Source of the DNA: Candidatus Saelkia tenebricola | GTDB taxonomy: Bacteria; Omnitrophota; Gorgyraeia; Kaelpiales; Kaelpiaceae | Direction: 5' to 3' | DNA: 64,000 nt | Assembly: GCA_030765145.1 (NCBI GenBank) | Contig: JAVCDA010000082.1 | Coordinates: 27,152-91,151 of the forward strand | Shown here: positions 1-64,000 of the stretch, one piece after another | Layout: each line of letters begins with the position of its first letter | Position numbering within the stretch: position 1 is the stretch's first letter | Notes under the pieces: model-generated | What the model saw: the letters and a program-made list of their open reading frames with translations, nothing else | Databases searched by the model: none | What the model was told of the DNA's origin: nothing | Translations under genes and position numbers: made by a program

Positions 1-44
1 AACAATTAACAGAAAAGAAATAACTATTACCCTTGTTACCCCCA

Positions 45-263
45 TCAGTTCAAACTTCTAGTCAGTCTAATTTTTATTGTTAAAAGCTCCTCATAAACCT
101 GATCAAGCTTCTTAAGCACTTGCTCTTGTTTTAAAATAAGACCGTCTATTTTGTCTCCCAGAGTAAGCTTGCCAGCTGCTACTGCAGTACCGGTTAAATT
201 ATAGAAAACACCAATCATGAATATAACCGCTAATATGAACAATATAACTTTAAATTTTCTCAT
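45..263 (-). CDS. small hypothetical membrane protein (one TM helix plus a coiled-coil tail)
   Basis: 72-aa ORF with a hydrophobic N-terminus (ILFILAVIFMIGVF) followed by a charged helical tail; overlaps the GH57 stop by 14 nt; no recognisable family. Confidence 0.3.
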   Translation of the reverse strand: MRKFKVILFILAVIFMIGVFYNLTGTAVAAGKLTLGDKIDGLILKQEQVLKKLDQVYEELLTIKIRLTRSLN

Positions 264-1863
264 TCGCTATAACCTCCTTTTTTTCGGAGTACATTCTGAA
301 GTTTATATTAGGGAAAATATTGTCTTTTTGCTCCACGAATTCTAAATATTTCTCATCTATGTGACCTTGCGTTACCTGCTGCCAAAGCCGGGAAAATCTA
401 GAAAGATGTTCTGTTATTCTTTTTTCGGCGTAGTCAACATGAGTTCCTGTCTTCATAATAAACGCCCAATCGCTGGATTGAGCAAGCAAAAGCTCTCTAG
501 CCATCTGATTCAGAGCCCTTTCCATTACCCCATAAGCATTTTGATTGCCAGCCACTATATCTACCATTCTATCAGCTGCCTTGTGTAAATGCCTATAAAC
601 CCAATCATTTGCTCCATTGAGCCAAAATTCGCTGTACCCTTTCCAACCCCAGCTGGAAAATGACGGTGTGATAACCTGATTTTTAGGATATCTTTTTAAA
701 TAATCCCCCGGAGTTATAAGTGTAACGGTATTCTGATCAAAATGTATTTTCTTAATCAAAAATTCCAGAAATTGCGGACCTTCAAACCACCAATGTCCGA
801 ACAACTCTGCATCATAAGGGGCTAACACCATTGGTTCTCTATCCATTTTCGAGGATAAAAACTCTATTTGCTTTTCTCTGTTAAACATAAAATTTCCAGC
901 ATGAGATGCAGTTTTTTCACGCGCTTTATTAAAATCATAGGGCTGTTTATGAGGAGTCTTTCCTGTTATACGATAATATTTAATACCTGTATTACACCTG
1001 GTGCCATCGGAATTTATATAAGGTTTTATATAGTCATAATCTAAGTCGTATCCTATATCTCTGTAAAACTCTCGGTAATCATGATCTCCAGGATAACCCT
1101 GCACCGCACTCCAAACAGATTTAGAGCTTTCTATATCCCTTCCGAAACAAGCTACACCGGATTTACAAAAATATCCGGAATAAACTCCATAGCGAGGCCT
1201 GGGTGTTGCAAAAAGAACTCCATGTGTATCGAGAATAAAATATCTTATACCTTCCTCTTTCAATATCAAATCATCGCCCGGATTATAACCGCACTCTGGA
1301 AGCCATATCCCCTGAGGAGACCTGTCGAATATTTCGCGATAAGTTTCAACCCCCGTCCTTACCTGAGCTCTAACTGATGCACGGTTTTTCATTAAAGGCA
1401 AAAATCCATGCGTAGCCCCGCAAGTTATAATTTCAAGATACCCTTTATCCTGAAATTCTTTAAAAGCACGTAAAATATTTTTTTGGTATTTATTTAAAAA
1501 CACTTCTTTAGCTCTTATAAACTGACCATAATACTCTTTTGCTAAACTATTAAATTCCGGCATAAATCTTGTCCTATCAACCTCTTTTTGAGCAAGCTCA
1601 ATCAATTTATCTAAATGACGTAAATATCTATCCTGCAGTAATTCATCTCTAAGCATGCTTGCTAAAGTAGGAGTGATTGACATTGTAATCCTAAAACTTA
1701 CTCCTTCATTTACAAGATTCTGAAACATCTCAATCAAAGGGATATATGTTTCAGTAATAGCTTCGTATAGCCAGCGTTCTTCTAAAAACTCATCATACTC
1801 CGGGTGTCTTACAAAAGGTAAATGAGCATGTAGAACAATCGAAAGATATCCTTTTTTCTGCAT
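250..1863 (-). CDS. glycoside hydrolase family 57 protein, 1,4-alpha-glucan branching enzyme-like
   Basis: N-terminus GYLSIVLHAHLPFVRHPEY matches the GH57 catalytic-domain start; its 537 aa is typical of GH57 branching enzymes. Confidence 0.85.
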   Translation of the reverse strand: MQKKGYLSIVLHAHLPFVRHPEYDEFLEERWLYEAITETYIPLIEMFQNLVNEGVSFRITMSITPTLASMLRDELLQDRYLRHLDKLIELAQKEVDRTRFMPEFNSLAKEYYGQFIRAKEVFLNKYQKNILRAFKEFQDKGYLEIITCGATHGFLPLMKNRASVRAQVRTGVETYREIFDRSPQGIWLPECGYNPGDDLILKEEGIRYFILDTHGVLFATPRPRYGVYSGYFCKSGVACFGRDIESSKSVWSAVQGYPGDHDYREFYRDIGYDLDYDYIKPYINSDGTRCNTGIKYYRITGKTPHKQPYDFNKAREKTASHAGNFMFNREKQIEFLSSKMDREPMVLAPYDAELFGHWWFEGPQFLEFLIKKIHFDQNTVTLITPGDYLKRYPKNQVITPSFSSWGWKGYSEFWLNGANDWVYRHLHKAADRMVDIVAGNQNAYGVMERALNQMARELLLAQSSDWAFIMKTGTHVDYAEKRITEHLSRFSRLWQQVTQGHIDEKYLEFVEQKDNIFPNINFRMYSEKKEVIANEKI

Positions 1864-3087
1864 TTATGCCTCTTTGGTTGTACTTCTGTTAACTTTAATA
1901 TCAATTTTTCTTTTATCCACACCATCACTAGATGTAGCATAAATTGGTATATCTTGTGAACCATCAGGAAGAGCAAATCGTAAACTAAAACTTCCATCAG
2001 AATTCAATTTTACAACTTCACCCCGTACAGTTACTTTTGCATCCGGTTTTGTAGCTCCGTAAATTATCAGTTCTGCATCTGCAACGAGCCAAAATCCTCT
2101 TCTGCTTTCTTCCTGCTGCATCCAACTAGAAATGCTACCTGAAAATCCTGAGGAAATAATTTCTTCAAACCGTTTTTTAAACAACTCTTGTATCTCCTGA
2201 GATCCTTTACCTATTCCATATCCACCTGCAAGACCAAACATTTTCCAGTACTCTTCTTCTGAAATCATCCACTCTTCATCCGTAATATCCGACATACCAT
2301 AACGAGGAGTTGCAACTGTATTAGAACGAATTAAGGAGTAGAATTTACCCTTTAATGTTCTTAATCCTATTTCAGCACAAAAACTCCTCCCAGGCTGATT
2401 TACATGAAGATACCAATTCTTAATAAAAGGGGCCAATTCAATATCAAAGAAGCTGTTAGCATTATTTCCATTAAAATCTGCAATATCAGTAATATCATAA
2501 ACTCTCAAAACTTCCTTTGCCATTTTATCTGAAACCTGAGACCTAACATAATCCCATCTTTCAGATGTAATCTCCCAGTAACCATACAACCACCAGGGGT
2601 CTCTGACCAAAAGAACAAAACCATCTTCTTCATACCTTTGAGGAATTTCTATTACTTCTTGACTTTGAACAGCTACACTTTGCGTTTGAGACTCTGGAGA
2701 ATGCTTCCCAGAACCCGTATCAAATTTAGTGGCTTCTACATACTCCTGCTCAAAAACAATAGCAGCTTTATCGACAGATTTCTTTTTGCGAACAACAGGT
2801 TTTTTCTTCAAGATAGATATTTTAGATTTTGTTTTAGCTTTGGTTTTAGTTTTAGCTTCTGCTGTAATTTTAGTTTTAACTTTTGCTTTATTACTACCAG
2901 ATTTCGCTATAGTTTTTTTAACTGTAGAAACCTTTTTTTTATCTGCCTTTTTGACAGATTTAAGAAGCACACTTATCAGTTCTTCTTTTTTCATACCGGT
3001 TGTTTTTGAAATACGTTCCTTTTTGGCTAAGGCTAAAAGATCTTCTTTTTTTAATTTCTGAAGTTCTTTTTTATCCATTTTAAACAC
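1864..3087 (-). CDS. DUF4912 domain protein with an N-terminal Rho_N/SAP-like domain and a Lys-rich linker
   Basis: N-terminus KKELQKLKKEDLLALAKKERISKTTGMKKEELISVLL resembles the Rho termination factor N-terminal domain. A KTK/KAK low-complexity linker follows. The C-terminus LLVRDPWWLYGYWEI is typical of DUF4912, which is commonly encoded next to GH57 genes. Confidence 0.65.
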   Translation of the reverse strand: MFKMDKKELQKLKKEDLLALAKKERISKTTGMKKEELISVLLKSVKKADKKKVSTVKKTIAKSGSNKAKVKTKITAEAKTKTKAKTKSKISILKKKPVVRKKKSVDKAAIVFEQEYVEATKFDTGSGKHSPESQTQSVAVQSQEVIEIPQRYEEDGFVLLVRDPWWLYGYWEITSERWDYVRSQVSDKMAKEVLRVYDITDIADFNGNNANSFFDIELAPFIKNWYLHVNQPGRSFCAEIGLRTLKGKFYSLIRSNTVATPRYGMSDITDEEWMISEEEYWKMFGLAGGYGIGKGSQEIQELFKKRFEEIISSGFSGSISSWMQQEESRRGFWLVADAELIIYGATKPDAKVTVRGEVVKLNSDGSFSLRFALPDGSQDIPIYATSSDGVDKRKIDIKVNRSTTKEA

Positions 3088-3090
3088 CTC

Positions 3091-4101
3091 CTATATCCTT
3101 AAATCTTTTAAGATATCTCTATCTTTAGATTTGGTTTTTAAGATTGATTCTCCATTCCTCGATACAACTTTAATATCCACTTGTTCTATATTACCTACTT
3201 TACAGTAAGAAACAACTATTTCAGATAAATTTAGTATTCTATCTTCAAAACCAATTCCCACCGCAAGAGCTGATGGCCCAGGGATATTTAAAGGCATTAA
3301 AAATACATCTAAATCCTTATTGAAAAACTGCTCTAAATTATTATTTTCTGTTTCATCTCTACCTACTATAAATTTTAAACTCTCTGACATCCTAAAATGT
3401 CTTCCTAATTTAAGTAAAGATATGTCCCGAAGAGTAAAATCAGGTTTGTATTCCATCAAATCTTTTAACCGCCTGCTAAACCCAGGGTCTGTAAGCAAAC
3501 ACCCTCCACTAGGGGTAGGATAATCAACTATTTCGTACTCAGATGCCAGCTCCATCTGTTTCTTCCTAGAGCGACCCTGAATACTAAAGAGTTTATCTCT
3601 ATCAACCCAGCCTTCTTTTTCAGGATGAGTTTCAGGCATCAGTTTTGCAGAAAGCGGACGTAAAATACTGCCTTCAAGATCAGACTCTTTTTCTATCAAA
3701 TCTAGCGCTCCCCTATTCTGCGACATCGGCCTTTCACCCAATACTTCGCCCGTTACTAAGTATGCCGCATTAAATTTTGACATATATTTTTTGGCCTCTT
3801 TAAACATAAAAACTTTACAATCTATACATGGATTCATGTTTTTACCATATCCATGCTTAGGATTTTTTAAAATAGGTAAATAATCCTCTTTGACTTCTAT
3901 AATACGAAGCACACTATTAAACACTTCAGCTGTAATTTGTCCTAACTTTGACTTCATTTTACATTCTAAATCTTTATCTATGCAAGTGCAAAATGGTATA
4001 TGGAAATAAATTATCTCCAACGGAACCCCTGCATTATGAAGAACTTTCCCCGCCAGAATTGAATCTAACCCGGATATAAGTAGCAAACCTTTTTCTTTCA
4101 T
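3091..4101 (-). CDS. PP-loop ATP pyrophosphatase superfamily protein (LarE/ThiI/MnmA-like putative sulfurtransferase)
   Basis: N-terminal LLISGLDS is a degenerate SGGxDS PP-loop; downstream NPCIDCK is a Cys pair in the position of the catalytic or Fe-S cysteines of LarE/MnmA-type thiolases; 336 aa. Confidence 0.45.
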   Translation of the reverse strand: MKEKGLLLISGLDSILAGKVLHNAGVPLEIIYFHIPFCTCIDKDLECKMKSKLGQITAEVFNSVLRIIEVKEDYLPILKNPKHGYGKNMNPCIDCKVFMFKEAKKYMSKFNAAYLVTGEVLGERPMSQNRGALDLIEKESDLEGSILRPLSAKLMPETHPEKEGWVDRDKLFSIQGRSRKKQMELASEYEIVDYPTPSGGCLLTDPGFSRRLKDLMEYKPDFTLRDISLLKLGRHFRMSESLKFIVGRDETENNNLEQFFNKDLDVFLMPLNIPGPSALAVGIGFEDRILNLSEIVVSYCKVGNIEQVDIKVVSRNGESILKTKSKDRDILKDLRI

Positions 4102-4136
4102 AGAGTTATTTTAGATTGAAACCTCCAAAAAGAACA

Positions 4137-4706
4137 CTATTTTATCTGAAGCTTTTTGTTGAGATTCACTTCCACATATTCAGACAAAACTTCTTGAACT
4201 TTGGCTGGAGGCAATATAACAAAATAATGGCTAACAATCACCTGAGCCATTTCATGAGCCAAAATACCCGGCTTTAAGCCTTCCTTGGTAATATATATCG
4301 TATTTTCCTCATTATGATAAAACGACTCTGTCTCAAGCTCTTGATCAAATCGCTCCGAAAACACTTTTTCTAATTCCTCTTTATTAGAGCAAATCTTTAT
4401 ATCACCGTGGTAACTGTAAAGATGTATGTCTAAAATATCCGATACCTCAGTAAAAAGATCATCTACATTTTCAGCCAAAATATCTTCCGGATCACCGCCC
4501 GGAACTATAGATTTGTTTGCATCTTGATAGAGATAAAAAACACCTCCAATTTGAATATCATAGGCAATACCCAGGGGATCTACCCCATCTTGATAGTATA
4601 TGGTGAAATAATCGCTATCACATCTATGAGGAAAATCCATAGGGTAGGCACGGCATAGAGGAGTTAAAAAAAACAACGGCAAAACTAAAAGCGTTATTTT
4701 CCTCAT
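4137..4706 (-). CDS. hypothetical secreted protein or lipoprotein
   Basis: Cleavable-looking signal peptide MRKITLLVLPLFFLTPLCRA; no recognisable catalytic motif (HEMAQ is not an HExxH site). Confidence 0.45.
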   Translation of the reverse strand: MRKITLLVLPLFFLTPLCRAYPMDFPHRCDSDYFTIYYQDGVDPLGIAYDIQIGGVFYLYQDANKSIVPGGDPEDILAENVDDLFTEVSDILDIHLYSYHGDIKICSNKEELEKVFSERFDQELETESFYHNEENTIYITKEGLKPGILAHEMAQVIVSHYFVILPPAKVQEVLSEYVEVNLNKKLQIK

Positions 4707-4718
4707 GAAAACTTAAAG

Positions 4719-5294
4719 TTAGACATTAAAACGGCTGAGATTCTCTTTTATTTTTTTAACTTTCTCTTCTAGCACATCTTGCCCATCTTGACTTAAATCA
4801 CCCTTAGAAATCACATCTTCAAGTTCATCAAGACTGGATTTAAGTTCTGTAATATAAAATCTCAGTTTTGCTTTCATGCGCCTCAGAGAATCAGCGATAT
4901 TTTGCAGCTGATCTTTACCTCTAAGTTTAAAATCCGAACTTAAATCACCTTCTTCAATCATTTCAAACTCCTTTTTCAACCTGTACAAAGGCCCGGCAAT
5001 TTTGTGAGAAATAAAGAGAGTAAGCATGATTGAAAAAAAACTAATTAGAACAGTTACAATGATTACAGTCTGAATAAGTATCGGTCTAATAAAATCCGCA
5101 GTTGTCTTAACTACTGCTTTTGTGTTCTCAAACCCAACAGTTGTCGTACGCGATGCCGTAATATAAAGCAATGATACAGTAATCAAAGAACCTACAATTA
5201 CAAGTAAACAAAATTTGACTATAAACTGAGTCTGAAATTTTTTGTCTATGAAATAGATACGCCTCTTGTTACCTGCCATATCAACACCTCCCAA
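4719..5294 (-). CDS. HAMP-domain membrane protein
   Basis: Two TM helices followed by a HAMP-like amphipathic segment (AGPLYRLKKEFEMIEEGDLS...) and a coiled coil; no output domain. Confidence 0.45.
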   Translation of the reverse strand: MGGVDMAGNKRRIYFIDKKFQTQFIVKFCLLVIVGSLITVSLLYITASRTTTVGFENTKAVVKTTADFIRPILIQTVIIVTVLISFFSIMLTLFISHKIAGPLYRLKKEFEMIEEGDLSSDFKLRGKDQLQNIADSLRRMKAKLRFYITELKSSLDELEDVISKGDLSQDGQDVLEEKVKKIKENLSRFNV

Positions 5295-5415
5295 TGAACA
5301 TTAGACATTATTCGTTTGCGAACTATCCCCTCTGATTCGCAAAGCAAACCAAATATACGGGGATACATTACCATTATCCCCATCAGGGATTACCGCATAA
5401 TCAATAAGCATATTG

Positions 5416-5997
5416 CTATTTGTTCAACAATAACTCTTGATCAATATTGATTACTGATTCCTCTCTAACCTCTTGAAGCCAGTCGTTTAAAACTTGGGCC
5501 TGCTTTTTACGCAATATCTGCCACTGAATCTGACTATAGGTTTCAGTCAAAGGCTTATCGCTAAGACCTTCTGCGATCATCTGATTATATTTATCGTTAA
5601 TTTCCTGTTCACTAACTTTAACCCGAGATGCAAGTTCTTTAGATTTTAAATCAATAATAAGTTTAAAAAGCAGCTGTTCATAGTAATGCTGAAGAGAATT
5701 CAAAAATTCTTTGCTCTTATGCAATCCTACCTTCTCGGCCTCTTGCAATACAAGCTTTTTGCTCACCAACGCTTCTAACACCCCTTCTCTCACATCAACA
5801 TTATCTTCTCGGCCCACATTCATCTCTTGGAAATAGTCCTCGAACTCTTCTTTCGTCATAGTAAAATTGTTGATTTGCATAGCAAATTCTTCCTTAACAA
5901 AATAACCCTTGCCAAGATAAAACCCGACAACCAAAACCACTAAAACCAGCATAATGATAATTATATTCTTCATTTTACCCATCCTTTTTCTTTTCAA
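5416..5997 (-). CDS. SurA N-terminal-domain-like periplasmic chaperone protein
   Basis: Signal-anchor N-terminus followed by a helical domain resembling the SurA_N / PpiD N-terminal chaperone module; 193 aa, no PPIase domain. Confidence 0.4.
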   Translation of the reverse strand: MKRKRMGKMKNIIIIMLVLVVLVVGFYLGKGYFVKEEFAMQINNFTMTKEEFEDYFQEMNVGREDNVDVREGVLEALVSKKLVLQEAEKVGLHKSKEFLNSLQHYYEQLLFKLIIDLKSKELASRVKVSEQEINDKYNQMIAEGLSDKPLTETYSQIQWQILRKKQAQVLNDWLQEVREESVINIDQELLLNK

Positions 5998-6093
5998 TAT
6001 ATAGCTTTTTATTGACTTTTACCACTAAAAAACATCTGGTCAAATCTCCAACACTTATATATACTTAGATGCTCGATTATAATTTACTATTTG

Positions 6094-6122
6094 TTGACTT
6101 CAAGAAACATTTATTGTAAATT
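6094..6122 (+). promoter_or_regulatory. candidate sigma70 promoter for tRNA-Ala
   Basis: TTGACT (6094-6099), 17-nt spacer, TAAATT (6117-6122), ending 10 nt upstream of the tRNA 5' end. Confidence 0.35.
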
Positions 6123-6132
6123 TTAAACAATC

Positions 6133-6204
6133 GGGGCTGTAGCTCAGTGGGAGAGCACTACGCTGGCAGCGTAGTGGCCGAGGGTTCGAATCCCTCCAGC
6201 TCCA
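6133..6204 (+). tRNA. tRNA-Ala (anticodon GGC)
   Basis: Cloverleaf with acceptor stem GGGGCUG/CAGCUCC including the G3:U70 Ala identity pair; anticodon loop CUGGCAG; T-loop GGTTCGAATCC; no encoded CCA. Confidence 0.85.
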
Positions 6205-6215
6205 TAAAAAAAGAT

Positions 6216-7613
6216 ATGAAAAAAATCGGCTTTCTTCTTTTAGCTATTCTATCTCTCTTTGGTTCTAATTTATTTGCCGAAGAGATTTTAATCCTTCCTA
6301 TTCAGGGTGTAATTGATTTAGGTCTTTCCACATTCGTTAAAAGAGCAATTAAAGATGCAGAGGCTCAAAATATTTCAACAATAATATTAGAGATGGATAC
6401 TCCCGGGGGCAGAGTCGATGCAGCGGATATTATCTGTGAGGCTTTATTAGAATTCAAAGGTAAAACCGTAACTTTCATATTAAACCAAGCCTGGTCTGCA
6501 GGGAGTATGATTTCTTTTGCAACTGATGAGATTATAATGCGTCCGGCATCAAGTATCGGTTCTGCCGAGCCAAGAATGGGCTTATCAAACCAGGAAATTA
6601 AAGATGAAAAAATAGTCTCCGCTTTAAGAGCACGGTTTAAAGCGATTGCCGAGGAAAAAAACCACAACCCCGCATTAGCTCAGGCAATGGTAGATAAGGA
6701 TTTGGTTGTAAAACAGGTTTTAGTTAAAAATAAAGAATTCATCCTTACACAGCAAGATATGGATGAAATCATGGCAAGGAAAGGAAAAAGAAATATTAAA
6801 ATAATTTCAGTTATATCTGAGGAAGGAAAGCTTCTGAATTTAACTGCGAAAGACAGCCAAAAATACGGCTTATCTAAAGCGATTTGCCAGGATAGAGAAA
6901 CAATGCTGGCTTATTTAGAAAAAGAAGGTGCAAAATTAATCGAAAAAAGTCCAACCTGGTCAGAAAATATTGTTCGACTTATAACCCACCCTGTAGCTTC
7001 ATCGCTACTTTTAGGAATCGGGTTCTGGGCAATTATTTTAGCACTACGAATTCCCGGTTTAGGGCTTCCTGAAATCGTAGGCGTTTCATTTATTTTGCTT
7101 TTTTTCTGGGGACATAAACTTGCAGGATTAGCCCAATGGCTGGATTTATTCTTAATCATGATAGGAGTGATACTTATTTTCATTGAAATATTTGTTCTGC
7201 CCGGCTTTGGTATTACAGGAGGCTTAGGCATAACATGCCTTTTAGGCGGAATCATCCTAATTATGGTAAGGCATCCTATTTATCCTCCAATACAGGAGCT
7301 AAACAACGCAGGGAAAATTCTTTTTTCATCGTTTATCATTACAGCAATACTATTTTTAATGAGCTTTAAATTTCTTTCCAAATCAAAAGCATGGAAAAAT
7401 ATAGTTCTGGAACACAGAAGTGAAGCTAAGTTAGAACCTCAAGAAGTCACAGAAGATAGTGGCGTTGCGATTTCTGATTTACATCCTGCAGGAAAAGCTC
7501 AATTCGGAAATAAAATTTATGACGTCCAAACAGATGGAGAATATATTGATAGTGGAAAAAAAATAAAGATAATATCACATTTTGGTAATATAATAAAAGT
7601 GAGGCAATCATGA
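6216..7613 (+). CDS. NfeD-family membrane-bound ClpP-class serine protease (long form: protease domain, TM region, C-terminal OB domain)
   Basis: The ORF-track start at 6147 overlaps the tRNA; the first plausible start is ATG 6216 (MKKIGFLLLAIL signal). The N-terminal domain (ILPIQGVIDLG...ILEMDTPGGRVDAADIICEAL) matches NfeD/ClpP-like proteases. Multi-TM middle; C-terminal GVAISDLHPAGKAQFGNKIYDV is the NfeD OB-fold. Confidence 0.8.
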   Translation: MKKIGFLLLAILSLFGSNLFAEEILILPIQGVIDLGLSTFVKRAIKDAEAQNISTIILEMDTPGGRVDAADIICEALLEFKGKTVTFILNQAWSAGSMISFATDEIIMRPASSIGSAEPRMGLSNQEIKDEKIVSALRARFKAIAEEKNHNPALAQAMVDKDLVVKQVLVKNKEFILTQQDMDEIMARKGKRNIKIISVISEEGKLLNLTAKDSQKYGLSKAICQDRETMLAYLEKEGAKLIEKSPTWSENIVRLITHPVASSLLLGIGFWAIILALRIPGLGLPEIVGVSFILLFFWGHKLAGLAQWLDLFLIMIGVILIFIEIFVLPGFGITGGLGITCLLGGIILIMVRHPIYPPIQELNNAGKILFSSFIITAILFLMSFKFLSKSKAWKNIVLEHRSEAKLEPQEVTEDSGVAISDLHPAGKAQFGNKIYDVQTDGEYIDSGKKIKIISHFGNIIKVRQS

Positions 7614-8113
7614 CTATTTTAAGCGATATTTTCTCGATAATTTTAGGGCTACTAGGAGCAATATTTTTCTTTGCTATGGAATTGTTCGTAATCCCGGGTT
7701 TTGGAGTTATGGGGGTTTTGGGTGTTATTTTAATTGCAGCCACAACTTTTACAGCTTACAAAAATTTTGGCATTGAAGCAGGTTTTTATACTATTTTGGC
7801 CGGACTTTTACTCACCGGATTGGCATTTTATTATTTTACTAAAAAGAAACTATTTAAAAGAGCAACCCTTCAATATAGATTATCTAAAGAAGACGGATTT
7901 GCCATCAGGCAGCTCTTGCTTGAAGAATACATGGACAAAGAAGGCATAGCTTTAACAACCTTAAGACCTATCGGTATCGTTAAAATAGAGGATGAGAGAT
8001 TAGACGCAGTAGTTGAAGGATCTCTCTTTATAAAGAAAGATACTAAAGTCAAAGTTACAGACATTGACGGCAATAAACTAGTAGTTAAAAACTTAGAGGA
8101 GGTGGGAAAATGA
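7610..8113 (+). CDS. NfeD-family protein, short form (TM plus OB-fold only)
   Basis: Two TM helices followed by an NfeD beta-barrel signature ([32 protein letters not shown]); 4-nt overlap with the upstream gene. Confidence 0.7.
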
Positions 8114-9099
8114 GTATGTTCATATTGTTTTTAATCATCTTTGGCGGTTTTTTCTTATTCGGATATTTAATTCCGGTAAGATTATGGATTGCAGCATTAG
8201 CAGCGGGAGTCAAAATCGGACTTTTCTCTCTTATCGGAATGAGGCTTAGGAAAGTCGACCCTAATACAATTGTACCTTCTTTGATTATGACTTATAAAGC
8301 AGGGCTTTCGGTAAACTCCAATCAGATGGAAGCTCATTTTTTAGCAGGCGGAAAGGTTTTAAATGTAATAAAAGCTCTTATTTCAGCAGATAAAGCAAAT
8401 ATCCCTTTGAGCTTTGAAAGAGCAGCTGCAATTGATTTAGCAGGAAGAGATGTTTTAGATGCTGTAAAAACATCTGTTAATCCTAAAGTAATCGACGCAC
8501 CAAAAGAAAACATGATTGCAGCAGTTGCAAAAGACGGAATCCAGGTGCTTGCCAAAGCACGGGTAACAGTGCGAGCTAATTTAGAAAGACTGGTTGGAGG
8601 AGCTACTGAAGAAACAATTATAGCAAGGGTTGGAGAAGGAATTGTTACAACAATCGGCTCATCTGCATCTTATAAGAATGTGCTTGAAAATCCGGATTCT
8701 ATTTCCAAAACTGTTTTAGGTAAAGGCTTGGATGCAGGAACTGCTTTTGAAATTTTATCAATTGATATTGCAGATATTGATATCGGTAAAAATATCGGCG
8801 CTCAACTGCAAACCGACCAGGCAGATGCTGATTTAAAGGTTGCTCAAGCTAAAGCAGAAACCCGACGTGCAATGGCCGTAGCGCAGGAACAGGAGATGAA
8901 AGCCCGCGTACAGGAGATGCAAGCAAAAGTTGTCGAAGCAGAAGCTCAAGTTCCTCTGGCAATAGCAGAAGCATTTAAAGCCGGAAATCTAGGGGTGTTT
9001 GACTATTATAAACTAAACAATATTCAGTCTGACACTAAAATGAGAACAAATATCGCAACCGATATAAAGCCGGAAGAAAAAGATAATAAAAAAATCTGA
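8110..9099 (+). CDS. floA: flotillin-like protein FloA (UPF0365/YqfA family, SPFH domain)
   Basis: N-terminus [46 protein letters not shown] and the roughly 330-aa length match the FloA family; 4-nt overlap with the upstream gene. Confidence 0.85.
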
Positions 9100-9458
9100 T
9101 GGACTTACTGATATTACTTTTTATAATTCTGTTCTGGGTTATAAGTCTGGTTTCTAAAATAAAAAAGAACCCGGAGCAAAATCAACTTGGAATACCGGAA
9201 GGATTCCCGATATTCCAGACCCCAATAAAACCGATTTTCATTGAACATACAAAAGTAGAATCTCACAAACAAGAATCTAAAACCACTCAAGAACTGAAAG
9301 AAAAAAAAATGGTAAAAAAAGAGGAAGCAATTTTAATCAAAGAAGTTAATGCAATTCATGCTAGAACAAACTTACAAGATATGTTAAAATTCGGGTCCTC
9401 TTTGAAAAAGGCAGTTGTTTTATCAGAAATACTGGACAAACCAGTTTCTTTACGTTAA
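9099..9458 (+). CDS. small membrane protein, last gene of the NfeD-FloA operon (YqfB-position analogue)
   Basis: N-terminal TM helix followed by a charged Lys/Glu-rich tail; its start codon overlaps the floA stop (TGATG). Confidence 0.4.
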   Translation: MDLLILLFIILFWVISLVSKIKKNPEQNQLGIPEGFPIFQTPIKPIFIEHTKVESHKQESKTTQELKEKKMVKKEEAILIKEVNAIHARTNLQDMLKFGSSLKKAVVLSEILDKPVSLR

Positions 9459-9463
9459 TTCAA

Positions 9464-9546
9464 GCCAGGGTGGCGGAATGGCAGACGCGCGTGATTCAAA
9501 ATCACGTCTCCGTAAGGGGGTGCGGGTTCAAGTCCCGCCTCTGGCA
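9464..9546 (+). tRNA. tRNA-Leu (anticodon CAA), type II with long variable arm
   Basis: Acceptor stem GCCAGGG/CUCUGGC; anticodon stem-loop CGUGA-UUCAAAA-UCACG; long variable arm; T-arm GCGGGTTCAAGTCCCGC. Confidence 0.85.
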
Positions 9547-9566
9547 AATAAATTGTCCTCGAAATA

Positions 9567-9598
9567 AAAAGACCAGATTTAATCTGGTCTATTTTTTA
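9567..9598. terminator. intrinsic (rho-independent) terminator, potentially bidirectional
   Basis: Perfect 8-bp stem GACCAGAT / ATCTGGTC with a TTAA loop, followed by TATTTTTTAA; an A-run on the 5' side gives a T-run on the opposite strand. Confidence 0.7.
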
Positions 9599-9740
9599 AT
9601 TTACCCCCCCACCAATGGCCAAACCCTCTATGTTATATATCGCACATTTTTAATACTTTGTCAAATCTATATAAATTTTTTACTAATCAATGTTACAAAA
9701 GATAAACTATTGGCTATAAAAGAGTTAAATTCTGATATTC

Positions 9741-10415
9741 CTAAAATCCGGACCTGACCAGATAAAAACCGAAAGATATAAGAATTACACCAGCAATAAT
9801 TTCAAAAACTCTAAGATGCTTTCTCACCTTTTCAAACAGCGTTAAAAATAAAGATAACGATACTGCAGAAACCATAAAAGGAACTCCAATACCTAAAGAA
9901 AACATACCTAAAAGCAATCCTCCCCTGGCAGCAGTTGCACCTACACTAGCCATGGTCAGAATAGCAACTAAGATTGGGGTTGCACAAGCAGTAAAACTGA
10001 GTGCAAATACTCCTCCTACAAAAAATGTACCCAATAACCCTGCCGGTTTTATCCGAGGCATAAAACTCTTTGCGCTTAAAAACAATCTGAATTTATTCTG
10101 AAACAAAAGATAACTTCCTAAACCAATAATTATAACTCCACCGATTTTCTGAATCGGTAATTTTAACCTAAAAATATATTCACCTATAACTGAAGCTCCT
10201 AAACCGAGAGAAATAAATAGAAATGAAAATCCCAGCATAAAAAACAAAGCATTAACAATAAGTTTTTTACGCGCTTTTTGAGAATCTGTTTTTAACTCCT
10301 GAAAAGACACCCCGCTGATAAAAGAAAGAAAACTTGGCACAAGCGGCAGAATGCAGGGTGAGAAAAAATATGAAATACCTGATAAAAAGGCTATACCTAA
10401 TGAGAGCTCATTCAT
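9741..10415 (-). CDS. ccdA: cytochrome c-type biogenesis protein CcdA / DsbD transmembrane-domain protein
   Basis: N-terminus AFLSGISYFFSPCILPLVPSFLSF with the conserved Cys in TM1; six-TM topology; 224 aa. Confidence 0.8.
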   Translation of the reverse strand: MNELSLGIAFLSGISYFFSPCILPLVPSFLSFISGVSFQELKTDSQKARKKLIVNALFFMLGFSFLFISLGLGASVIGEYIFRLKLPIQKIGGVIIIGLGSYLLFQNKFRLFLSAKSFMPRIKPAGLLGTFFVGGVFALSFTACATPILVAILTMASVGATAARGGLLLGMFSLGIGVPFMVSAVSLSLFLTLFEKVRKHLRVFEIIAGVILISFGFYLVRSGF

Positions 10416-10962
10416 TTACCAGCCGCTCTAAGTAATCAGCCACATCGCTAGATGACCAGTCCAAAACCCCTTTTACTCCTGCAGATATTTTAAACTTTTT
10501 ATCTATAATAAATGAAGATGGATATACATTTACCCTGTATTTATATGCTGATATACCTATCGGATCCAAATAAACAGGAAATTTTACATCTATTGTTTCT
10601 ATATATTTAGAAATCACCTCTGCAGGTTCACCTTCAAATACAGCAACTAATTCAACAGCATCATTTGCTGCAATTTGAGAATAAAATTCTTCTAATAAAT
10701 CAGCTTCTATTGCGCAAGCGCCACATTTTCTAAACCGTATATTTAAAATTATCACCTTACCTTTAAAATCAGAAAGTTTATACTTATTGCCATCTAAATC
10801 CTGAAAGCTAAAATCTATCGCATCTACTCTTTCTAAAGAAGAAGCGTCTTCCTGCCTTGAAGAAACACCTGGGGTAGCGACTCCAGGCTGTATTACAAAT
10901 TTAAAATAAAAAATAACCCCTATTCCAATTGTTAATAAAAGAATAAGGGCTAATTTTTTCAT
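10408..10962 (-). CDS. TlpA/ResA-like thiol:disulfide oxidoreductase (thioredoxin fold)
   Basis: Signal/anchor N-terminus; CGAC active-site CxxC within a thioredoxin-like region (KVIILNIRFRKCGACAIE); adjacent to and overlapping ccdA by 8 nt. Confidence 0.75.
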   Translation of the reverse strand: MKKLALILLLTIGIGVIFYFKFVIQPGVATPGVSSRQEDASSLERVDAIDFSFQDLDGNKYKLSDFKGKVIILNIRFRKCGACAIEADLLEEFYSQIAANDAVELVAVFEGEPAEVISKYIETIDVKFPVYLDPIGISAYKYRVNVYPSSFIIDKKFKISAGVKGVLDWSSSDVADYLERLVNE

Positions 10963-10971
10963 AATCTATTT

Positions 10972-13377
10972 TTATACACCCATAACAACTTTGACTTTAT
11001 GCTCTTTGGAATCTGAAATAATGGGAAGCAAATTCCCTGTTATTTTATTACCATCCAGATATACCTCTTTAACACCATGAGAAACTTTTTGAGGATTTTC
11101 AACCTCTATATTGTACACAGCACCTCTAAATGTTCTTTTAACTTTAAAACCTTCCCAGCTTGATGGAATACAAGGGTCGATCAAAAGCCCGTCTTCCTGG
11201 GCACGTAAACCTAAAATCCAATTGCTGCTGGCATGGAAATACCAGGCACCGCTTCCTGAATACCAAGACCAACCTCCACGTCCATAATTTTCCGAATCAG
11301 GTCCGTCAACATTACCCGAAGTAACATAAGGTTCGACAAAATATAAATCCGGATCCATTCCCCGTTTAACAGGAGAAAAACGCGAATATACATCATACGC
11401 CTTATCTCCTTTTTTCATTTTACACTCGGCAATAATCGCCCAGCAAGCAGCATGGGTATAGACTCCTCCATTCTCTCTAACCCCCGGAGCATAACGCGAA
11501 AGATAACCTATCATAGGGTCAGGATTCTTGTATGCCGGAGAAAATAATATCGGGCCGTAATTTTTCAACAGATGCTCTTCAGCACTTTCTAAAGCAGTGT
11601 TTTTCCGCTCTTCGGTAGTTGTATCATTTAAAATTGACCATGTCTGAGCATTAAGAAAAATTTTTCCTTCGCTACAGCTCTTGCTTCCCAAGGGATCTCC
11701 ATTATCCTTTGTAGCTCTGATGAACCATTCTCCATCCCAACCGAATTCATTAATGGCTTTCTTAAGTTCTTCTGCACGTTTTAAATAATTACCTGCCTTA
11801 TCTTTATTCCCTTTTTTTTCACAAAGCGGGGCAAATCTTTTTAAAATCCCATAAAGAAAATGCCCCAGCCAAACGCTTTCTCCTTTCCAGTCTAAACCTA
11901 CTGCACTCATGCCATCGTTCCAGTCACCTTCACCTATCAAAGGCAACCCCCGAGGACTAAATCTGGAAAGCACAAGGTCTATTGCTCTTATACAATGCTG
12001 GTATAACTCTTCTTCCTCGCCGTCTACATAAGGTTCTTTCTGATCCAGAATTGCAAAATCTCCGGTTTCATCCAGATAAAAAGATATAATGTAAGGCATC
12101 CAGAGCAAGTCATCTGTCATCTCTGTCTTGGCTCCCAGCTCCGTTAATGGATGCCACCAATGATAAACTGCTCCATCTTTAAACTGATGTCTGGCATGAA
12201 GCAAAATCTGTTTTTTGGTCAATTCCGGCTTAAGAGGCAAAAACGCAAGTGAATCCTGCAGTTGGTCTCTAAATCCATATCCGCCGCTGCATTGATAATA
12301 CGCAGTTCTAGCCCAAATACGAGCTGCTATTGCTTGGTATCTCAACCAATAATTGGTTACAACATCAAATGCTTTATCCGGGGTTTCCACTTGAAGCGGA
12401 GAAATAAACTCATCCCAGAAATCTATCGTCTTTTTAAAAGCTTCTTCAATATTCTCTGGTTTGGAATATTGTTTTATTAGTTGGGAGCTTTTTACTTCAT
12501 TTTCATTATAGCCCAATAAAAACACAACCTCTTTTTCTTCGCCAGGTGCTAAAGTAATATCTACCTGTAAACTTGCTATAGAATCATTCCATTTGCCAAC
12601 TTTATTTTTAAGCTTTCCTTCCTCAATTGCTTCAGGATTAGCAAATGTTTTATAGCGTCCAAAAAAGTTTCTCTTATCACCTTCGAAACCAGCAATAGGA
12701 GCATTCACGCTATGAAACCCGTCACCTGTATATTCTTTTAGCCCTGTAGAGATAAAACCTGGAATAGGAACTTTTCTCTTAGTAGCAAAAATGGCATTTA
12801 ATTCTTTATTGAATGAAGTTTCAATAAATGTTCTCTGAAACTCCCTGTGTATATCTTCGGAATTACCTAAACACCATTCCAGATAACTAAACAAACTCAA
12901 GTTTCTTTTTTTATCGGACTTGTTTATAACTTTTACCTTCCATACTTCAAGCGGAGCATCAGGTGGTACAAACATTGTTATGACGTTTTCTATTCCCTTA
13001 TATTCTGTATGATAAACAGTGTAACCTATGCCATAACGAACCTCAAATTTATCAAATTTAACCTGAGTAGGTTTATAGAATAAAGACCAATACGAATCTT
13101 CATCGTTATCCCTCAAATACAGGAATTTTCCCCATTCTTCCCTCACTAAATCCTGGACCCAGCGGGTCATTCTACACATCTGGGCATTACCCCACCAGCT
13201 AAAACCGCACCCCGTCTGAGACATTACAGTTCCGTAATCAGGATTGGTTAAGACATTCATCCAAGGCATCGGAGTTAAAGGAGTTTTTATTACGTATTCC
13301 CTGCCTCCTGATGCGAAAAATCCATATTTGGTCTCAAAAAGCTTTTCCCCTTGATAATATGTTTCTAATTCTTTCAT
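10972..13377 (-). CDS. glycoside hydrolase family 94 protein (cellobiose/chitobiose phosphorylase-like)
   Basis: 801 aa; N-terminus GFFASGGREYVIKTPLTPMPWMNVLTN matches the cellobiose phosphorylase N-terminal domain; central (alpha/alpha)6 barrel region with conserved acidic residues. Confidence 0.8.
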   Translation of the reverse strand: MKELETYYQGEKLFETKYGFFASGGREYVIKTPLTPMPWMNVLTNPDYGTVMSQTGCGFSWWGNAQMCRMTRWVQDLVREEWGKFLYLRDNDEDSYWSLFYKPTQVKFDKFEVRYGIGYTVYHTEYKGIENVITMFVPPDAPLEVWKVKVINKSDKKRNLSLFSYLEWCLGNSEDIHREFQRTFIETSFNKELNAIFATKRKVPIPGFISTGLKEYTGDGFHSVNAPIAGFEGDKRNFFGRYKTFANPEAIEEGKLKNKVGKWNDSIASLQVDITLAPGEEKEVVFLLGYNENEVKSSQLIKQYSKPENIEEAFKKTIDFWDEFISPLQVETPDKAFDVVTNYWLRYQAIAARIWARTAYYQCSGGYGFRDQLQDSLAFLPLKPELTKKQILLHARHQFKDGAVYHWWHPLTELGAKTEMTDDLLWMPYIISFYLDETGDFAILDQKEPYVDGEEEELYQHCIRAIDLVLSRFSPRGLPLIGEGDWNDGMSAVGLDWKGESVWLGHFLYGILKRFAPLCEKKGNKDKAGNYLKRAEELKKAINEFGWDGEWFIRATKDNGDPLGSKSCSEGKIFLNAQTWSILNDTTTEERKNTALESAEEHLLKNYGPILFSPAYKNPDPMIGYLSRYAPGVRENGGVYTHAACWAIIAECKMKKGDKAYDVYSRFSPVKRGMDPDLYFVEPYVTSGNVDGPDSENYGRGGWSWYSGSGAWYFHASSNWILGLRAQEDGLLIDPCIPSSWEGFKVKRTFRGAVYNIEVENPQKVSHGVKEVYLDGNKITGNLLPIISDSKEHKVKVVMGV

Positions 13378-13405
13378 ACTTTGTATACTCCTCCTTCTTT
13401 TTTAG

Positions 13406-13480
13406 CGGCCCTAACGGGATTTGAACCCGTGTCGCCGGAATGAGAGTCCGATATCCTAGACCGGGCTAGACGATAGGGCC
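13406..13480 (-). tRNA. tRNA-Glu (anticodon CUC)
   Basis: Reverse complement folds as a cloverleaf: acceptor GGCCCUA/UAGGGCC, anticodon loop CUCUCAU (U33, CUC, A37), T-arm ACGGGTTCAAATCCCGT. Confidence 0.8.
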
Positions 13481-13484
13481 GATT

Positions 13485-13530
13485 CTTTTAGTGTCTATAT
13501 ATATTACAAAACGAATTAAATTTCAAGCTA
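13485..13530 (-). promoter_or_regulatory. candidate promoter for tRNA-Glu (and possibly the downstream GH94 gene)
   Basis: On the minus strand, TTGAAA followed about 16 nt later by a TAATAT/TATATA -10-like box, roughly 10 nt before the tRNA 5' end. Confidence 0.3.
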
Positions 13531-13536
13531 TATATG

Positions 13537-14475
13537 TTAAAATTGCAATTTTAACATTCTTAATTGATTTAATGGATGCCTAAAAGAGAAATCTATTTCC
13601 CGCCAACAGGGCCTGATGCATCCTATACAACTACCGATTAATTCTTTTATTTCTTCGTTCTCATTACCTCTGAATTTATGACAGGGAGAAAAAGACCCTT
13701 CAGGCGAAATAGAAAAATAAAGCCTTCCTGCATAACAACGAGGATTCTTAAAAAAGCCTTTAAAGTAATCTTTAGAAGATTCTAAAAATCTATCACTATT
13801 AAATATCACCTTACGTTTCTTGGATAAAACTTCATAAATACTATCAATATCCCCATAATCTTTCTCTTGGAATTTAAACTCAGCTTCTGGATTTTCAATC
13901 GGTACCAATGAAACCATAAAATCATATCCCCTTGCAAATTCAACTATTTGGGGTAATTCTTTTAGATTTAACCGTGACACTACAACATTTAATAACTTAA
14001 TCCTGTTCTTAAAATACCGGCTAACCAATTCTATGGAATTTGAAACACTTTTTAAATAATCATTACCGGTTATAAAAGCATATTTTTCCTCATCAAGAGT
14101 GTCTAAAGATATAGATATTCCATCTAATCCGGCTTTATAGAACTCAACAATTAAATTTTCATTCAATAAAACTGCATTAGTAAGCAATCTTACTTTTATG
14201 CTTTCCTGCTCAAATATCTCTACAACCGTAACAATATCATCTCTCAACAAAGGCTCCCCCCCGCCTATACTGATGTATAAAATGCCCGAATCTGATAAAT
14301 TTTTTGCCATTTTCTTTATCTCGATCACAGAAAGCTCTTTTTCGAATTTATCCTCTGTAACTTTACACATTCGGCAAGCAAGATTACATCTGTGTGTAAT
14401 GCCATAATGGACATATACTGGTCTTGGTCTTCCTAAAACAAAAGATAAAAGACTATAAAATTGAGATATTTTCAT
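13537..14475 (-). CDS. radical SAM protein with a C-terminal SPASM-like Cys cluster
   Basis: CNLACRMC (Cx3Cx2C) near the N-terminus; C-terminal cysteines (SPCHKF...GSCIGCIRPC) resemble a SPASM/twitch auxiliary-cluster domain. Confidence 0.75.
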   Translation of the reverse strand: MKISQFYSLLSFVLGRPRPVYVHYGITHRCNLACRMCKVTEDKFEKELSVIEIKKMAKNLSDSGILYISIGGGEPLLRDDIVTVVEIFEQESIKVRLLTNAVLLNENLIVEFYKAGLDGISISLDTLDEEKYAFITGNDYLKSVSNSIELVSRYFKNRIKLLNVVVSRLNLKELPQIVEFARGYDFMVSLVPIENPEAEFKFQEKDYGDIDSIYEVLSKKRKVIFNSDRFLESSKDYFKGFFKNPRCYAGRLYFSISPEGSFSPCHKFRGNENEEIKELIGSCIGCIRPCWREIDFSFRHPLNQLRMLKLQF

Positions 14476-16049
14476 CTTTTAATACGCTTAAAAATTTTTA
14501 TCTTGCACAATCTATACGTTTCATAGTCCATTGTTATCTCTTTTATGAAAATAAATTCGCCTAACCTTTTTTTAAACTCATCCTGCAGTGCTAATAAATG
14601 CTCCTTTCGATAACCTGGAAAATCACTTTCAAAATCGCTCTCGATATAAAAAATAAAATCTGATTTGTCTATAATATCCGAGGGTAGCATTGCATTATCA
14701 ACTAAAGATAGCAAATCCTCGAATTGTACTCTGCTTGAGATTTTCTTCATTGCACATGCATATTTTATTACATCTATGATAAATGGATTAACGTCACATA
14801 AATTGTCTGGGACAACACCAATTTCTACAGCTTTATCCTTTTCTCTAACTATATTAATTATTTCATCAACATTTCTTATCTTCGACATAGGAAAGACTTT
14901 TCCAATAATAAAATAATTACTAACTGGATTCGACTTACTATGCTTTAATTCAACAAAAGAAACTATAGACAAACTACATGTGAGAATAAACAAAAATTTA
15001 ATGTTTACTTTTTCACCTACCTTGCCAATAGCATAGGTTATTAAAATAGCAACTCCGGGAAGCAAGGGAATAGTATGTTTTGGAAGTAATACTGCAGGGT
15101 GAAAAATCAAGATAAAAAAGGATATAACAACCCATAGAAAAATACATATTAATTCCTTCTTTTTAAACCTGATGATTTCCATAAACGCATAGAGAATACT
15201 TATCAAGCCAACCCAATAGTAGCAAGTGGAAATCTGTAAATATAGAACACCGTAATAAGGAATTAAAAATGTTTTAATCTCATAAATAAATTTAGAAAAT
15301 TGTGAACCTAAATTTTCCGATTGAACACAACGACTGAGATAACTAAAGAACAATTCCCGTGCTGGCTTATCAATCAAAACCGCTAAACACCATATTGCTG
15401 GAATAATAATCATTAACAAGCAAGCTATGAAAAAATTTCTATACGCCGGACTTGACCTTTTTATATTTAAAATATAAAAAAATACACCGGGTATTACAAA
15501 AAAGATAAAGTATGGATGAATTAAAAATCCGATTATATTTATTATTGCCCAAAATAAAGTATATTTTTTATCTTCAAAAAAACGCGAACTAATTAACAAA
15601 TAATGACTCAAAACAACAACTGCCGTTAAAGCAACGCTATGGTGACAAGCTCTTGAAAAACCTATTATTCCTGGAAAACCTAAAAGTATAATTACAGCAA
15701 TTAACCCGTATATCGGGGTTAATAATTTTCTACCCAAAAGATAGGTTGAAATAACAAGCATAATTACCCATAAAAAGTTAACCCCTGCCATTACATCCGT
15801 ATTTTCTCCAAAGAGAACGTAAAATGGAACTGGCAACAATCTTTGCAATGGCGGGATAACATTACTTCTGATTTTTTTAAAAAAATCAGAAGGGTCGCTT
15901 TTTAAAGCATGAAAATATTGGATACTGGCAGAGAAACTCCTATACTCATCATGAACAGGATAAAGCTCATCTTGTTTCAGAAAAATAAAGTGTAAAATCG
16001 CAATAACAACAATTAAAACTGCTAAGAAAATTACAGATTTCTTTTCCAA
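14472..16049 (-). CDS. polytopic membrane protein, GT-C fold-like (ArnT/PMT_2-like putative glycosyltransferase)
   Basis: At least 11 predicted TM helices; the first loop contains PVHDEYRS (DE motif in the position of the ArnT/PMT catalytic Asp-Glu); C-terminal soluble domain of about 150 aa. Confidence 0.5.
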   Translation of the reverse strand: MEKKSVIFLAVLIVVIAILHFIFLKQDELYPVHDEYRSFSASIQYFHALKSDPSDFFKKIRSNVIPPLQRLLPVPFYVLFGENTDVMAGVNFLWVIMLVISTYLLGRKLLTPIYGLIAVIILLGFPGIIGFSRACHHSVALTAVVVLSHYLLISSRFFEDKKYTLFWAIINIIGFLIHPYFIFFVIPGVFFYILNIKRSSPAYRNFFIACLLMIIIPAIWCLAVLIDKPARELFFSYLSRCVQSENLGSQFSKFIYEIKTFLIPYYGVLYLQISTCYYWVGLISILYAFMEIIRFKKKELICIFLWVVISFFILIFHPAVLLPKHTIPLLPGVAILITYAIGKVGEKVNIKFLFILTCSLSIVSFVELKHSKSNPVSNYFIIGKVFPMSKIRNVDEIINIVREKDKAVEIGVVPDNLCDVNPFIIDVIKYACAMKKISSRVQFEDLLSLVDNAMLPSDIIDKSDFIFYIESDFESDFPGYRKEHLLALQDEFKKRLGEFIFIKEITMDYETYRLCKIKIFKRIKR

Positions 16050-17398
16050 AATAATCTTAATCCTTTTTTTATGATTGCGATTCGGAAATAAAATCTTTTA
16101 TAGGCTAATCTTACTAACTGTTGTAACTCTTTTCTACTCAAATTCTCTTCCCAAAACGGAAGTTTGAAATCCTTAGATGGATATGTAATAAAATCTTGCC
16201 AATATTTTGAGGGGATTATTTTCTTATCTACCGCATCGAAATAAAGCTTTGTCTTAGGATATATAGCCAGGATGTTAAACATGCAATAATCGGGATCCAA
16301 TTTAAGGGCAAAATCAATTGTATCTAAAACCTGCACCTTGCTCTTTTCATAAGGAGTCCCGATCAAAAAATAGGCTACAGTTTCAATGCCGTGTTTCTTG
16401 CAAAGTTTAAAAGCATTTGTGATATCTTCAATGTTGGCATTTTTATTAAGCGAGTCTAATCCTTTATCACTGGAAGCCTCAACGCCAAAATGAATTCTGA
16501 CGCAACCACTTTCTCTTAAATCTCTTACCAATGCATCTGTTACCACATTAACCCGGCCTCTAAAACTCCAGGAGATGTTACAACTTTTAATCTGAGAAAT
16601 AAATTCCTGAACCCATTGGATATCAGTATTAAAAGTATCATCCACAAAATATATCTCCTCAAACCCCAGTCTTATACAAGCATCGATTTCCTTAAGTACA
16701 TTATCAACAGAACGTTTCCTGAATTTGAAATTTGGCACCAAACAAAAACTGCAATGAAAAGGGCACCCTCGTGAAGAAACCATGGTAGCAATTCTTCTTT
16801 TCCCGGATAAACGGTAGCTATACTTCTTCCCCAGCATTAAATCCCGGGCCGGAAACTCTATTTTATCTAAATCATCTATTACCGCAGGAGCATACTCCAC
16901 GGGATTTTTATTTTTGAAATAAACCCCTTTTATTTCATTTAGATTTTCTTTTCTCTTGAAATCTAAAACCAGCTCTGTAAATGCCTCTTCCCCGTCTCCT
17001 ACAGTAATTGAATCTACACCATTTAATCCAAGTGCCTCTTGAGGAAAAAGAGTAACATGCGGACCACCTAAATTAACATGAGTATGCAAGGAAATTTTCT
17101 TAATTATTTTAACAACTTTTGAAACAGTCAAAATATTATGGGTGATTGCTAATATTCCAACTATATCAGGCTTATAACTCTTAACATATCTCGAGAGACG
17201 TTTATAATTTATTTTGGCTTCCAAAGAATCCAAAAATTTCAGTTCGATTTCATCGCTATGCCTCTTAAGTGAACTGACTAAATAAAGAAGCCCGAGTTGA
17301 GGCAAGTTGCCAAGATTTTTATTTATCAATAAAGGCAATTCCGTTGTTATCATATCTTCACATGGCGGATTTAATAAAAGTACTTTAACTCGTTTCAT
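16031..17398 (-). CDS. B12-binding-domain radical SAM protein (class B)
   Basis: N-terminal Rossmann-like cobalamin-binding region (VLLLNPP...) followed by SSRGCPFHCSFC; 455 aa. Confidence 0.85.
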   Translation of the reverse strand: MKRVKVLLLNPPCEDMITTELPLLINKNLGNLPQLGLLYLVSSLKRHSDEIELKFLDSLEAKINYKRLSRYVKSYKPDIVGILAITHNILTVSKVVKIIKKISLHTHVNLGGPHVTLFPQEALGLNGVDSITVGDGEEAFTELVLDFKRKENLNEIKGVYFKNKNPVEYAPAVIDDLDKIEFPARDLMLGKKYSYRLSGKRRIATMVSSRGCPFHCSFCLVPNFKFRKRSVDNVLKEIDACIRLGFEEIYFVDDTFNTDIQWVQEFISQIKSCNISWSFRGRVNVVTDALVRDLRESGCVRIHFGVEASSDKGLDSLNKNANIEDITNAFKLCKKHGIETVAYFLIGTPYEKSKVQVLDTIDFALKLDPDYCMFNILAIYPKTKLYFDAVDKKIIPSKYWQDFITYPSKDFKLPFWEENLSRKELQQLVRLAYKRFYFRIAIIKKGLRLFWKRNL

Positions 17399-17447
17399 AA
17401 CTATATAAAGCTCTCCCGCAACAATTGATTTATCCTAAAAATACCTT

Positions 17448-18869
17448 CTATGTTTTTCCTGTAAAATACCATTTCAAATACGCTCCTCCTGCAAAAAACC
17501 AAGAAGTTGCATCTGCACAAGATTTAAAGGAAATTAACCGTCTAAAAACATATTTTGGATTGAGAAAAAATTCTGCTGTCATTTTTTTTTGTAATATTAC
17601 TAAATCTTTTGCTGAGAAATGTTCAGTATGCCACTTTGGAATTCTTCCAAACATCTCAAAATCCTCCCAATCAATATCTTCATGCAACATATCTTTTGCT
17701 TTCATCATCTCATGTATAGCTGTGCCAGGAAAAGGAACAATAATTGCAACTGAAATTATCGTCCAGGGCAAAGAATGAATCATTTCTCTTGTCATTTCAA
17801 TATCTTCCATTGTCTCTGATGGATGTACCCCAATAATAAAATTACCTTCAATATGCTCAATTCCTGCCTCTTTTGCCCAATAAACGGCTTTTTCGATCTG
17901 GGCAAAAGAAAAATTCTTCTCGATTAAATCACGAATTCTTTGACTACCCGACTCTATTCCAAAAGTAACTTTTCTACAACCGCTTTTGACCATCATTTTA
18001 AGTAAATTTTTTGATATTTTATCTACTCTTGTTTCACAATTCCAGGATTTTACACCATGTGAAAGAAAAATATCACAAATCTCCAAAGACCTCTCTTCAT
18101 CTAATCCAAATGTATCATCCGCAACTACTATGTGTTTAACTTTGTTCTGCTCTATGAGCTGCTTAACTTCCTCTTCAATAAATTCTGTCTTTCTAAACCT
18201 AGCCTTTCTTCCAAATGCAGCGGAAACAGCACAAAAAGCACAACTAAATGGACATCCGCGAGAAGTAAAAAGCTCAGCTGAAGAAATTTTATTTGAAAAT
18301 CCCTTTGCTGAATACCCCGGTTGTTTCCTATTTTTAAAAAGATCCCTGGCAGGGAATGGGATCGAGTCTAAATCTTCAATTAAATCCCTCAAAGGATTTT
18401 GAATTATTTTCCCCTCGCTTCTGTAAACCAAACCTTTGATTTCTTCTGTCTTTTTTTCATTTTGAATACAATCACACAATTCAAGTAAAGTAACTTCTCC
18501 TTCTCCGTAAACAAGATAGTCAAAGTCAGAAAATTCATGAAGTGTCTGCTGAGGAAGACAATTAGCATGAGCTCCGCCAACAACAGTAGCTATCTTGGAA
18601 GAAAAAGATTTTACTACAGCACATATTTTGGCTCCGTTTTTTATTGTTGAAGTTGTACAGGAAATTCCTACAATCCCAGGAGAATTTGTTTTTAACTTTT
18701 CAAAAAAAGCAATCTCATTATACATTTCAATCTCATAATCAATAATCTCAACGTTATACCCGAATTTACGTATATATGCTGCTAAATAAGCAAGATTCAT
18801 CGGTTTAGTATGAGGTAAAAGACACAAATGCTGTAACAGGCTAGGCGGACGAATCAATAAAATATTCAC
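17448..18869 (-). CDS. B12-binding-domain radical SAM protein (class B)
   Basis: MNILLIRPP... B12-binding N-terminus followed by SRGCPFSCAFC; 473 aa. Confidence 0.85.
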   Translation of the reverse strand: MNILLIRPPSLLQHLCLLPHTKPMNLAYLAAYIRKFGYNVEIIDYEIEMYNEIAFFEKLKTNSPGIVGISCTTSTIKNGAKICAVVKSFSSKIATVVGGAHANCLPQQTLHEFSDFDYLVYGEGEVTLLELCDCIQNEKKTEEIKGLVYRSEGKIIQNPLRDLIEDLDSIPFPARDLFKNRKQPGYSAKGFSNKISSAELFTSRGCPFSCAFCAVSAAFGRKARFRKTEFIEEEVKQLIEQNKVKHIVVADDTFGLDEERSLEICDIFLSHGVKSWNCETRVDKISKNLLKMMVKSGCRKVTFGIESGSQRIRDLIEKNFSFAQIEKAVYWAKEAGIEHIEGNFIIGVHPSETMEDIEMTREMIHSLPWTIISVAIIVPFPGTAIHEMMKAKDMLHEDIDWEDFEMFGRIPKWHTEHFSAKDLVILQKKMTAEFFLNPKYVFRRLISFKSCADATSWFFAGGAYLKWYFTGKT

Positions 18870-20194
18870 CTAAGATACCTCACGCCATCTTTAAAATCAT
18901 CGATGATTTTACATCCCTCCTTAAGCTGATCATGAATCCATGAATATTTAAATCTACCATTTCGGCCGGACAATTCCAGATTACTGAAATTGTTTAAAAA
19001 ATCAAAAATTTTCTGGATATTTTTTTCACTTTCTATTTCTAAAACAGGATAGGCATATTCTAATCTTTCTACTGTACCGGATAATATTTCTCCCCTTGTT
19101 ATCCACCCTATTTCTATAAGCTTCAAACAAGCTATTTCTATTAGCTCTTCATCCTTCATTTGCCACAACTCGTCTGTTACCTGAGAAGGAATTTCTACCA
19201 TCAGTGAAGTCTTTTCTTCTGGAGACATAGCTTTGCTTCTGTTTTTGGGCTCAGAAATTCTCATAAAAGGAAATTCCAAAGAGGGAAAATAAACTGTACC
19301 ATGTTTAGTTACTATTTTTTTATCCAAAAATAAAACCACCAATATTACGCTGCGAAAATACAGTTTTCTGGCTAAAAGCAAAATTTCTTCCGGCGGAGAA
19401 GGCTCCAAAATCTGCAAAAACATATTGATGGGTATCGTACTTACTAACTTATCTATTTTTACTCCTTTTTTCCCATTAATTTCTACTTCTTGTATCCGTT
19501 TATAGTTATGTAATATTTTACTTACCTTAGCCTCTTTTAAAATATTTTTATTCCCGCAAAACTCTGCTATCTTTTCACAAATTGCACCAATTCCAACTCG
19601 CGGATAATAAAAAGTGCCTTCTAAATGTTGGGCAGAAACATTCTTTCTTAAAAAGCTATTTAAATTTAAACCTCCTAGTCTTTCCCCATGGACATTCAAC
19701 GAAAGCTTATCGCAAGATATACCCCATAATTTTTTAGAATAATTTAATAAAAAAAGCCCTGCAATAGTCTTTCCATATCGCTGTAAAACAAAATCTTCAA
19801 AATTATTACTGCTCTTCCTCAGCCTTGAAAACAAAACTTCAATTAAAGCTTTTCCAAACATAGTAAATCCTATATTTTTTATTAAATTTAGCGGCGAGAG
19901 TGGAAAATCGATTAATTTTCCTTGATGATAGATACAACTAGGAATAGTTATTTTTTCTAACTCTTCTCCTAACAAGCCTTTTGCCATTTCTGTGACATAA
20001 ACATCTTTATTGTGAAAACGATGTGCTCCTGAATCAAAAAGAAAATCTTGATGACTAAATGTTGTGCTCAAACCACCTACTCGATTTCTAGCCTCATAGA
20101 TTGTAAAAGACATGCCTTCTTTCTTCGCATAATAGCCGACAGCTAACCCCGCGGTACCCGCACCTAAAATAGTAATGTGTAAGGGCTTATTCAT
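18866..20194 (-). CDS. FAD-dependent oxidoreductase (amine oxidase / UDP-galactopyranose mutase-like fold)
   Basis: N-terminal dinucleotide-binding motif ILGAGTAGLAVGYYAKKEGMSFTIYEARNRVGGL; GAHRFH and YHQGKLIDFPL motifs resemble UGM / protoporphyrinogen-oxidase-like flavoenzymes. Confidence 0.7.
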   Translation of the reverse strand: MNKPLHITILGAGTAGLAVGYYAKKEGMSFTIYEARNRVGGLSTTFSHQDFLFDSGAHRFHNKDVYVTEMAKGLLGEELEKITIPSCIYHQGKLIDFPLSPLNLIKNIGFTMFGKALIEVLFSRLRKSSNNFEDFVLQRYGKTIAGLFLLNYSKKLWGISCDKLSLNVHGERLGGLNLNSFLRKNVSAQHLEGTFYYPRVGIGAICEKIAEFCGNKNILKEAKVSKILHNYKRIQEVEINGKKGVKIDKLVSTIPINMFLQILEPSPPEEILLLARKLYFRSVILVVLFLDKKIVTKHGTVYFPSLEFPFMRISEPKNRSKAMSPEEKTSLMVEIPSQVTDELWQMKDEELIEIACLKLIEIGWITRGEILSGTVERLEYAYPVLEIESEKNIQKIFDFLNNFSNLELSGRNGRFKYSWIHDQLKEGCKIIDDFKDGVRYLR

Positions 20195-20204
20195 ATATCT
20201 GCGA

Positions 20205-22109
20205 TTATTTTAAATATTGTTTAAAATCTTTATTTACGATATACATATCGTGCCAGATTAAAAACATCAATAATGCCCAGAGAAAACGCCCGTTATCCTG
20301 TTTTTTATTCAAGTGCTGCTTCCATTTAAACGCTATAAATTCAAAGTTAAAAAGACCTGTTTTTTCAATATTCTTTTTGGAAAAATATTTTTCCCCCAAA
20401 GTTTTAAACTCTTTTAAAAACCAAATTGAATAAGGCAATTCAATACCGAAATTCTTACGTCGGATAATCTCTTTTGGCAGGTAAGATTTCATTGCCTGCT
20501 TTTGAAAATATCGACGGCGGAAATAATAAATCTTATATTTTGTCGGAATTTTACTTGTAAAATCCACCACATTTCTATCCAGATACGGGAACCTTGCCTC
20601 AACAGAATGCGCCATTAACATACGGTCATTCTTCAGCATTAAATTTCCAATAAGAAAATATTTGAAATCAATCAACCCGATTTTATTAAGCTCATCAGCA
20701 AAATTGTTATTTTCAAATAACTCTCTAAATAGCTCTTCGCTTTCTTTAAACCGATGATGAAGTAAAAAAGATGCTTTCTCCTTTGTATTTAAAACATGGC
20801 GCCAAAAATAATGAGCAGCAGGCACATCTTTTTCACATCCTTCAGTAAAACGTTTGGCCAAAAAATCAAAACTCAACTTACTATATGAAACAGGCAAAAG
20901 GGAACAGCATTCTTGAACAAGTCGTCTTAAAAACACGGGAGTAAAATGACGATATGATTTGGCAATCTTATAGGCAAGATGCGTTTCATATGCATTAGAC
21001 ACTTCATCCCCGCCTTCTCCTGATAAAATCACTTTTACGTATTTTTTAGCTTCTTTGCTTAATAAGAAATTAGGAATTGTTGAACCATCATTAATTGGCT
21101 CATCCAAATAAGCCATATGTTTAAAAATGTTTTCTAAAATATCATTTGGATTGACAATAATTTCATGGTGAATTGAACCGGCGTAGGATGCCATTATTTT
21201 TTGGTATTTAGATTCATCGAAACTGGGATTGTTTATTCTTAAAGAAAACGTATGCAGCTTACTACTGTGCCCTAACATTTTAGCTAAACCTAAGATCGTA
21301 CTGCTATCCATCCCCCCGGAAAGAGTTACTCCTACCGGACAATCAGCAATGAGATTATTCTCTACAGACTGTACCATAACATTAAAAAAACCATCAATCG
21401 CTTCTTTCTTACTCATTGTATAATCAGACTGAAAATTAATTTTAAAATATTCACGCAAAATAACCGTCTGTTCTTTAAAATCAACCTCGAGTAAATGGCC
21501 GCCATCAATTTCCTTAATTCCAGAAAATGCAGTCATAGTCCCAGGAATATAACCTAAAGAAAAATAATGATATATTGCTTCATGGTTTACGCGAGGCGTA
21601 AACCAATCCAGCGCAAAAAAAGATTTTATTTCTGAAGAAAAGTATACACATTCGCCTTTTTGCATAAAAAATAAGGGCCTCGTGCCATAATGATCCCGTA
21701 CAATGTATGCTTTCCCTTCTTTTTTATCATAAAGGCAAAACGCAAACATCCCTGATAATTTGTGAATAAAATCAATACCTATTTGATCATAGAGATAAAG
21801 AAGAACCTCTGTATCTGAGCAGGTAATAAGTTCTTCTTTAAACTGCTTCCTGAGTTCCTGAAAATTAGTCACTTCTCCGTTATAGGTTAACCAAACATTC
21901 CCCTTTGCATTACTCATCGGCATATTGGACCTATCATCAGGATCAATCACCTTAAGCCTGGAATTTCCTAAAAAACATCTTCCATCATGAAAGCTTCCCT
22001 GATAATCCGGACCTCGATGATTTAAAAGCAAACTCATTTCATTGCCTTCTTTGTAATCATGCTCATTTAAGTTATTCTTTAAACTTAAAATCCCGCTAAT
22101 GCCACACAT
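20205..22109 (-). CDS. asnB: asparagine synthetase B-type glutamine-dependent amidotransferase
   Basis: N-terminal MCGI nucleophile Cys2 of the Ntn glutaminase domain; SGGMDSS PP-loop in the synthetase domain; 634 aa. Confidence 0.9.
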   Translation of the reverse strand: MCGISGILSLKNNLNEHDYKEGNEMSLLLNHRGPDYQGSFHDGRCFLGNSRLKVIDPDDRSNMPMSNAKGNVWLTYNGEVTNFQELRKQFKEELITCSDTEVLLYLYDQIGIDFIHKLSGMFAFCLYDKKEGKAYIVRDHYGTRPLFFMQKGECVYFSSEIKSFFALDWFTPRVNHEAIYHYFSLGYIPGTMTAFSGIKEIDGGHLLEVDFKEQTVILREYFKINFQSDYTMSKKEAIDGFFNVMVQSVENNLIADCPVGVTLSGGMDSSTILGLAKMLGHSSKLHTFSLRINNPSFDESKYQKIMASYAGSIHHEIIVNPNDILENIFKHMAYLDEPINDGSTIPNFLLSKEAKKYVKVILSGEGGDEVSNAYETHLAYKIAKSYRHFTPVFLRRLVQECCSLLPVSYSKLSFDFLAKRFTEGCEKDVPAAHYFWRHVLNTKEKASFLLHHRFKESEELFRELFENNNFADELNKIGLIDFKYFLIGNLMLKNDRMLMAHSVEARFPYLDRNVVDFTSKIPTKYKIYYFRRRYFQKQAMKSYLPKEIIRRKNFGIELPYSIWFLKEFKTLGEKYFSKKNIEKTGLFNFEFIAFKWKQHLNKKQDNGRFLWALLMFLIWHDMYIVNKDFKQYLK

Positions 22110-22196
22110 TTATTATCGCCTCTTTTTTGAAATCATTTCTATACACATAATTATTTTATCACCATCTTCTTTTTCTTTTAAGAGATAGATTTCTTA

Positions 22197-22230
22197 TTGA
22201 CAAAATCAAATGTTTTCGCTTCAATAAATA
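22197..22230 (+). promoter_or_regulatory. candidate promoter in the divergent asnB / membrane-protein intergenic region
   Basis: Perfect TTGACA at 22197-22202; several AT-rich -10-like boxes (TAAATA, TATACT) downstream, but spacing is not ideal. Confidence 0.3.
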
Positions 22231-22249
22231 TACTCATTTTAAAACATTT

Positions 22250-24076
22250 ATGCAAACCACGAAATCTATTTATCAATGTATACTTATTGCAACCTTGTAC
22301 ATATTATTAATTATTTCGTTCTGTCTGCCTTTTAGATTATTGTTTCCACCCAATATTTTAGGAACCCATATTGATTTAGATGCGTTATGCTGGGATCAAT
22401 GGTTTACCAAAAAATGTATCACCGAATTGAATTTTTCCCAACTTTGGCATACCGACTTTATCGCTTATCCTCATGGTACAAATTTATTTCTTGATCACGG
22501 ACCTCCGTTTTGGGAATGCATATCAATCCCCTTCCAGCTCATCTTACCTTTTCCTAGTAGCCATACGTTTTTAGTCATTTTTATCTTGCTTCTTAACGCC
22601 TTTTCATTCTTCATTCTTGCCAAATATCTCTATAAACATATTCCGCTTGCCTTTCTTGCTGGAATACTGGGAAGCATTAATCCTTATACCATATATCACA
22701 TAAACGCCGGCCGCCCACAACAAATAGCTATATTCTGGGCCCCTTTATTTATGTTGTATCTCCTTAAAACTAAACAACAACCAAACATAAAAAACACTAT
22801 TATTACATCTGTCATATTAATTCTAACAGCTCTTTCTTACTGGTATTATAGCATGTTTCTGATTATATTTATGATCCTTTTCCTCTTCTATTCTTACTTT
22901 CTGCATGCTACTAAAAGAGAGAAATTAATTCTTACTAAAAACATTTGTTTAGTACTGTTCTTTTTTGGTCTTAGCATACTGCTTTTATTTGGTTATCCTG
23001 TTATCGTAAAAGGCCTTTATCCTCAAGGCTATAGCGCTATTAGACCTTTCCCATCTTTTCAAGAAATCGTCTCTAAAAATACTTCTGTCTGTTTTTCGCA
23101 TATGCTCTTATGCACATCATTCGGTGCTTATTATCCTTTGCTATTAATATTAATTATCAACATTATCTCCTTCCTAAATTTAAAATTTTTCAAAAAAAAT
23201 ATACTCTGGATTACTGCTGCTGACCTTTTTTACATCCTATCTCTTGGCCCTTATGTAGGCATTTTTAATAAAATCATCCCTTCCCCACTCTTTATGGCAT
23301 GCTATTATCTGCCTACTTTCTCTCGTTTCTGGTGGCCAATCAATTACTTTATCCTCAGTACAACCTGTTCTATTGTTATTATTATATCTTTTATTTATGA
23401 CTTGTCTCATTACAAAAGATTGAGAACAATAGTATCTATCTTTCTCTCATTTAGCTACCTTGTATTATTTTATAACATCCAATACAACTCGCCCCCCTCT
23501 TTGCAACCTCTCCCTCCAAGCAAACATCCAAAATTCAATTTTTCAAGCTTAAAAATACCGCAACTAAGAATTGGATTTCGCTTCTCACGATTAAGAGTAC
23601 CGCATCCGGTATATATTTATCTTAAAGACCAAGAAAACGGTGCAGTTATTGAACTACCGTTTGAATTGGAAAAAGTTCTCTTTCTTAATAACCAAAGAAC
23701 TCACAAAAAAAATACTTTTAACCACCCTGGATATGGACATGATGAAGAAAGTCTTCTCTGGCCAGAAGAACAGATACAACTACTTAAAAATAACCTCTTC
23801 TTACGTTATGTTGATGAAGTATGCAAACATTATTCCCGCACAACAGCCAAAAAAATAACCCCGAGACAATACACTCCTCAAGGGATAAAAAAAGCACTTG
23901 AGGAATTACATAACCTGGGATTTAATTATATTGTCGTCAATCCCGCATATACCTCCCGTTATTTTGAAGAAAATAGCCTACTTGAAAATTTAGTTAAATT
24001 TCTTCCCGCTCCCTTTAAAGAGTATCCTGATAACCTGAAGTTATACCGTATTGATAATCTAATTGAAGTTAATTAA
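22250..24076 (+). CDS. polytopic membrane protein with C-terminal soluble domain (putative GT-C-like glycosyltransferase), tandem paralog 1
   Basis: About 13 TM helices; N-terminal loop motif CWDQWF...FIAYPHG shared with four other paralogs in the window; C-terminal domain of about 180 aa; 14-nt overlap with the next gene. Confidence 0.55.
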   Translation: MQTTKSIYQCILIATLYILLIISFCLPFRLLFPPNILGTHIDLDALCWDQWFTKKCITELNFSQLWHTDFIAYPHGTNLFLDHGPPFWECISIPFQLILPFPSSHTFLVIFILLLNAFSFFILAKYLYKHIPLAFLAGILGSINPYTIYHINAGRPQQIAIFWAPLFMLYLLKTKQQPNIKNTIITSVILILTALSYWYYSMFLIIFMILFLFYSYFLHATKREKLILTKNICLVLFFFGLSILLLFGYPVIVKGLYPQGYSAIRPFPSFQEIVSKNTSVCFSHMLLCTSFGAYYPLLLILIINIISFLNLKFFKKNILWITAADLFYILSLGPYVGIFNKIIPSPLFMACYYLPTFSRFWWPINYFILSTTCSIVIIISFIYDLSHYKRLRTIVSIFLSFSYLVLFYNIQYNSPPSLQPLPPSKHPKFNFSSLKIPQLRIGFRFSRLRVPHPVYIYLKDQENGAVIELPFELEKVLFLNNQRTHKKNTFNHPGYGHDEESLLWPEEQIQLLKNNLFLRYVDEVCKHYSRTTAKKITPRQYTPQGIKKALEELHNLGFNYIVVNPAYTSRYFEENSLLENLVKFLPAPFKEYPDNLKLYRIDNLIEVN

Positions 24077-25865
24077 AACTAATGTACAAAAAATTGCTCG
24101 ATATATCCTTATCATTGTTTTATACTTAGCATTTATTACTTCGTTCTGCCTACCATTTAAATTATTATCCTATCCCCATATTCTAGGGATAGGGATGGAA
24201 AATCCTGATTTAAGCGGGTCGTATTGGATTCAATGGTTTATCAAAAAATGTATTACTGAATTAAATTTTTCCCAACTTTGGCATACCGACTTTGTTGCTT
24301 ATCCTCATGGCATGGATCTGCTCTCTGATTTCGGACCTCCGTTTTGGGAATGCATATCAATCCCCTTCCAGCTCATCTTACCTTTTCCAACCAGCTATAC
24401 AGTTTTAGTTTTGTTTATCTTGTTTCTTAATGCCTTCTTATTTTTCCTTTTTGCTAAGTTTCTTTATAAAAACACTTCACTTGCCTTCCTTGCTGGAATA
24501 TTGGGAAGCATCAATCCTTATACAATACACCACGTAAATGCTGGTCGCCTACAGCAAATGGCTATATTCTGGATCCCTTTATTTATGTTGTATCTCCTTA
24601 AAACTAAACAACAACCAAACATAAAAAACACTATTATTACATCTATACTATTAATTCTAACAACTCTTTCTTACTGGTATTATGGCATGTTTCTAATTAT
24701 ATTTATGTTCCTTTTCCTCTTCTATTCTTACTTTCTGCATGCTACTAAAAGAGAAAAACTGATTCTTACTAAAAACATTTGTTTAGTACTTTTCTTTTTT
24801 GGTCTTAGCATACTGCTTTTATTTGGTTATCCTGTTATCGTAAAAGGCCTTTATCCTCGAGGCTATAGCGCTATTAGACCTTTCCCATCTTTTCAAGAGA
24901 TCGTTTCTAAAAATACTCCTAACTATTTTTCTTTTATGATTAGTGGAACATCCTTGAAAAGACTTGTCAATTCTTCATTAATAATAGCAATAACTAATCT
25001 CCTTTTTCTGTTTAACATAAAATCTCTTAAAAAAAATCTTCTCTGGATTATCAGTGCAAATATTTTCTATCTCCTGTCCCTTGGTCCCTATTTAAATATT
25101 TTTGGTACAATTGTTCCTTCTTTTACTTTCATCTTTTTTTATTATCTTCCCACATTTTTACGTTTATGGTGGCCTATTAATTACTTCTCCATGAGTATCA
25201 GCTGCTCTATTATCATTCTGATATCGTTCATCAATGGATTAACTTATCACAAACGGATAAAAACAATTCTTTCCTCTTTCATATCGCTCGTATTCATTTT
25301 GTTGACTTATGGTAATCAGCATGAATTCTTACCTTCTTCAACGCTTTCTTTTGAAAATTTACGATTCCGTTTCTCGCAAATAAAAGAACCTCATTCGGCA
25401 TATTGTTATCTTAAAAACCAAGAAGCTACTGCAATAATTGAATTGCCGCTTAATTGGGGCTCCACATTATTCCTTGATAATCAGATGGTCCATCAGAAAA
25501 GAACTTTTAATTTCCCTGGATATGGATTCGGCGAAGAGATATTTATTTGGCCAGAAAAACAAGTGCAATTACTTAAAGAGAATCTCTTTTTGCGTTATGT
25601 TGATGAGGCATGCAAACATTATTCTCACACTCCAGTCAAAAAAGTAATCTCGCAACAATACACTCCTCAAGGGATAAAAAAAGCACTCGAGGAATTACAT
25701 AACCTGGGATTTAATTATATTGTCGTCAATCCCGAATATACCTTCCGTTATCTTGGAAAAGAAAACCTGCTTATAGATTTAATTAGATTTTTCCCTGTTC
25801 CTTTTAAAGAGTATTACGATGGTCTAAAATTATATCGTATTGACAATCTAATCGAAGACAGTTAA
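24063..25865 (+). CDS. polytopic membrane protein with C-terminal soluble domain (putative GT-C-like glycosyltransferase), tandem paralog 2
   Basis: Long, nearly identical N-terminal and C-terminal stretches shared with the upstream paralog (overall about 60-70%), with a divergent middle segment. Confidence 0.55.
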   Translation: MKLIKTNVQKIARYILIIVLYLAFITSFCLPFKLLSYPHILGIGMENPDLSGSYWIQWFIKKCITELNFSQLWHTDFVAYPHGMDLLSDFGPPFWECISIPFQLILPFPTSYTVLVLFILFLNAFLFFLFAKFLYKNTSLAFLAGILGSINPYTIHHVNAGRLQQMAIFWIPLFMLYLLKTKQQPNIKNTIITSILLILTTLSYWYYGMFLIIFMFLFLFYSYFLHATKREKLILTKNICLVLFFFGLSILLLFGYPVIVKGLYPRGYSAIRPFPSFQEIVSKNTPNYFSFMISGTSLKRLVNSSLIIAITNLLFLFNIKSLKKNLLWIISANIFYLLSLGPYLNIFGTIVPSFTFIFFYYLPTFLRLWWPINYFSMSISCSIIILISFINGLTYHKRIKTILSSFISLVFILLTYGNQHEFLPSSTLSFENLRFRFSQIKEPHSAYCYLKNQEATAIIELPLNWGSTLFLDNQMVHQKRTFNFPGYGFGEEIFIWPEKQVQLLKENLFLRYVDEACKHYSHTPVKKVISQQYTPQGIKKALEELHNLGFNYIVVNPEYTFRYLGKENLLIDLIRFFPVPFKEYYDGLKLYRIDNLIEDS

Positions 25866-25898
25866 AAAATCCACTCAATTGCAAAAATATTTCTACTC

Positions 25899-26495
25899 CT
25901 AATAAATTTTACAACTATGCAAATACATGTCTTTTTTAAACAATCTGAAAAACTTTTCCTTTTTAAAACCCATTTTTCTTAACAACGAGTTAACTGCAAT
26001 ATTTTTGATAGAAGTAGAAACTTTTACTTTTTTTATTTTGTTTCTATTCATTACACTAAGTACACTGCCTATTAAATTAATAGCATTATTTTCTCCACGC
26101 GATTGGGGATTAATTGATATAAATAAAAGCTCTGCATTTACACTTCTAATGTATGACTTGAATGGATAAAAAGGTAACTCTAAAATTTGCAAAAAACAAA
26201 TTGGATTAATAAGCAATTGCTTAAAATAGATTAAAAATAATTTCCAATCACTCAGTAATTCCGAAAATAATTTTTTGCTGTTCAATGCTGCCATAATAAA
26301 ACCGGCAACGTTTTTATCTTCTACAACTAAGCTGATACAATTTTTAGATTTTATAATTAACCCTAAATATCGCCTTATGAAATTACATCCGAACTTTAGA
26401 AGATATGAATCAAACATATAATCGACATAAAGCTGAAAAATTACATCTAAATCTCCCGGGGATGCATCTCTGATTATTTTCTGTGTTTCCACCAT
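25899..26495 (-). CDS. putative GNAT-family N-acetyltransferase
   Basis: 198 aa; N-terminal IRDASPGDLDVIFQLY and a central QSRGENNAINLIGSVL segment resembling the GNAT acetyl-CoA-binding motif; weak. Confidence 0.4.
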   Translation of the reverse strand: MVETQKIIRDASPGDLDVIFQLYVDYMFDSYLLKFGCNFIRRYLGLIIKSKNCISLVVEDKNVAGFIMAALNSKKLFSELLSDWKLFLIYFKQLLINPICFLQILELPFYPFKSYIRSVNAELLFISINPQSRGENNAINLIGSVLSVMNRNKIKKVKVSTSIKNIAVNSLLRKMGFKKEKFFRLFKKDMYLHSCKIY

Positions 26496-27904
26496 AGAAT
26501 TATAAAAAAAAGCAAAATCTTTATGCCCTTAAAATATTTTGTTACATCAGATAAAGTTTTTATCTTTACCATATGCCTATACCAAATTTTAGGCTGTAAA
26601 TAAAACTTGCAATAAAATTTTCTATAATAATACAGCAATTCATTGTGACTCAAACTTTTAGGAACAAATACAGGCTCCCACAAATTATGCTTAGACAAAT
26701 CTTTAGTGATCATCTTGCCGTATTTCTCAACTAGTGAATATTGAAAAGTATTTTTTAAAGGGGTATTAATTTGAACAGTTATATCTTCTAAAGGCAAGCT
26801 ACAGGCAAAATCTATCGTTTCTTTTATGGTCTCCTTGGTATCAACAAGATGGCCAAGCATAAAAAAAGCTTTTGGTTCTAAATCCAGTTCATATGCCCAT
26901 TGAGCAACACGCCTAACTTGATATTTTATCAAGCCTTTTTTTATAAACTTCAACACATCTTCGTTGCCGGATTCAACACCAATCCGCACTCTCCAACAAC
27001 CAGCAGATTTCATTTCACTTAACAATTCTTTATCTAATACATCAGCTCTTACAGAACAAGTCCAGGTCAAATCCATATTAGCCTTCTTTATTTCTTTCGT
27101 AATTTTATACACTCTATTTTTATTGGGCGTAAAAGTTGAATCTACAAATGCAATGTCTCGCGCCCCAAAATTATCAACCAATTGAGTCATTTCCCGAATC
27201 ATATACTCGGGACTAAAAGTGCGATACTTATTACCAAATACACTCTTGTCACAAAATATACACGAATACGGACAACCTCTACTTGTAATCATACTTAATT
27301 TAGGCAATCTCTTTTGGTCATTAGGCTGAGGTTTATATTTATAAATCGGTACTAAATCTCGAGCTGGGAATGGCAAAATATCCAGATCAGCTATGTATTC
27401 TCTTGGAGGTGAGAAAAAAAGTTCATCCTGCATCGCATAAGCAACACCTTCTACATTTTCAACGACATCTCCTCGTTCCATCACAGATATTAGCTCTTTA
27501 AATGTAACTTCTCCTTCTCCAATTACTGCCAAATCGATTTCCTTATGCCTTAACAAATCCTCGGGATTAGAATTAATGTGCGGCCCTCCGGCTATAATCT
27601 TTATTCCTGGAAGCTTACTTTTTATTTTTTTCGCTAACTCATAACAAGAATAAATCGAAACAGTAAAAGTTGTTAAACCAATTAAATCGGGTTTAAATTT
27701 AACTACTTCCCTTACCGCTTCATCCATAGACAGACCTTCTACAGGCACATCAATAATTTTTACACTTTGACCATCTTTTCTCAAAACTGCGCCAAGATAA
27801 CAAAGACCTAAAGGGGGAGAATTATAAAACAGGCTTCTAACAACAGGACCCAAATTTCTTACTGTCTTAGGAGATAAAGGAGGATTTATTAAAATTACCT
27901 TCAT
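26474..27904 (-). CDS. B12-binding-domain radical SAM protein (class B)
   Basis: MKVILINPP... B12-binding N-terminus; SRGCPYSCIFC; 476 aa. Confidence 0.85.
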   Translation of the reverse strand: MKVILINPPLSPKTVRNLGPVVRSLFYNSPPLGLCYLGAVLRKDGQSVKIIDVPVEGLSMDEAVREVVKFKPDLIGLTTFTVSIYSCYELAKKIKSKLPGIKIIAGGPHINSNPEDLLRHKEIDLAVIGEGEVTFKELISVMERGDVVENVEGVAYAMQDELFFSPPREYIADLDILPFPARDLVPIYKYKPQPNDQKRLPKLSMITSRGCPYSCIFCDKSVFGNKYRTFSPEYMIREMTQLVDNFGARDIAFVDSTFTPNKNRVYKITKEIKKANMDLTWTCSVRADVLDKELLSEMKSAGCWRVRIGVESGNEDVLKFIKKGLIKYQVRRVAQWAYELDLEPKAFFMLGHLVDTKETIKETIDFACSLPLEDITVQINTPLKNTFQYSLVEKYGKMITKDLSKHNLWEPVFVPKSLSHNELLYYYRKFYCKFYLQPKIWYRHMVKIKTLSDVTKYFKGIKILLFFIILWWKHRK

Positions 27905-29415
27905 TGAATTAACAACCTCTTTGGTGAACCATACTCTTTAAACTTCCAAACACTTAAAACCCCTTGCATAATCATCTTTAACCCTACATGAAAAAGCTTG
28001 ATAAAATTAGAGGCTTGCGCGATTAATTTTATCAAAAAAAGATGCTTTTTTAAAAAAACACTGCGAGCTAATAACCTTATTACATTTTTAGGAATGAATG
28101 ATTTTGATATCAGAGAAACTATAGCTACAGCAAATAACTCATCTTCACTCCTTGGATATGAAAAACCAAGTCTAAATTGATAAAAAGACTTATTTGCCCT
28201 ACCTTCTATATCATCTGGGGTAATAATTTTCTTCTCAAGAAAAATTTTACTTAATTCTGTCCCTGGAAACACCGTAAGTGAATAGAGGAACAAGCTGAAC
28301 GGCCTTGGTAAATCAAGCAATAGTGTTATTAATTCTTTTTTATTCTCAGGAGTAGATAATGGATTATCAAATATTAAATCATATACTACATCAAGATTGA
28401 TTTTTTTTGCTTCTTGAGCAAATTTTTTAATCACATCTACTTCTAGCTTTCTATTATAAACCTGCTCTGATTCCTGTACTGATCCGGTTTGAATCCCAAT
28501 TTGAATTCTCTTTAAACCTGCACATTTTAGCTTTTTTAAATTACTTTTATCCAGACATTGAGCATTAAATAGAATTTCAAACGGTAATTTAACACGTTGT
28601 CGATATTTTTTACAAAATTCATCTATCCAATACGCTGGAAAAATAAACGTATCGTCATCAAACTTTATCTTCTTAATTTTTTTAAACCGGCTTAATCCAA
28701 CTTCAATCTCAGATAAAACTTTTTCAACACTACCTATACGATAATATCGTTGATTTTGATATAGAGCCCTGTAAATGCTATTATAGCAATAACTGCAATT
28801 AAAAGGGCAACCGCGAGATGCAAAAACCCGTAACTCCTTTGCACTAACCAAGGGATCGATATTTTTTAAATCTTTGTCTATAAAGAACTTGTTTACACCC
28901 CCGTAATCTTGAGGAGGTAAAATATCTAAATCTTGGATTAAAGGTCTTAGATCCTCAAAAATTACTTTATCATCTTTTTTATAACAAAGATTTTTGATCC
29001 CTTCTAACGTCCATCTTCCAGCCAGAGCTCTAGCAAGATCAAGCATTACATGCTCCCCTTCCCCTCTGCAGATAAAATCACAATACTCTAAAGATTCTCG
29101 AGGCTCAACTGTTGCATGTATGCCTCCCCAAGCTATTTTAATATCCAATGAAGATTTCATTTGCATTGTAAGATCTTGGGCAATTTTTAAAAAAGGTGAA
29201 GTAAAGCTTATTCCTACAAGATCAATCTCTAGTTCTTTACACAATGACACTAGATGTCTTTTTTCTTTTTCACTTGGGTAATGCATATCATTATTTAACC
29301 ATCTCTTGAAAAAGATAAGATAAACATTGAATCCATTCTGTTTTAAAAACGAGGAAATCGACCTTATACCGTTATTTTCAACACCATATAATGAAATTAA
29401 GGCTATATTAAGCAT
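27901..29415 (-). CDS. B12-binding-domain radical SAM protein (class B)
   Basis: N-terminal B12-binding-like domain; SRGCPFNCSYC; 504 aa. Confidence 0.85.
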   Translation of the reverse strand: MLNIALISLYGVENNGIRSISSFLKQNGFNVYLIFFKRWLNNDMHYPSEKEKRHLVSLCKELEIDLVGISFTSPFLKIAQDLTMQMKSSLDIKIAWGGIHATVEPRESLEYCDFICRGEGEHVMLDLARALAGRWTLEGIKNLCYKKDDKVIFEDLRPLIQDLDILPPQDYGGVNKFFIDKDLKNIDPLVSAKELRVFASRGCPFNCSYCYNSIYRALYQNQRYYRIGSVEKVLSEIEVGLSRFKKIKKIKFDDDTFIFPAYWIDEFCKKYRQRVKLPFEILFNAQCLDKSNLKKLKCAGLKRIQIGIQTGSVQESEQVYNRKLEVDVIKKFAQEAKKINLDVVYDLIFDNPLSTPENKKELITLLLDLPRPFSLFLYSLTVFPGTELSKIFLEKKIITPDDIEGRANKSFYQFRLGFSYPRSEDELFAVAIVSLISKSFIPKNVIRLLARSVFLKKHLFLIKLIAQASNFIKLFHVGLKMIMQGVLSVWKFKEYGSPKRLLIQ

Positions 29416-30219
29416 TTAAATCGGTATTTCTGGTTGAAATACAATTCTATCAATCCCCAATTCACCTAAATTAGAGGGCAGTTTATCCCAATATAAAAAA
29501 TATGTATTGCCCTTCAAAATTAAATCTCCGGGAATAGATTTATGTCTCAGCTTAAAATTGCAAATTCTACATTCAGCTTTGCAATCTTCGATCAAACGCA
29601 ATCTAAAATTTTGCCTAAAAGCCTTATTTGTAGGACAAAGTCTTGTAGTGGAGATATAAACAAATGGATAATATATAGAAGCTTTTATTTTAGACATCGA
29701 AGGCCGACCTATCCCAAGAGGAAGATTATCAAGCTCTATTCTTTCTATTCCTAACTCCGACAATAATAAAATAACTTCTTCTCTATCTAAATATGTTGAT
29801 GAGAAATGCTCTATTAAATCAGCGGGTAATTTATTTAGTATATTAGCTAAACGCGGACCTCTTTTTTGCCGATTTAGAAGTCTGCCTAAAACTAATTTAA
29901 AATCATATTTTTTATTTCTTATTAATTCTAACACCCCAAAATCATTTACAATTACCTCTCCTTTAAATCCCAAAGAATTTAAGAATTCGAATACCACCAA
30001 TAATCGTTTAATACCAAGATCTGTAACATAAGGAGTCAGATAACTTAGTTTAATATTCCTTTCTTTACACAACTTTATCATCTGTGATGTTTCATTGATT
30101 CCAGGAATAAGATGTTCACAGAATTCATTGCCAAAATAAATTCTTGTTTCATCCAAACACCTCGGAAAATCTTTTGGAAGATTATTATAATATATAGCTT
30201 TTTCTATCTCTGATAACAT
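29416..30219 (-). CDS. U32-family protein, short form (UbiV-like, putative Fe-S subunit of an O2-independent hydroxylase)
   Basis: 267 aa; TRIYFGNEFCEHL resembles the U32 core; C-terminal four-Cys cluster CPTNK...CKAECRIC in the position of the UbiV [4Fe-4S] ligands; directly downstream of a canonical U32 gene. Confidence 0.5.
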   Translation of the reverse strand: MLSEIEKAIYYNNLPKDFPRCLDETRIYFGNEFCEHLIPGINETSQMIKLCKERNIKLSYLTPYVTDLGIKRLLVVFEFLNSLGFKGEVIVNDFGVLELIRNKKYDFKLVLGRLLNRQKRGPRLANILNKLPADLIEHFSSTYLDREEVILLLSELGIERIELDNLPLGIGRPSMSKIKASIYYPFVYISTTRLCPTNKAFRQNFRLRLIEDCKAECRICNFKLRHKSIPGDLILKGNTYFLYWDKLPSNLGELGIDRIVFQPEIPI

Positions 30220-31259
30220 ATTTCAGCACAAGGATAGTTATAAATTTCTTTAAATAATTCCCTAACAGTTGTTTCATATCCTTCATAAGTACTGTCTTGA
30301 GCAAGTTCAATCGCCGCTTTTAAAAATTTTATATCTTTTACCTTCTTTACAGTTTGGTAATTTCTTCCTACAATTTTAAAAACCTCAATACCGGATTTTA
30401 TTAATTCAAAAACCTCACACACCCGGCAAGGATCAATCCCTGTATCAAGAGAAAAATATTTTCTAATATTACTTTTTATTTTTGATAACTGCTTTTCTTC
30501 AACATCAGCTTGAATTTCAATCTTATAATCCAATATACAAGCGCTATCAACCCCCTTAATCAATTTGTTCAGTCCAAGTAAAAAGGGATATTTCCTCTGT
30601 TTCTCGAGGATTTTTAGATCCAGATTAGCTTTTTTCAAAATGTTCCATAGAAATGGGAGCGTATGCTCGCTAACACCATGATGGAAAGTGCAAAATCCAT
30701 CTATATTTTTGCAACCACTGTTTAAAACAAACACTTCCAAATCCATATCAGAATGATTCGCTTTGATATTTCTTATCTCTTCCAATGTTAACTGCCGGGG
30801 TAAAGTTATTCTAAAAGGTGAAAATCTTTTGTAAAACTCTATACTCCAAGAATTAAAACTAGTCGCACACGTACTAACTATTAGTTTCTGCTTTTTGAAT
30901 TCCTCTCTACTTTTCAAATAATCCATGATTCCTAAATCAGCGACAATAAAACCATCTACTCCTGCATCATGAGCATTTTGAATCTCTTGTTTTATAATTT
31001 CTTCTTGATTTCTGGTATAAAATGCATTCAGCGTCATCCAGACAGAAACACCAGATTCATGAGCAATATTAACAATCTTTTTCAATTCTCGATAATCGCC
31101 TAGATTAGCCGAGCTCCACTCTCTTCTATTGGGAGAACCGATATTAGTGTATTTCTCTCTCCAGCTTTTAGTTATAACTCCGCAATATAGTTCATCTGCT
31201 CCTGCTGATATAAGAGAAGAGACTTCATTCGCACTATTAGTCGGGGCAAGAATCTTCAT
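30204..31259 (-). CDS. peptidase U32 family protein (UbiU/RlhA/TrhP-like)
   Basis: N-terminus MKILAPTNSANEVSSLISAGADELYCGV matches the U32 family start (ELLAPAG...AGADAVY.G); 351 aa. Confidence 0.75.
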   Translation of the reverse strand: MKILAPTNSANEVSSLISAGADELYCGVITKSWREKYTNIGSPNRREWSSANLGDYRELKKIVNIAHESGVSVWMTLNAFYTRNQEEIIKQEIQNAHDAGVDGFIVADLGIMDYLKSREEFKKQKLIVSTCATSFNSWSIEFYKRFSPFRITLPRQLTLEEIRNIKANHSDMDLEVFVLNSGCKNIDGFCTFHHGVSEHTLPFLWNILKKANLDLKILEKQRKYPFLLGLNKLIKGVDSACILDYKIEIQADVEEKQLSKIKSNIRKYFSLDTGIDPCRVCEVFELIKSGIEVFKIVGRNYQTVKKVKDIKFLKAAIELAQDSTYEGYETTVRELFKEIYNYPCAEICYQR

Positions 31260-32577
31260 CCCAAAATTTCTCCCGCATTATGTTATCTCTTGCACCAACT
31301 TCGGTTATTCCCAATTCTACGGTCATAGCCCCTTTACCGCAATTCATAGCTATTTGTTCATCGAAACTAAACCTGTCACAGGCAGAAATGAAACCTAACA
31401 ACAAAAAATCTTTTGGAACTAACGATACATTGAACCCATTCTTTAATAAACTTCCGAGCTTAACAAATTTTAATAAATACTTGATTGTTCTAAAATTGAT
31501 AACACCCAGTACAATTTTAAAAATAACGATAATTGGCACAATTTGCTTAGCACTATCTGCCATTTTATCAATTTTTCTTTCGGCGAAATTCAGATTGACT
31601 ATATCACTTATCGACTTATTATTATCTCTAAGAATTAAATAATGCTGATTGTAAAAACACTTCCGGGAGGAAAAAAACCATAGTAAGAGATAGTATAATT
31701 TTTCAAATTTAAGAATTTCATCCCTTTTTATTAACTCAGGACTTTGTGCTTCTAAGGCATCAATCAGCTCATCAGGCATATAGAAAGAATCGGAAGAAAT
31801 TTCTCTGCCCTTGCCTAAAAACCTACAACCTAAAAAAAACACCTCTTTTATATTGCTATGTTTTAAGGCAAATTCTAAAATCCCAGCCATTTCTTTTTCA
31901 TTTACTCCTTTTACAATAGTTGCTTTTAAATCTACACTCAATCCGAGTTTTTTTAAATTATCAAGCGCTTTAAGTTTAATATTAAGTAGCTTCTTGCCTC
32001 TGATTTTCAGATATACTTCATCGCTAAAACCGTCAAACTGTAAATGCACCTCTTTTAAACCTGCTTGTTTAAGCTTCTTTATATAATCAAAATCGGCGAT
32101 TTTGATTCCATTTGTATGGAGTTCGGCAATATTCCCAGATTCAGAAACTAATTTTATAATTTCCGGCAAATCCCCCCTCATAGTAGGCTCTGCCCCCATA
32201 AGACCAATTTTGTAATTCTTTTTACCCCGTAAAAATTCTTTCAATTTTGAGAGTGGATAATCCTGCAGCTTGCTAACATTTGCATTAGCCAAACACATAC
32301 TACAGTTAAGATTACACTTTGAGGTAAGATGTACTAAAAAATCCCGCTGGGGGAAACTTTTTTTTATTAAATAAAAATAAACTTTTTGTAATTGCTTATA
32401 ATAATAGGGGTGGTTTGATATTAAAAGCCGGAAATCTCCATGAGTAGGACAATTTTTTTTTAGGAAAATCTTATTATCTTCCTCAATAATTTCAGCTTCT
32501 ATTTTATTTAAACATTCCGGACAAAGCGATTTTGTTTTTCTTAGTATTTTACTCATTTCTTTAGCGCCATTAACCAT
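31237..32577 (-). CDS. radical SAM protein with N-terminal zinc-ribbon
   Basis: CPECLNK...CPTHG N-terminal Cys4/His-type ribbon, followed by SKCNLNCSMC (Cx3Cx2C); 446 aa. Confidence 0.75.
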   Translation of the reverse strand: MVNGAKEMSKILRKTKSLCPECLNKIEAEIIEEDNKIFLKKNCPTHGDFRLLISNHPYYYKQLQKVYFYLIKKSFPQRDFLVHLTSKCNLNCSMCLANANVSKLQDYPLSKLKEFLRGKKNYKIGLMGAEPTMRGDLPEIIKLVSESGNIAELHTNGIKIADFDYIKKLKQAGLKEVHLQFDGFSDEVYLKIRGKKLLNIKLKALDNLKKLGLSVDLKATIVKGVNEKEMAGILEFALKHSNIKEVFFLGCRFLGKGREISSDSFYMPDELIDALEAQSPELIKRDEILKFEKLYYLLLWFFSSRKCFYNQHYLILRDNNKSISDIVNLNFAERKIDKMADSAKQIVPIIVIFKIVLGVINFRTIKYLLKFVKLGSLLKNGFNVSLVPKDFLLLGFISACDRFSFDEQIAMNCGKGAMTVELGITEVGARDNIMREKFWDEDSCPD

Positions 32578-33572
32578 TCAAATAATGTGTAAGGATTTAA
32601 AGCAAATAGATGATTATATTCCACATAACAGGACGCAGCACAAGCCTTACAAGGGGCAATAGTCATTGAATTAAATGCAGGTTGAAATCCATTTTCTAAT
32701 ATATTAGGCCCATATATCTTATCTACCAACAGCGAACAGGGAAATAAAGAACCATCTGTATCTATATTACAGAATAACTTCCCCGCCAAGCAATTTATCC
32801 CTCCTTTTTCATAATCTAAAGTCGGAACTTTATAATCCGGCCATTCTAAAAGATAATTAAGATAATTAAAGGAAGAAGCAATAGGAGCTTTTTGTTTTTT
32901 AAAATCAATTATTTTTTTAATAGCTTCCCTCAATTCATCATCAGAAGGATAAAGATGTTCATGATTCCTAGATAAATATTCGTTATGGTGAAGTATCTGG
33001 AACGTGGTTTTAAATCCATATCTCATAGCATAATTTATTATTTCTTCTATATACATAATATTAAATTTTGTAAGAACTGTTATTGTCCAGAACGGAATAT
33101 TATTATTTCTTAAGCATTCAAATGCCCGGATAGCTTTTTTAAAATTATCCTTTCCTCTAAGTTTGTCATGTGCTTCCTGGGGCCCATCAAATCCAATGTT
33201 TACATGATCTATTTTTTTAATATCCCGTAATTTCTCAGGCAACAATTGTCCATTTGTATCTAAAGTAACAAAAAATCCTTTTCTCTTAGAATAGCGGATA
33301 ATTTCTCCAATATCACTTCTTAAAAGAGGTTCTCCACCCCAGATACCTAGACGCTCACACCCGGCATGTTTTAGCTGGTCCAATATGTTAATAATATCAC
33401 TTGTTGTGAGCTCTACTTTTTCTCTTTCGGGAATAGCACAATAGAGACAATTAGAAGTACATCGATCTGTTACCGAAAACATAACATTTAAAGGCTTACG
33501 CCGATTTAAAACTTTATATCCTAAACTACCTAATCCCATTTTAAAAATATTTTTAGCTTTCATATTTACCAA
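32553..33572 (-). CDS. radical SAM / SPASM-domain protein
   Basis: DRCTSNCLYC near the N-terminus; C-terminal Cys-rich region (CLAGKLFCNIDTDGSLFPC...CKACAASC) typical of SPASM auxiliary clusters; 339 aa. Confidence 0.8.
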   Translation of the reverse strand: MVNMKAKNIFKMGLGSLGYKVLNRRKPLNVMFSVTDRCTSNCLYCAIPEREKVELTTSDIINILDQLKHAGCERLGIWGGEPLLRSDIGEIIRYSKRKGFFVTLDTNGQLLPEKLRDIKKIDHVNIGFDGPQEAHDKLRGKDNFKKAIRAFECLRNNNIPFWTITVLTKFNIMYIEEIINYAMRYGFKTTFQILHHNEYLSRNHEHLYPSDDELREAIKKIIDFKKQKAPIASSFNYLNYLLEWPDYKVPTLDYEKGGINCLAGKLFCNIDTDGSLFPCSLLVDKIYGPNILENGFQPAFNSMTIAPCKACAASCYVEYNHLFALNPYTLFEWLMALKK

Positions 33573-34770
33573 AATAGTCTTTTAATACCCCCACCATATA
33601 TTCTATATCTACTTTACTTAACTTATGATGAATAGGCAGGTGAAGGATATTTTGCTCTATAAATTCAGCATTAGGACAACTAAAATTTTGTTCTCTAAAA
33701 GGATCTAACAGATGACAGGCTTTAAGAAAACCAATCGTGGAATCAACTCCTTTTTGAAGTAAATATCTTTTAAGATTTTCCCTGTTTTTAACCAGAACCG
33801 GAAAACTTAAATACACAGGATTTGATTTTGCATAAGGATGAGGATAAACTAAATGATTTTTAAAATCATTTAACAATAGAGACATATATTGTCCATTTTC
33901 TCTCCTTTGGTCATTCATTTCTTTAAGTACATTCAGTTGGCTCAGACCAAGACTTGCTTTTATAAATGAAGGATACTTGATCTCGTTGTCAAGCCCATCG
34001 CTTAATAAGATATTTTCTTTAAAAATTGTTTCCAGCAAATCATTTTTCCTAAACGCAAGTAACAGCGGATATAAAAATAGTGAAAAAATAACAGGATTGG
34101 AAAAAAGAACAAATAAGAAAGCTTTAATTATCTCAGCTACTACTTCCTTGTCTTCTCTTATCACCTCTTGACACATTGATTTTAAACCTTCATCGTCGGT
34201 AACAAGCATGCCTCCAGAAAGTGTTGTAAAATTTTTAGTAATGGAAAAGGAATAAAATGAAGCATGGCCAAAGCTTCCCGATAATTTATTTTCATACATT
34301 GCCCCCAAAGACTGAGCACAATCTTCTATTAGATACATCGTGTTATCTTGGGCAAATTTTATTATTTTATTCATATCAGCACTAAGTCCAAAAAGATTTG
34401 CTGATACAACAGCTAGGCAATCATTATATTTTTTAGAATCTTCTACTTCTAAAAGAAAACTTTCTCTTCCAACATCGAAAAAGATCGGCTTAAGATTTAA
34501 CTTTGATATCATAAGCGGAACTGATGGATGCGTAAAAGATGGCATAATAACTTTTTTTCTTTTATCTTGATAAGCTAAATTTTGCAGTATTAATTGGAGA
34601 GCACACCTTCCTGATGGAGTAAATATTGCATATTTTCTATTTAAAAAAGAAGCAAATTGTTCTTCAAATCTATTTATAATATTTGGAACATCTGCTTTCT
34701 TAAAAAAAACGCTAAAATCATCTAATTTAATAGCAGGGGAAAATCGTGGTATTATTTTAAACTTTTTCAT
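33553..34770 (-). CDS. DegT/DnrJ/EryC1/StrS-family PLP-dependent sugar aminotransferase/dehydratase
   Basis: 405 aa; family-typical N-terminus (spacer ...FEEQFASFLNRKYAIFTPSGRCALQL); SITKNFT places a Lys in the Schiff-base position. Confidence 0.85.
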   Translation of the reverse strand: MKKFKIIPRFSPAIKLDDFSVFFKKADVPNIINRFEEQFASFLNRKYAIFTPSGRCALQLILQNLAYQDKRKKVIMPSFTHPSVPLMISKLNLKPIFFDVGRESFLLEVEDSKKYNDCLAVVSANLFGLSADMNKIIKFAQDNTMYLIEDCAQSLGAMYENKLSGSFGHASFYSFSITKNFTTLSGGMLVTDDEGLKSMCQEVIREDKEVVAEIIKAFLFVLFSNPVIFSLFLYPLLLAFRKNDLLETIFKENILLSDGLDNEIKYPSFIKASLGLSQLNVLKEMNDQRRENGQYMSLLLNDFKNHLVYPHPYAKSNPVYLSFPVLVKNRENLKRYLLQKGVDSTIGFLKACHLLDPFREQNFSCPNAEFIEQNILHLPIHHKLSKVDIEYMVGVLKDYFGKYES

Positions 34771-34777
34771 TACGAAA

Positions 34778-36118
34778 TCAAATTAGAGGGTTAATTCCTT
34801 CTGCTACCTCTAATGCATTTTCAATACACTCATCCATGTTATTATACCAGAAAAGCCCCTGCCTCCCGGCAAGTTTTATATTCTTGAAAACTTTTAAATA
34901 ATCAAGGAAATCGTCCTTCTTTTCTACAAAATCTAGAGTATATACTGGATAAGCATTGTCTATTCTCTTAATTAGAATGTCTTGAATCTGAGCTGTTTTA
35001 TTAACAACCCTTATTTCTTTTAAATCGTTGAGGATTTTTTCTTTTAACTCTAAAGGAGAAAGTGAATATTCATCGCTTTTGTCATAACTTCTTTCTATTA
35101 TTATCGATGCCTTACCCGGCATCGCAAGATTACTCGAGAAACAAGATGGAATAGATAAACGATGGAATGATATATTTTTATCACTATAGTAACACCATTG
35201 AAATTTCTTGAGCAGATCTTGCTCTTCAAATAAGAGAAAAAATACTTGCAAGGGGTGATAAATCAACTTTAATTCTTTATAATTTAAAATCCTGGCTAAA
35301 ATAGTCAGAGGCGCTGTCCAGATAACCTGAGAAGGCAGAATAGCTTCATTCTTTAGAATAACTTTTGTAAGCTGTTTATCCTTAATCTCAATGTCGATTA
35401 CCTCTTCACTGGTCTTAATTACACCACCTTTGTCTTTTATAAGAGACATTAAAGTATCTGCAAACATCCCTACACCGTTTATGGGATAAAAATAATTTTT
35501 TGTAAACTTTTTTGATCTAAAAAGCATTAATGCTACATCTTTTAAGTTGCGGGAATATATCCTTTCATCTATGACAGCTTTTTCAATTCCAGCTTTTGCC
35601 CAAATCCAATGAATTTTATCTGCTGAACAGGACAAAAATTTATCTGATAAATTTTTGAAAAAAATATTATATATTGTTTTACCGTATCTATCTTTTATAT
35701 AACTTGCATAATTCACTTCTGGTTCAATGGAAACAATTTTAATATTAAAAACAAAATCTCTTAAAATCAAAAACAGTGTTTTAAAACGCAAATTGAAAAT
35801 ATCGATAAAAGACAACGGCCAATTAAAATATCTGCCCTGACAATAAATTAAACTAGACCTTTTGATTTCCTTAAGATTACTACCTAAAATTTGATAAATA
35901 TAATCAACAATTTCTTCGTTATTACTATAGAATCTATGAGGACCGATATCGAATTTCATCCCGTTATAATTGAGTGTTCTCCCTAATCCACCTACCTGAT
36001 TTTCTTTTTCTATGACAATTACAGACAAACCTTTTTTGATCAACTCATGAGCAACTACAAGACCTGTTAATCCTGCTCCTACAACTACAATCGGTTTTTT
36101 TATTATTTTATCTCCCAT
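34778..36118 (-). CDS. FAD-dependent oxidoreductase (UGM / amine-oxidase-like), paralog 2
   Basis: VVVGAGLTGLVVAHELIKKGLSVIVIEKENQVGGL dinucleotide-binding motif; GPHRFY and IYCQGRYFNWPL motifs parallel the 18866 and 42406 paralogs. Confidence 0.7.
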   Translation of the reverse strand: MGDKIIKKPIVVVGAGLTGLVVAHELIKKGLSVIVIEKENQVGGLGRTLNYNGMKFDIGPHRFYSNNEEIVDYIYQILGSNLKEIKRSSLIYCQGRYFNWPLSFIDIFNLRFKTLFLILRDFVFNIKIVSIEPEVNYASYIKDRYGKTIYNIFFKNLSDKFLSCSADKIHWIWAKAGIEKAVIDERIYSRNLKDVALMLFRSKKFTKNYFYPINGVGMFADTLMSLIKDKGGVIKTSEEVIDIEIKDKQLTKVILKNEAILPSQVIWTAPLTILARILNYKELKLIYHPLQVFFLLFEEQDLLKKFQWCYYSDKNISFHRLSIPSCFSSNLAMPGKASIIIERSYDKSDEYSLSPLELKEKILNDLKEIRVVNKTAQIQDILIKRIDNAYPVYTLDFVEKKDDFLDYLKVFKNIKLAGRQGLFWYNNMDECIENALEVAEGINPLI

Positions 36119-36119
36119 T

Positions 36120-37538
36120 TTACACTCTTGTTAACGAACGATATATATAAGGCAAAAATTTTATAGTGAAAACAGGATTTTTAACGAAATTTATTAACCC
36201 TGAATTATTTATAATAGACCAAATCACTCCGGATCTAAAATAAAACTCCCGATATGCCTTCCTCTTTAGCTTATATAAATCCTTCTCTTTTAAATCATTA
36301 GGAATAAAATATGGCCGTGTATTTAAAATATTATTCTTTGTGTATTCTTTCCAGTAATCAACAGGAAAATATCTCTCATCAAGCGCCCGCCTATAAATCT
36401 CTGTTTTTGGCAATCCTATTGTAATTGTAAAGCTCGCCCAATCCAACGGTAAAGTTTTTGCAAAATCAATGGTTTTTAAAATGCTTTCATATGTTTCCCC
36501 TGGATAAGCAAGCATAAAATAACTTCTCAACTCAAATCCATTTTTTTTTGCAAGCCTTGTTTTTTCCCGGATTTCTTTTAAATCTAATCCTTTATTCATT
36601 TCATCTAATGTGCTTTGGTTACCTGATTCAATTCCAAGATTTAATCTATAGCATCCAGCACTTCTAAGAGCTCTAAGGATATCTTTATCCAACAAATCGA
36701 CCCTGGTTCTTATATTCCAGATAAATTTTAATTTCCTTTTTGCTATGAGATCACATATTTTAAATACCCTTTCTTTCTCAATTGCAAATGTTTCATCAAA
36801 AATAATAAGCTCTTTTATCCCGTATTTATTAATAAGTATATCCATCTCTTCTACAACATTTTCAGCACTACGAGCCCGATACTTACCTAAATAACCCTGG
36901 AAACAAAAATTACATTTATAAGGACACCCGCGAGACGTGATCATTGTAAAAAATGGATATTTTACAGTTAGTGCAAGATATTTTTTATAAGACAATAAAT
37001 CTATAGCTGGGAAAGGGATACCATCTAAATTCTCTATCTCAACTCTGGGAGAATTTATAATTACTTTGCCATTTTCTTTAAATATGCACCCATCGACATT
37101 AATTAATCCCTGTTTTTGATTAATCCTCTTAAGTGTTTCTATAATTGTATGCTCTCCTTCACCAAAGATGCCAAAATCAATTGCATCTGCTTGCAATGAT
37201 TCTTTTGGATATACTGACAGCTGTGGCCCTCCTACACCGATAATGATATCAGGCAACGTTTTTTTTACGATTCTTGCTATAGCAACAACATCTTGCCATA
37301 GCAATGTTGTAGCAGTAATTAGTAAAATATCGGGGGCAATTTTTTTTACAAATTTCTCAAAAACATTTATATTAAAAAAGTATGTTTCTAAATCTAAAAT
37401 TTTAACGTTGTTACCGCTATCTCTTAGCACCGAAGCAATATATGCCAATCCTAAAGGAGGATAAATCCCGGTAATATTTGTTTGTAAAAAAGTTCCATTT
37501 TTTCTGGTTTCCTGCGGTTTAATTAAAAGTACGTTCAT
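36120..37538 (-). CDS. B12-binding-domain radical SAM protein (class B)
   Basis: MNVLLIKPQ... B12-binding N-terminus; SRGCPYKCNFC; 472 aa; first gene of a roughly 10-gene minus-strand run preceded by a 370-bp leader. Confidence 0.85.
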   Translation of the reverse strand: MNVLLIKPQETRKNGTFLQTNITGIYPPLGLAYIASVLRDSGNNVKILDLETYFFNINVFEKFVKKIAPDILLITATTLLWQDVVAIARIVKKTLPDIIIGVGGPQLSVYPKESLQADAIDFGIFGEGEHTIIETLKRINQKQGLINVDGCIFKENGKVIINSPRVEIENLDGIPFPAIDLLSYKKYLALTVKYPFFTMITSRGCPYKCNFCFQGYLGKYRARSAENVVEEMDILINKYGIKELIIFDETFAIEKERVFKICDLIAKRKLKFIWNIRTRVDLLDKDILRALRSAGCYRLNLGIESGNQSTLDEMNKGLDLKEIREKTRLAKKNGFELRSYFMLAYPGETYESILKTIDFAKTLPLDWASFTITIGLPKTEIYRRALDERYFPVDYWKEYTKNNILNTRPYFIPNDLKEKDLYKLKRKAYREFYFRSGVIWSIINNSGLINFVKNPVFTIKFLPYIYRSLTRV

Positions 37539-37629
37539 TCCTATTGATAAACAAATAATACTTATATATATGTAACATTAAACTTCTCAAGCTTTAAATA
37601 GTCCTGTTTTCATTACCCCCATCTATATC

Positions 37630-37644
37630 GATGCAGATTGCATC
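37630..37644. promoter_or_regulatory. 6-3-6 palindrome GATGCA-gat-TGCATC in the operon leader (candidate operator)
   Basis: Perfect inverted hexamers separated by 3 bp, about 95 bp upstream of the 36120..37538 start codon in a 370-bp non-coding region. Confidence 0.3.
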
Positions 37645-37910
37645 TTGCGGGTAAAAATCAACGTAACGCTTTTAAGTACTCCCATACAGTTAGTGGCCTT
37701 TCTCTATAACAGTAACAATTAAATGCATTGCTTCAATTTAAATAGTAAAACAGCTGATGTCATCACACTGCTTAACCATTGCATATATCTACCTTAGAAA
37801 TAAACCTACTTAGACAAATATCAAACATTATTTTTGAAGCTTTTTTACTAATCAAAAATATTGCCGATTTCTATTTGTCTGTAATTATTTTTTATAACAA
37901 CACATACATA

Positions 37911-38765
37911 TTATTCTTCTTGATATACCCCTACAAAGTTTGGATATAAAATCTGATCTTTTATTGACTCAAATTCCTTTTGATCTAAAAGAGTAGTATC
38001 AACAACTTTTACATTCTCTGGAGCTAAACAATCAAACATATTATCTAAAACCTCAATGTTAATTTGAATATTCTTGATGTCATACGCATATATAAGTTGA
38101 TCGTTAGTATAAATCTTAATTGCTGATAGTAACCCATTATCTGCATCAATCCAAATTTTCCCAATAAACTCAGTAATACCTTGGGATGAAGCTATTACCC
38201 CTTCATCCACCCTTGGCAGATGTTCTCGATGAATATCAACAACATAATATTGTTTATTATCGTTGCTTTCTATTTTAAATGCAATGGGGTTAAACTCAAT
38301 GAGTTCCTGAAAAATACAAGGTTTTGTAAGCACGCTGTTTTCCATAGGGTCAAATAAAACTACATGTTTTTCCCCAATTGCTAATCTTAATTGATCCAAA
38401 TTGCTTTCTTCCATTACTCCCTGAAATTTATCATAAAACACCATAATACCATTTTTGATTGTCAATATACTGAGATTTACACCGCCATATTCTTTTGGAA
38501 TATTTACTTCAATCTTTAACCCAACGTCTTTTTTATAAACACATTTGCCCTCTAATTTCGTGACACCTCTTGAATTTATTCTGGTCTCTGCAAAATCTGC
38601 TTTATAACTATCAACCTGTTTTGATTTTTGATAAAGTAACCTTATTAAATCAACAAACTCTTCTTCTCCATTTTCCGCCGCTCTAACTGAAAAAGGCAGA
38701 TAGAACATAATACTCATAGCAATACCCACAATCAATAGCACCTTCACATTTATCTTACTAAGCAT
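37911..38765 (-). CDS. secreted hypothetical protein (possible LolA-like lipid-binding fold)
   Basis: Signal peptide MLSKINVKVLLIVGIAMSIMFYLPFSVRA; beta-rich sequence with no catalytic motifs; GGGAGG RBS 7 nt upstream of the start codon. Confidence 0.45.
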   Translation of the reverse strand: MLSKINVKVLLIVGIAMSIMFYLPFSVRAAENGEEEFVDLIRLLYQKSKQVDSYKADFAETRINSRGVTKLEGKCVYKKDVGLKIEVNIPKEYGGVNLSILTIKNGIMVFYDKFQGVMEESNLDQLRLAIGEKHVVLFDPMENSVLTKPCIFQELIEFNPIAFKIESNDNKQYYVVDIHREHLPRVDEGVIASSQGITEFIGKIWIDADNGLLSAIKIYTNDQLIYAYDIKNIQINIEVLDNMFDCLAPENVKVVDTTLLDQKEFESIKDQILYPNFVGVYQEE

Positions 38766-38833
38766 AATTTCGCCTCCCTTTATACTTATTACATTATTTT
38801 TATTTCTACTCCATTACACTTCTTTCCTTCATT

Positions 38834-38864
38834 ATTATACACCTGGGAACCGATTCTTTGCCAA
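38834..38864 (-). promoter_or_regulatory. candidate sigma70 promoter for the 37911..38765 gene
   Basis: Minus-strand TTGGCA (38859-38864), 19-nt spacer, TG-TATAAT (38834-38839), about 60 nt upstream of the RBS. Confidence 0.35.
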
Positions 38865-38930
38865 GCTTTTTATTTACCTTAAAGTTCACACTTATCCTAA
38901 CATTCTGAGCCCGCCCCTTGCTTGAATAGA

Positions 38931-40775
38931 TTAAAAATCCTTAAATGTATACACTACCTCTTTATCCGATACCCAATATGGTTTTCCCATATGTTGTTGT
39001 AAAAAATAAATCAACAATGCTCCGGATTGCTTGGACAGTAAATCTTTATACACCACTAAATGTGTAAAAGAATGCTTTTTTAAATCTTCAATTTCATGAA
39101 TAATTTTTATATAAGCTTCTGTCCCTTCAGTAGTTATGTTTTCATACTCATCAGTCATAAATATTTCTGCTGCTAAAGTTTCCTCTATTCCTGCATTAAA
39201 ACCGCTATCCTTGATTAAATCTAACCGACTAAATTTATCAAGATAATTGATAAATAAATTATTTTTTAATGAAGGAGAAATGCCCTCAAATGCATCCAAA
39301 CTATAGATAACCTTTTTTTTATGATATGTTTGATAATAGAGACCTGGACGCAATAAGCGATAAATAAAATGGTTAATTGGAATTTCAATAATTGCTGCCC
39401 CAGGCTGATTTTTTAAGTCTATAACAAAATCCGGAACTGTAATAATGCAACGCCTAAAAGGATACGGCACAGGAGCAATTAGAAGATACTCCAATACAGT
39501 AGCTGTGACTATAAATAGAGCCAATATCGGCTTATGCCTTATTTTAATCTTTTTTAAGACATTAGCCAATCCAATACCCGCAAGTATAAATAAACTTAAA
39601 TACATCAATATGCTAAAACGGAAAGGCAAAGAAACATACGAAGAAAGAGGCAAAATATGATCTATTATGGAATAGGGCAGCATTTTTAAAAACAACATAT
39701 TCTTTATTTCTAAACCATTTATGCGAGGATACGGACCTAACGACAAGAGAAAGAAAAACACTGCGCAGATTGCCCAAAAAATTCTAATTGGATTCCCATG
39801 CCTACTAATTAATCCTATAATAGCTAATATTAAAACAATCCACCCTATATAAGTACTATGGACAAAATAGCCATCCTGTGATTCCGGGAGAACCAAAGAG
39901 TTGTATTCTGAACTTCTATCTTCACTCCTTTCTCGAAATTGATTAATTTTAAAACAGCCATTTAAATCTGTAAAATTTATATTTTTAAGAGCCCATTTAA
40001 CAGATTTTTCGTTTTTTATACCTACAACCTTTTTTTCATTTGTAACCGATTTAAAAAATACCCAATAAAATGGTGTACATAATGCTACGGCTATTATTGA
40101 AATAAATGCAATTCTCTTTAGAATAGCTTTCTTGTTCCCAATATCATTTTGGATAACTGCATTGTAAATCAGAAAAAAAATAGTAAATATTCCCAAAGAA
40201 AAACCTATATACCAAGAAGAAACCGTTGCTAAAAATAAAAATAAAATTCCCGATAAAATTACACCTAAATTGTTTTTTTCTTTTGCTCTAAATAATGATA
40301 GAACGTAATACGGCACCCAGCATACCCCTAAAAATTCATCCGTACCGTTATGAATAGTGCTAATAATAACCGGTGAAATAGAATAGCAAAGCCCTGCATA
40401 GAAAGCAGCGCTTTTGCTTTTCACTATATACCCCGCTAATTTATACATACCTAATGCTGCAATTAACATTAGCGCCATTATCATAAGATTATAAGAAACC
40501 GGTAATGGCAAAAATAAATAAAGCGGTAAAATCAAGATTGCGTTAATTAAGTTTATAGGATAAAAATACCCTCCCTGAGGATAAAAAATATTATCAGTAA
40601 AAAAAAGAGCGGTTCCATTTAAAATGCTATCTTTAACAAAACATATCCCCCATAAAGCATTCCAGGTATCTGTATATTGAGACCCTAAAACTGTTTTATT
40701 TAACCCTACAATAGTCGGAAATGTTATCGCTAAAATTAAAATAACATACAATAACAATACTAAACTTGTGGTCAT
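38931..40775 (-). CDS. polytopic membrane protein, paralog of the 22250/24063/43767/45605 family (putative GT-C-like)
   Basis: N-terminal motif TDTWNALW...NIFYPQGG matches the family signature; at least 12 TM helices and a C-terminal soluble domain. The ORF-track start at 40862 overlaps the upstream gene by 53 nt, so the in-frame Met at 40775 (MTTSLVLLL) is preferred. Confidence 0.5.
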   Translation of the reverse strand: MTTSLVLLLYVILILAITFPTIVGLNKTVLGSQYTDTWNALWGICFVKDSILNGTALFFTDNIFYPQGGYFYPINLINAILILPLYLFLPLPVSYNLMIMALMLIAALGMYKLAGYIVKSKSAAFYAGLCYSISPVIISTIHNGTDEFLGVCWVPYYVLSLFRAKEKNNLGVILSGILFLFLATVSSWYIGFSLGIFTIFFLIYNAVIQNDIGNKKAILKRIAFISIIAVALCTPFYWVFFKSVTNEKKVVGIKNEKSVKWALKNINFTDLNGCFKINQFRERSEDRSSEYNSLVLPESQDGYFVHSTYIGWIVLILAIIGLISRHGNPIRIFWAICAVFFFLLSLGPYPRINGLEIKNMLFLKMLPYSIIDHILPLSSYVSLPFRFSILMYLSLFILAGIGLANVLKKIKIRHKPILALFIVTATVLEYLLIAPVPYPFRRCIITVPDFVIDLKNQPGAAIIEIPINHFIYRLLRPGLYYQTYHKKKVIYSLDAFEGISPSLKNNLFINYLDKFSRLDLIKDSGFNAGIEETLAAEIFMTDEYENITTEGTEAYIKIIHEIEDLKKHSFTHLVVYKDLLSKQSGALLIYFLQQHMGKPYWVSDKEVVYTFKDF

Positions 40776-40809
40776 ACTAAACCAGGATTTTTCTTTTGTA
40801 ATCGAACTT

Positions 40810-42342
40810 TTACATTTTTTCATAGAAAAATACTTTTGCCCCTTTAAATTTTTTCGATTCAATAATTTTAAAGTATTTATCTATCTGCTTTAAAAGCATA
40901 CGATCTTGAGGACTTTCTTCTACTATTTCAAATTCAAAAGAAGAAAGAATCAACCAAAAATTTTTTTTATCTTTTAATGCATAGTAGCCCGGTTTGTCAT
41001 GGTATCTTTCATAGCTATCAACTTCCGAAAATATTATCCTATCTGTTTCTTGAAAAGACGCCGCTAAGCAAACATTATTTTCTTTTAACCGGGCAATTTC
41101 CCCCTTTGACCTATTTGCATAGTATATGAAAGGATAAATCGTATTACGGCATGTGTGATATACAGCATCCCCTTCTTCATAATTTTTACCAATATACCGT
41201 ACTATTCCCCGGTGATCTTTCTTCCTCTGAATCCAAACATGCTCTTTATCAGAATAAGGAAGAATATTATTATAATAATTAACTAACGTTATTGTTGATA
41301 AAAAAGCTATACAAAACATACTTAAAACCAGCTTTTTATTGTTCAAACCAGACAAACCAGAAGCCACAATTAAATAATAGAACAATGCACTGGAAATAAA
41401 ATATCTATCTACATACATCGACTTAAACTTGGATGTTATAAAAATAGCCCCGACAGGCAAAATTAAACAAAGTAAGCTAAGTATCAAAGATTTATCTTTT
41501 TTAAACTTCATAACACCTTGGATGAAGAAAAAAACAAATATAGCAACAGTACACAAAGAAACCAAATACACAGCGTGATAACCTATGCTAAAAGTCTTAA
41601 GGGTTAAAAATAAAGATTTTAAAGAAACTGCCGGCGCCCAAAAATATTTATACGTAGATGTGGATTTTTTTATATTTTCTAATGCATTGTAACTTAATAC
41701 TAACCAGGGAGAAGATAGTAAAAAAATTAAAATATTGCCTATAAAACATCTTTTTTTTATTTTTTTACTTAATTTTCTAAAAATTACGGAAATAAAAATT
41801 ATTTCGGCTATCCAAAAAAATACTCCTATATAATGAGTATACATATTAAGCAAAGTAATTATTACAAAACCTATCCAGAAACCATTTGTTTCATTTTTTA
41901 AAGATCTGATAAAAAGATATGCAGAAGATAAAGTAAGCAATGTAATTAAAGAATACATCCTTGCTTCTTGAGAATAATAAATCTGAAATGGAGAAATCGC
42001 TAATAAAAAAGCGCCAATTAATCCTACTTTATCTGTGAAAAGCGCTTTTCCTACAAGAAATATCATTAAAATAGAGATCGAACCAAAAATTGCCGAAGGA
42101 AATCTTAAGCCAAATTCAGAATCAGTAATTTGCATCCAAAATTTCATAAACAAACCATATAAAGGAGGAGTAAAATCTTTTGGTGATATCTGCTCTGCAT
42201 CTTGAACCTGTATAACAGAAAGGGCTTCGTCATACCAAAGACTATAATTACTTAAATTATAGAACCTTAGACTTAATCCTAATAATACAATTAAAACCAG
42301 TAGAGACATAATTGATTTTCTTTTATAAAAAATTACACCCAT
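40810..42342 (-). CDS. glycosyltransferase family 39/83-like protein (ArnT / PMT_2-type GT-C mannosyl/aminoarabinosyl transferase family)
   Basis: N-terminus LLVLIVLLGLSLRFYNLSNYSLWYDEALS has the YxxxLWxDEA signature of ArnT/PMT GT-C enzymes; about 11 TM helices; C-terminal soluble domain. Confidence 0.7.
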   Translation of the reverse strand: MGVIFYKRKSIMSLLVLIVLLGLSLRFYNLSNYSLWYDEALSVIQVQDAEQISPKDFTPPLYGLFMKFWMQITDSEFGLRFPSAIFGSISILMIFLVGKALFTDKVGLIGAFLLAISPFQIYYSQEARMYSLITLLTLSSAYLFIRSLKNETNGFWIGFVIITLLNMYTHYIGVFFWIAEIIFISVIFRKLSKKIKKRCFIGNILIFLLSSPWLVLSYNALENIKKSTSTYKYFWAPAVSLKSLFLTLKTFSIGYHAVYLVSLCTVAIFVFFFIQGVMKFKKDKSLILSLLCLILPVGAIFITSKFKSMYVDRYFISSALFYYLIVASGLSGLNNKKLVLSMFCIAFLSTITLVNYYNNILPYSDKEHVWIQRKKDHRGIVRYIGKNYEEGDAVYHTCRNTIYPFIYYANRSKGEIARLKENNVCLAASFQETDRIIFSEVDSYERYHDKPGYYALKDKKNFWLILSSFEFEIVEESPQDRMLLKQIDKYFKIIESKKFKGAKVFFYEKM

Positions 42343-42405
42343 TATATATTCTGTTTTTTATTTTTTTTATTTTGTAACCAATTTATTTGAATATTAAAAT
42401 CATTC

Positions 42406-43770
42406 CTAAACATATTCAGATATACTTTTAGCAGATTCTATGCCCATTTTGATAGCTTCATCCATATTAGCATATTTGAATTGCCCTTGACGACCAGTTG
42501 AAGACAAATTCTCTATACGCTGTAAAACATCTCCTGCTTCAGATAAAATTTGTTTATAATTTAAGGAATATATAGGATAGGCATTCTCTATACTACTACT
42601 AAAACAATCAATTATTTCTTTCTCACTTATATTTAATCCAATTTTTTTTAATCCTTTTAAAGATGATTTCAATATTACACTATCTTCTGCAGACCAAATT
42701 TCATCCCCCTTACTACAGGAAATCTCTAAAGATATCGAGGCATATCCTGTAGGCGTATTATTAGGGTGCCAATTTTTGGGTTCTTGAAGTCGGAAAAAAA
42801 TTATTTCTTTGCTGGGAATATATATCCAAGTGTAATCAGTTACTTTCTCTCTTCTTAGCATGAGATTTAATATTTTTACAGACCTATATTTTAATACCTC
42901 ATCAACTTTTAAAGAATCTATACCTAAAGGAGGATTTAAAACCTTTATTAACTTATTAATCGGAATGGTAGAAATAATATATTTTGGACAGAAAATAATC
43001 TTATTATTACCTTGAAGACAATCTATTTTCAACACCTTTAGCTTATCATGATGAATGGCCAGAATATTTGTATCAAAAATAAATTCTGCCCCTTTTTTTT
43101 CTGCAATATTTTTAAACTCCTCGGCTATTTGTCCAATACCACCCTGCTGAGGGTAATAAAAATCATCATATAAGCTTTTAGAAGAGGTTAATCTTTTGAA
43201 AAAAACATTAAGAATTATCTGTTTATAGTCTAAATTAGGAATTCTTTCAACCGCCCAATCAGATGACATCATAGAAGGAGATATTCCCCATAATTTTTCG
43301 TTGTATTGTTTAAAAAAACTTTGATATAAATAAAATCCAAATTTACTAATTAAATATTGTTCCAAATTTATATCCTTTTCTCTCCCTACTAACCTGCTGG
43401 TCATTTCATACATTAATGACTTAAAAATACCTATTTTATCTGTCAATCGCAGATTAAAATTTAAATCATGCATGTTTAAAGGATACCCAAAGTATCTTTC
43501 CTTCCAATAAACCATACTTTTGCGTGGACGTTTTACTAAATCTTCTCCCATTATTTTTTTTACTAACTGTAATATTTCCACATGTTTTGTTAAAAATCTA
43601 TGTCCCCCTAGATCAAATAAAAACCCGTCTTTATGTAATGTCCTACACATACCTCCTGCATTTGGTTCTTTCTCTAACACGATAACTTTAACGCCTTTTT
43701 GTGTTAAATAATGTGCTGCAGCAAGACCGGATATGCCCGCCCCTATTATTAAAACATCGGTCTTAATCAT
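42406..43770 (-). CDS. FAD-dependent oxidoreductase (UGM / amine-oxidase-like), paralog 3
   Basis: VLIIGAGISGLAAAHYLTQKGVKVIVLEKEPNAGGM; GGHRFL; VYWKERYFGYPL motifs. Confidence 0.7.
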   Translation of the reverse strand: MIKTDVLIIGAGISGLAAAHYLTQKGVKVIVLEKEPNAGGMCRTLHKDGFLFDLGGHRFLTKHVEILQLVKKIMGEDLVKRPRKSMVYWKERYFGYPLNMHDLNFNLRLTDKIGIFKSLMYEMTSRLVGREKDINLEQYLISKFGFYLYQSFFKQYNEKLWGISPSMMSSDWAVERIPNLDYKQIILNVFFKRLTSSKSLYDDFYYPQQGGIGQIAEEFKNIAEKKGAEFIFDTNILAIHHDKLKVLKIDCLQGNNKIIFCPKYIISTIPINKLIKVLNPPLGIDSLKVDEVLKYRSVKILNLMLRREKVTDYTWIYIPSKEIIFFRLQEPKNWHPNNTPTGYASISLEISCSKGDEIWSAEDSVILKSSLKGLKKIGLNISEKEIIDCFSSSIENAYPIYSLNYKQILSEAGDVLQRIENLSSTGRQGQFKYANMDEAIKMGIESAKSISEYV

Positions 43771-45608
43771 ATGTTGTGTATTTCATAAATAATAATTTCA
43801 TCATTAGTGGAACAATCCTCCTCAGGATTTACTAAAATCTGATTAAGTATTAATCTAATCTCATCATAGTTTTCTTCGCTCGGCAAATCTTTTTTGTGTA
43901 CTAGAATGTACTTGTAATTATATTTCATAAGTATATTTATACTTTGCTGTAATTTTTGATTATCTATAACGCAGTTAGAAACAGAAATCTTCTCGTTGCT
44001 TAAATCCTCGAGTATATTCAGCAAATAATTATTTTCTATATCAGGGGGATAATTTCGAGAGACAATATGTGCCGGGACATGACCATTTAACCTTTTTTTA
44101 TTATGTATTACCTGATAATAACTATATTTATAACTTTTTTGTGGCAATCTATCTAATATATTCGAATTTCTTGTAAAGGGGACTTCAATAATAGCAAAAT
44201 CAGCACAATTCTGGGCAAATTTTAAATAAACTTCAGGCACAACTATAGGATTATGCGGTAATACAAAATGAAACTGCGTTGAAAAAATAAACAATAAAAA
44301 CACAATAACAGTAAACAATACCTTCTGTCTTTGCTGTAACTTATATTTATTAAAAATTACATCCATTCCATGCCCCGATAGCATGGCCAGACTTAGGATA
44401 GAAATTATACAAAATCTCAAGGGAAATTGAACCCTTCCCAATCCTGGAATAAAACGCGAACACACCGTATAAGGCATTATGTTGATCGTTTTTACTAATA
44501 AACGCTCACCTATTATCAAGCAAGGACCAAAAGCTAAAGACGTAAAAAATAAAAAACAGAAAATGTAGAACAAAACCTGTCTGTTTTTAAACCTCAATAA
44601 CGCTATTCCTGATAAAAAAAATGGAATAATCCAAAGCTTAAAGTAAAAAGGCCTATGCCAATCCACTTTTGAATCATGTATAAGGCTTTTAGCATCAAGT
44701 GAAGATTCAAATTTAATCTGGAACCAGGCTCCATAATAGTTTTCTTTTACATTGGAATATAGTGCTTCCAACATAACATTTTCATTATTAATTTCTGAAA
44801 TATTGTTTAAAAATTTTCTATCTATTTCTGATATTTGTTCCTCCTGAGAGCTATAATCTATACTTCTATATACTAAAAAAAGAAAGCTTCCGATTATTAA
44901 AACCCATAAAATTACTTTAGGAATAAAAATAGATGGCTTATTTAAAACACCCTTATAGTCCAAATTAAATACAAAATACACGATTGTAAAAAGTAATAAT
45001 ATGTAGCCAACATACCAGCACCATGCCGCTGTCATAATAAACCAGAAACAGGAAAGCAGGGTATATTTTACTGTCTTTGATTCAAACATTTTGCATAAAT
45101 AAAGTATATATAAAAACCCCCATCCTAAATTAACAAACTCTAAAAACCCATGTTTTATATGAAAATTAATAAGGGGATTAAATGCTAGCATGTACCCGGT
45201 AAAAAAACCTATCAATTTACTCTTGAATAAATAACTGGTTAATAAATATCCTCCCAAACAACTAAAAAGTAGTGAAAATAAAATTGTAAGATTATATGTA
45301 ATGTTATGATTATTAAATACAATCTGGATAGGAATTGTAAAATACGACAGTAGAAAACCACTATTGCCATTCCATATATCGATACCATCCGGATAGCAAA
45401 TATATTCGGTAAAATAGAACCCTTTGTGCAAATCTATTAAAGATTTCTTTGCCCACCAAAAATCCCAGTAGTGAATGTATTTATCCACAACATTTAACCC
45501 AATACCCTCTTTGTCAAAATAGAAAGTCAAAGGAACAGTTGCAGTTGCAATTAAAATAAGGGTTATATAAGCAAAAACTATTACTATACTTGTGAATTTG
45601 GCTTTCAT
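43767..45608 (-). CDS. polytopic membrane protein, paralog family (putative GT-C-like)
   Basis: N-terminal motif HYWDFWW...ICYPDGIDIW; multi-TM; C-terminal soluble domain; 4-nt overlaps with both neighbours. Confidence 0.5.
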   Translation of the reverse strand: MKAKFTSIVIVFAYITLILIATATVPLTFYFDKEGIGLNVVDKYIHYWDFWWAKKSLIDLHKGFYFTEYICYPDGIDIWNGNSGFLLSYFTIPIQIVFNNHNITYNLTILFSLLFSCLGGYLLTSYLFKSKLIGFFTGYMLAFNPLINFHIKHGFLEFVNLGWGFLYILYLCKMFESKTVKYTLLSCFWFIMTAAWCWYVGYILLLFTIVYFVFNLDYKGVLNKPSIFIPKVILWVLIIGSFLFLVYRSIDYSSQEEQISEIDRKFLNNISEINNENVMLEALYSNVKENYYGAWFQIKFESSLDAKSLIHDSKVDWHRPFYFKLWIIPFFLSGIALLRFKNRQVLFYIFCFLFFTSLAFGPCLIIGERLLVKTINIMPYTVCSRFIPGLGRVQFPLRFCIISILSLAMLSGHGMDVIFNKYKLQQRQKVLFTVIVFLLFIFSTQFHFVLPHNPIVVPEVYLKFAQNCADFAIIEVPFTRNSNILDRLPQKSYKYSYYQVIHNKKRLNGHVPAHIVSRNYPPDIENNYLLNILEDLSNEKISVSNCVIDNQKLQQSINILMKYNYKYILVHKKDLPSEENYDEIRLILNQILVNPEEDCSTNDEIIIYEIHNI

Positions 45609-47299
45609 TTTAACTTATACATGCTTATTCGTTCATCGGAGTTATCTATTAAAATACAGCTTTCTAACAACAACCGTTCAAGCGCTTTTTTTGTACCTTC
45701 GTTTAAAAACTCATTATGAAGTAAAAGATAGAGAAATCCGTCTTTTTTAAGCTCAGAGCAAGATTGAACTAAAATTTCGATTTCGGATTTAGACATATAT
45801 ATAACGTTACCTAGATTGAACAAAATTAAATTTAAAAAAGGATTTTCTTCTATGTAATCCCAATGCTTTATATTTTTGGCACTGGGAGAAAGATAACTTA
45901 CCGCATAAGGAATAGATTTCTCATGTAATGTTTGGTAATACATATACTTGCCACAAAGTAGATGATTGTAAAGATCAAAAGGAATATCAATAATTGCATA
46001 ATCATTTTTATCTTTGGCCAATTCCTGATAAATGGCTGGTATCTGCATATCGGTTACTGGTAAAGGATACGGCCCGGGAGATACCAATAAAACCTCAGCA
46101 ATTATTGTTATTGCAGTGATTGAAACTAATAATTTATTACGCCTATCTCTATTTATTATTTCCACAAGAAAGAGCATTCCATAACCTGATATTACAGCAA
46201 TAATCAATAAGCATACAGCAAATGCACGATATGTGTTGATAACAGGTAAAAATTTACTGGGCAAATAAAAATTATAAAAAACATGCTCAAATAATGAAAG
46301 ACGACAACCCAATGTTAAAATCAAAAAAAATATCCCTAAAAAACACCATTTTACTACCTCTTTTCTATGCCTTGAAACAACTGCAAGCAAAGATAACGAT
46401 AAACAACTGAATCCAATGTAAGTAGATTTCATAAAATGCCTTACTGTTGAATCAAAAACTAATTTCCCGGGCGTAAAAAAATCTTTTATATCTACTATAA
46501 AATCAAGCTGACTTTTATAAATATCTATGGAGGTTTTAAAAAAAATGAACCGCGTAATAAGAACATACGCCATAGGGGCAATAAAAATTGCATATAAAAC
46601 TAATACCCAAAAACAAGATAATAACGTTTTTTTATAACAGACAAATTTAGCTCTCATAACAATAATTATAAAAATATAAAGCAGAGTAAAGAATAAAAGA
46701 TAAAGCCCGTAATACCAACAAGATAACGTGGTAAATAACAACAACAACCCCGACATAAAAATATATCTTCTACGGTTTGTATTTATTAATTTTAAAAACA
46801 TAAGGATGTACAGGGGTAAAAACACCAAGTTAATGGTTTCCAAAGCCCCATTATAAATTTGTCCAAACACATATGCATTTATTCCATATATTATTCCGGA
46901 TATAAAACTTGCATATCCATTATGTGTTAAATATTTTGCGAGAAAAAACATGGCAACACAATTTAAAAAAATTAGCATCATAACCAAAAAATTATAACTA
47001 GTAGTAATGTTGAATAGAAAAGTAAACGGAATTGCTAAAAAATCCGTAAACAGAATCGGGATATGACGATGAACATTAACTCCGGCAGGATAAAAAATTT
47101 TATCTGTATAAAAATCTGCTTTTAAAATTTGATTAAAAGCTGTCTGATCCCACCATATATGCCAACAACTGACCCAAACATCATTAAACTTATCTCCCAA
47201 CACATGAGTCGATATGTCAGGAAACAGAAAATAAAATATTCCTATCACAATTAATAAAAATAAAACCACCGCAATCCAATTGCTATTTATTTTCATCAT
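45605..47299 (-). CDS. polytopic membrane protein, paralog family (putative GT-C-like)
   Basis: N-terminal motif DVWVSCWHIWWDQ...IFYPAGVNVH; multi-TM; 564 aa. Confidence 0.5.
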   Translation of the reverse strand: MMKINSNWIAVVLFLLIVIGIFYFLFPDISTHVLGDKFNDVWVSCWHIWWDQTAFNQILKADFYTDKIFYPAGVNVHRHIPILFTDFLAIPFTFLFNITTSYNFLVMMLIFLNCVAMFFLAKYLTHNGYASFISGIIYGINAYVFGQIYNGALETINLVFLPLYILMFLKLINTNRRRYIFMSGLLLLFTTLSCWYYGLYLLFFTLLYIFIIIVMRAKFVCYKKTLLSCFWVLVLYAIFIAPMAYVLITRFIFFKTSIDIYKSQLDFIVDIKDFFTPGKLVFDSTVRHFMKSTYIGFSCLSLSLLAVVSRHRKEVVKWCFLGIFFLILTLGCRLSLFEHVFYNFYLPSKFLPVINTYRAFAVCLLIIAVISGYGMLFLVEIINRDRRNKLLVSITAITIIAEVLLVSPGPYPLPVTDMQIPAIYQELAKDKNDYAIIDIPFDLYNHLLCGKYMYYQTLHEKSIPYAVSYLSPSAKNIKHWDYIEENPFLNLILFNLGNVIYMSKSEIEILVQSCSELKKDGFLYLLLHNEFLNEGTKKALERLLLESCILIDNSDERISMYKLK

Positions 47300-47337
47300 C
47301 TAAAATCATTAACGTAACAAAGTAAAAATACATTACT

Positions 47338-48873
47338 TTATTGAGTAATCAAAGATTTAAAATTTAACCACCTTTTAATTATCTTCAAATTTATTTCGCC
47401 TTTTAATAAACCTGAAGACACAATGAAAATCATCTTTAATAAATTAACAAACTGTGCAAAACATTTAATAATGTATGGATTTTTTTTCAAATATTGACTT
47501 TTAGAAACAGCTTTTAAAAATTCAATAGGAATAAATCTTTTAGAAGCTAAAACCAATAGACTAGTCCAGAATATATCTTCCTTAGACCTTTTAAAGTTTA
47601 AATCTACTCTATATTGATAAAATATCTTCTTAATAACTTCAAGCTGCTCGCTATACTTAATGTAGCCATCCGATATTAATTTTTTTGCCAAAGGGGTATT
47701 AGGATAAATGGTTAAAGAAAATAAATACAGCTCATATGGCCGGGGCAAGGAACAAATTAGTTTAAATAATTCATTTTTATCATTAGAAGTAGATACCGGG
47801 TCATCTAAAATCACCTGGTAACAACTTTTTAACCCGAGGGACCTGAGAACATTGGCAGCAGCAATCACTTGATCATTATTCTGATGCCGGCTATAAAGAA
47901 CTTTGTTTATTCTTTCTGTATTCTGAACTCCGACTAATACTGTATCTAAACCTGCTTTTTTTAATAACAATAAACTCTCTTTGTTAATTACTGATGGATG
48001 GGTTAAAATATCAAACGGTAACGCAATATGTTTTTTATATTCTTTACTGAAATTTCGAAGCCAATTTTTATCTGCAATAAATAGTTCGTCATCAAACCTT
48101 ATCCTCTTTAATTTGGGGAAAAATTTCTTTGCCTCCAATAGCTCCTGAATTATATTATCTACACTTCGACAGCGATAAAGATAGCTCCCGTAATTTTTAT
48201 ATATATCTTTCAATAAAGAAATCATGCAAAAAGAACACTGATACAGACATCCTCTGGAGGCATTAATCAGATAGATTCTGTCATTTAAACAAGGGTCCCC
48301 TTTTGCTACAGACTTTTTATCTATAAAATATTTATCTTGACTCATGAAATCTCTAAACGGGATGGAATTTAAATCGGCAACCACCGGTCGAAGCGGATTT
48401 CTAGAAATAATTTTATCTTTGTTCCGCCATATATTTAAAATGTTATCCAGTCTTTCATTTTGAAAAAATTTATTTACAAATTCAATGAATGCCTCTTCTG
48501 CCTCTCCTATGCATATAAAATCAACTACCTTGATACATTCTTCAGGCATAGAAGTTGGATGCATTCCACCCCAAATAACAGGTAAGTTTAATTCTTCCTT
48601 TATCTGGTTTGTAATATTGCTCGCTATATTCATAAACCCGGACGTTCTTACACTCACCCCTAAAAGATCCGCATCATATTGTTTTAAAATTTTTATGACA
48701 CTATTAATCTCATATTCATTAGGTAGTTCAAGACAATTATTTTTCCAATCTTTAAGATAAATTTCTATCACCCGATAACCATTTTCCCTTAAAATAGAAG
48801 ACAAAACTCTTAAACCATTATTTTCAACAGTATAAAGTGACATTAAACCAACTGTTTGATTCTTCTTATTCAT
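47338..48873 (-). CDS. B12-binding-domain radical SAM protein (class B)
   Basis: N-terminal B12-binding-like domain; SRGCLYQCSFC; 511 aa. Confidence 0.85.
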   Translation of the reverse strand: MNKKNQTVGLMSLYTVENNGLRVLSSILRENGYRVIEIYLKDWKNNCLELPNEYEINSVIKILKQYDADLLGVSVRTSGFMNIASNITNQIKEELNLPVIWGGMHPTSMPEECIKVVDFICIGEAEEAFIEFVNKFFQNERLDNILNIWRNKDKIISRNPLRPVVADLNSIPFRDFMSQDKYFIDKKSVAKGDPCLNDRIYLINASRGCLYQCSFCMISLLKDIYKNYGSYLYRCRSVDNIIQELLEAKKFFPKLKRIRFDDELFIADKNWLRNFSKEYKKHIALPFDILTHPSVINKESLLLLKKAGLDTVLVGVQNTERINKVLYSRHQNNDQVIAAANVLRSLGLKSCYQVILDDPVSTSNDKNELFKLICSLPRPYELYLFSLTIYPNTPLAKKLISDGYIKYSEQLEVIKKIFYQYRVDLNFKRSKEDIFWTSLLVLASKRFIPIEFLKAVSKSQYLKKNPYIIKCFAQFVNLLKMIFIVSSGLLKGEINLKIIKRWLNFKSLITQ

Positions 48874-48896
48874 TGCAATACAAAAATCATTACCTG

Positions 48897-49919
48897 TTAT
48901 AAAAATTTATAAATTTTACTTCCCAGCTTGATGCTTTTCTGCATACACCCGGAACAATTTTGAATTTGCCTACAATGTTTTTCCATTCCTTTGCTGAACC
49001 AAATATCTTTAAAGGTTTCTTCAAGCAGATTTGAAATCTTTTGCTGCCTCAAACCACAGGTTACAAGATCTCCATTGGGTAAAATATACATCAAGTCTCT
49101 CAGTTCTCCGCAGTCAAATTGAATTCTATCAGCTGATTCATGTTTCAAAAATGTTTTATTCAAAAAATTGCTCACAAATGATTCTACGGGTTTTCTTCTG
49201 GGTTTCTGGAGATACATGAATCTTTTATACTTTTTTAAAACATTATCCTCAATGGCCATGACGTTTCTGCGGGAACTAAAATCTGCATTTTCCAAAAAAG
49301 GTTTAATAGGATACCCCATGATTAAACCTATATTGTGCTTTATACAAATCCCAAATATTTCCTCTAAGAATGGCATTGTCTCATCTCGTAAGCCATAATT
49401 TATACCCAGATGAAAAGAACGTTTTTTTTTCAAATCTATCAAAGCCAAAATTGTCTCTTGAACTTTTTCATAACACCCATCAACACCTCTAATTTTATCG
49501 TGAATATCGTTCATTCCATCAAGAGAAATCCTTAAGCTTAATCCAGGAAAATGAACCTGTTTTACAGTTTCGATTATTCTTTCTGTATATGTACCATTGG
49601 TTGTTATCTGAATAATGTAAGGATTAATCTTGCTTCTAATTTCAGTAATTATACCCACAATATCATCTCTGATAAACGGTTCTCCTCCTGTGATTTTAAT
49701 TACATCTAAAAAATTAAGTTGATCTATAATTCTAAGAAGAGAAGCTGTATCTAATTCAGACGTTTCATCTTTTTGCCAGTTATTGCATTCTCTACATCGC
49801 AAATTACACCGCCAAGTAATAAAAAAGTGAGCAAAACGTGGATAAGTTCGAATTCTCAATAAATTAGAAAAATTATTTTTTAAAATATTAGAATATGCCT
49901 TAAACCTAGTGCTTTTCAT
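48897..49919 (-). CDS. radical SAM / SPASM-domain protein
   Basis: TWRCNLRCREC; C-terminal CGELRDLMYILPNGDLVTCG...CSGCMQ Cys cluster; 340 aa. Confidence 0.8.
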   Translation of the reverse strand: MKSTRFKAYSNILKNNFSNLLRIRTYPRFAHFFITWRCNLRCRECNNWQKDETSELDTASLLRIIDQLNFLDVIKITGGEPFIRDDIVGIITEIRSKINPYIIQITTNGTYTERIIETVKQVHFPGLSLRISLDGMNDIHDKIRGVDGCYEKVQETILALIDLKKKRSFHLGINYGLRDETMPFLEEIFGICIKHNIGLIMGYPIKPFLENADFSSRRNVMAIEDNVLKKYKRFMYLQKPRRKPVESFVSNFLNKTFLKHESADRIQFDCGELRDLMYILPNGDLVTCGLRQQKISNLLEETFKDIWFSKGMEKHCRQIQNCSGCMQKSIKLGSKIYKFL

Positions 49920-50736
49920 TATATTCCAAATAAGTCTTATTACATGCCATCAATTTTTCTTTAGCAGATTCCAGAGGAATAGAACTGTTTTCAAAATAAT
50001 CGTTAATTATTTTATTCATTATCGGAATTTTCATTTTTATAAAATCAAACACTTTTTCATTATCATAAATTGGATGAATACCAAAAAACACATCCTTCCA
50101 ATGTTGCAGAAATCCTGGAATACATACTGGTTGCACTCCAAGAGTCCCTTTGCCGACTACTAATCCTGGCCATATCCCCCATTGCCTAAGCTGTTCCTTT
50201 TCATCCGGTTTTAAAATATTAAGATCGAGCAAGGGGGTAGAAAACATGATGCCAAAAGATGCATAAAATTCTCTCATCGCATTGACTGTAACAGGAATTG
50301 ACATTACAGCAAACTCATGCCCCCCTACTGAACTACAGAGAAAACATTTTGGAATAGAATGAATCAAATTATAGATAATCATATGAGTATGTACCGAAAG
50401 AATGCATCCTAAACACCAGATAAAGTTACTCCGATATCTTTTATAATCCTCCTCTAGAGAACTTACCAAAATTTGATTAAAAGTGTCTTTGATATTAATA
50501 AATTGATGATAAACTCTTTTCTCCCCTAACAACATTTCTATGTCTCGAATATGCCTGTTGCGAAACCCAGGGAAAAGATTGCCGTAACCGTGATCAGCTG
50601 TGACAAGATGGACATCTCTTTTATATTCTAATCCTAAATAACATGCAACAAATGTAGAGTCAATTCCGCCAGAAAAACAGACAGAAAAATCACTCTCTTT
50701 TTGATAGAAATTAGAACCTTGGGTTGGTATTAACAT
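49906..50736 (-). CDS. PP-loop (N-type ATP pyrophosphatase) family protein
   Basis: SVCFSGGIDSTFVACYLG = SGGxDS PP-loop; no glutaminase domain; 276 aa; first gene (most upstream) of the minus-strand island. Confidence 0.6.
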   Translation of the reverse strand: MLIPTQGSNFYQKESDFSVCFSGGIDSTFVACYLGLEYKRDVHLVTADHGYGNLFPGFRNRHIRDIEMLLGEKRVYHQFINIKDTFNQILVSSLEEDYKRYRSNFIWCLGCILSVHTHMIIYNLIHSIPKCFLCSSVGGHEFAVMSIPVTVNAMREFYASFGIMFSTPLLDLNILKPDEKEQLRQWGIWPGLVVGKGTLGVQPVCIPGFLQHWKDVFFGIHPIYDNEKVFDFIKMKIPIMNKIINDYFENSSIPLESAKEKLMACNKTYLEYNEKH

Positions 50737-50904
50737 TTTGTGTCAGATTCTTAACATCTGAGGCTTGATTTTATCAAAAATAGGCATAAAATTAAACAAT
50801 TTTAGATAGAAACCTGATTTTTAAAAATCGATTTAATAAATGACAAATAAAGAACCATGAATTTAATCTTGATTGACTACTTAATTTCAGGTATTTTAGA
50901 TACT

Positions 50905-52746
50905 ATGAAAAAATACTTGTTTCTGATGCTATTAGTTCTGATTTTCATTATTGGCACAGGCTATTTTATAGCTCAAAGATATCTATTACCTATAGTAATC
51001 TCAAAATTGGAAGAAAATATTACCAAAAATACATTATTTAAAGCTAAAATAGATCAGCCCATATTCAAATTAACAACCGTTATAATTCCACAGATAGAAG
51101 CAGGTTATGACGAAAAATTGTTTTTTATAAAGAATTTGCAATTAAACCCTAGCCTACTCTCAATTGCCCAAAGAGGAATCAGAATCAAAGGTAAAGGAAT
51201 TATCGTTGTAGAAAAAAATGAATTACATTTTGAAATTAAAAATTTTCTATATAAACAAAAAACCAATGAATTGAAACTTCAGATTTATTTTCCTTCAACC
51301 CAAGCAAAATCTTACTTCGATGCCGCTGCCTATATGGGCAACGTTAATTTAAAAAACTTGAAAGATATAACTGGTGAGGCAACATTGCTTTTGGATTTTA
51401 TGAAAATTGCACAACCCGAATTAAAATTAATTCTTACAACTGACAATATTTCCCTGAATTATCAAGGAAACCACATTAATATACCAATTTTGAAAACCAG
51501 CTACCAGAAATTCAATGCCACACAAGAATTACAAATAATGGCTGAGGACTGTTCTTTAAAACTGCCTTATAAAGATGATCATATTTTAGAACAATGCTCA
51601 TTTGTTCTTCAAAGCGATTTTAAAAAAATATCCTTTGATAAATTCAAAGCAAAAACAAATAATTTTATCTGGGAAGGAAATTTAGAAATTTCTGACTTAA
51701 AAAATAACCCCACTGGTTCATTTAACTTAAGATCAGAATTATGTAACGCGCGGGGTAAAATTAACCGAATAAAAAATATCTTCAACTTTGATGCCAATTT
51801 GTCTAAAGAAAAAACCAGCCTTTATCTAAAAGGCAACTATAATTTAGAAAATCAAATGCTTAGTGCATCAGGTACTGGTAATACAGACATTAAAACAGTG
51901 GCTTCTTATTTTAACCCTCCAGAAGAATCTTTATTAAATGCTTTGGATGCTGATTTAAAAATTGAAAATTATAACCTTAGTTACGAAAAAAACAAAAACT
52001 CGCTTTCAGGCCATCTTGATGTTGATATCAACCGATTAACAATAGATCAATACCTCTTCGCAGACAAAGGCACATTAACCGTGGAAATTCAAAATAAAAA
52101 CCTGGAACTAAAAAATCTCTCCTTAATAAGCAACTATGGCAACATTCAAAGCAAAGGGAACCTAATTCTACAAAACAAAAATTCTTTCCAGGCTGAAATA
52201 TATCTTAAAAATTACGAATTTAAAAAACTAACCCAACCTTTCCTGGGAAAAGATATAGGAAATGCCTTGGTCACTGCTAACTGTTCTATCCAAGGCAATC
52301 TTAAAGAACAGGATTCTATTTTAGGAATCTGCAAGTGGGAATTTATAAAAGGCAATGTTGGAAAGTTGAAATTTCTCTCTCAGATTGCACGTTTAATCAA
52401 CAGACCAGAATTAGAAGAGATTTCATTCAATCAAGGCCAAGGCGCAATTACTTTTAAAAACAATACTTTTAATACACCTGACTCAACATTGGTTTCTCCA
52501 CATCTAAATTTGGCTATTGTAGGCTCAATGCATACAAATGGAAACTTAAACATTACATTGACTACAGAATTCCCGCAAAAAGAACCTGCTACAAAGAGCG
52601 ATTCACTATTTGGAAAATTTGAAGAAATATTATCCGCCAGTACAGGAGAATCTTTCTACAAAATTCAAATTACAGGTAACATTGAAAAACCTAAATATAC
52701 GATTGTTCCAAACATAAATAAAATCTTTCAAAAAATACTGCAATAA
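50905..52746 (+). CDS. large membrane-anchored periplasmic protein (possibly AsmA-like)
   Basis: Signal anchor MKKYLFLMLLVLIFIIGTGYF (an upstream Met at 50857 is also possible); about 600-aa beta-rich, Asn/Lys-rich body without catalytic motifs; the AsmA-like assignment is a weak guess. Confidence 0.3.
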   Translation: MKKYLFLMLLVLIFIIGTGYFIAQRYLLPIVISKLEENITKNTLFKAKIDQPIFKLTTVIIPQIEAGYDEKLFFIKNLQLNPSLLSIAQRGIRIKGKGIIVVEKNELHFEIKNFLYKQKTNELKLQIYFPSTQAKSYFDAAAYMGNVNLKNLKDITGEATLLLDFMKIAQPELKLILTTDNISLNYQGNHINIPILKTSYQKFNATQELQIMAEDCSLKLPYKDDHILEQCSFVLQSDFKKISFDKFKAKTNNFIWEGNLEISDLKNNPTGSFNLRSELCNARGKINRIKNIFNFDANLSKEKTSLYLKGNYNLENQMLSASGTGNTDIKTVASYFNPPEESLLNALDADLKIENYNLSYEKNKNSLSGHLDVDINRLTIDQYLFADKGTLTVEIQNKNLELKNLSLISNYGNIQSKGNLILQNKNSFQAEIYLKNYEFKKLTQPFLGKDIGNALVTANCSIQGNLKEQDSILGICKWEFIKGNVGKLKFLSQIARLINRPELEEISFNQGQGAITFKNNTFNTPDSTLVSPHLNLAIVGSMHTNGNLNITLTTEFPQKEPATKSDSLFGKFEEILSASTGESFYKIQITGNIEKPKYTIVPNINKIFQKILQ

Positions 52747-52757
52747 AGTTATTCCAA

Positions 52758-53711
52758 CTACTTTTGCTTTTTGATAACAGCGATAAAAAAACCTTCCATT
52801 ACCTCATTTGGAATAATTCGAACAGAATTTTTGATATCTTTAGGAAAAATAACATCATTCCATTTCGTAAGTCCTGTTAATTTGTTTTTAATATTTAAAT
52901 TTATTTTTTCTACATGCGCACTTTGAGGAAATTTCTTCAGAAGATAACTGACTACAAATTCATTCTCTTCCGGCGAGAAAGTGCAGGTTGAGTACAGCAT
53001 CTTCCCACCCGGCTTTAAACACTTAAATGCTGTTGTAATTAAACCTTTCTGTTTTTTAGCCATTCTTTTAATTTTGAGTTGATTCCAATAAAGATATGTC
53101 TTTTTTCGTAAAGTAGTAAATCGGCCTTCGGCTGTACAGGGAGCATCCAATAAGACCTTATCAAATACCTCGAAATAATCCCGCCAAATACCTAATCCAT
53201 CTCTATTATATGCTTCAACATTAGATACACCCTGAAACCTTAAATTTGCCAACAGCTTCTGGTATCTTACTTCATCTTTTTCTATTGCTATAATTTTACC
53301 CTTATTGTCCATCAAAGATGCTAATTGTGTCGTCTTGCTTCCCGGAGCAGCAGTTAAATCTAAAATTAAATCTTTTGATTCCGGTTTTAGAATTAAAGCG
53401 GGAAGCATGCTGGAAAGATTCTGAACATATATTTTTCCATTTTGGTAAAGATCTGTCTTAGCAAAACAATTTAAATCCGGACTAATAAGTGTAAAAGCAT
53501 CAGGACACCATGTGACTTCTCTTACCTTAATGTTATTCTTTCTAAATTCGTAATAGGCCTCGCGTCTTGTAATCTTTATGCGATTAAGCCTGAAAGTTAC
53601 AAACCTTTTTACTGAAAAAGCAGCCCAAACTTGATTAGTAACTTGAGGGGGAAAAATCTTCCTTAGTTTCTCTAAAAACTTCGGCGGCAGTTTATTTAAA
53701 TCTTTTTTCAT
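52758..53711 (-). CDS. RsmB/RsmF-type (NOL1/NOP2/Sun) RNA cytosine-C5 methyltransferase
   Basis: SAM-binding motif LDLTAAPGSKTTQLA; catalytic DAPCTAEG (motif IV Pro-Cys) and the downstream TC Cys motif (LYSTCTFSPEENE). Confidence 0.8.
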   Translation of the reverse strand: MKKDLNKLPPKFLEKLRKIFPPQVTNQVWAAFSVKRFVTFRLNRIKITRREAYYEFRKNNIKVREVTWCPDAFTLISPDLNCFAKTDLYQNGKIYVQNLSSMLPALILKPESKDLILDLTAAPGSKTTQLASLMDNKGKIIAIEKDEVRYQKLLANLRFQGVSNVEAYNRDGLGIWRDYFEVFDKVLLDAPCTAEGRFTTLRKKTYLYWNQLKIKRMAKKQKGLITTAFKCLKPGGKMLYSTCTFSPEENEFVVSYLLKKFPQSAHVEKINLNIKNKLTGLTKWNDVIFPKDIKNSVRIIPNEVMEGFFIAVIKKQK

Positions 53712-54331
53712 AGGGAATAGAATTGCTTTTTAGAAATAAACTTATTGCCCTTGATAAAAAATCGCCAGGGATAATCTTTTGCACATTGAGCATAATCAAT
53801 ATTTATCCTGGGAGCTAGAGCTATTTCTTTTGAAGAGACCTTTTCACCTTCTAAAAAATACAGCCGGTTATTTTCAACACTCCTACCATAAAATTCCTTG
53901 TTTAGACCTAAAGCCTGAGCAATTTTTGAAGGACCATTAGCAAGATGTAAGAAATTAAAATTATTCATATTTCTGTTTTTTTTTAATATTTCAACTCCTT
54001 CTAAAGGCTCTGCAGCTCTAATAAAAACCGCTTGGGGAATATTTTTTTTATTTGTAACCACATTAAGACAATAATAGATGCCATAAATACTATAGATATA
54101 AAACACCCCTCCGTTTTCATACATTACTTTATTTCTGTCCGTTAAGCGTCCCCTATAGGAATGAGAAGCATCATCATCTACACCCATATATGCTTCTGTT
54201 TCGACAATTTTTAACACACACTTACCTTCTGAAGTCTCTCTAACCAAATATTTGCCAAGCATATTTCGGGCAACTTTAAGAGCTGATTTTTGAAAAAATT
54301 CCCTCTTTATCTTTTTCATATCAGGCTTCAT
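53708..54331 (-). CDS. mpg: DNA-3-methyladenine glycosylase (Mpg/AAG family)
   Basis: ALKVARNMLGKYLVRE...IVETEAYMG...DDASHSYRGRLTDRNKVMYENGGVFYIY matches the AAG/Mpg fold; 207 aa. Confidence 0.85.
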   Translation of the reverse strand: MKPDMKKIKREFFQKSALKVARNMLGKYLVRETSEGKCVLKIVETEAYMGVDDDASHSYRGRLTDRNKVMYENGGVFYIYSIYGIYYCLNVVTNKKNIPQAVFIRAAEPLEGVEILKKNRNMNNFNFLHLANGPSKIAQALGLNKEFYGRSVENNRLYFLEGEKVSSKEIALAPRINIDYAQCAKDYPWRFFIKGNKFISKKQFYSL

Positions 54332-54373
54332 TATAACGTGCAGAGTTTATTAATAAAAGTTATAATGCTAACT

Positions 54374-55471
54374 ATGAACATATTACTCCTAACCAAACAT
54401 TTAAATTTGGGAGGCATTCCCAGATATGTTATAGATCTCGGGGATATTCTCATAAAAAAAGGACATAAAGTCTGGATAGCGAGTTCTGGAGGAACACTTT
54501 TAAAAGAAATTGAAGGAACCAATATCACCCATATCTATATCCCTATAAAAACCAAATCTATTCTAAGTCCTAAAATTATTTTGAGCTGGATGATTTTAAG
54601 GAAAAAACTTAAGACTCACAAAATAGATATTATTCACAGCCATACAAGAGTAACTTCTGTAATCGCTTATTTGCTTTCTAAATCTTTAAATATTAAATAC
54701 CTCACTACAACCCATGGCTTATACAAAAAGAGCGTTTTAAGAAATATTTTCTCTTTCTTAGGATATTGTACTATAGCCATAAGCAGCCAAACTTCTGAAA
54801 GATTAATCACATGGATGGGGTTAAATCCCCGTAAAATTCAAATAATACCTAACGGAATAAATGTTCAAAAGTTCTCTGACTATGATTTAACTAAATCCGA
54901 AGCCAGGCAAAAAATAAACATTCCTCTGGAGAGCTTTGTAATCGGGAATATTTCCCGAATTGAAAAAATAAAAGGACAAGAAATCATAATCAGAGCCGTA
55001 TTCCGTTTAAAAGACAAGATACCAAATTTAAAGCTTCTCTTAGTAGGTGATGGAAAATATAGACATATACTCATTAAGTTGGTTGCTGAGTTAAAATTGA
55101 ACGATAAAGTAATAATTCTACCGGCATCAGAAAATATCAGGCCTGCTCTAAGGGCAATGGATTTATTCTGTTTTACGCCTTATGAAGAACCTTTTGGGCT
55201 TGTTCTTTTAGAAGCAATGGCTATGGAAGTACCCATTATAGCAAGTGATGTCTCAGAGATTCCTGAAATTTTAAACTTTGGCAATTGCGGAGTACTAATC
55301 CAAGCAGGAAATGAAAAAAGTCTTCAGGAAGCAACGGAACAAGTCTATAAAAACAAAATTCCGCTTAAAGATATAACAGGCAAAGCTTTGAAAAGGGTGC
55401 AGGAAAAATACTCCCGGGAAAATATGGTTGATAAAACAATTCAAGTCTATACAGATATTTTAGAAAAATGA
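54374..55471 (+). CDS. glycosyltransferase family 4 (GT-B, RfaG/WaaG-like)
   Basis: MNILLLTKHLNLGGIPRYVIDL N-terminus; C-terminal EPFGLVLLEAMA (E-x7-E motif); start taken at the in-frame ATG 54374, because the ORF-track start at 54290 overlaps mpg. Confidence 0.8.
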   Translation: MNILLLTKHLNLGGIPRYVIDLGDILIKKGHKVWIASSGGTLLKEIEGTNITHIYIPIKTKSILSPKIILSWMILRKKLKTHKIDIIHSHTRVTSVIAYLLSKSLNIKYLTTTHGLYKKSVLRNIFSFLGYCTIAISSQTSERLITWMGLNPRKIQIIPNGINVQKFSDYDLTKSEARQKINIPLESFVIGNISRIEKIKGQEIIIRAVFRLKDKIPNLKLLLVGDGKYRHILIKLVAELKLNDKVIILPASENIRPALRAMDLFCFTPYEEPFGLVLLEAMAMEVPIIASDVSEIPEILNFGNCGVLIQAGNEKSLQEATEQVYKNKIPLKDITGKALKRVQEKYSRENMVDKTIQVYTDILEK

Positions 55472-56526
55472 AGAAAATAGTTGTAGTCGGGGTAAATTGG
55501 ATAGGAGATGCTTTATTTATTATTCCAGCCTTAAAAGCAATTAAAAATTCATTTCCCGATTCTTATTTAACTGTGGCTTTACCAAAGAGGGCAAGCAGAA
55601 TCCTGAAACATAATCCTATAATAGATGAAATAATAATATTTGATGAAAAAGATTCTCAAAGATCTCTTGTAAAAAAAATAAAATTCATATCGATAATCAG
55701 GAAAAAACATTTTGATAAAGTTATTTTCTTCCACCGCTCTTTTACCAGAACTCTTATTTTCAGCCTGGGAAGAATCCCGGAAAGAGAAGGTTATTGTAGA
55801 GGAAAAACAAAATTATTGCTAACTAAATGCGCCCCTAAATTAAATAAAGACAGCGTACATAAAGCAGAATTTTTCTTAGAACTGGTAAAACAGCTAGGTT
55901 ATTCACCTCTTGAGTTAAGCTACCAATTCTATGTAACACCTGAAGATATCAGCCAAGGAAAAACGATATTAAGTTCATTCAAAATAAACCCTCAAGAAAA
56001 AATCATTTCTCTGCATCCAGGAGCAAACTGGGCACCTAAAAGATGGCCTTTACACCATTATATAAAACTAATTGAATTAATTTTAAATTGGGATAATACA
56101 AAAAGAATTTTAATATTAGGAAGTTTAAAAGATAAGCATTTAGCGTTAAAGATAAAATCTGGTTTTAAAAACTCAAAAAATATTTTTGATTTAACCGGGC
56201 TTACTTCTTTAGGCTCATTAGGCGCGATTTCCCTGTTTTCAGATATCTTTATATCCGGAGATTCAGGACCTCTCCATATTGCCTGCGCCTCTATCCCTCT
56301 ATTTCAAACTGATGAATACACAAACGCTTTCTCAATCGGATTGTACGGAGCAACATCCCAGGAATTAACCGGCCCTTTAAATGGAAATTTCGTTACGTTC
56401 GCTGGGGAAAGAAAAAAATCATGTCAATTACCCTGCCATGATTTTAATTGTACAGATTATACATGCATGAAATCAATAATTCCTGAAAAAATATTTGAAA
56501 TTATAAAAAATAAATTATCCACTTAA
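55468..56526 (+). CDS. glycosyltransferase family 9 (LPS heptosyltransferase RfaF/WaaC family)
   Basis: MKKIVVVGVNWIGDALFIIPALKAIKNSFP and GDSGPLHIACA motifs; 352 aa. Confidence 0.85.
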   Translation: MKKIVVVGVNWIGDALFIIPALKAIKNSFPDSYLTVALPKRASRILKHNPIIDEIIIFDEKDSQRSLVKKIKFISIIRKKHFDKVIFFHRSFTRTLIFSLGRIPEREGYCRGKTKLLLTKCAPKLNKDSVHKAEFFLELVKQLGYSPLELSYQFYVTPEDISQGKTILSSFKINPQEKIISLHPGANWAPKRWPLHHYIKLIELILNWDNTKRILILGSLKDKHLALKIKSGFKNSKNIFDLTGLTSLGSLGAISLFSDIFISGDSGPLHIACASIPLFQTDEYTNAFSIGLYGATSQELTGPLNGNFVTFAGERKKSCQLPCHDFNCTDYTCMKSIIPEKIFEIIKNKLST

Positions 56527-58653
56527 AGTATTGATTTTATCTTTCATAATTTCTAAAATTTTATTTAATACTTCTTCTACAGTTATCAATTGCATACATT
56601 CTTTTTGCTTTTTACATTCAGCCCTATAGCAAGGAGCGCAATCTAATTTTTTCCAAATATAATAAACATTTTCCCCTAAAGGTAAATGTCTACCGGGATC
56701 TGTAGGCCCAAAAATAGCCAACACAGGAGTTTTAACTGCTGCGGCAATATGTAACGGCGCACTGTCAGGAGTAAAAAACAAATCACATTTTTTAATCAAT
56801 GCTATCAAATCCGGAATGCCTGTTTTACCGACAGCATTGATAGGTTTATTTTTACATATATTCATAATTCCCCTTGCATCCTCTTCATCTTCTTTAACAC
56901 CAGTGATAAGACATCTGATATTGTATGCGCCAAGCTCATCAATTAATTCTACGATTCTTTTTAATGGCCACCTTTTGGAACTCCACCTGTTAGATGCACC
57001 TACATTTATTCCGACTAAAGCCTGCTTTTTGCTCAACCAATGCGTTTCTAAAAATTCTTCTGACTTTCTGATCTGAGCATCTTCGACCCAAAGCTCCAAC
57101 TCTTTATCTATGCTTCTAATGCCCAGCTTGGATAATAAAACCATTTGATGATCAACCGGACTTAAAACTTCTTGAGACAATCTCTGCCCTTTATTGAGCA
57201 AAACAGAAAACTTACCGTTTAAAAAACCGTATCTTTGATAAATGCCAGACAAATAAGCTATTAATCTGCTGAGTTTATTATGCTGTAAATCTATGGAAAT
57301 TTCAGGCGCAATTTTCCTTATCTGTTTTACACAGCGAACTAATCCTTGATATTTTAAATTGAAACTTGGATAAATTAATAGCTTATCAATATAAGGACAA
57401 TTTTTAAAAACAGGTGCCACATTAGCTGAAGTTAAAAGAAAAATACGAGCTCTCGGAAACTTTTCCCTTATGGCCCGTGTACTCGGAATGGCTAAAACAG
57501 CATCGCCTAAAGCTCCAAACTTGATAATTAAAACTGATAAATCCGAACCCGCTTTTTTATAAGCTTCTATTATACTCTTATTTACTTTATCTAAACTATA
57601 CAACTTCTCTACCCGTTCTCTTGCAGATATTGCCATATCATCGCAAAAAGAAATATTCTTAACCGCCTTAATAAGCGTCTGAGCCAAACATTTTCCATCT
57701 CCAGGAGGCACAAGAAACCCTGTTTTATTATTTTCTATAATCTCCTTATAGCCGCCTAAAGAAGTTGCCACAACCGGAACCCCTGCTGCCTGAGCTTCTA
57801 TAATAACCCTTCCAAAAGATTCTGGAATCCTGGAAGGCTGAACTAATATATTTATTTTTTTCAAAAGATCTGTAATATCATACCTGGTCCCCATAAAATC
57901 CACGGTATTTTCAAGACCGTATCTTTTAACCAATATTTCCAATTCCCTAAAATATTCCTCTTTACCGGGAGAAGGCGAACCTATAATCCAGGCACGAGAA
58001 AACGGCTTAATCTTCAATAGCTCACGGAATGCCTTGATAAATTCAGGATGCCCTTTAATGGGAGAAAGCCTGGCAATAATGGCAACGATAGGATGTTTCC
58101 AATCTTTTTCAGAAGGCAATATAAAATCATACTCGCTGATGTTAACCCCCCTGGGTATAACGTGAATTTTACTCAACGAAACATTGAAATCTTCCATCAT
58201 GTGTTTTGCTATCACTTGACTCGGACAAATTACCAACTTACCTTTTGCCATAATTTTGCTAAAAATATGCTTACTATAATAGCCGTGAGCTGTAGTAATA
58301 AAAGAAGGACTAAATTGTAAAAACTCTGCAATATTAATATCTCTGATGTATTTGCTAAAAGCCAAATATCCTAAAATAGCAGGTACGCGAGAGCGGGCAT
58401 GCAAAATATCGATATGTTCTTTCTTTAAGATCTTCAAAATCTTAGGCACCAGCCTTATTGAAAACAATGATTTCTTGTGCACCGGCAATTTATAATGTTT
58501 AATGCCAAATTCTTGCAATTCTCTTTCCAGCTTTCCGCCGTTAGAAATCACAATTGGATAATGCCCATTAAGCGCTAAATATTTAGACAGCTCAATAGTT
58601 CCCTTTTCAACCCCTCCTAAATTTAGTTCCGGTAAAATTTGTAATATCCTCAT
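56515..58653 (-). CDS. bifunctional glycosyltransferase: N-terminal GT4 domain fused to C-terminal GT9 heptosyltransferase-like domain
   Basis: N-terminal half RILQILPELNLGGVEKGTIEL...ESFGRVIIEAQAAG (GT4); C-terminal half VLIIKFGALGDAVLAIPSTRAI...DSAPLHIAAA (GT9); 712 aa. Confidence 0.8.
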   Translation of the reverse strand: MRILQILPELNLGGVEKGTIELSKYLALNGHYPIVISNGGKLERELQEFGIKHYKLPVHKKSLFSIRLVPKILKILKKEHIDILHARSRVPAILGYLAFSKYIRDINIAEFLQFSPSFITTAHGYYSKHIFSKIMAKGKLVICPSQVIAKHMMEDFNVSLSKIHVIPRGVNISEYDFILPSEKDWKHPIVAIIARLSPIKGHPEFIKAFRELLKIKPFSRAWIIGSPSPGKEEYFRELEILVKRYGLENTVDFMGTRYDITDLLKKINILVQPSRIPESFGRVIIEAQAAGVPVVATSLGGYKEIIENNKTGFLVPPGDGKCLAQTLIKAVKNISFCDDMAISARERVEKLYSLDKVNKSIIEAYKKAGSDLSVLIIKFGALGDAVLAIPSTRAIREKFPRARIFLLTSANVAPVFKNCPYIDKLLIYPSFNLKYQGLVRCVKQIRKIAPEISIDLQHNKLSRLIAYLSGIYQRYGFLNGKFSVLLNKGQRLSQEVLSPVDHQMVLLSKLGIRSIDKELELWVEDAQIRKSEEFLETHWLSKKQALVGINVGASNRWSSKRWPLKRIVELIDELGAYNIRCLITGVKEDEEDARGIMNICKNKPINAVGKTGIPDLIALIKKCDLFFTPDSAPLHIAAAVKTPVLAIFGPTDPGRHLPLGENVYYIWKKLDCAPCYRAECKKQKECMQLITVEEVLNKILEIMKDKINTLSG

Positions 58654-60581
58654 AGTATATTCATCAATGCTTCATTTATATTCTCTTTATTATTAAAAAA
58701 TCTACGCACAGGTTCTTTGCTAAGTATAAAACTTTTTTCTAAATTCTTATCGGTTATCACATCAAGTAACCCTTCTTGAAATAATTGTCCAATAAATTTT
58801 TCGTTTTTCAAGGCAATGCTACCGGTTTTAAAAACATAAACTCTCTTCCCCCATTTAAGAGCCTCAGCTATCATCGAAATGCTGTCTGAGGTTGTAACAA
58901 CAACATCGGATATAGAAAGCAGCGCATCAAATGCCCCTGGTGGATTATTTTCGCCGGCTATGATTAAAAATCTGCTATATGCTTTATTCGCAAGATGATT
59001 TTTAATTAAACGCTCAATTTGATATGGCGTTCTACGGGAAGTTGTAACTAAAAGATTTATGTCCTCTTTTTTAGACATAGTATCAATGTAAGAGAATAAT
59101 TTTTTGATTGAATCCATATTCATTTTATATTTTTTGGAACTCCCGCCTATTAAAACACCTATTTTAAAAGCATCATTATCGAGTTTGATATTGTTTGAGG
59201 ACTTAAAATCCTCTGCTTTATTAGTATCTTTTATAGAAAGAGCACCTTTATACAAAATCACGTTTTTACCTCTTAAGGAATCATGTTGTGGTGAAAATAT
59301 TAAATGGAATTTATTTTTATATATACCGGGATTTAAAATGTTTATATTGACTGCCCTGTTTTCATAACCTAAGATTGCATTCAAAGGCAATAAAGATGAC
59401 CCTGCACTTATGATATAATCAAACTTATGAGATAAAAGATCCTTATAGCTTTCGCTATCAAGCGCCCACTTCAAAATTTTTAAATGCCCCTGAGACATTT
59501 TAGAAGATAAGAGACCGAGAGAATAAAGAATTTTTTTTCTTAAAATATTCCTCCAGCCAACTTTTATTTCATGCACCCTGATCAAATCCTGTTCATCCAA
59601 ACCCCATTCCTGTTGCTGCTTCTTCAACAACAGACTCTTTAACTCACGAGCAACTACTTCAGATTGCTTGTAATGTCCCGGTTTACCATCTGAAATAATC
59701 AAAATATCTTTGTTTGCAGAATGTTTCCATCTTTTATGAAACCAAAGCCATTGTTCTGGATTTTTCCTAATATACCTCTCTAAAATATTGTTATAATCCG
59801 CGAGTATTTCATTGTTGGATTTGTTTAAATCAAGCTGGGGATAAAAAGTCAGCTTATGTTTTATTAATCCTACCCTCCGTAAAAATAATGGCACTACTAT
59901 TGAATTCGTTGTTCTGGCCAACGAAATAAACCCCGGGTTGGTAGATGCATACCTATCGAATAATTTAACTTGGATACCATTTTTCCCGGCATTTTGATCA
60001 GCAAGAATACCTATACACTTACCTTCCCTTAGCATCTTAATAACTGTTTTCAAGCTAAATCCTTTTGCTACAACAACACAGCCCCATTTACTTCTGGACC
60101 TGTTTAAAAGATTATTAAGACGGCGATATTTCTGTTCTCGGGCAATAACGAAACTGGGATATCCCAATACCGCACCAATAGATGAAAGCAGCTCCCAGCT
60201 GTTATAATGCGCTGTCAAAAAGATTATCCCCTTACCTGATAAAGCTTCTGTATTTAGCACTGCTTGTCCATTTATATCCACAACCCCAAGAATTCCTTCT
60301 TTATCTAACTTAGACGAAAGTACAAATTCCATAACAGAAAGTGCTAGATTAAAAATAGACCTTCTCATTAACCGTTTAATTGCAGCAGGACTTTTTTTGG
60401 GAAAAGCATATTTTAAATTAATATACGCTATATCCGCTCTACGAGTGTATAAAAACGATAATAAATATATGCTCCCCGCACCTAAAACAACTCCTGCCCG
60501 ATAAGGGAAGAGTTCAAAAAAACCTTTAACCGTTAAGGCGAGCCAATAAAATATCCAGTCTTCCAAATAACGCTTCCGCAT
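58650..60581 (-). CDS. lpxL: lipid A biosynthesis late acyltransferase (LpxL/HtrB family) fused to a C-terminal ELM1/DUF1022-like domain
   Basis: N-terminal TM WIFYWLALTVKGFFELFPY and an LpxL-type body aligning to E. coli LpxL (its catalytic HxxxxD motif was not located here); the C-terminal roughly 340 aa (DILIISDGKPGHYKQSEVVA...) resembles the ELM1-like family. ORF overlaps lpxK by 56 nt. Confidence 0.7.
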   Translation of the reverse strand: MRKRYLEDWIFYWLALTVKGFFELFPYRAGVVLGAGSIYLLSFLYTRRADIAYINLKYAFPKKSPAAIKRLMRRSIFNLALSVMEFVLSSKLDKEGILGVVDINGQAVLNTEALSGKGIIFLTAHYNSWELLSSIGAVLGYPSFVIAREQKYRRLNNLLNRSRSKWGCVVVAKGFSLKTVIKMLREGKCIGILADQNAGKNGIQVKLFDRYASTNPGFISLARTTNSIVVPLFLRRVGLIKHKLTFYPQLDLNKSNNEILADYNNILERYIRKNPEQWLWFHKRWKHSANKDILIISDGKPGHYKQSEVVARELKSLLLKKQQQEWGLDEQDLIRVHEIKVGWRNILRKKILYSLGLLSSKMSQGHLKILKWALDSESYKDLLSHKFDYIISAGSSLLPLNAILGYENRAVNINILNPGIYKNKFHLIFSPQHDSLRGKNVILYKGALSIKDTNKAEDFKSSNNIKLDNDAFKIGVLIGGSSKKYKMNMDSIKKLFSYIDTMSKKEDINLLVTTSRRTPYQIERLIKNHLANKAYSRFLIIAGENNPPGAFDALLSISDVVVTTSDSISMIAEALKWGKRVYVFKTGSIALKNEKFIGQLFQEGLLDVITDKNLEKSFILSKEPVRRFFNNKENINEALMNIL

Positions 60582-61581
60582 TTTTTAAAAACTCCAAATT
60601 TATTTTAATTAAAAACACCTTGTTCCCTGAAAAAGCTTTTTTTACAATATCTATCTTGTCTTTGATTTTGATATAATCTTTCTCGGTAATAAATATATTT
60701 TTTATCTCTCTATCCAGATCAGCAGCGACTTTAAACAGATCCTCCTTAGAAAAATCATGATGATCAGGGAAAAGAAACGATTGTTTTACATCTGCCCCCA
60801 AAACACGTAATGTATTAATCACAGAATCAGGATCTGCTACTGCTGTTAAAACAGCTCCTTCCATATTTCTAAGCACATCCAAGTCTATTGCTGTTCCATC
60901 TAATATATCTATTGCCTCTTTAACTTTGTAGCGGCTGAATATTATCGGAGCCTGAGAATTATATTGTTTTACATCCTCCGTAAGCATGTTTTCTTCACTA
61001 TAATTATCCGCCTTGTTAAAAACTATTATATCCGCTCTTTTGATAGCTGTAATTTCCTCTCTAAGATTCCCTCGTGGAATCAAAAACCCATTTCCAAAAG
61101 GCAGTTTATAATTAAGGCAAAGCACCTCGATTTCTTTTTTAATTCCCCATTGCTGATAACCATCATCCAATATGATAACATCAACTACCTTACTGCTAAC
61201 CGCTTTCTCAATTGAAACCCGTTTAGTTTTCTCCTGGAAAACCGGGATATCTCCCAGCTTATCCGCCATCATTTTAACCTCATCCTGATAAGACCTGCCA
61301 TGATGAACTATGGCAACCTCTACATTTCGTTCTTTGAGATATCTTGCGATTTCAATTACAAAAGGCGTCTTGCCTGTTCCTCCCCAGGTAATATTGCCTA
61401 TAGAAATTATCGGAACTTTATAACTGATTTGCTTTTTAGTTCTAATCAATCTTAAAACTTTAATTACGCACAGATAAACATAGGAGAGCACACCAAGAAT
61501 AAAAAGAATCACTAAAATAAAAAAATTCCGGCTTTCACTGTTTATTAAATTGGAATATGCTTTTTCAATACCTATATTCAT
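60526..61581 (-). CDS. lpxK: tetraacyldisaccharide 4'-kinase
   Basis: N-terminal TM, then ISIGNITWGGTGKTPFVIEIARYL P-loop characteristic of LpxK; 351 aa. Confidence 0.85.
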   Translation of the reverse strand: MNIGIEKAYSNLINSESRNFFILVILFILGVLSYVYLCVIKVLRLIRTKKQISYKVPIISIGNITWGGTGKTPFVIEIARYLKERNVEVAIVHHGRSYQDEVKMMADKLGDIPVFQEKTKRVSIEKAVSSKVVDVIILDDGYQQWGIKKEIEVLCLNYKLPFGNGFLIPRGNLREEITAIKRADIIVFNKADNYSEENMLTEDVKQYNSQAPIIFSRYKVKEAIDILDGTAIDLDVLRNMEGAVLTAVADPDSVINTLRVLGADVKQSFLFPDHHDFSKEDLFKVAADLDREIKNIFITEKDYIKIKDKIDIVKKAFSGNKVFLIKINLEFLKNAEALFGRLDILLARLNG

Positions 61582-62870
61582 CTTAATCTTGAAAATATTG
61601 CATCCGCGGTTTTATCTAACACCCCTTTGTTTTTTAATGCCACCTGATATGCTCTTTCACCAAGAGAGGCTTTTAGCCGACTATCTTTAATAATCATCCT
61701 CAAAGAATCTTCAATATTGTTTTTTTCAGATACTAATATCGCATTGTCTTTTAAAAACTCTAGAACAATTTCTTCAAAATTATAAAAATAAGGCCCGATG
61801 AGAATTGCTTTTCTAAAAAGCGCAGGTTCTATTATGTTATGCCCTCCAAAAGGCAAAAGGCTTCCGCCTATAAATACAAAATCTGCCATTTTATACAAAG
61901 ATGCCAAAAAACCTGTTTCATCAATAAGAAATATACTCTGAGAGGATGAAAATTTAAAACCAGAGGAGAATAAATCTATGCCGAACCCTGATTGTTTTAC
62001 ATAGTTCGTAAATCTTTCCAGCCCCTTTAAGTGCCGGGGTGCAATGAGAAATTTTAAATCCGGATAGCTTTTAACTATATTCTGGTAGGCTTTAAAAATC
62101 ATAATATCTTCACCTCTATGAGTACTTCCAGCTATGAAAAGAGGGTGATTATTCTCCTTCAAAAAACATTCTAACTGTTCAATACGCCTGTCTTCCCTTA
62201 CCTTAAGAGTCATAAGGTCAAATTTCAACGTCCCTTGAGAAACGATTCTTTCATCTTCCAGACCCAGAGATTTTAATCTGCCTGATGCAACCTCTCCGCT
62301 TGAACAGACAAAATCAAAAATATTTAAAATTCTTCTTGTTAACGGCTTTAAGATTTTATACTTAGGATACGATTGTTTAGAAATCCGTGCATTGACCAGA
62401 CCAACTAAAGCATTGCATCTTTTAGCCTCAATTATCAAATGAGGCCAAATTTCTGTCTCTATAATCAAGACCATTTTAACACTTATTTTAGAGAAAATAT
62501 GCCTTATTAAAAAAGAAAAGTCTAAAGGCAAATACGCTACATAATCAGATAAAGCTACGTGTGCTTTTAGAAATTCCTCCCCTACAGGAGTAACTACCGT
62601 AAGAAGATATTTAAATTGACTGAACTCCGGCCTTAGTTTTTCGTATAGCAGCACTGCCAGTCTTGCCTCTCCGAGACTTACCGCATGAATCCATATAAGA
62701 GGCCTCTTTTCTTTTAATATTCTCCGCCATCTCATAAGACATATTCTCTCCAACCAGCCAGAATGATATTTTCTTTTTAAAACATAAAGCATCAAAATAG
62801 CCGGTAGGAATAAACCGTAAACTATATCAAGTATTATTTTAAAACTAAGCCCGGGGATGAGTTTTTTCAT
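61578..62870 (-). CDS. waaA: 3-deoxy-D-manno-octulosonic acid (Kdo) transferase, GT30
   Basis: N-terminal membrane anchor; HAVSLGEARLAVLLYEKL and C-terminal GGSLLPFGGHNIIEPA motifs of KdtA/WaaA; 430 aa. Confidence 0.85.
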   Translation of the reverse strand: MKKLIPGLSFKIILDIVYGLFLPAILMLYVLKRKYHSGWLERICLMRWRRILKEKRPLIWIHAVSLGEARLAVLLYEKLRPEFSQFKYLLTVVTPVGEEFLKAHVALSDYVAYLPLDFSFLIRHIFSKISVKMVLIIETEIWPHLIIEAKRCNALVGLVNARISKQSYPKYKILKPLTRRILNIFDFVCSSGEVASGRLKSLGLEDERIVSQGTLKFDLMTLKVREDRRIEQLECFLKENNHPLFIAGSTHRGEDIMIFKAYQNIVKSYPDLKFLIAPRHLKGLERFTNYVKQSGFGIDLFSSGFKFSSSQSIFLIDETGFLASLYKMADFVFIGGSLLPFGGHNIIEPALFRKAILIGPYFYNFEEIVLEFLKDNAILVSEKNNIEDSLRMIIKDSRLKASLGERAYQVALKNKGVLDKTADAIFSRLR

Positions 62871-63717
62871 AGATTCTTTTCAATCCCTCTAAAGTTAAAT
62901 GCGTATAAATCTGGGTTGTGGAAAGGCTGGCATGACCTAAAAGTTCCTGAACACTCCTTAGGTCTGCGCCTCTATCTAAAAGATGTGTTGCAAAAGAATG
63001 CCTTAATGTATGAGGCGAAACATCTATTTTTAGCCCTGCTATTAAAGCATGTTTTTTTATAATCCTATTAATGCTTCTCTCTGTAATTCTGCTTCCAAAC
63101 TTGTTTAAGAAAAGCGCACTTTTATTCCCATAACCCAATGTTTTTCTGATCTCAAGATAGATTTTGACAGCACGAAGAGCCTTGCCTCCTATCGGTAAAA
63201 TTCTTTCCTTCTTACCTTTACCATAAACTTTTACTAATTGAGAGATAAAATCCAAATCCTGAAAATTCAAGTTTACTAGTTCGCTAACTCTTATCCCTGT
63301 TGAATACATGGTTTCCATAATAGCCTGGTCTCTTAATGAAAAATAATTCGGTTTTGGTGAAATATCCAGTAGTTGACTCACCTCTGAATAGGAAAGGAAT
63401 TTTGGTAAAGGTTTATCAAGTTTTACACCGCTTATGGACAGGCACGGATTCTTCTTGATATAACCTTCCCGCATTAAAAACTTAAAGAAACTCCTCAAAC
63501 AAGACAACCTTCTTGAAATAGTTCTTTTGGAATCACTCCTCGTTCTTAAATAAGCAATAAACCTTCTAAGATCCAAATGGTTAACACTTTTGATATCTTT
63601 AGTGCCTAAAAATTCTTGGAATATGATTAAATCCTCGGTATAGCTTTTTATAGTATAAAACGAAACTTCTTTCTCTATCTTCAGATATCTTAAAAACTTT
63701 TCTTTTTCCTTAAACAT
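62845..63717 (-). CDS. xerD: tyrosine recombinase XerC/XerD family
   Basis: N-terminal SAM-like domain (YTIKSYTEDL); C-terminal catalytic HTLRHSFATHLLDRGADLRSVQELLGHASLSTTQIYTH (R..H-R-H...Y). Confidence 0.85.
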   Translation of the reverse strand: MFKEKEKFLRYLKIEKEVSFYTIKSYTEDLIIFQEFLGTKDIKSVNHLDLRRFIAYLRTRSDSKRTISRRLSCLRSFFKFLMREGYIKKNPCLSISGVKLDKPLPKFLSYSEVSQLLDISPKPNYFSLRDQAIMETMYSTGIRVSELVNLNFQDLDFISQLVKVYGKGKKERILPIGGKALRAVKIYLEIRKTLGYGNKSALFLNKFGSRITERSINRIIKKHALIAGLKIDVSPHTLRHSFATHLLDRGADLRSVQELLGHASLSTTQIYTHLTLEGLKRIYEKTHPRA

Positions 63718-63748
63718 CAGTTTGATTTATATTTTAAATCCAAAAGAA

Positions 63749-64000
63749 TTATTCAGGCAGCTTGCTGGTAGTAAACCTGCATTCGGGATAATTTGAACAG
63801 CCGTAAAAAACTCTTCCTTTCCCGCTCTTCTTTTTAACAAGCTCTCCCCCACAGCCTTCTTCGGTACAGCTTATTCCGGTTGTAATAGCTTTTGAATTTT
63901 TACAATCCGGATATCCAGAGCAACCTAAAAACCTGCCATTTCTACCCCATTTTATAAGCATATTCTTACCGCACAATTCACATATTTGATCGGTTTCTTG
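63749..64000 (-). CDS. topA: DNA topoisomerase I, C-terminal zinc-finger region (5'-truncated by the window edge)
   Basis: Two Topo-I-type C4 zinc ribbons (CGKNM...GCSGYPDC; CTEEGCGG...GCSNYPEC); the ORF runs off the window end. Confidence 0.6.
   Translation of the reverse strand, partial: QETDQICELCGKNMLIKWGRNGRFLGCSGYPDCKNSKAITTGISCTEEGCGGELVKKKSGKGRVFYGCSNYPECRFTTSKLPE

What the first reader, a model, noticed from the sequence alone, without database searches (positions are those of the whole stretch)
29416..31259. U32 'peptidase' pair (UbiU/UbiV-like) embedded among radical SAM genes suggests an O2-independent hydroxylase
Gene 30204..31259 has a canonical U32 N-terminus. The adjacent 267-aa gene 29416..30219 has a U32-like core and a four-Cys cluster. 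Established knowledge: U32 proteins are not peptidases in characterised cases. UbiU/UbiV hydroxylate ubiquinone precursors anaerobically, RlhA hydroxylates 23S rRNA C2501, and TrhP hydroxylates tRNA U34. Prephenate is the oxygen donor for UbiU/UbiV and TrhP. A U32 heterodimer inside an otherwise radical-SAM-based (anaerobic) tailoring cluster points to O2-independent hydroxylation of a non-RNA, non-quinone substrate. That would be a new substrate class for this enzyme family.
Basis: partly seen in the sequence, partly recalled or inferred. Interest (0 to 1): 0.6.

Follow-up and report, generated by a model that had tools for sequence, protein, structure and literature searches.

The report
Paired iron-sulfur U32 enzymes in radical-SAM operon
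Two adjacent genes of an uncultured anaerobic bacterium encode a matched pair of iron-sulfur "U32" proteins, the enzyme type that inserts oxygen atoms without O2; they sit in a radical-SAM operon conserved across phyla, beside cell-envelope sugar genes, which suggests oxygen-free hydroxylation of something other than RNA or a quinone.

Summary
Gene 30204..31259 (-) is a genuine U32 protein (Pfam PF01136, 103 bits). Gene 29416..30219 (-) matches no Pfam or NCBIfam model. Its AlphaFold model (pLDDT 91.6) has the U32 structure 5D88 as best PDB match. Its four near-invariant cysteines (C34/C195/C213/C217) align column for column with the four [4Fe-4S] ligands of E. coli UbiV.

The larger protein is not UbiU, TrhP or RlhA. 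It is about equidistant from all three and carries seven invariant cysteines plus two family-specific insertions.

The two genes overlap by 16 nt inside a tight ten-gene operon that holds five radical-SAM genes. In 26 loci from several bacterial phyla and Nanoarchaeota the pair lies in a related radical-SAM/B12 cassette, most often ordered rSAM, Tes-like rSAM, U32, partner, B12-rSAM. In my NJ tree 19 of 20 cassette pairs form one clade. Elsewhere the same pair sits next to flavoprotein/Fe-S dehydrogenase genes or other radical-SAM genes, and the partner domain is repeatedly fused to SAM methyltransferases.

A housekeeping RNA or quinone role is unlikely. Hydroxylation, heterodimer formation, prephenate use and the substrate remain inferred. 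I rate this a new variant of a known kind, of moderately high interest.

The parts
30204..31259 (-). U32 large subunit ('U32U', 351 aa). Soluble TIM-barrel Fe-S protein with seven invariant Cys (C183, C190, C241, C278, C281, C344, C348) and near-invariant C26.
   Evidence: PF01136 103 bits. AF2 model pLDDT 84.5, top PDB match 5D88. Cys conservation in about 200 sequences. CX6C aligns with UbiU/TrhP/RlhA. No TM segment.
29416..30219 (-). Divergent U32-fold small subunit ('U32V-like', 267 aa) with the UbiV-type ligand set C34/C195/C213/C217.
   Evidence: No Pfam/NCBIfam hit. AF2 pLDDT 91.6, top PDB match 5D88 at E=4e-6. All four Cys align with E. coli UbiV C39/C180/C193/C197 (ligands from PMC6747719). 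Conserved 97-100% in 356 sequences. The family has 2154 50%-identity clusters.
31237..32577 (-). Radical-SAM enzyme of the Tes / GDGT-MAS family with N-terminal zinc ribbon. It overlaps the U32U start by 23 nt and is the usual upstream neighbour of the pair in cassette loci.
   Evidence: PF23545 + PF04055. NCBIfam TrsS 205 bits and Tes 170 bits, both below cutoff. PDB 7TOL GDGT-MAS, 177 bits, E=5e-51. Synteny.
32553..33572 (-). Radical-SAM enzyme (339 aa), most similar to PTO1314/PqqE/viperin/BlsE-type enzymes.
   Evidence: PF04055 101 bits, weak DUF3463. NCBIfam and PDB hits all below cutoffs. Conserved in cassette loci.
33553..34770 (-). DegT/DnrJ/EryC1-type PLP sugar aminotransferase.
   Evidence: PF01041 203 bits. 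Present in most cassette loci.
34778..36118 (-). FAD oxidoreductase of the amine-oxidase / UDP-galactopyranose-mutase-like superfamily.
   Evidence: PF01593 and PF13450. PRK07208 family 206 bits, below cutoff. Weak UGM matches in PDB.
36120..37538 (-). B12-binding radical-SAM enzyme, first gene of the operon.
   Evidence: PF02310 + PF04055. 372-nt intergenic region upstream.
27901..29415 (-). B12-binding radical-SAM enzyme. Its last base (29415) directly abuts the first base of the U32V-like ORF (29416).
   Evidence: PF02310 + PF04055. A B12-rSAM follows the pair in cassette loci.
26474..27904 (-). B12-binding radical-SAM enzyme. Its closest solved relative is the diol-dehydratase AprD4.
   Evidence: PF02310 90 bits, PF04055 87 bits. 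PDB 6FD2 AprD4, E=2e-26.
25899..26495 (-). 198-aa last gene of the operon, a possible acetyltransferase (very weak RimI match).
   Evidence: TIGR01575 20 bits, far below cutoff. Homologues in five cassette loci.

Best explanation
The two genes encode the subunits of a cytoplasmic, heteromeric iron-sulfur enzyme of the U32 family, built on the plan of UbiU-UbiV.

The small subunit binds one [4Fe-4S] cluster through C34, C195, C213 and C217. The large subunit binds at least one cluster through the CX6C pair C183/C190 plus C241 and one of C278/C281. Its remaining invariant cysteines (C281 or C278, C344, C348, perhaps C26) probably form a second metal site.

The enzyme is made from the same transcript as five radical-SAM enzymes, a sugar aminotransferase and a flavoprotein. 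Like the characterised U32 proteins, it most likely carries out an O2-independent two-electron oxidation of a pathway intermediate that ends in a new C-OH group. The Fe-S clusters would carry the electrons away. An organic oxygen donor such as prephenate is possible.

The product of the operon is most likely a heavily tailored amino-sugar or glycolipid unit. The many GT-C membrane glycosyltransferases in the surrounding island would then place it on the cell envelope.

Shown here: the fold, the cysteine conservation, the gene pairing and the conserved operon context. Inferred: the complex, the number of clusters, the hydroxylation chemistry, the oxygen donor and the substrate.
For: Fold and family.
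- PF01136 for the large subunit.
- Both AF2 models have the U32 structure 5D88 as top PDB match.

Ligands.
- The four invariant Cys of the small subunit align with the experimentally defined UbiV ligands (PMC6747719).
- The CX6C of the large subunit aligns with UbiU C169/C176 and with TrhP/RlhA.
- Conservation is 97-100% over 356 and 200 sequences respectively.

Pairing.
- Start and stop overlap by 16 nt.
- In 70 pairs from the loci examined, a U32U gene lies within 400 nt of a U32V gene on the same strand (gene orders).
- Pairwise distances of the two subunits correlate at r=0.89.

Pathway membership.
- The order rSAM, Tes-like rSAM, U32U, U32V, B12-rSAM recurs in most of the 26 cassette loci. 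The taxa are Omnitrophota, Planctomycetes-labelled MAGs, Eremiobacterota/Vulcanimicrobiota, Chloroflexota, Victivallales and Nanoarchaeota.
- 19 of 20 cassette pairs form one clade in my NJ tree.

Support for a hydroxylase reading.
- All characterised U32 proteins are tied to O2-independent hydroxylation (PMC10990095; PMC11574389).
- The small-subunit domain is fused to SAM methyltransferases in four architectures. For the two fusions whose contigs were looked up, a PF01136 gene lies directly upstream or nearby. This mirrors B. subtilis trmR-trhP2-trhP1, an O-methyltransferase plus a U32 pair (PMC6599085).
- In other clades the pair sits in operon-like arrays with FAD_binding_4/CCG Fe-S dehydrogenase and ETF genes, which are plausible electron acceptors.

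Envelope glycan context.
- Three recognised GT-C proteins, four further 6-9-TM proteins, three UGM-like flavoproteins and AsnB lie in the island.
- LpxK, WaaA, an LpxL-like gene and GT9 genes lie next to it.

Both subunits are soluble, with no predicted TM segment.
Against: - No biochemical datum exists for this subfamily.
- Known U32 substrates are aromatic sp2 carbons (a quinone ring, pyrimidine C5). No gene for an aromatic precursor is evident in the operon. If the substrate is a sugar or an alkyl chain, the proposed U32 mechanism would not transfer directly.
- The canonical third Cys of the U32 motif is replaced in the large subunit (D or V at position 238), and a helical insert of about 35 residues is present. 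The active site may therefore differ.
- Sequence-level homology of the small subunit to any U32 protein is weak. hhalign against the large-subunit family gives 44% probability. HMM searches against E. coli U32 proteins are not significant.
- DPANN archaea that carry the cassette may lack the shikimate pathway. That would argue against prephenate as the donor (not tested).
- Most loci with the pair (60 of 86) lack this cassette.
Confidence: 0.5

Rival explanations
1. The pair is an Fe-S oxidoreductase that does not insert oxygen. It could be a dehydrogenase or dehydratase acting on the pathway intermediate, or an electron-transfer module that services the neighbouring radical-SAM and B12 enzymes.
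For: - There are seven to eight invariant Cys in the large subunit plus four in the small one, enough for a multi-cluster electron wire.
- The pair is associated with radical-SAM genes in several unrelated cluster types.
- It is associated with ETF and GlcD/CCG redox proteins.
- The canonical U32 motif is altered.
- Direct hydroxylase activity has not been shown in vitro for any U32 protein (PMC10990095).
Against: - Many loci have the pair without any radical-SAM or B12 gene, so it is not a dedicated rSAM reductase.
- The TIM-barrel fold with family-specific invariant polar residues (NRREW, W205, K209, D214) suggests a substrate pocket rather than a simple ferredoxin.
- The methyltransferase fusions fit a newly made OH group.
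Confidence: 0.27
2. The pair is the lineage's housekeeping RNA hydroxylase (TrhP1/TrhP2- or RlhA-like, making ho5U34 or ho5C2501), and its position in the operon is incidental.
For: - The U32 HMM of this family scores TrhP (87 bits) as high as UbiU (85 bits).
- B. subtilis uses a tandem U32 pair for ho5U.
- Methyltransferase fusions could mimic TrmR.
Against: - The position in the middle of the cassette recurs in 26 loci across phyla and in archaea, with overlapping reading frames.
- The TrhP NCBIfam score is 61 against a cutoff of 534. No TrhP C-terminal domain and no DUF3656 is present.
- The family was found in only 344 of about 185,000 species representatives, which is too patchy for housekeeping.
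- The fused methyltransferases are Methyltransf_11/25 by Pfam, whereas TrmR is described as similar to catechol O-methyltransferase (PMC6599085).
Confidence: 0.07
3. The pair is an orthologue of UbiU/UbiV (or an analogue for another isoprenoid quinone) and works in anaerobic quinone biosynthesis.
For: - The best NCBIfam hit of the large subunit is UbiU.
- The small subunit shares the unusual UbiV ligand layout.
Against: - The UbiU score is 102 against a cutoff of 440.
- No UbiT/SCP2, UbiA, UbiE, UbiG or Men/Mqn gene was found in the window.
- UbiUVT are described in alpha-, beta- and gammaproteobacteria. The hosts here are Omnitrophota, DPANN and similar groups.
- Ca. Saelkia is described as a fermenter with Rnf/Mrp/Sud/HppA, and Nqr is not listed for it.
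Confidence: 0.03
4. The proteins are genuine peptidases of the collagenase (PrtC) type, as the family name says.
For: Source annotations call them 'U32 family peptidase' or 'collagenase-like PrtC family protease'. Collagenolytic activity has been reported for some U32 members (PMC5727448).
Against: - Neither protein has a predicted TM segment or hydrophobic N-terminus.
- The invariant residues are dominated by cysteine clusters.
- The operon context is biosynthetic.
- The host lineages have no obvious collagen substrate.
Confidence: 0.03

Closest known systems
UbiU-UbiV (E. coli YhbU/YhbV), O2-independent ubiquinone hydroxylase
   Same: - Two adjacent genes encode one larger and one smaller U32-type protein.
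- The small subunit has one Cys far upstream plus a C..CX3C group, and all four align with UbiV C39/C180/C193/C197.
- The large subunit shares the CX6C and 26% identity over the N-terminal 190 residues.
   Different: - The large subunit has seven invariant Cys and two insertions. It is no closer to UbiU than to TrhP and lies far below the NCBIfam cutoff.
- The small subunit matches no Pfam model here, whereas UbiV carries PF01136 (PMC6747719).
- No UbiT or ubi genes are present.
- The hosts are non-proteobacterial anaerobes and archaea.
- The context is radical-SAM and glycan tailoring.
TrhP (YegQ) and TrhP1/TrhP2 (YrrO/YrrN), tRNA U34 hydroxylation
   Same: - U32 domain with a CX6C motif. C241 aligns with the fourth Cys of the TrhP CX3C.
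- B. subtilis uses a tandem U32 pair encoded next to an O-methyltransferase. This parallels the methyltransferase fusions seen here.
   Different: - No TrhP C-terminal domain.
- NCBIfam score 61 against a cutoff of 534.
- The third canonical Cys is missing.
- The operon context is biosynthetic, not RNA-related.
RlhA (YdcP), 23S rRNA C2501 hydroxylation
   Same: - U32 domain and CX6C.
- Additional functionally important Cys residues in the C-terminal part (PMC5727448), as in the large subunit here.
   Different: - RlhA has 653 aa and a DUF3656 domain, which is absent here.
- RlhA is a single polypeptide, not a pair.
Mk0906 (PDB 5D88), U32 domain of Methanopyrus kandleri, function unknown
   Same: It is the best structural match for both predicted models.
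   Different: - Only 12-16% sequence identity.
- TM-scores are modest (0.43-0.59).
- It provides no functional information.

Membership tests
Peptidase U32 (Pfam PF01136), large subunit 30204-31259 | Score above the Pfam gathering threshold | tested here: met
   103.4 bits against a cutoff of 22.4, E=1.5e-29.
Peptidase U32 (Pfam PF01136), small subunit 29416-30219 | Score above the Pfam gathering threshold | tested here: not met
   No Pfam hit even at E<=10. The precomputed PF01136 hit on relative P0084 was not reproduced. hhalign against the large-subunit family gives 44% probability.
U32 fold (TIM barrel of 5D88), small subunit | Predicted structure most similar to a solved U32 domain | tested here: met
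   AF2 pLDDT 91.6. Foldseek top hit 5D88, E=4.3e-6, prob 1.0, TM 0.46-0.49.
UbiV | Four [4Fe-4S] ligands in a CXnCX12CX3C layout with the first Cys far upstream | tested here: met
   The layout here is CX160CX17CX3C. All four Cys align with E. coli UbiV C39/C180/C193/C197 and are conserved 97-100%. The middle spacing is 17 rather than 12.
UbiV | Detectable sequence homology to UbiV | tested here: not met
   hhalign probability 0.2%. hmmsearch is not significant. Identity is 17% in the MAFFT alignment.
UbiU (NCBIfam NF047963) | Score above the equivalog cutoff, and a CX6CX16CX38C motif | tested here: not met
   101.7 bits against a cutoff of 440, and only the N-terminal half matches. The motif here is CX6CX50CX36CX2C...CX3C.
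UbiUVT system | Presence of UbiT (SCP2) and ubiquinone pathway genes | tested here: not met
   No SCP2 or Ubi family appeared among the Pfam hits for the window's ORFs. The rest of the genome was not available.
TrhP (NCBIfam NF011996) | Score above the cutoff, and the characteristic C-terminal domain | tested here: not met
   61 bits against a cutoff of 534. The protein ends at residue 351, where TrhP has about 100 more residues.
RlhA | U32 domain together with DUF3656 | tested here: not met
   No DUF3656 hit.
Heterodimeric U32 hydroxylase (functional class) | Physical complex of the two subunits | not testable with these tools
   Indirect support only: the 16-nt overlap, 70 adjacent same-strand pairs in the loci examined and correlated divergence, r=0.89.
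Heterodimeric U32 hydroxylase (functional class) | O2-independent hydroxylation with prephenate as oxygen donor | not testable with these tools
   Inferred from UbiU/V, TrhP and RlhA genetics. No aro or prephenate gene was found in the window.

The most novel reading that the evidence does not exclude
The Pfam-invisible UbiV-like protein and its seven-cysteine U32 partner define a large clade of multi-cluster U32 enzymes that I found described in no paper (about 2,000 sequence clusters, more than 340 species). In this reading the clade serves as a portable oxygen-free hydroxylation module. Strict anaerobes, including ultra-small Omnitrophota and DPANN archaea, would plug it into radical-SAM pathways. 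Here it would hydroxylate a sugar- or lipid-type cell-envelope precursor, which would be the first U32 substrate that is neither RNA nor a quinone. The flavoprotein/Fe-S/ETF genes next to the pair in other clades would be the long-sought electron acceptor of U32 hydroxylases.
Probability: 0.35. Interest if true: 0.8.

Novelty: new variant of a known kind. Interest (0 to 1): 0.58.

Why it matters
U32 proteins are the only known enzymes that use an organic molecule (prephenate) as the oxygen source for hydroxylation. Three substrates are known: ubiquinone precursors, tRNA U34 and rRNA C2501. Most U32 subfamilies are uncharacterised. No in vitro activity has been reported, and the electron acceptor is unknown.

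This locus adds four things.
- A distinct subfamily with a different cysteine architecture.
- A partner family that domain databases miss.
- A biosynthetic context conserved across phyla, which gives a concrete operon to express and a product to look for.
- Recurrent neighbours (GlcD/CCG/ETF genes) and methyltransferase fusions, which suggest testable answers about the electron acceptor and the fate of the new OH group.

It may also help explain how strict anaerobes with tiny genomes decorate their cell surface without O2.

Tried and rejected
- Sequence searches of both proteins against PDB chains gave nothing meaningful.
- BLASTP between the two neighbours gave nothing.
- hhalign of the small-subunit family against single E. 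coli UbiV or UbiU sequences was not significant. HMM searches against the four E. coli U32 proteins were significant only for the large subunit.
- The promoter/terminator scan of the operon found no more sites than shuffled sequence.
- Rfam found no riboswitch, only three tRNAs.
- Literature searches for this cassette or for U32 genes in radical-SAM clusters found no description.
- I considered a lipid (tetraether-like) pathway because of the Tes/GDGT-MAS-like radical-SAM gene. I could not decide between it and a sugar pathway. The DegT, UGM-like, AprD4-like and GT-C genes and the flanking LPS genes tip the balance to a glycan or glycolipid.
- I considered a genomic-island origin (lower GC, flanking tRNA) but did not pursue it.
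- One script call returned no answer, although its files had been written.
Full report
WHAT IS THERE

The window comes from the Omnitrophota MAG Candidatus Saelkia tenebricola. Both proteins are 100% identical to NCBI entries on a 97,676-bp contig. This organism was described from the anoxic zone of Ace Lake as a sugar and alcohol fermenter with Rnf, Mrp, Sud, HppA and a group 4g hydrogenase (PMC8542988).

ORFs 30204..31259 (351 aa) and 29416..30219 (267 aa) lie on the minus strand and overlap by 16 nt. They sit in the middle of ten co-directional genes, 25899..37538, with overlaps or gaps of at most 7 nt. In order these genes are:
- a B12-rSAM;
- an FAD oxidoreductase;
- a DegT aminotransferase;
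- an rSAM;
- a Tes-like rSAM with a zinc ribbon;
- the U32 gene;
- the 267-aa gene;
- two B12-rSAM genes;
- a small, possibly GNAT-like gene.

THE TWO PROTEINS

The 351-aa protein is a clear U32 member.
- It scores 103 bits on PF01136.
- It shares 26% identity with E. coli UbiU over residues 1-191.
- It fails the equivalog cutoffs for UbiU (102 against 440) and TrhP (61 against 534).
- A profile of its family scores TrhP, UbiU and RlhA about equally, at 87, 85 and 71 bits. It is therefore a separate subfamily.

The 267-aa protein has no Pfam or NCBIfam hit at any threshold and no BLASTP similarity to its neighbour.
- With a 33-sequence alignment AlphaFold gives a confident alpha/beta barrel model, pLDDT 91.6.
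- The best match of that model among solved structures is the U32 domain Mk0906, 5D88, E=4e-6. The same entry is the best match for the large subunit's model.
- Profile-profile comparison of the two families gives only 44% probability.
- The partner is therefore a very divergent U32-fold protein that sequence databases do not label.

CYSTEINES

Small subunit. C34, C195, C213 and C217 are invariant in the seed alignment and present in 97-100% of 356 relatives. The other three Cys of the window protein are not conserved. In a MAFFT alignment with E. coli UbiV these four columns coincide exactly with UbiV C39, C180, C193 and C197. Those are the experimentally established [4Fe-4S] ligands, arranged as CXnCX12CX3C with the first Cys far upstream (PMC6747719).

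Large subunit. C183 and C190 form a CX6C that aligns with UbiU C169/C176 and with TrhP and RlhA. C241 aligns with the fourth Cys of the canonical CX6CX15CX3C motif. The third canonical Cys is replaced, mostly by Asp. In addition, C278, C281, C344 and C348 are invariant and C26 is nearly so, in about 200 sequences. Two insertions with invariant residues are specific to this family: an NRREW segment at residues 33-48 and a helical segment at 192-236. Seven to eight conserved Cys suggest two metal sites in this subunit. That is inference, because I could not access model coordinates.

IS THE PAIRING REAL?

A scan of one genome per species found 344 species with a relative of the small subunit. 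I examined 86 loci.
- In 70 pairs from the loci examined, a U32U gene lies within 400 nt of a U32V gene on the same strand (gene orders). Some loci carry two or three tandem pairs.
- Pairwise distances of the two subunits correlate at r=0.89 over 71 pairs.
- The small-subunit family comprises 2,154 clusters at 50% identity in a 1.84-billion-protein library.

Together with the overlapping reading frames, this supports a two-subunit enzyme. It does not prove one.

IS THE RADICAL-SAM CONTEXT REAL?

In 26 loci the pair lies in a related cassette. In most of them the order is rSAM(339), Tes-like rSAM, U32, partner, one or more B12-rSAM genes. A few loci differ in order or lack the Tes-like gene (L010, L017, L020, L021, L023). 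DegT, the FAD protein, a further rSAM and often GT-C genes usually accompany the core.

In a neighbour-joining tree of concatenated pairs, 19 of 20 cassette pairs including the window form one clade. That tree has no bootstrap, so it is indicative only.

This recurrent position makes an incidental housekeeping gene unlikely.

The other 60 loci fall into further context-specific clades:
- GlcD-like FAD_binding_4, CCG Fe-S protein, GlcD-like, U32, partner, often with ETF, in Bathyarchaeia, Dehalococcoidia, Desulfomonilia and Hadarchaeota;
- U32, partner, rSAM units, sometimes repeated and next to an ABC exporter, in Omnitrophota and Iainarchaeota;
- LplA-like, rSAM, partner, U32, DnaJ in Thermodesulfobacteriota.

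The pair thus behaves as a module that has been combined with different partner enzymes.

HINTS ABOUT THE CHEMISTRY

- Every characterised U32 protein is genetically tied to O2-independent hydroxylation: UbiU/V, TrhP, TrhP1/2 and RlhA. Prephenate is required and has been shown to be the O donor for ubiquinone (PMC10990095, PMC11574389, PMC6599085, PMC5727448). No in vitro hydroxylation has been reported.
- The small-subunit domain is fused to class-I SAM methyltransferases in four architectures. One of them is a 1,220-aa protein that also contains a B12-rSAM and a GT4 glycosyltransferase.
- For the two fusions whose contigs were looked up, a PF01136 gene lies upstream on the same strand: directly upstream in L091, one gene away in L090. 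Both loci also hold several rSAM genes.
- A hydroxylase coupled to a methyltransferase is the logic of trmR-trhP2-trhP1 in B. subtilis. From general knowledge, it is also the logic of UbiU/V followed by UbiG.
- The flavoprotein/Fe-S/ETF neighbours in other clades fit the still unidentified electron acceptor postulated for U32 enzymes.

HINTS ABOUT THE SUBSTRATE

The operon lies in a roughly 37-kb island, 13.5-50.7 kb, which holds:
- ten rSAM genes;
- three recognised GT-C glycosyltransferases and four more 560-610-aa proteins with 6-9 predicted TM segments;
- three UGM-like flavoproteins;
- an asparagine-synthase homologue.

Next to the island lie GT4, GT9, LpxL-like, LpxK and WaaA genes.

The closest solved relatives point in two directions.
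- AprD4, an aminoglycoside diol dehydratase, for one B12-rSAM.
- UDP-galactopyranose mutase, weakly, for the flavoprotein.
- GDGT-MAS, the tetraether lipid synthase, for the rSAM directly upstream of the U32 gene: 177 bits, below the Tes cutoff.

I read this as anaerobic tailoring of an amino-sugar or glycolipid unit destined for the envelope. A lipid substrate is not excluded.

A caveat applies. Known U32 substrates are aromatic carbons, and the proposed mechanism needs an oxidisable ring. Nothing in the operon obviously makes one.

VERDICT

It remains an inference on the key points: the complex, hydroxylation, the oxygen donor and the substrate.

The locus is a new variant of a known kind: a distinct, multi-cysteine, heteromeric U32 subfamily in a new biosynthetic context.

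Noticed in passing
P0267, P0314, P0363, P0334; loci L090:2963-6625 and L091:8001-9446: The UbiV-like domain is fused to class-I SAM methyltransferase domains in four architectures. One is a 1,220-aa protein with B12-rSAM, GT4 glycosyltransferase, U32V-like and methyltransferase domains. In the two loci looked up, a PF01136 U32 gene lies upstream on the same strand (directly in L091, one gene away in L090), and several rSAM genes surround it.
   Followed up: partly
L003, L025, L028, L030, L032-L034, L042, L054, L056, L065, L076, L077, L079 (about 8.9-10.8 kb in most): In Bathyarchaeia, Dehalococcoidia/Chloroflexota, Desulfomonilia and Hadarchaeota the pair follows, mostly on the same strand, a GlcD-like FAD_binding_4 / CCG Fe-S / GlcD-like trio, often with an ETF gene nearby. 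These are candidates for the unknown electron acceptor of U32 enzymes.
   Followed up: partly
L040, L049, L078, L085, L074, L039, L041: Some Omnitrophota and Iainarchaeota loci carry two or three tandem copies of the U32 pair. In several of them (not L040) the copies alternate with a distinct rSAM family, and an ABC exporter gene lies nearby in L041, L074 and L085. This may represent a different pathway type, possibly peptide or small-molecule export.
   Followed up: no
L037, L066, L068-L070, L072, L084: Thermodesulfobacteriota show a fixed order: LplA/B-like ligase, a roughly 298-aa rSAM, partner, U32, DnaJ. The pair is in the opposite order to the window.
   Followed up: no
window 31237-32577 (-): A bacterial paralogue of the archaeal tetraether lipid synthase family lies directly upstream of the U32 gene and overlaps it by 23 nt. 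It scores 177 bits against PDB 7TOL GDGT-MAS, and its NCBIfam Tes score of 170 is below the cutoff of 450. Its substrate is unknown.
   Followed up: partly
window 13537-50736: An island of about 37 kb holds ten radical-SAM genes (six with B12 domains), three recognised GT-C proteins, four unannotated 560-610-aa proteins with 6-9 predicted TM segments, three UGM-like flavoproteins and an AsnB homologue. GC is 0.29-0.34, against 0.35-0.37 for the outermost parts of the window (1-14 kb and 56-64 kb). A tRNA gene (13406-13480, -) sits at one edge.
   Followed up: partly
window 54290-63717: Lipid A and LPS core genes (GT4, two GT9, an LpxL-like/ELM1 fusion, LpxK, WaaA) lie next to the island, followed by a tyrosine recombinase (62845-63717).
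   Followed up: no
window 30204-31259 (-), residues C26, C278, C281, C344, C348: There are four to five conserved cysteines beyond those needed for one cluster, including CX2C and CX3C pairs. They are conserved in both cassette and non-cassette clades and suggest a second metal site not described for UbiU.
   Followed up: partly
P0084: The database's precomputed PF01136 assignment for this one member of the small-subunit family is not reproduced with the current Pfam-A at E<=0.01.
   Followed up: yes
L007/L024 (Nanoarchaeota JBDRFR010000033.1): This archaeal locus carries two U32 large-subunit genes, one partner, the Tes-like rSAM on the opposite strand, a carbamoyltransferase, a MiaB-like rSAM, a GT2 and a GT-C. 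Its pair falls outside the main cassette clade in the NJ tree.
   Followed up: no
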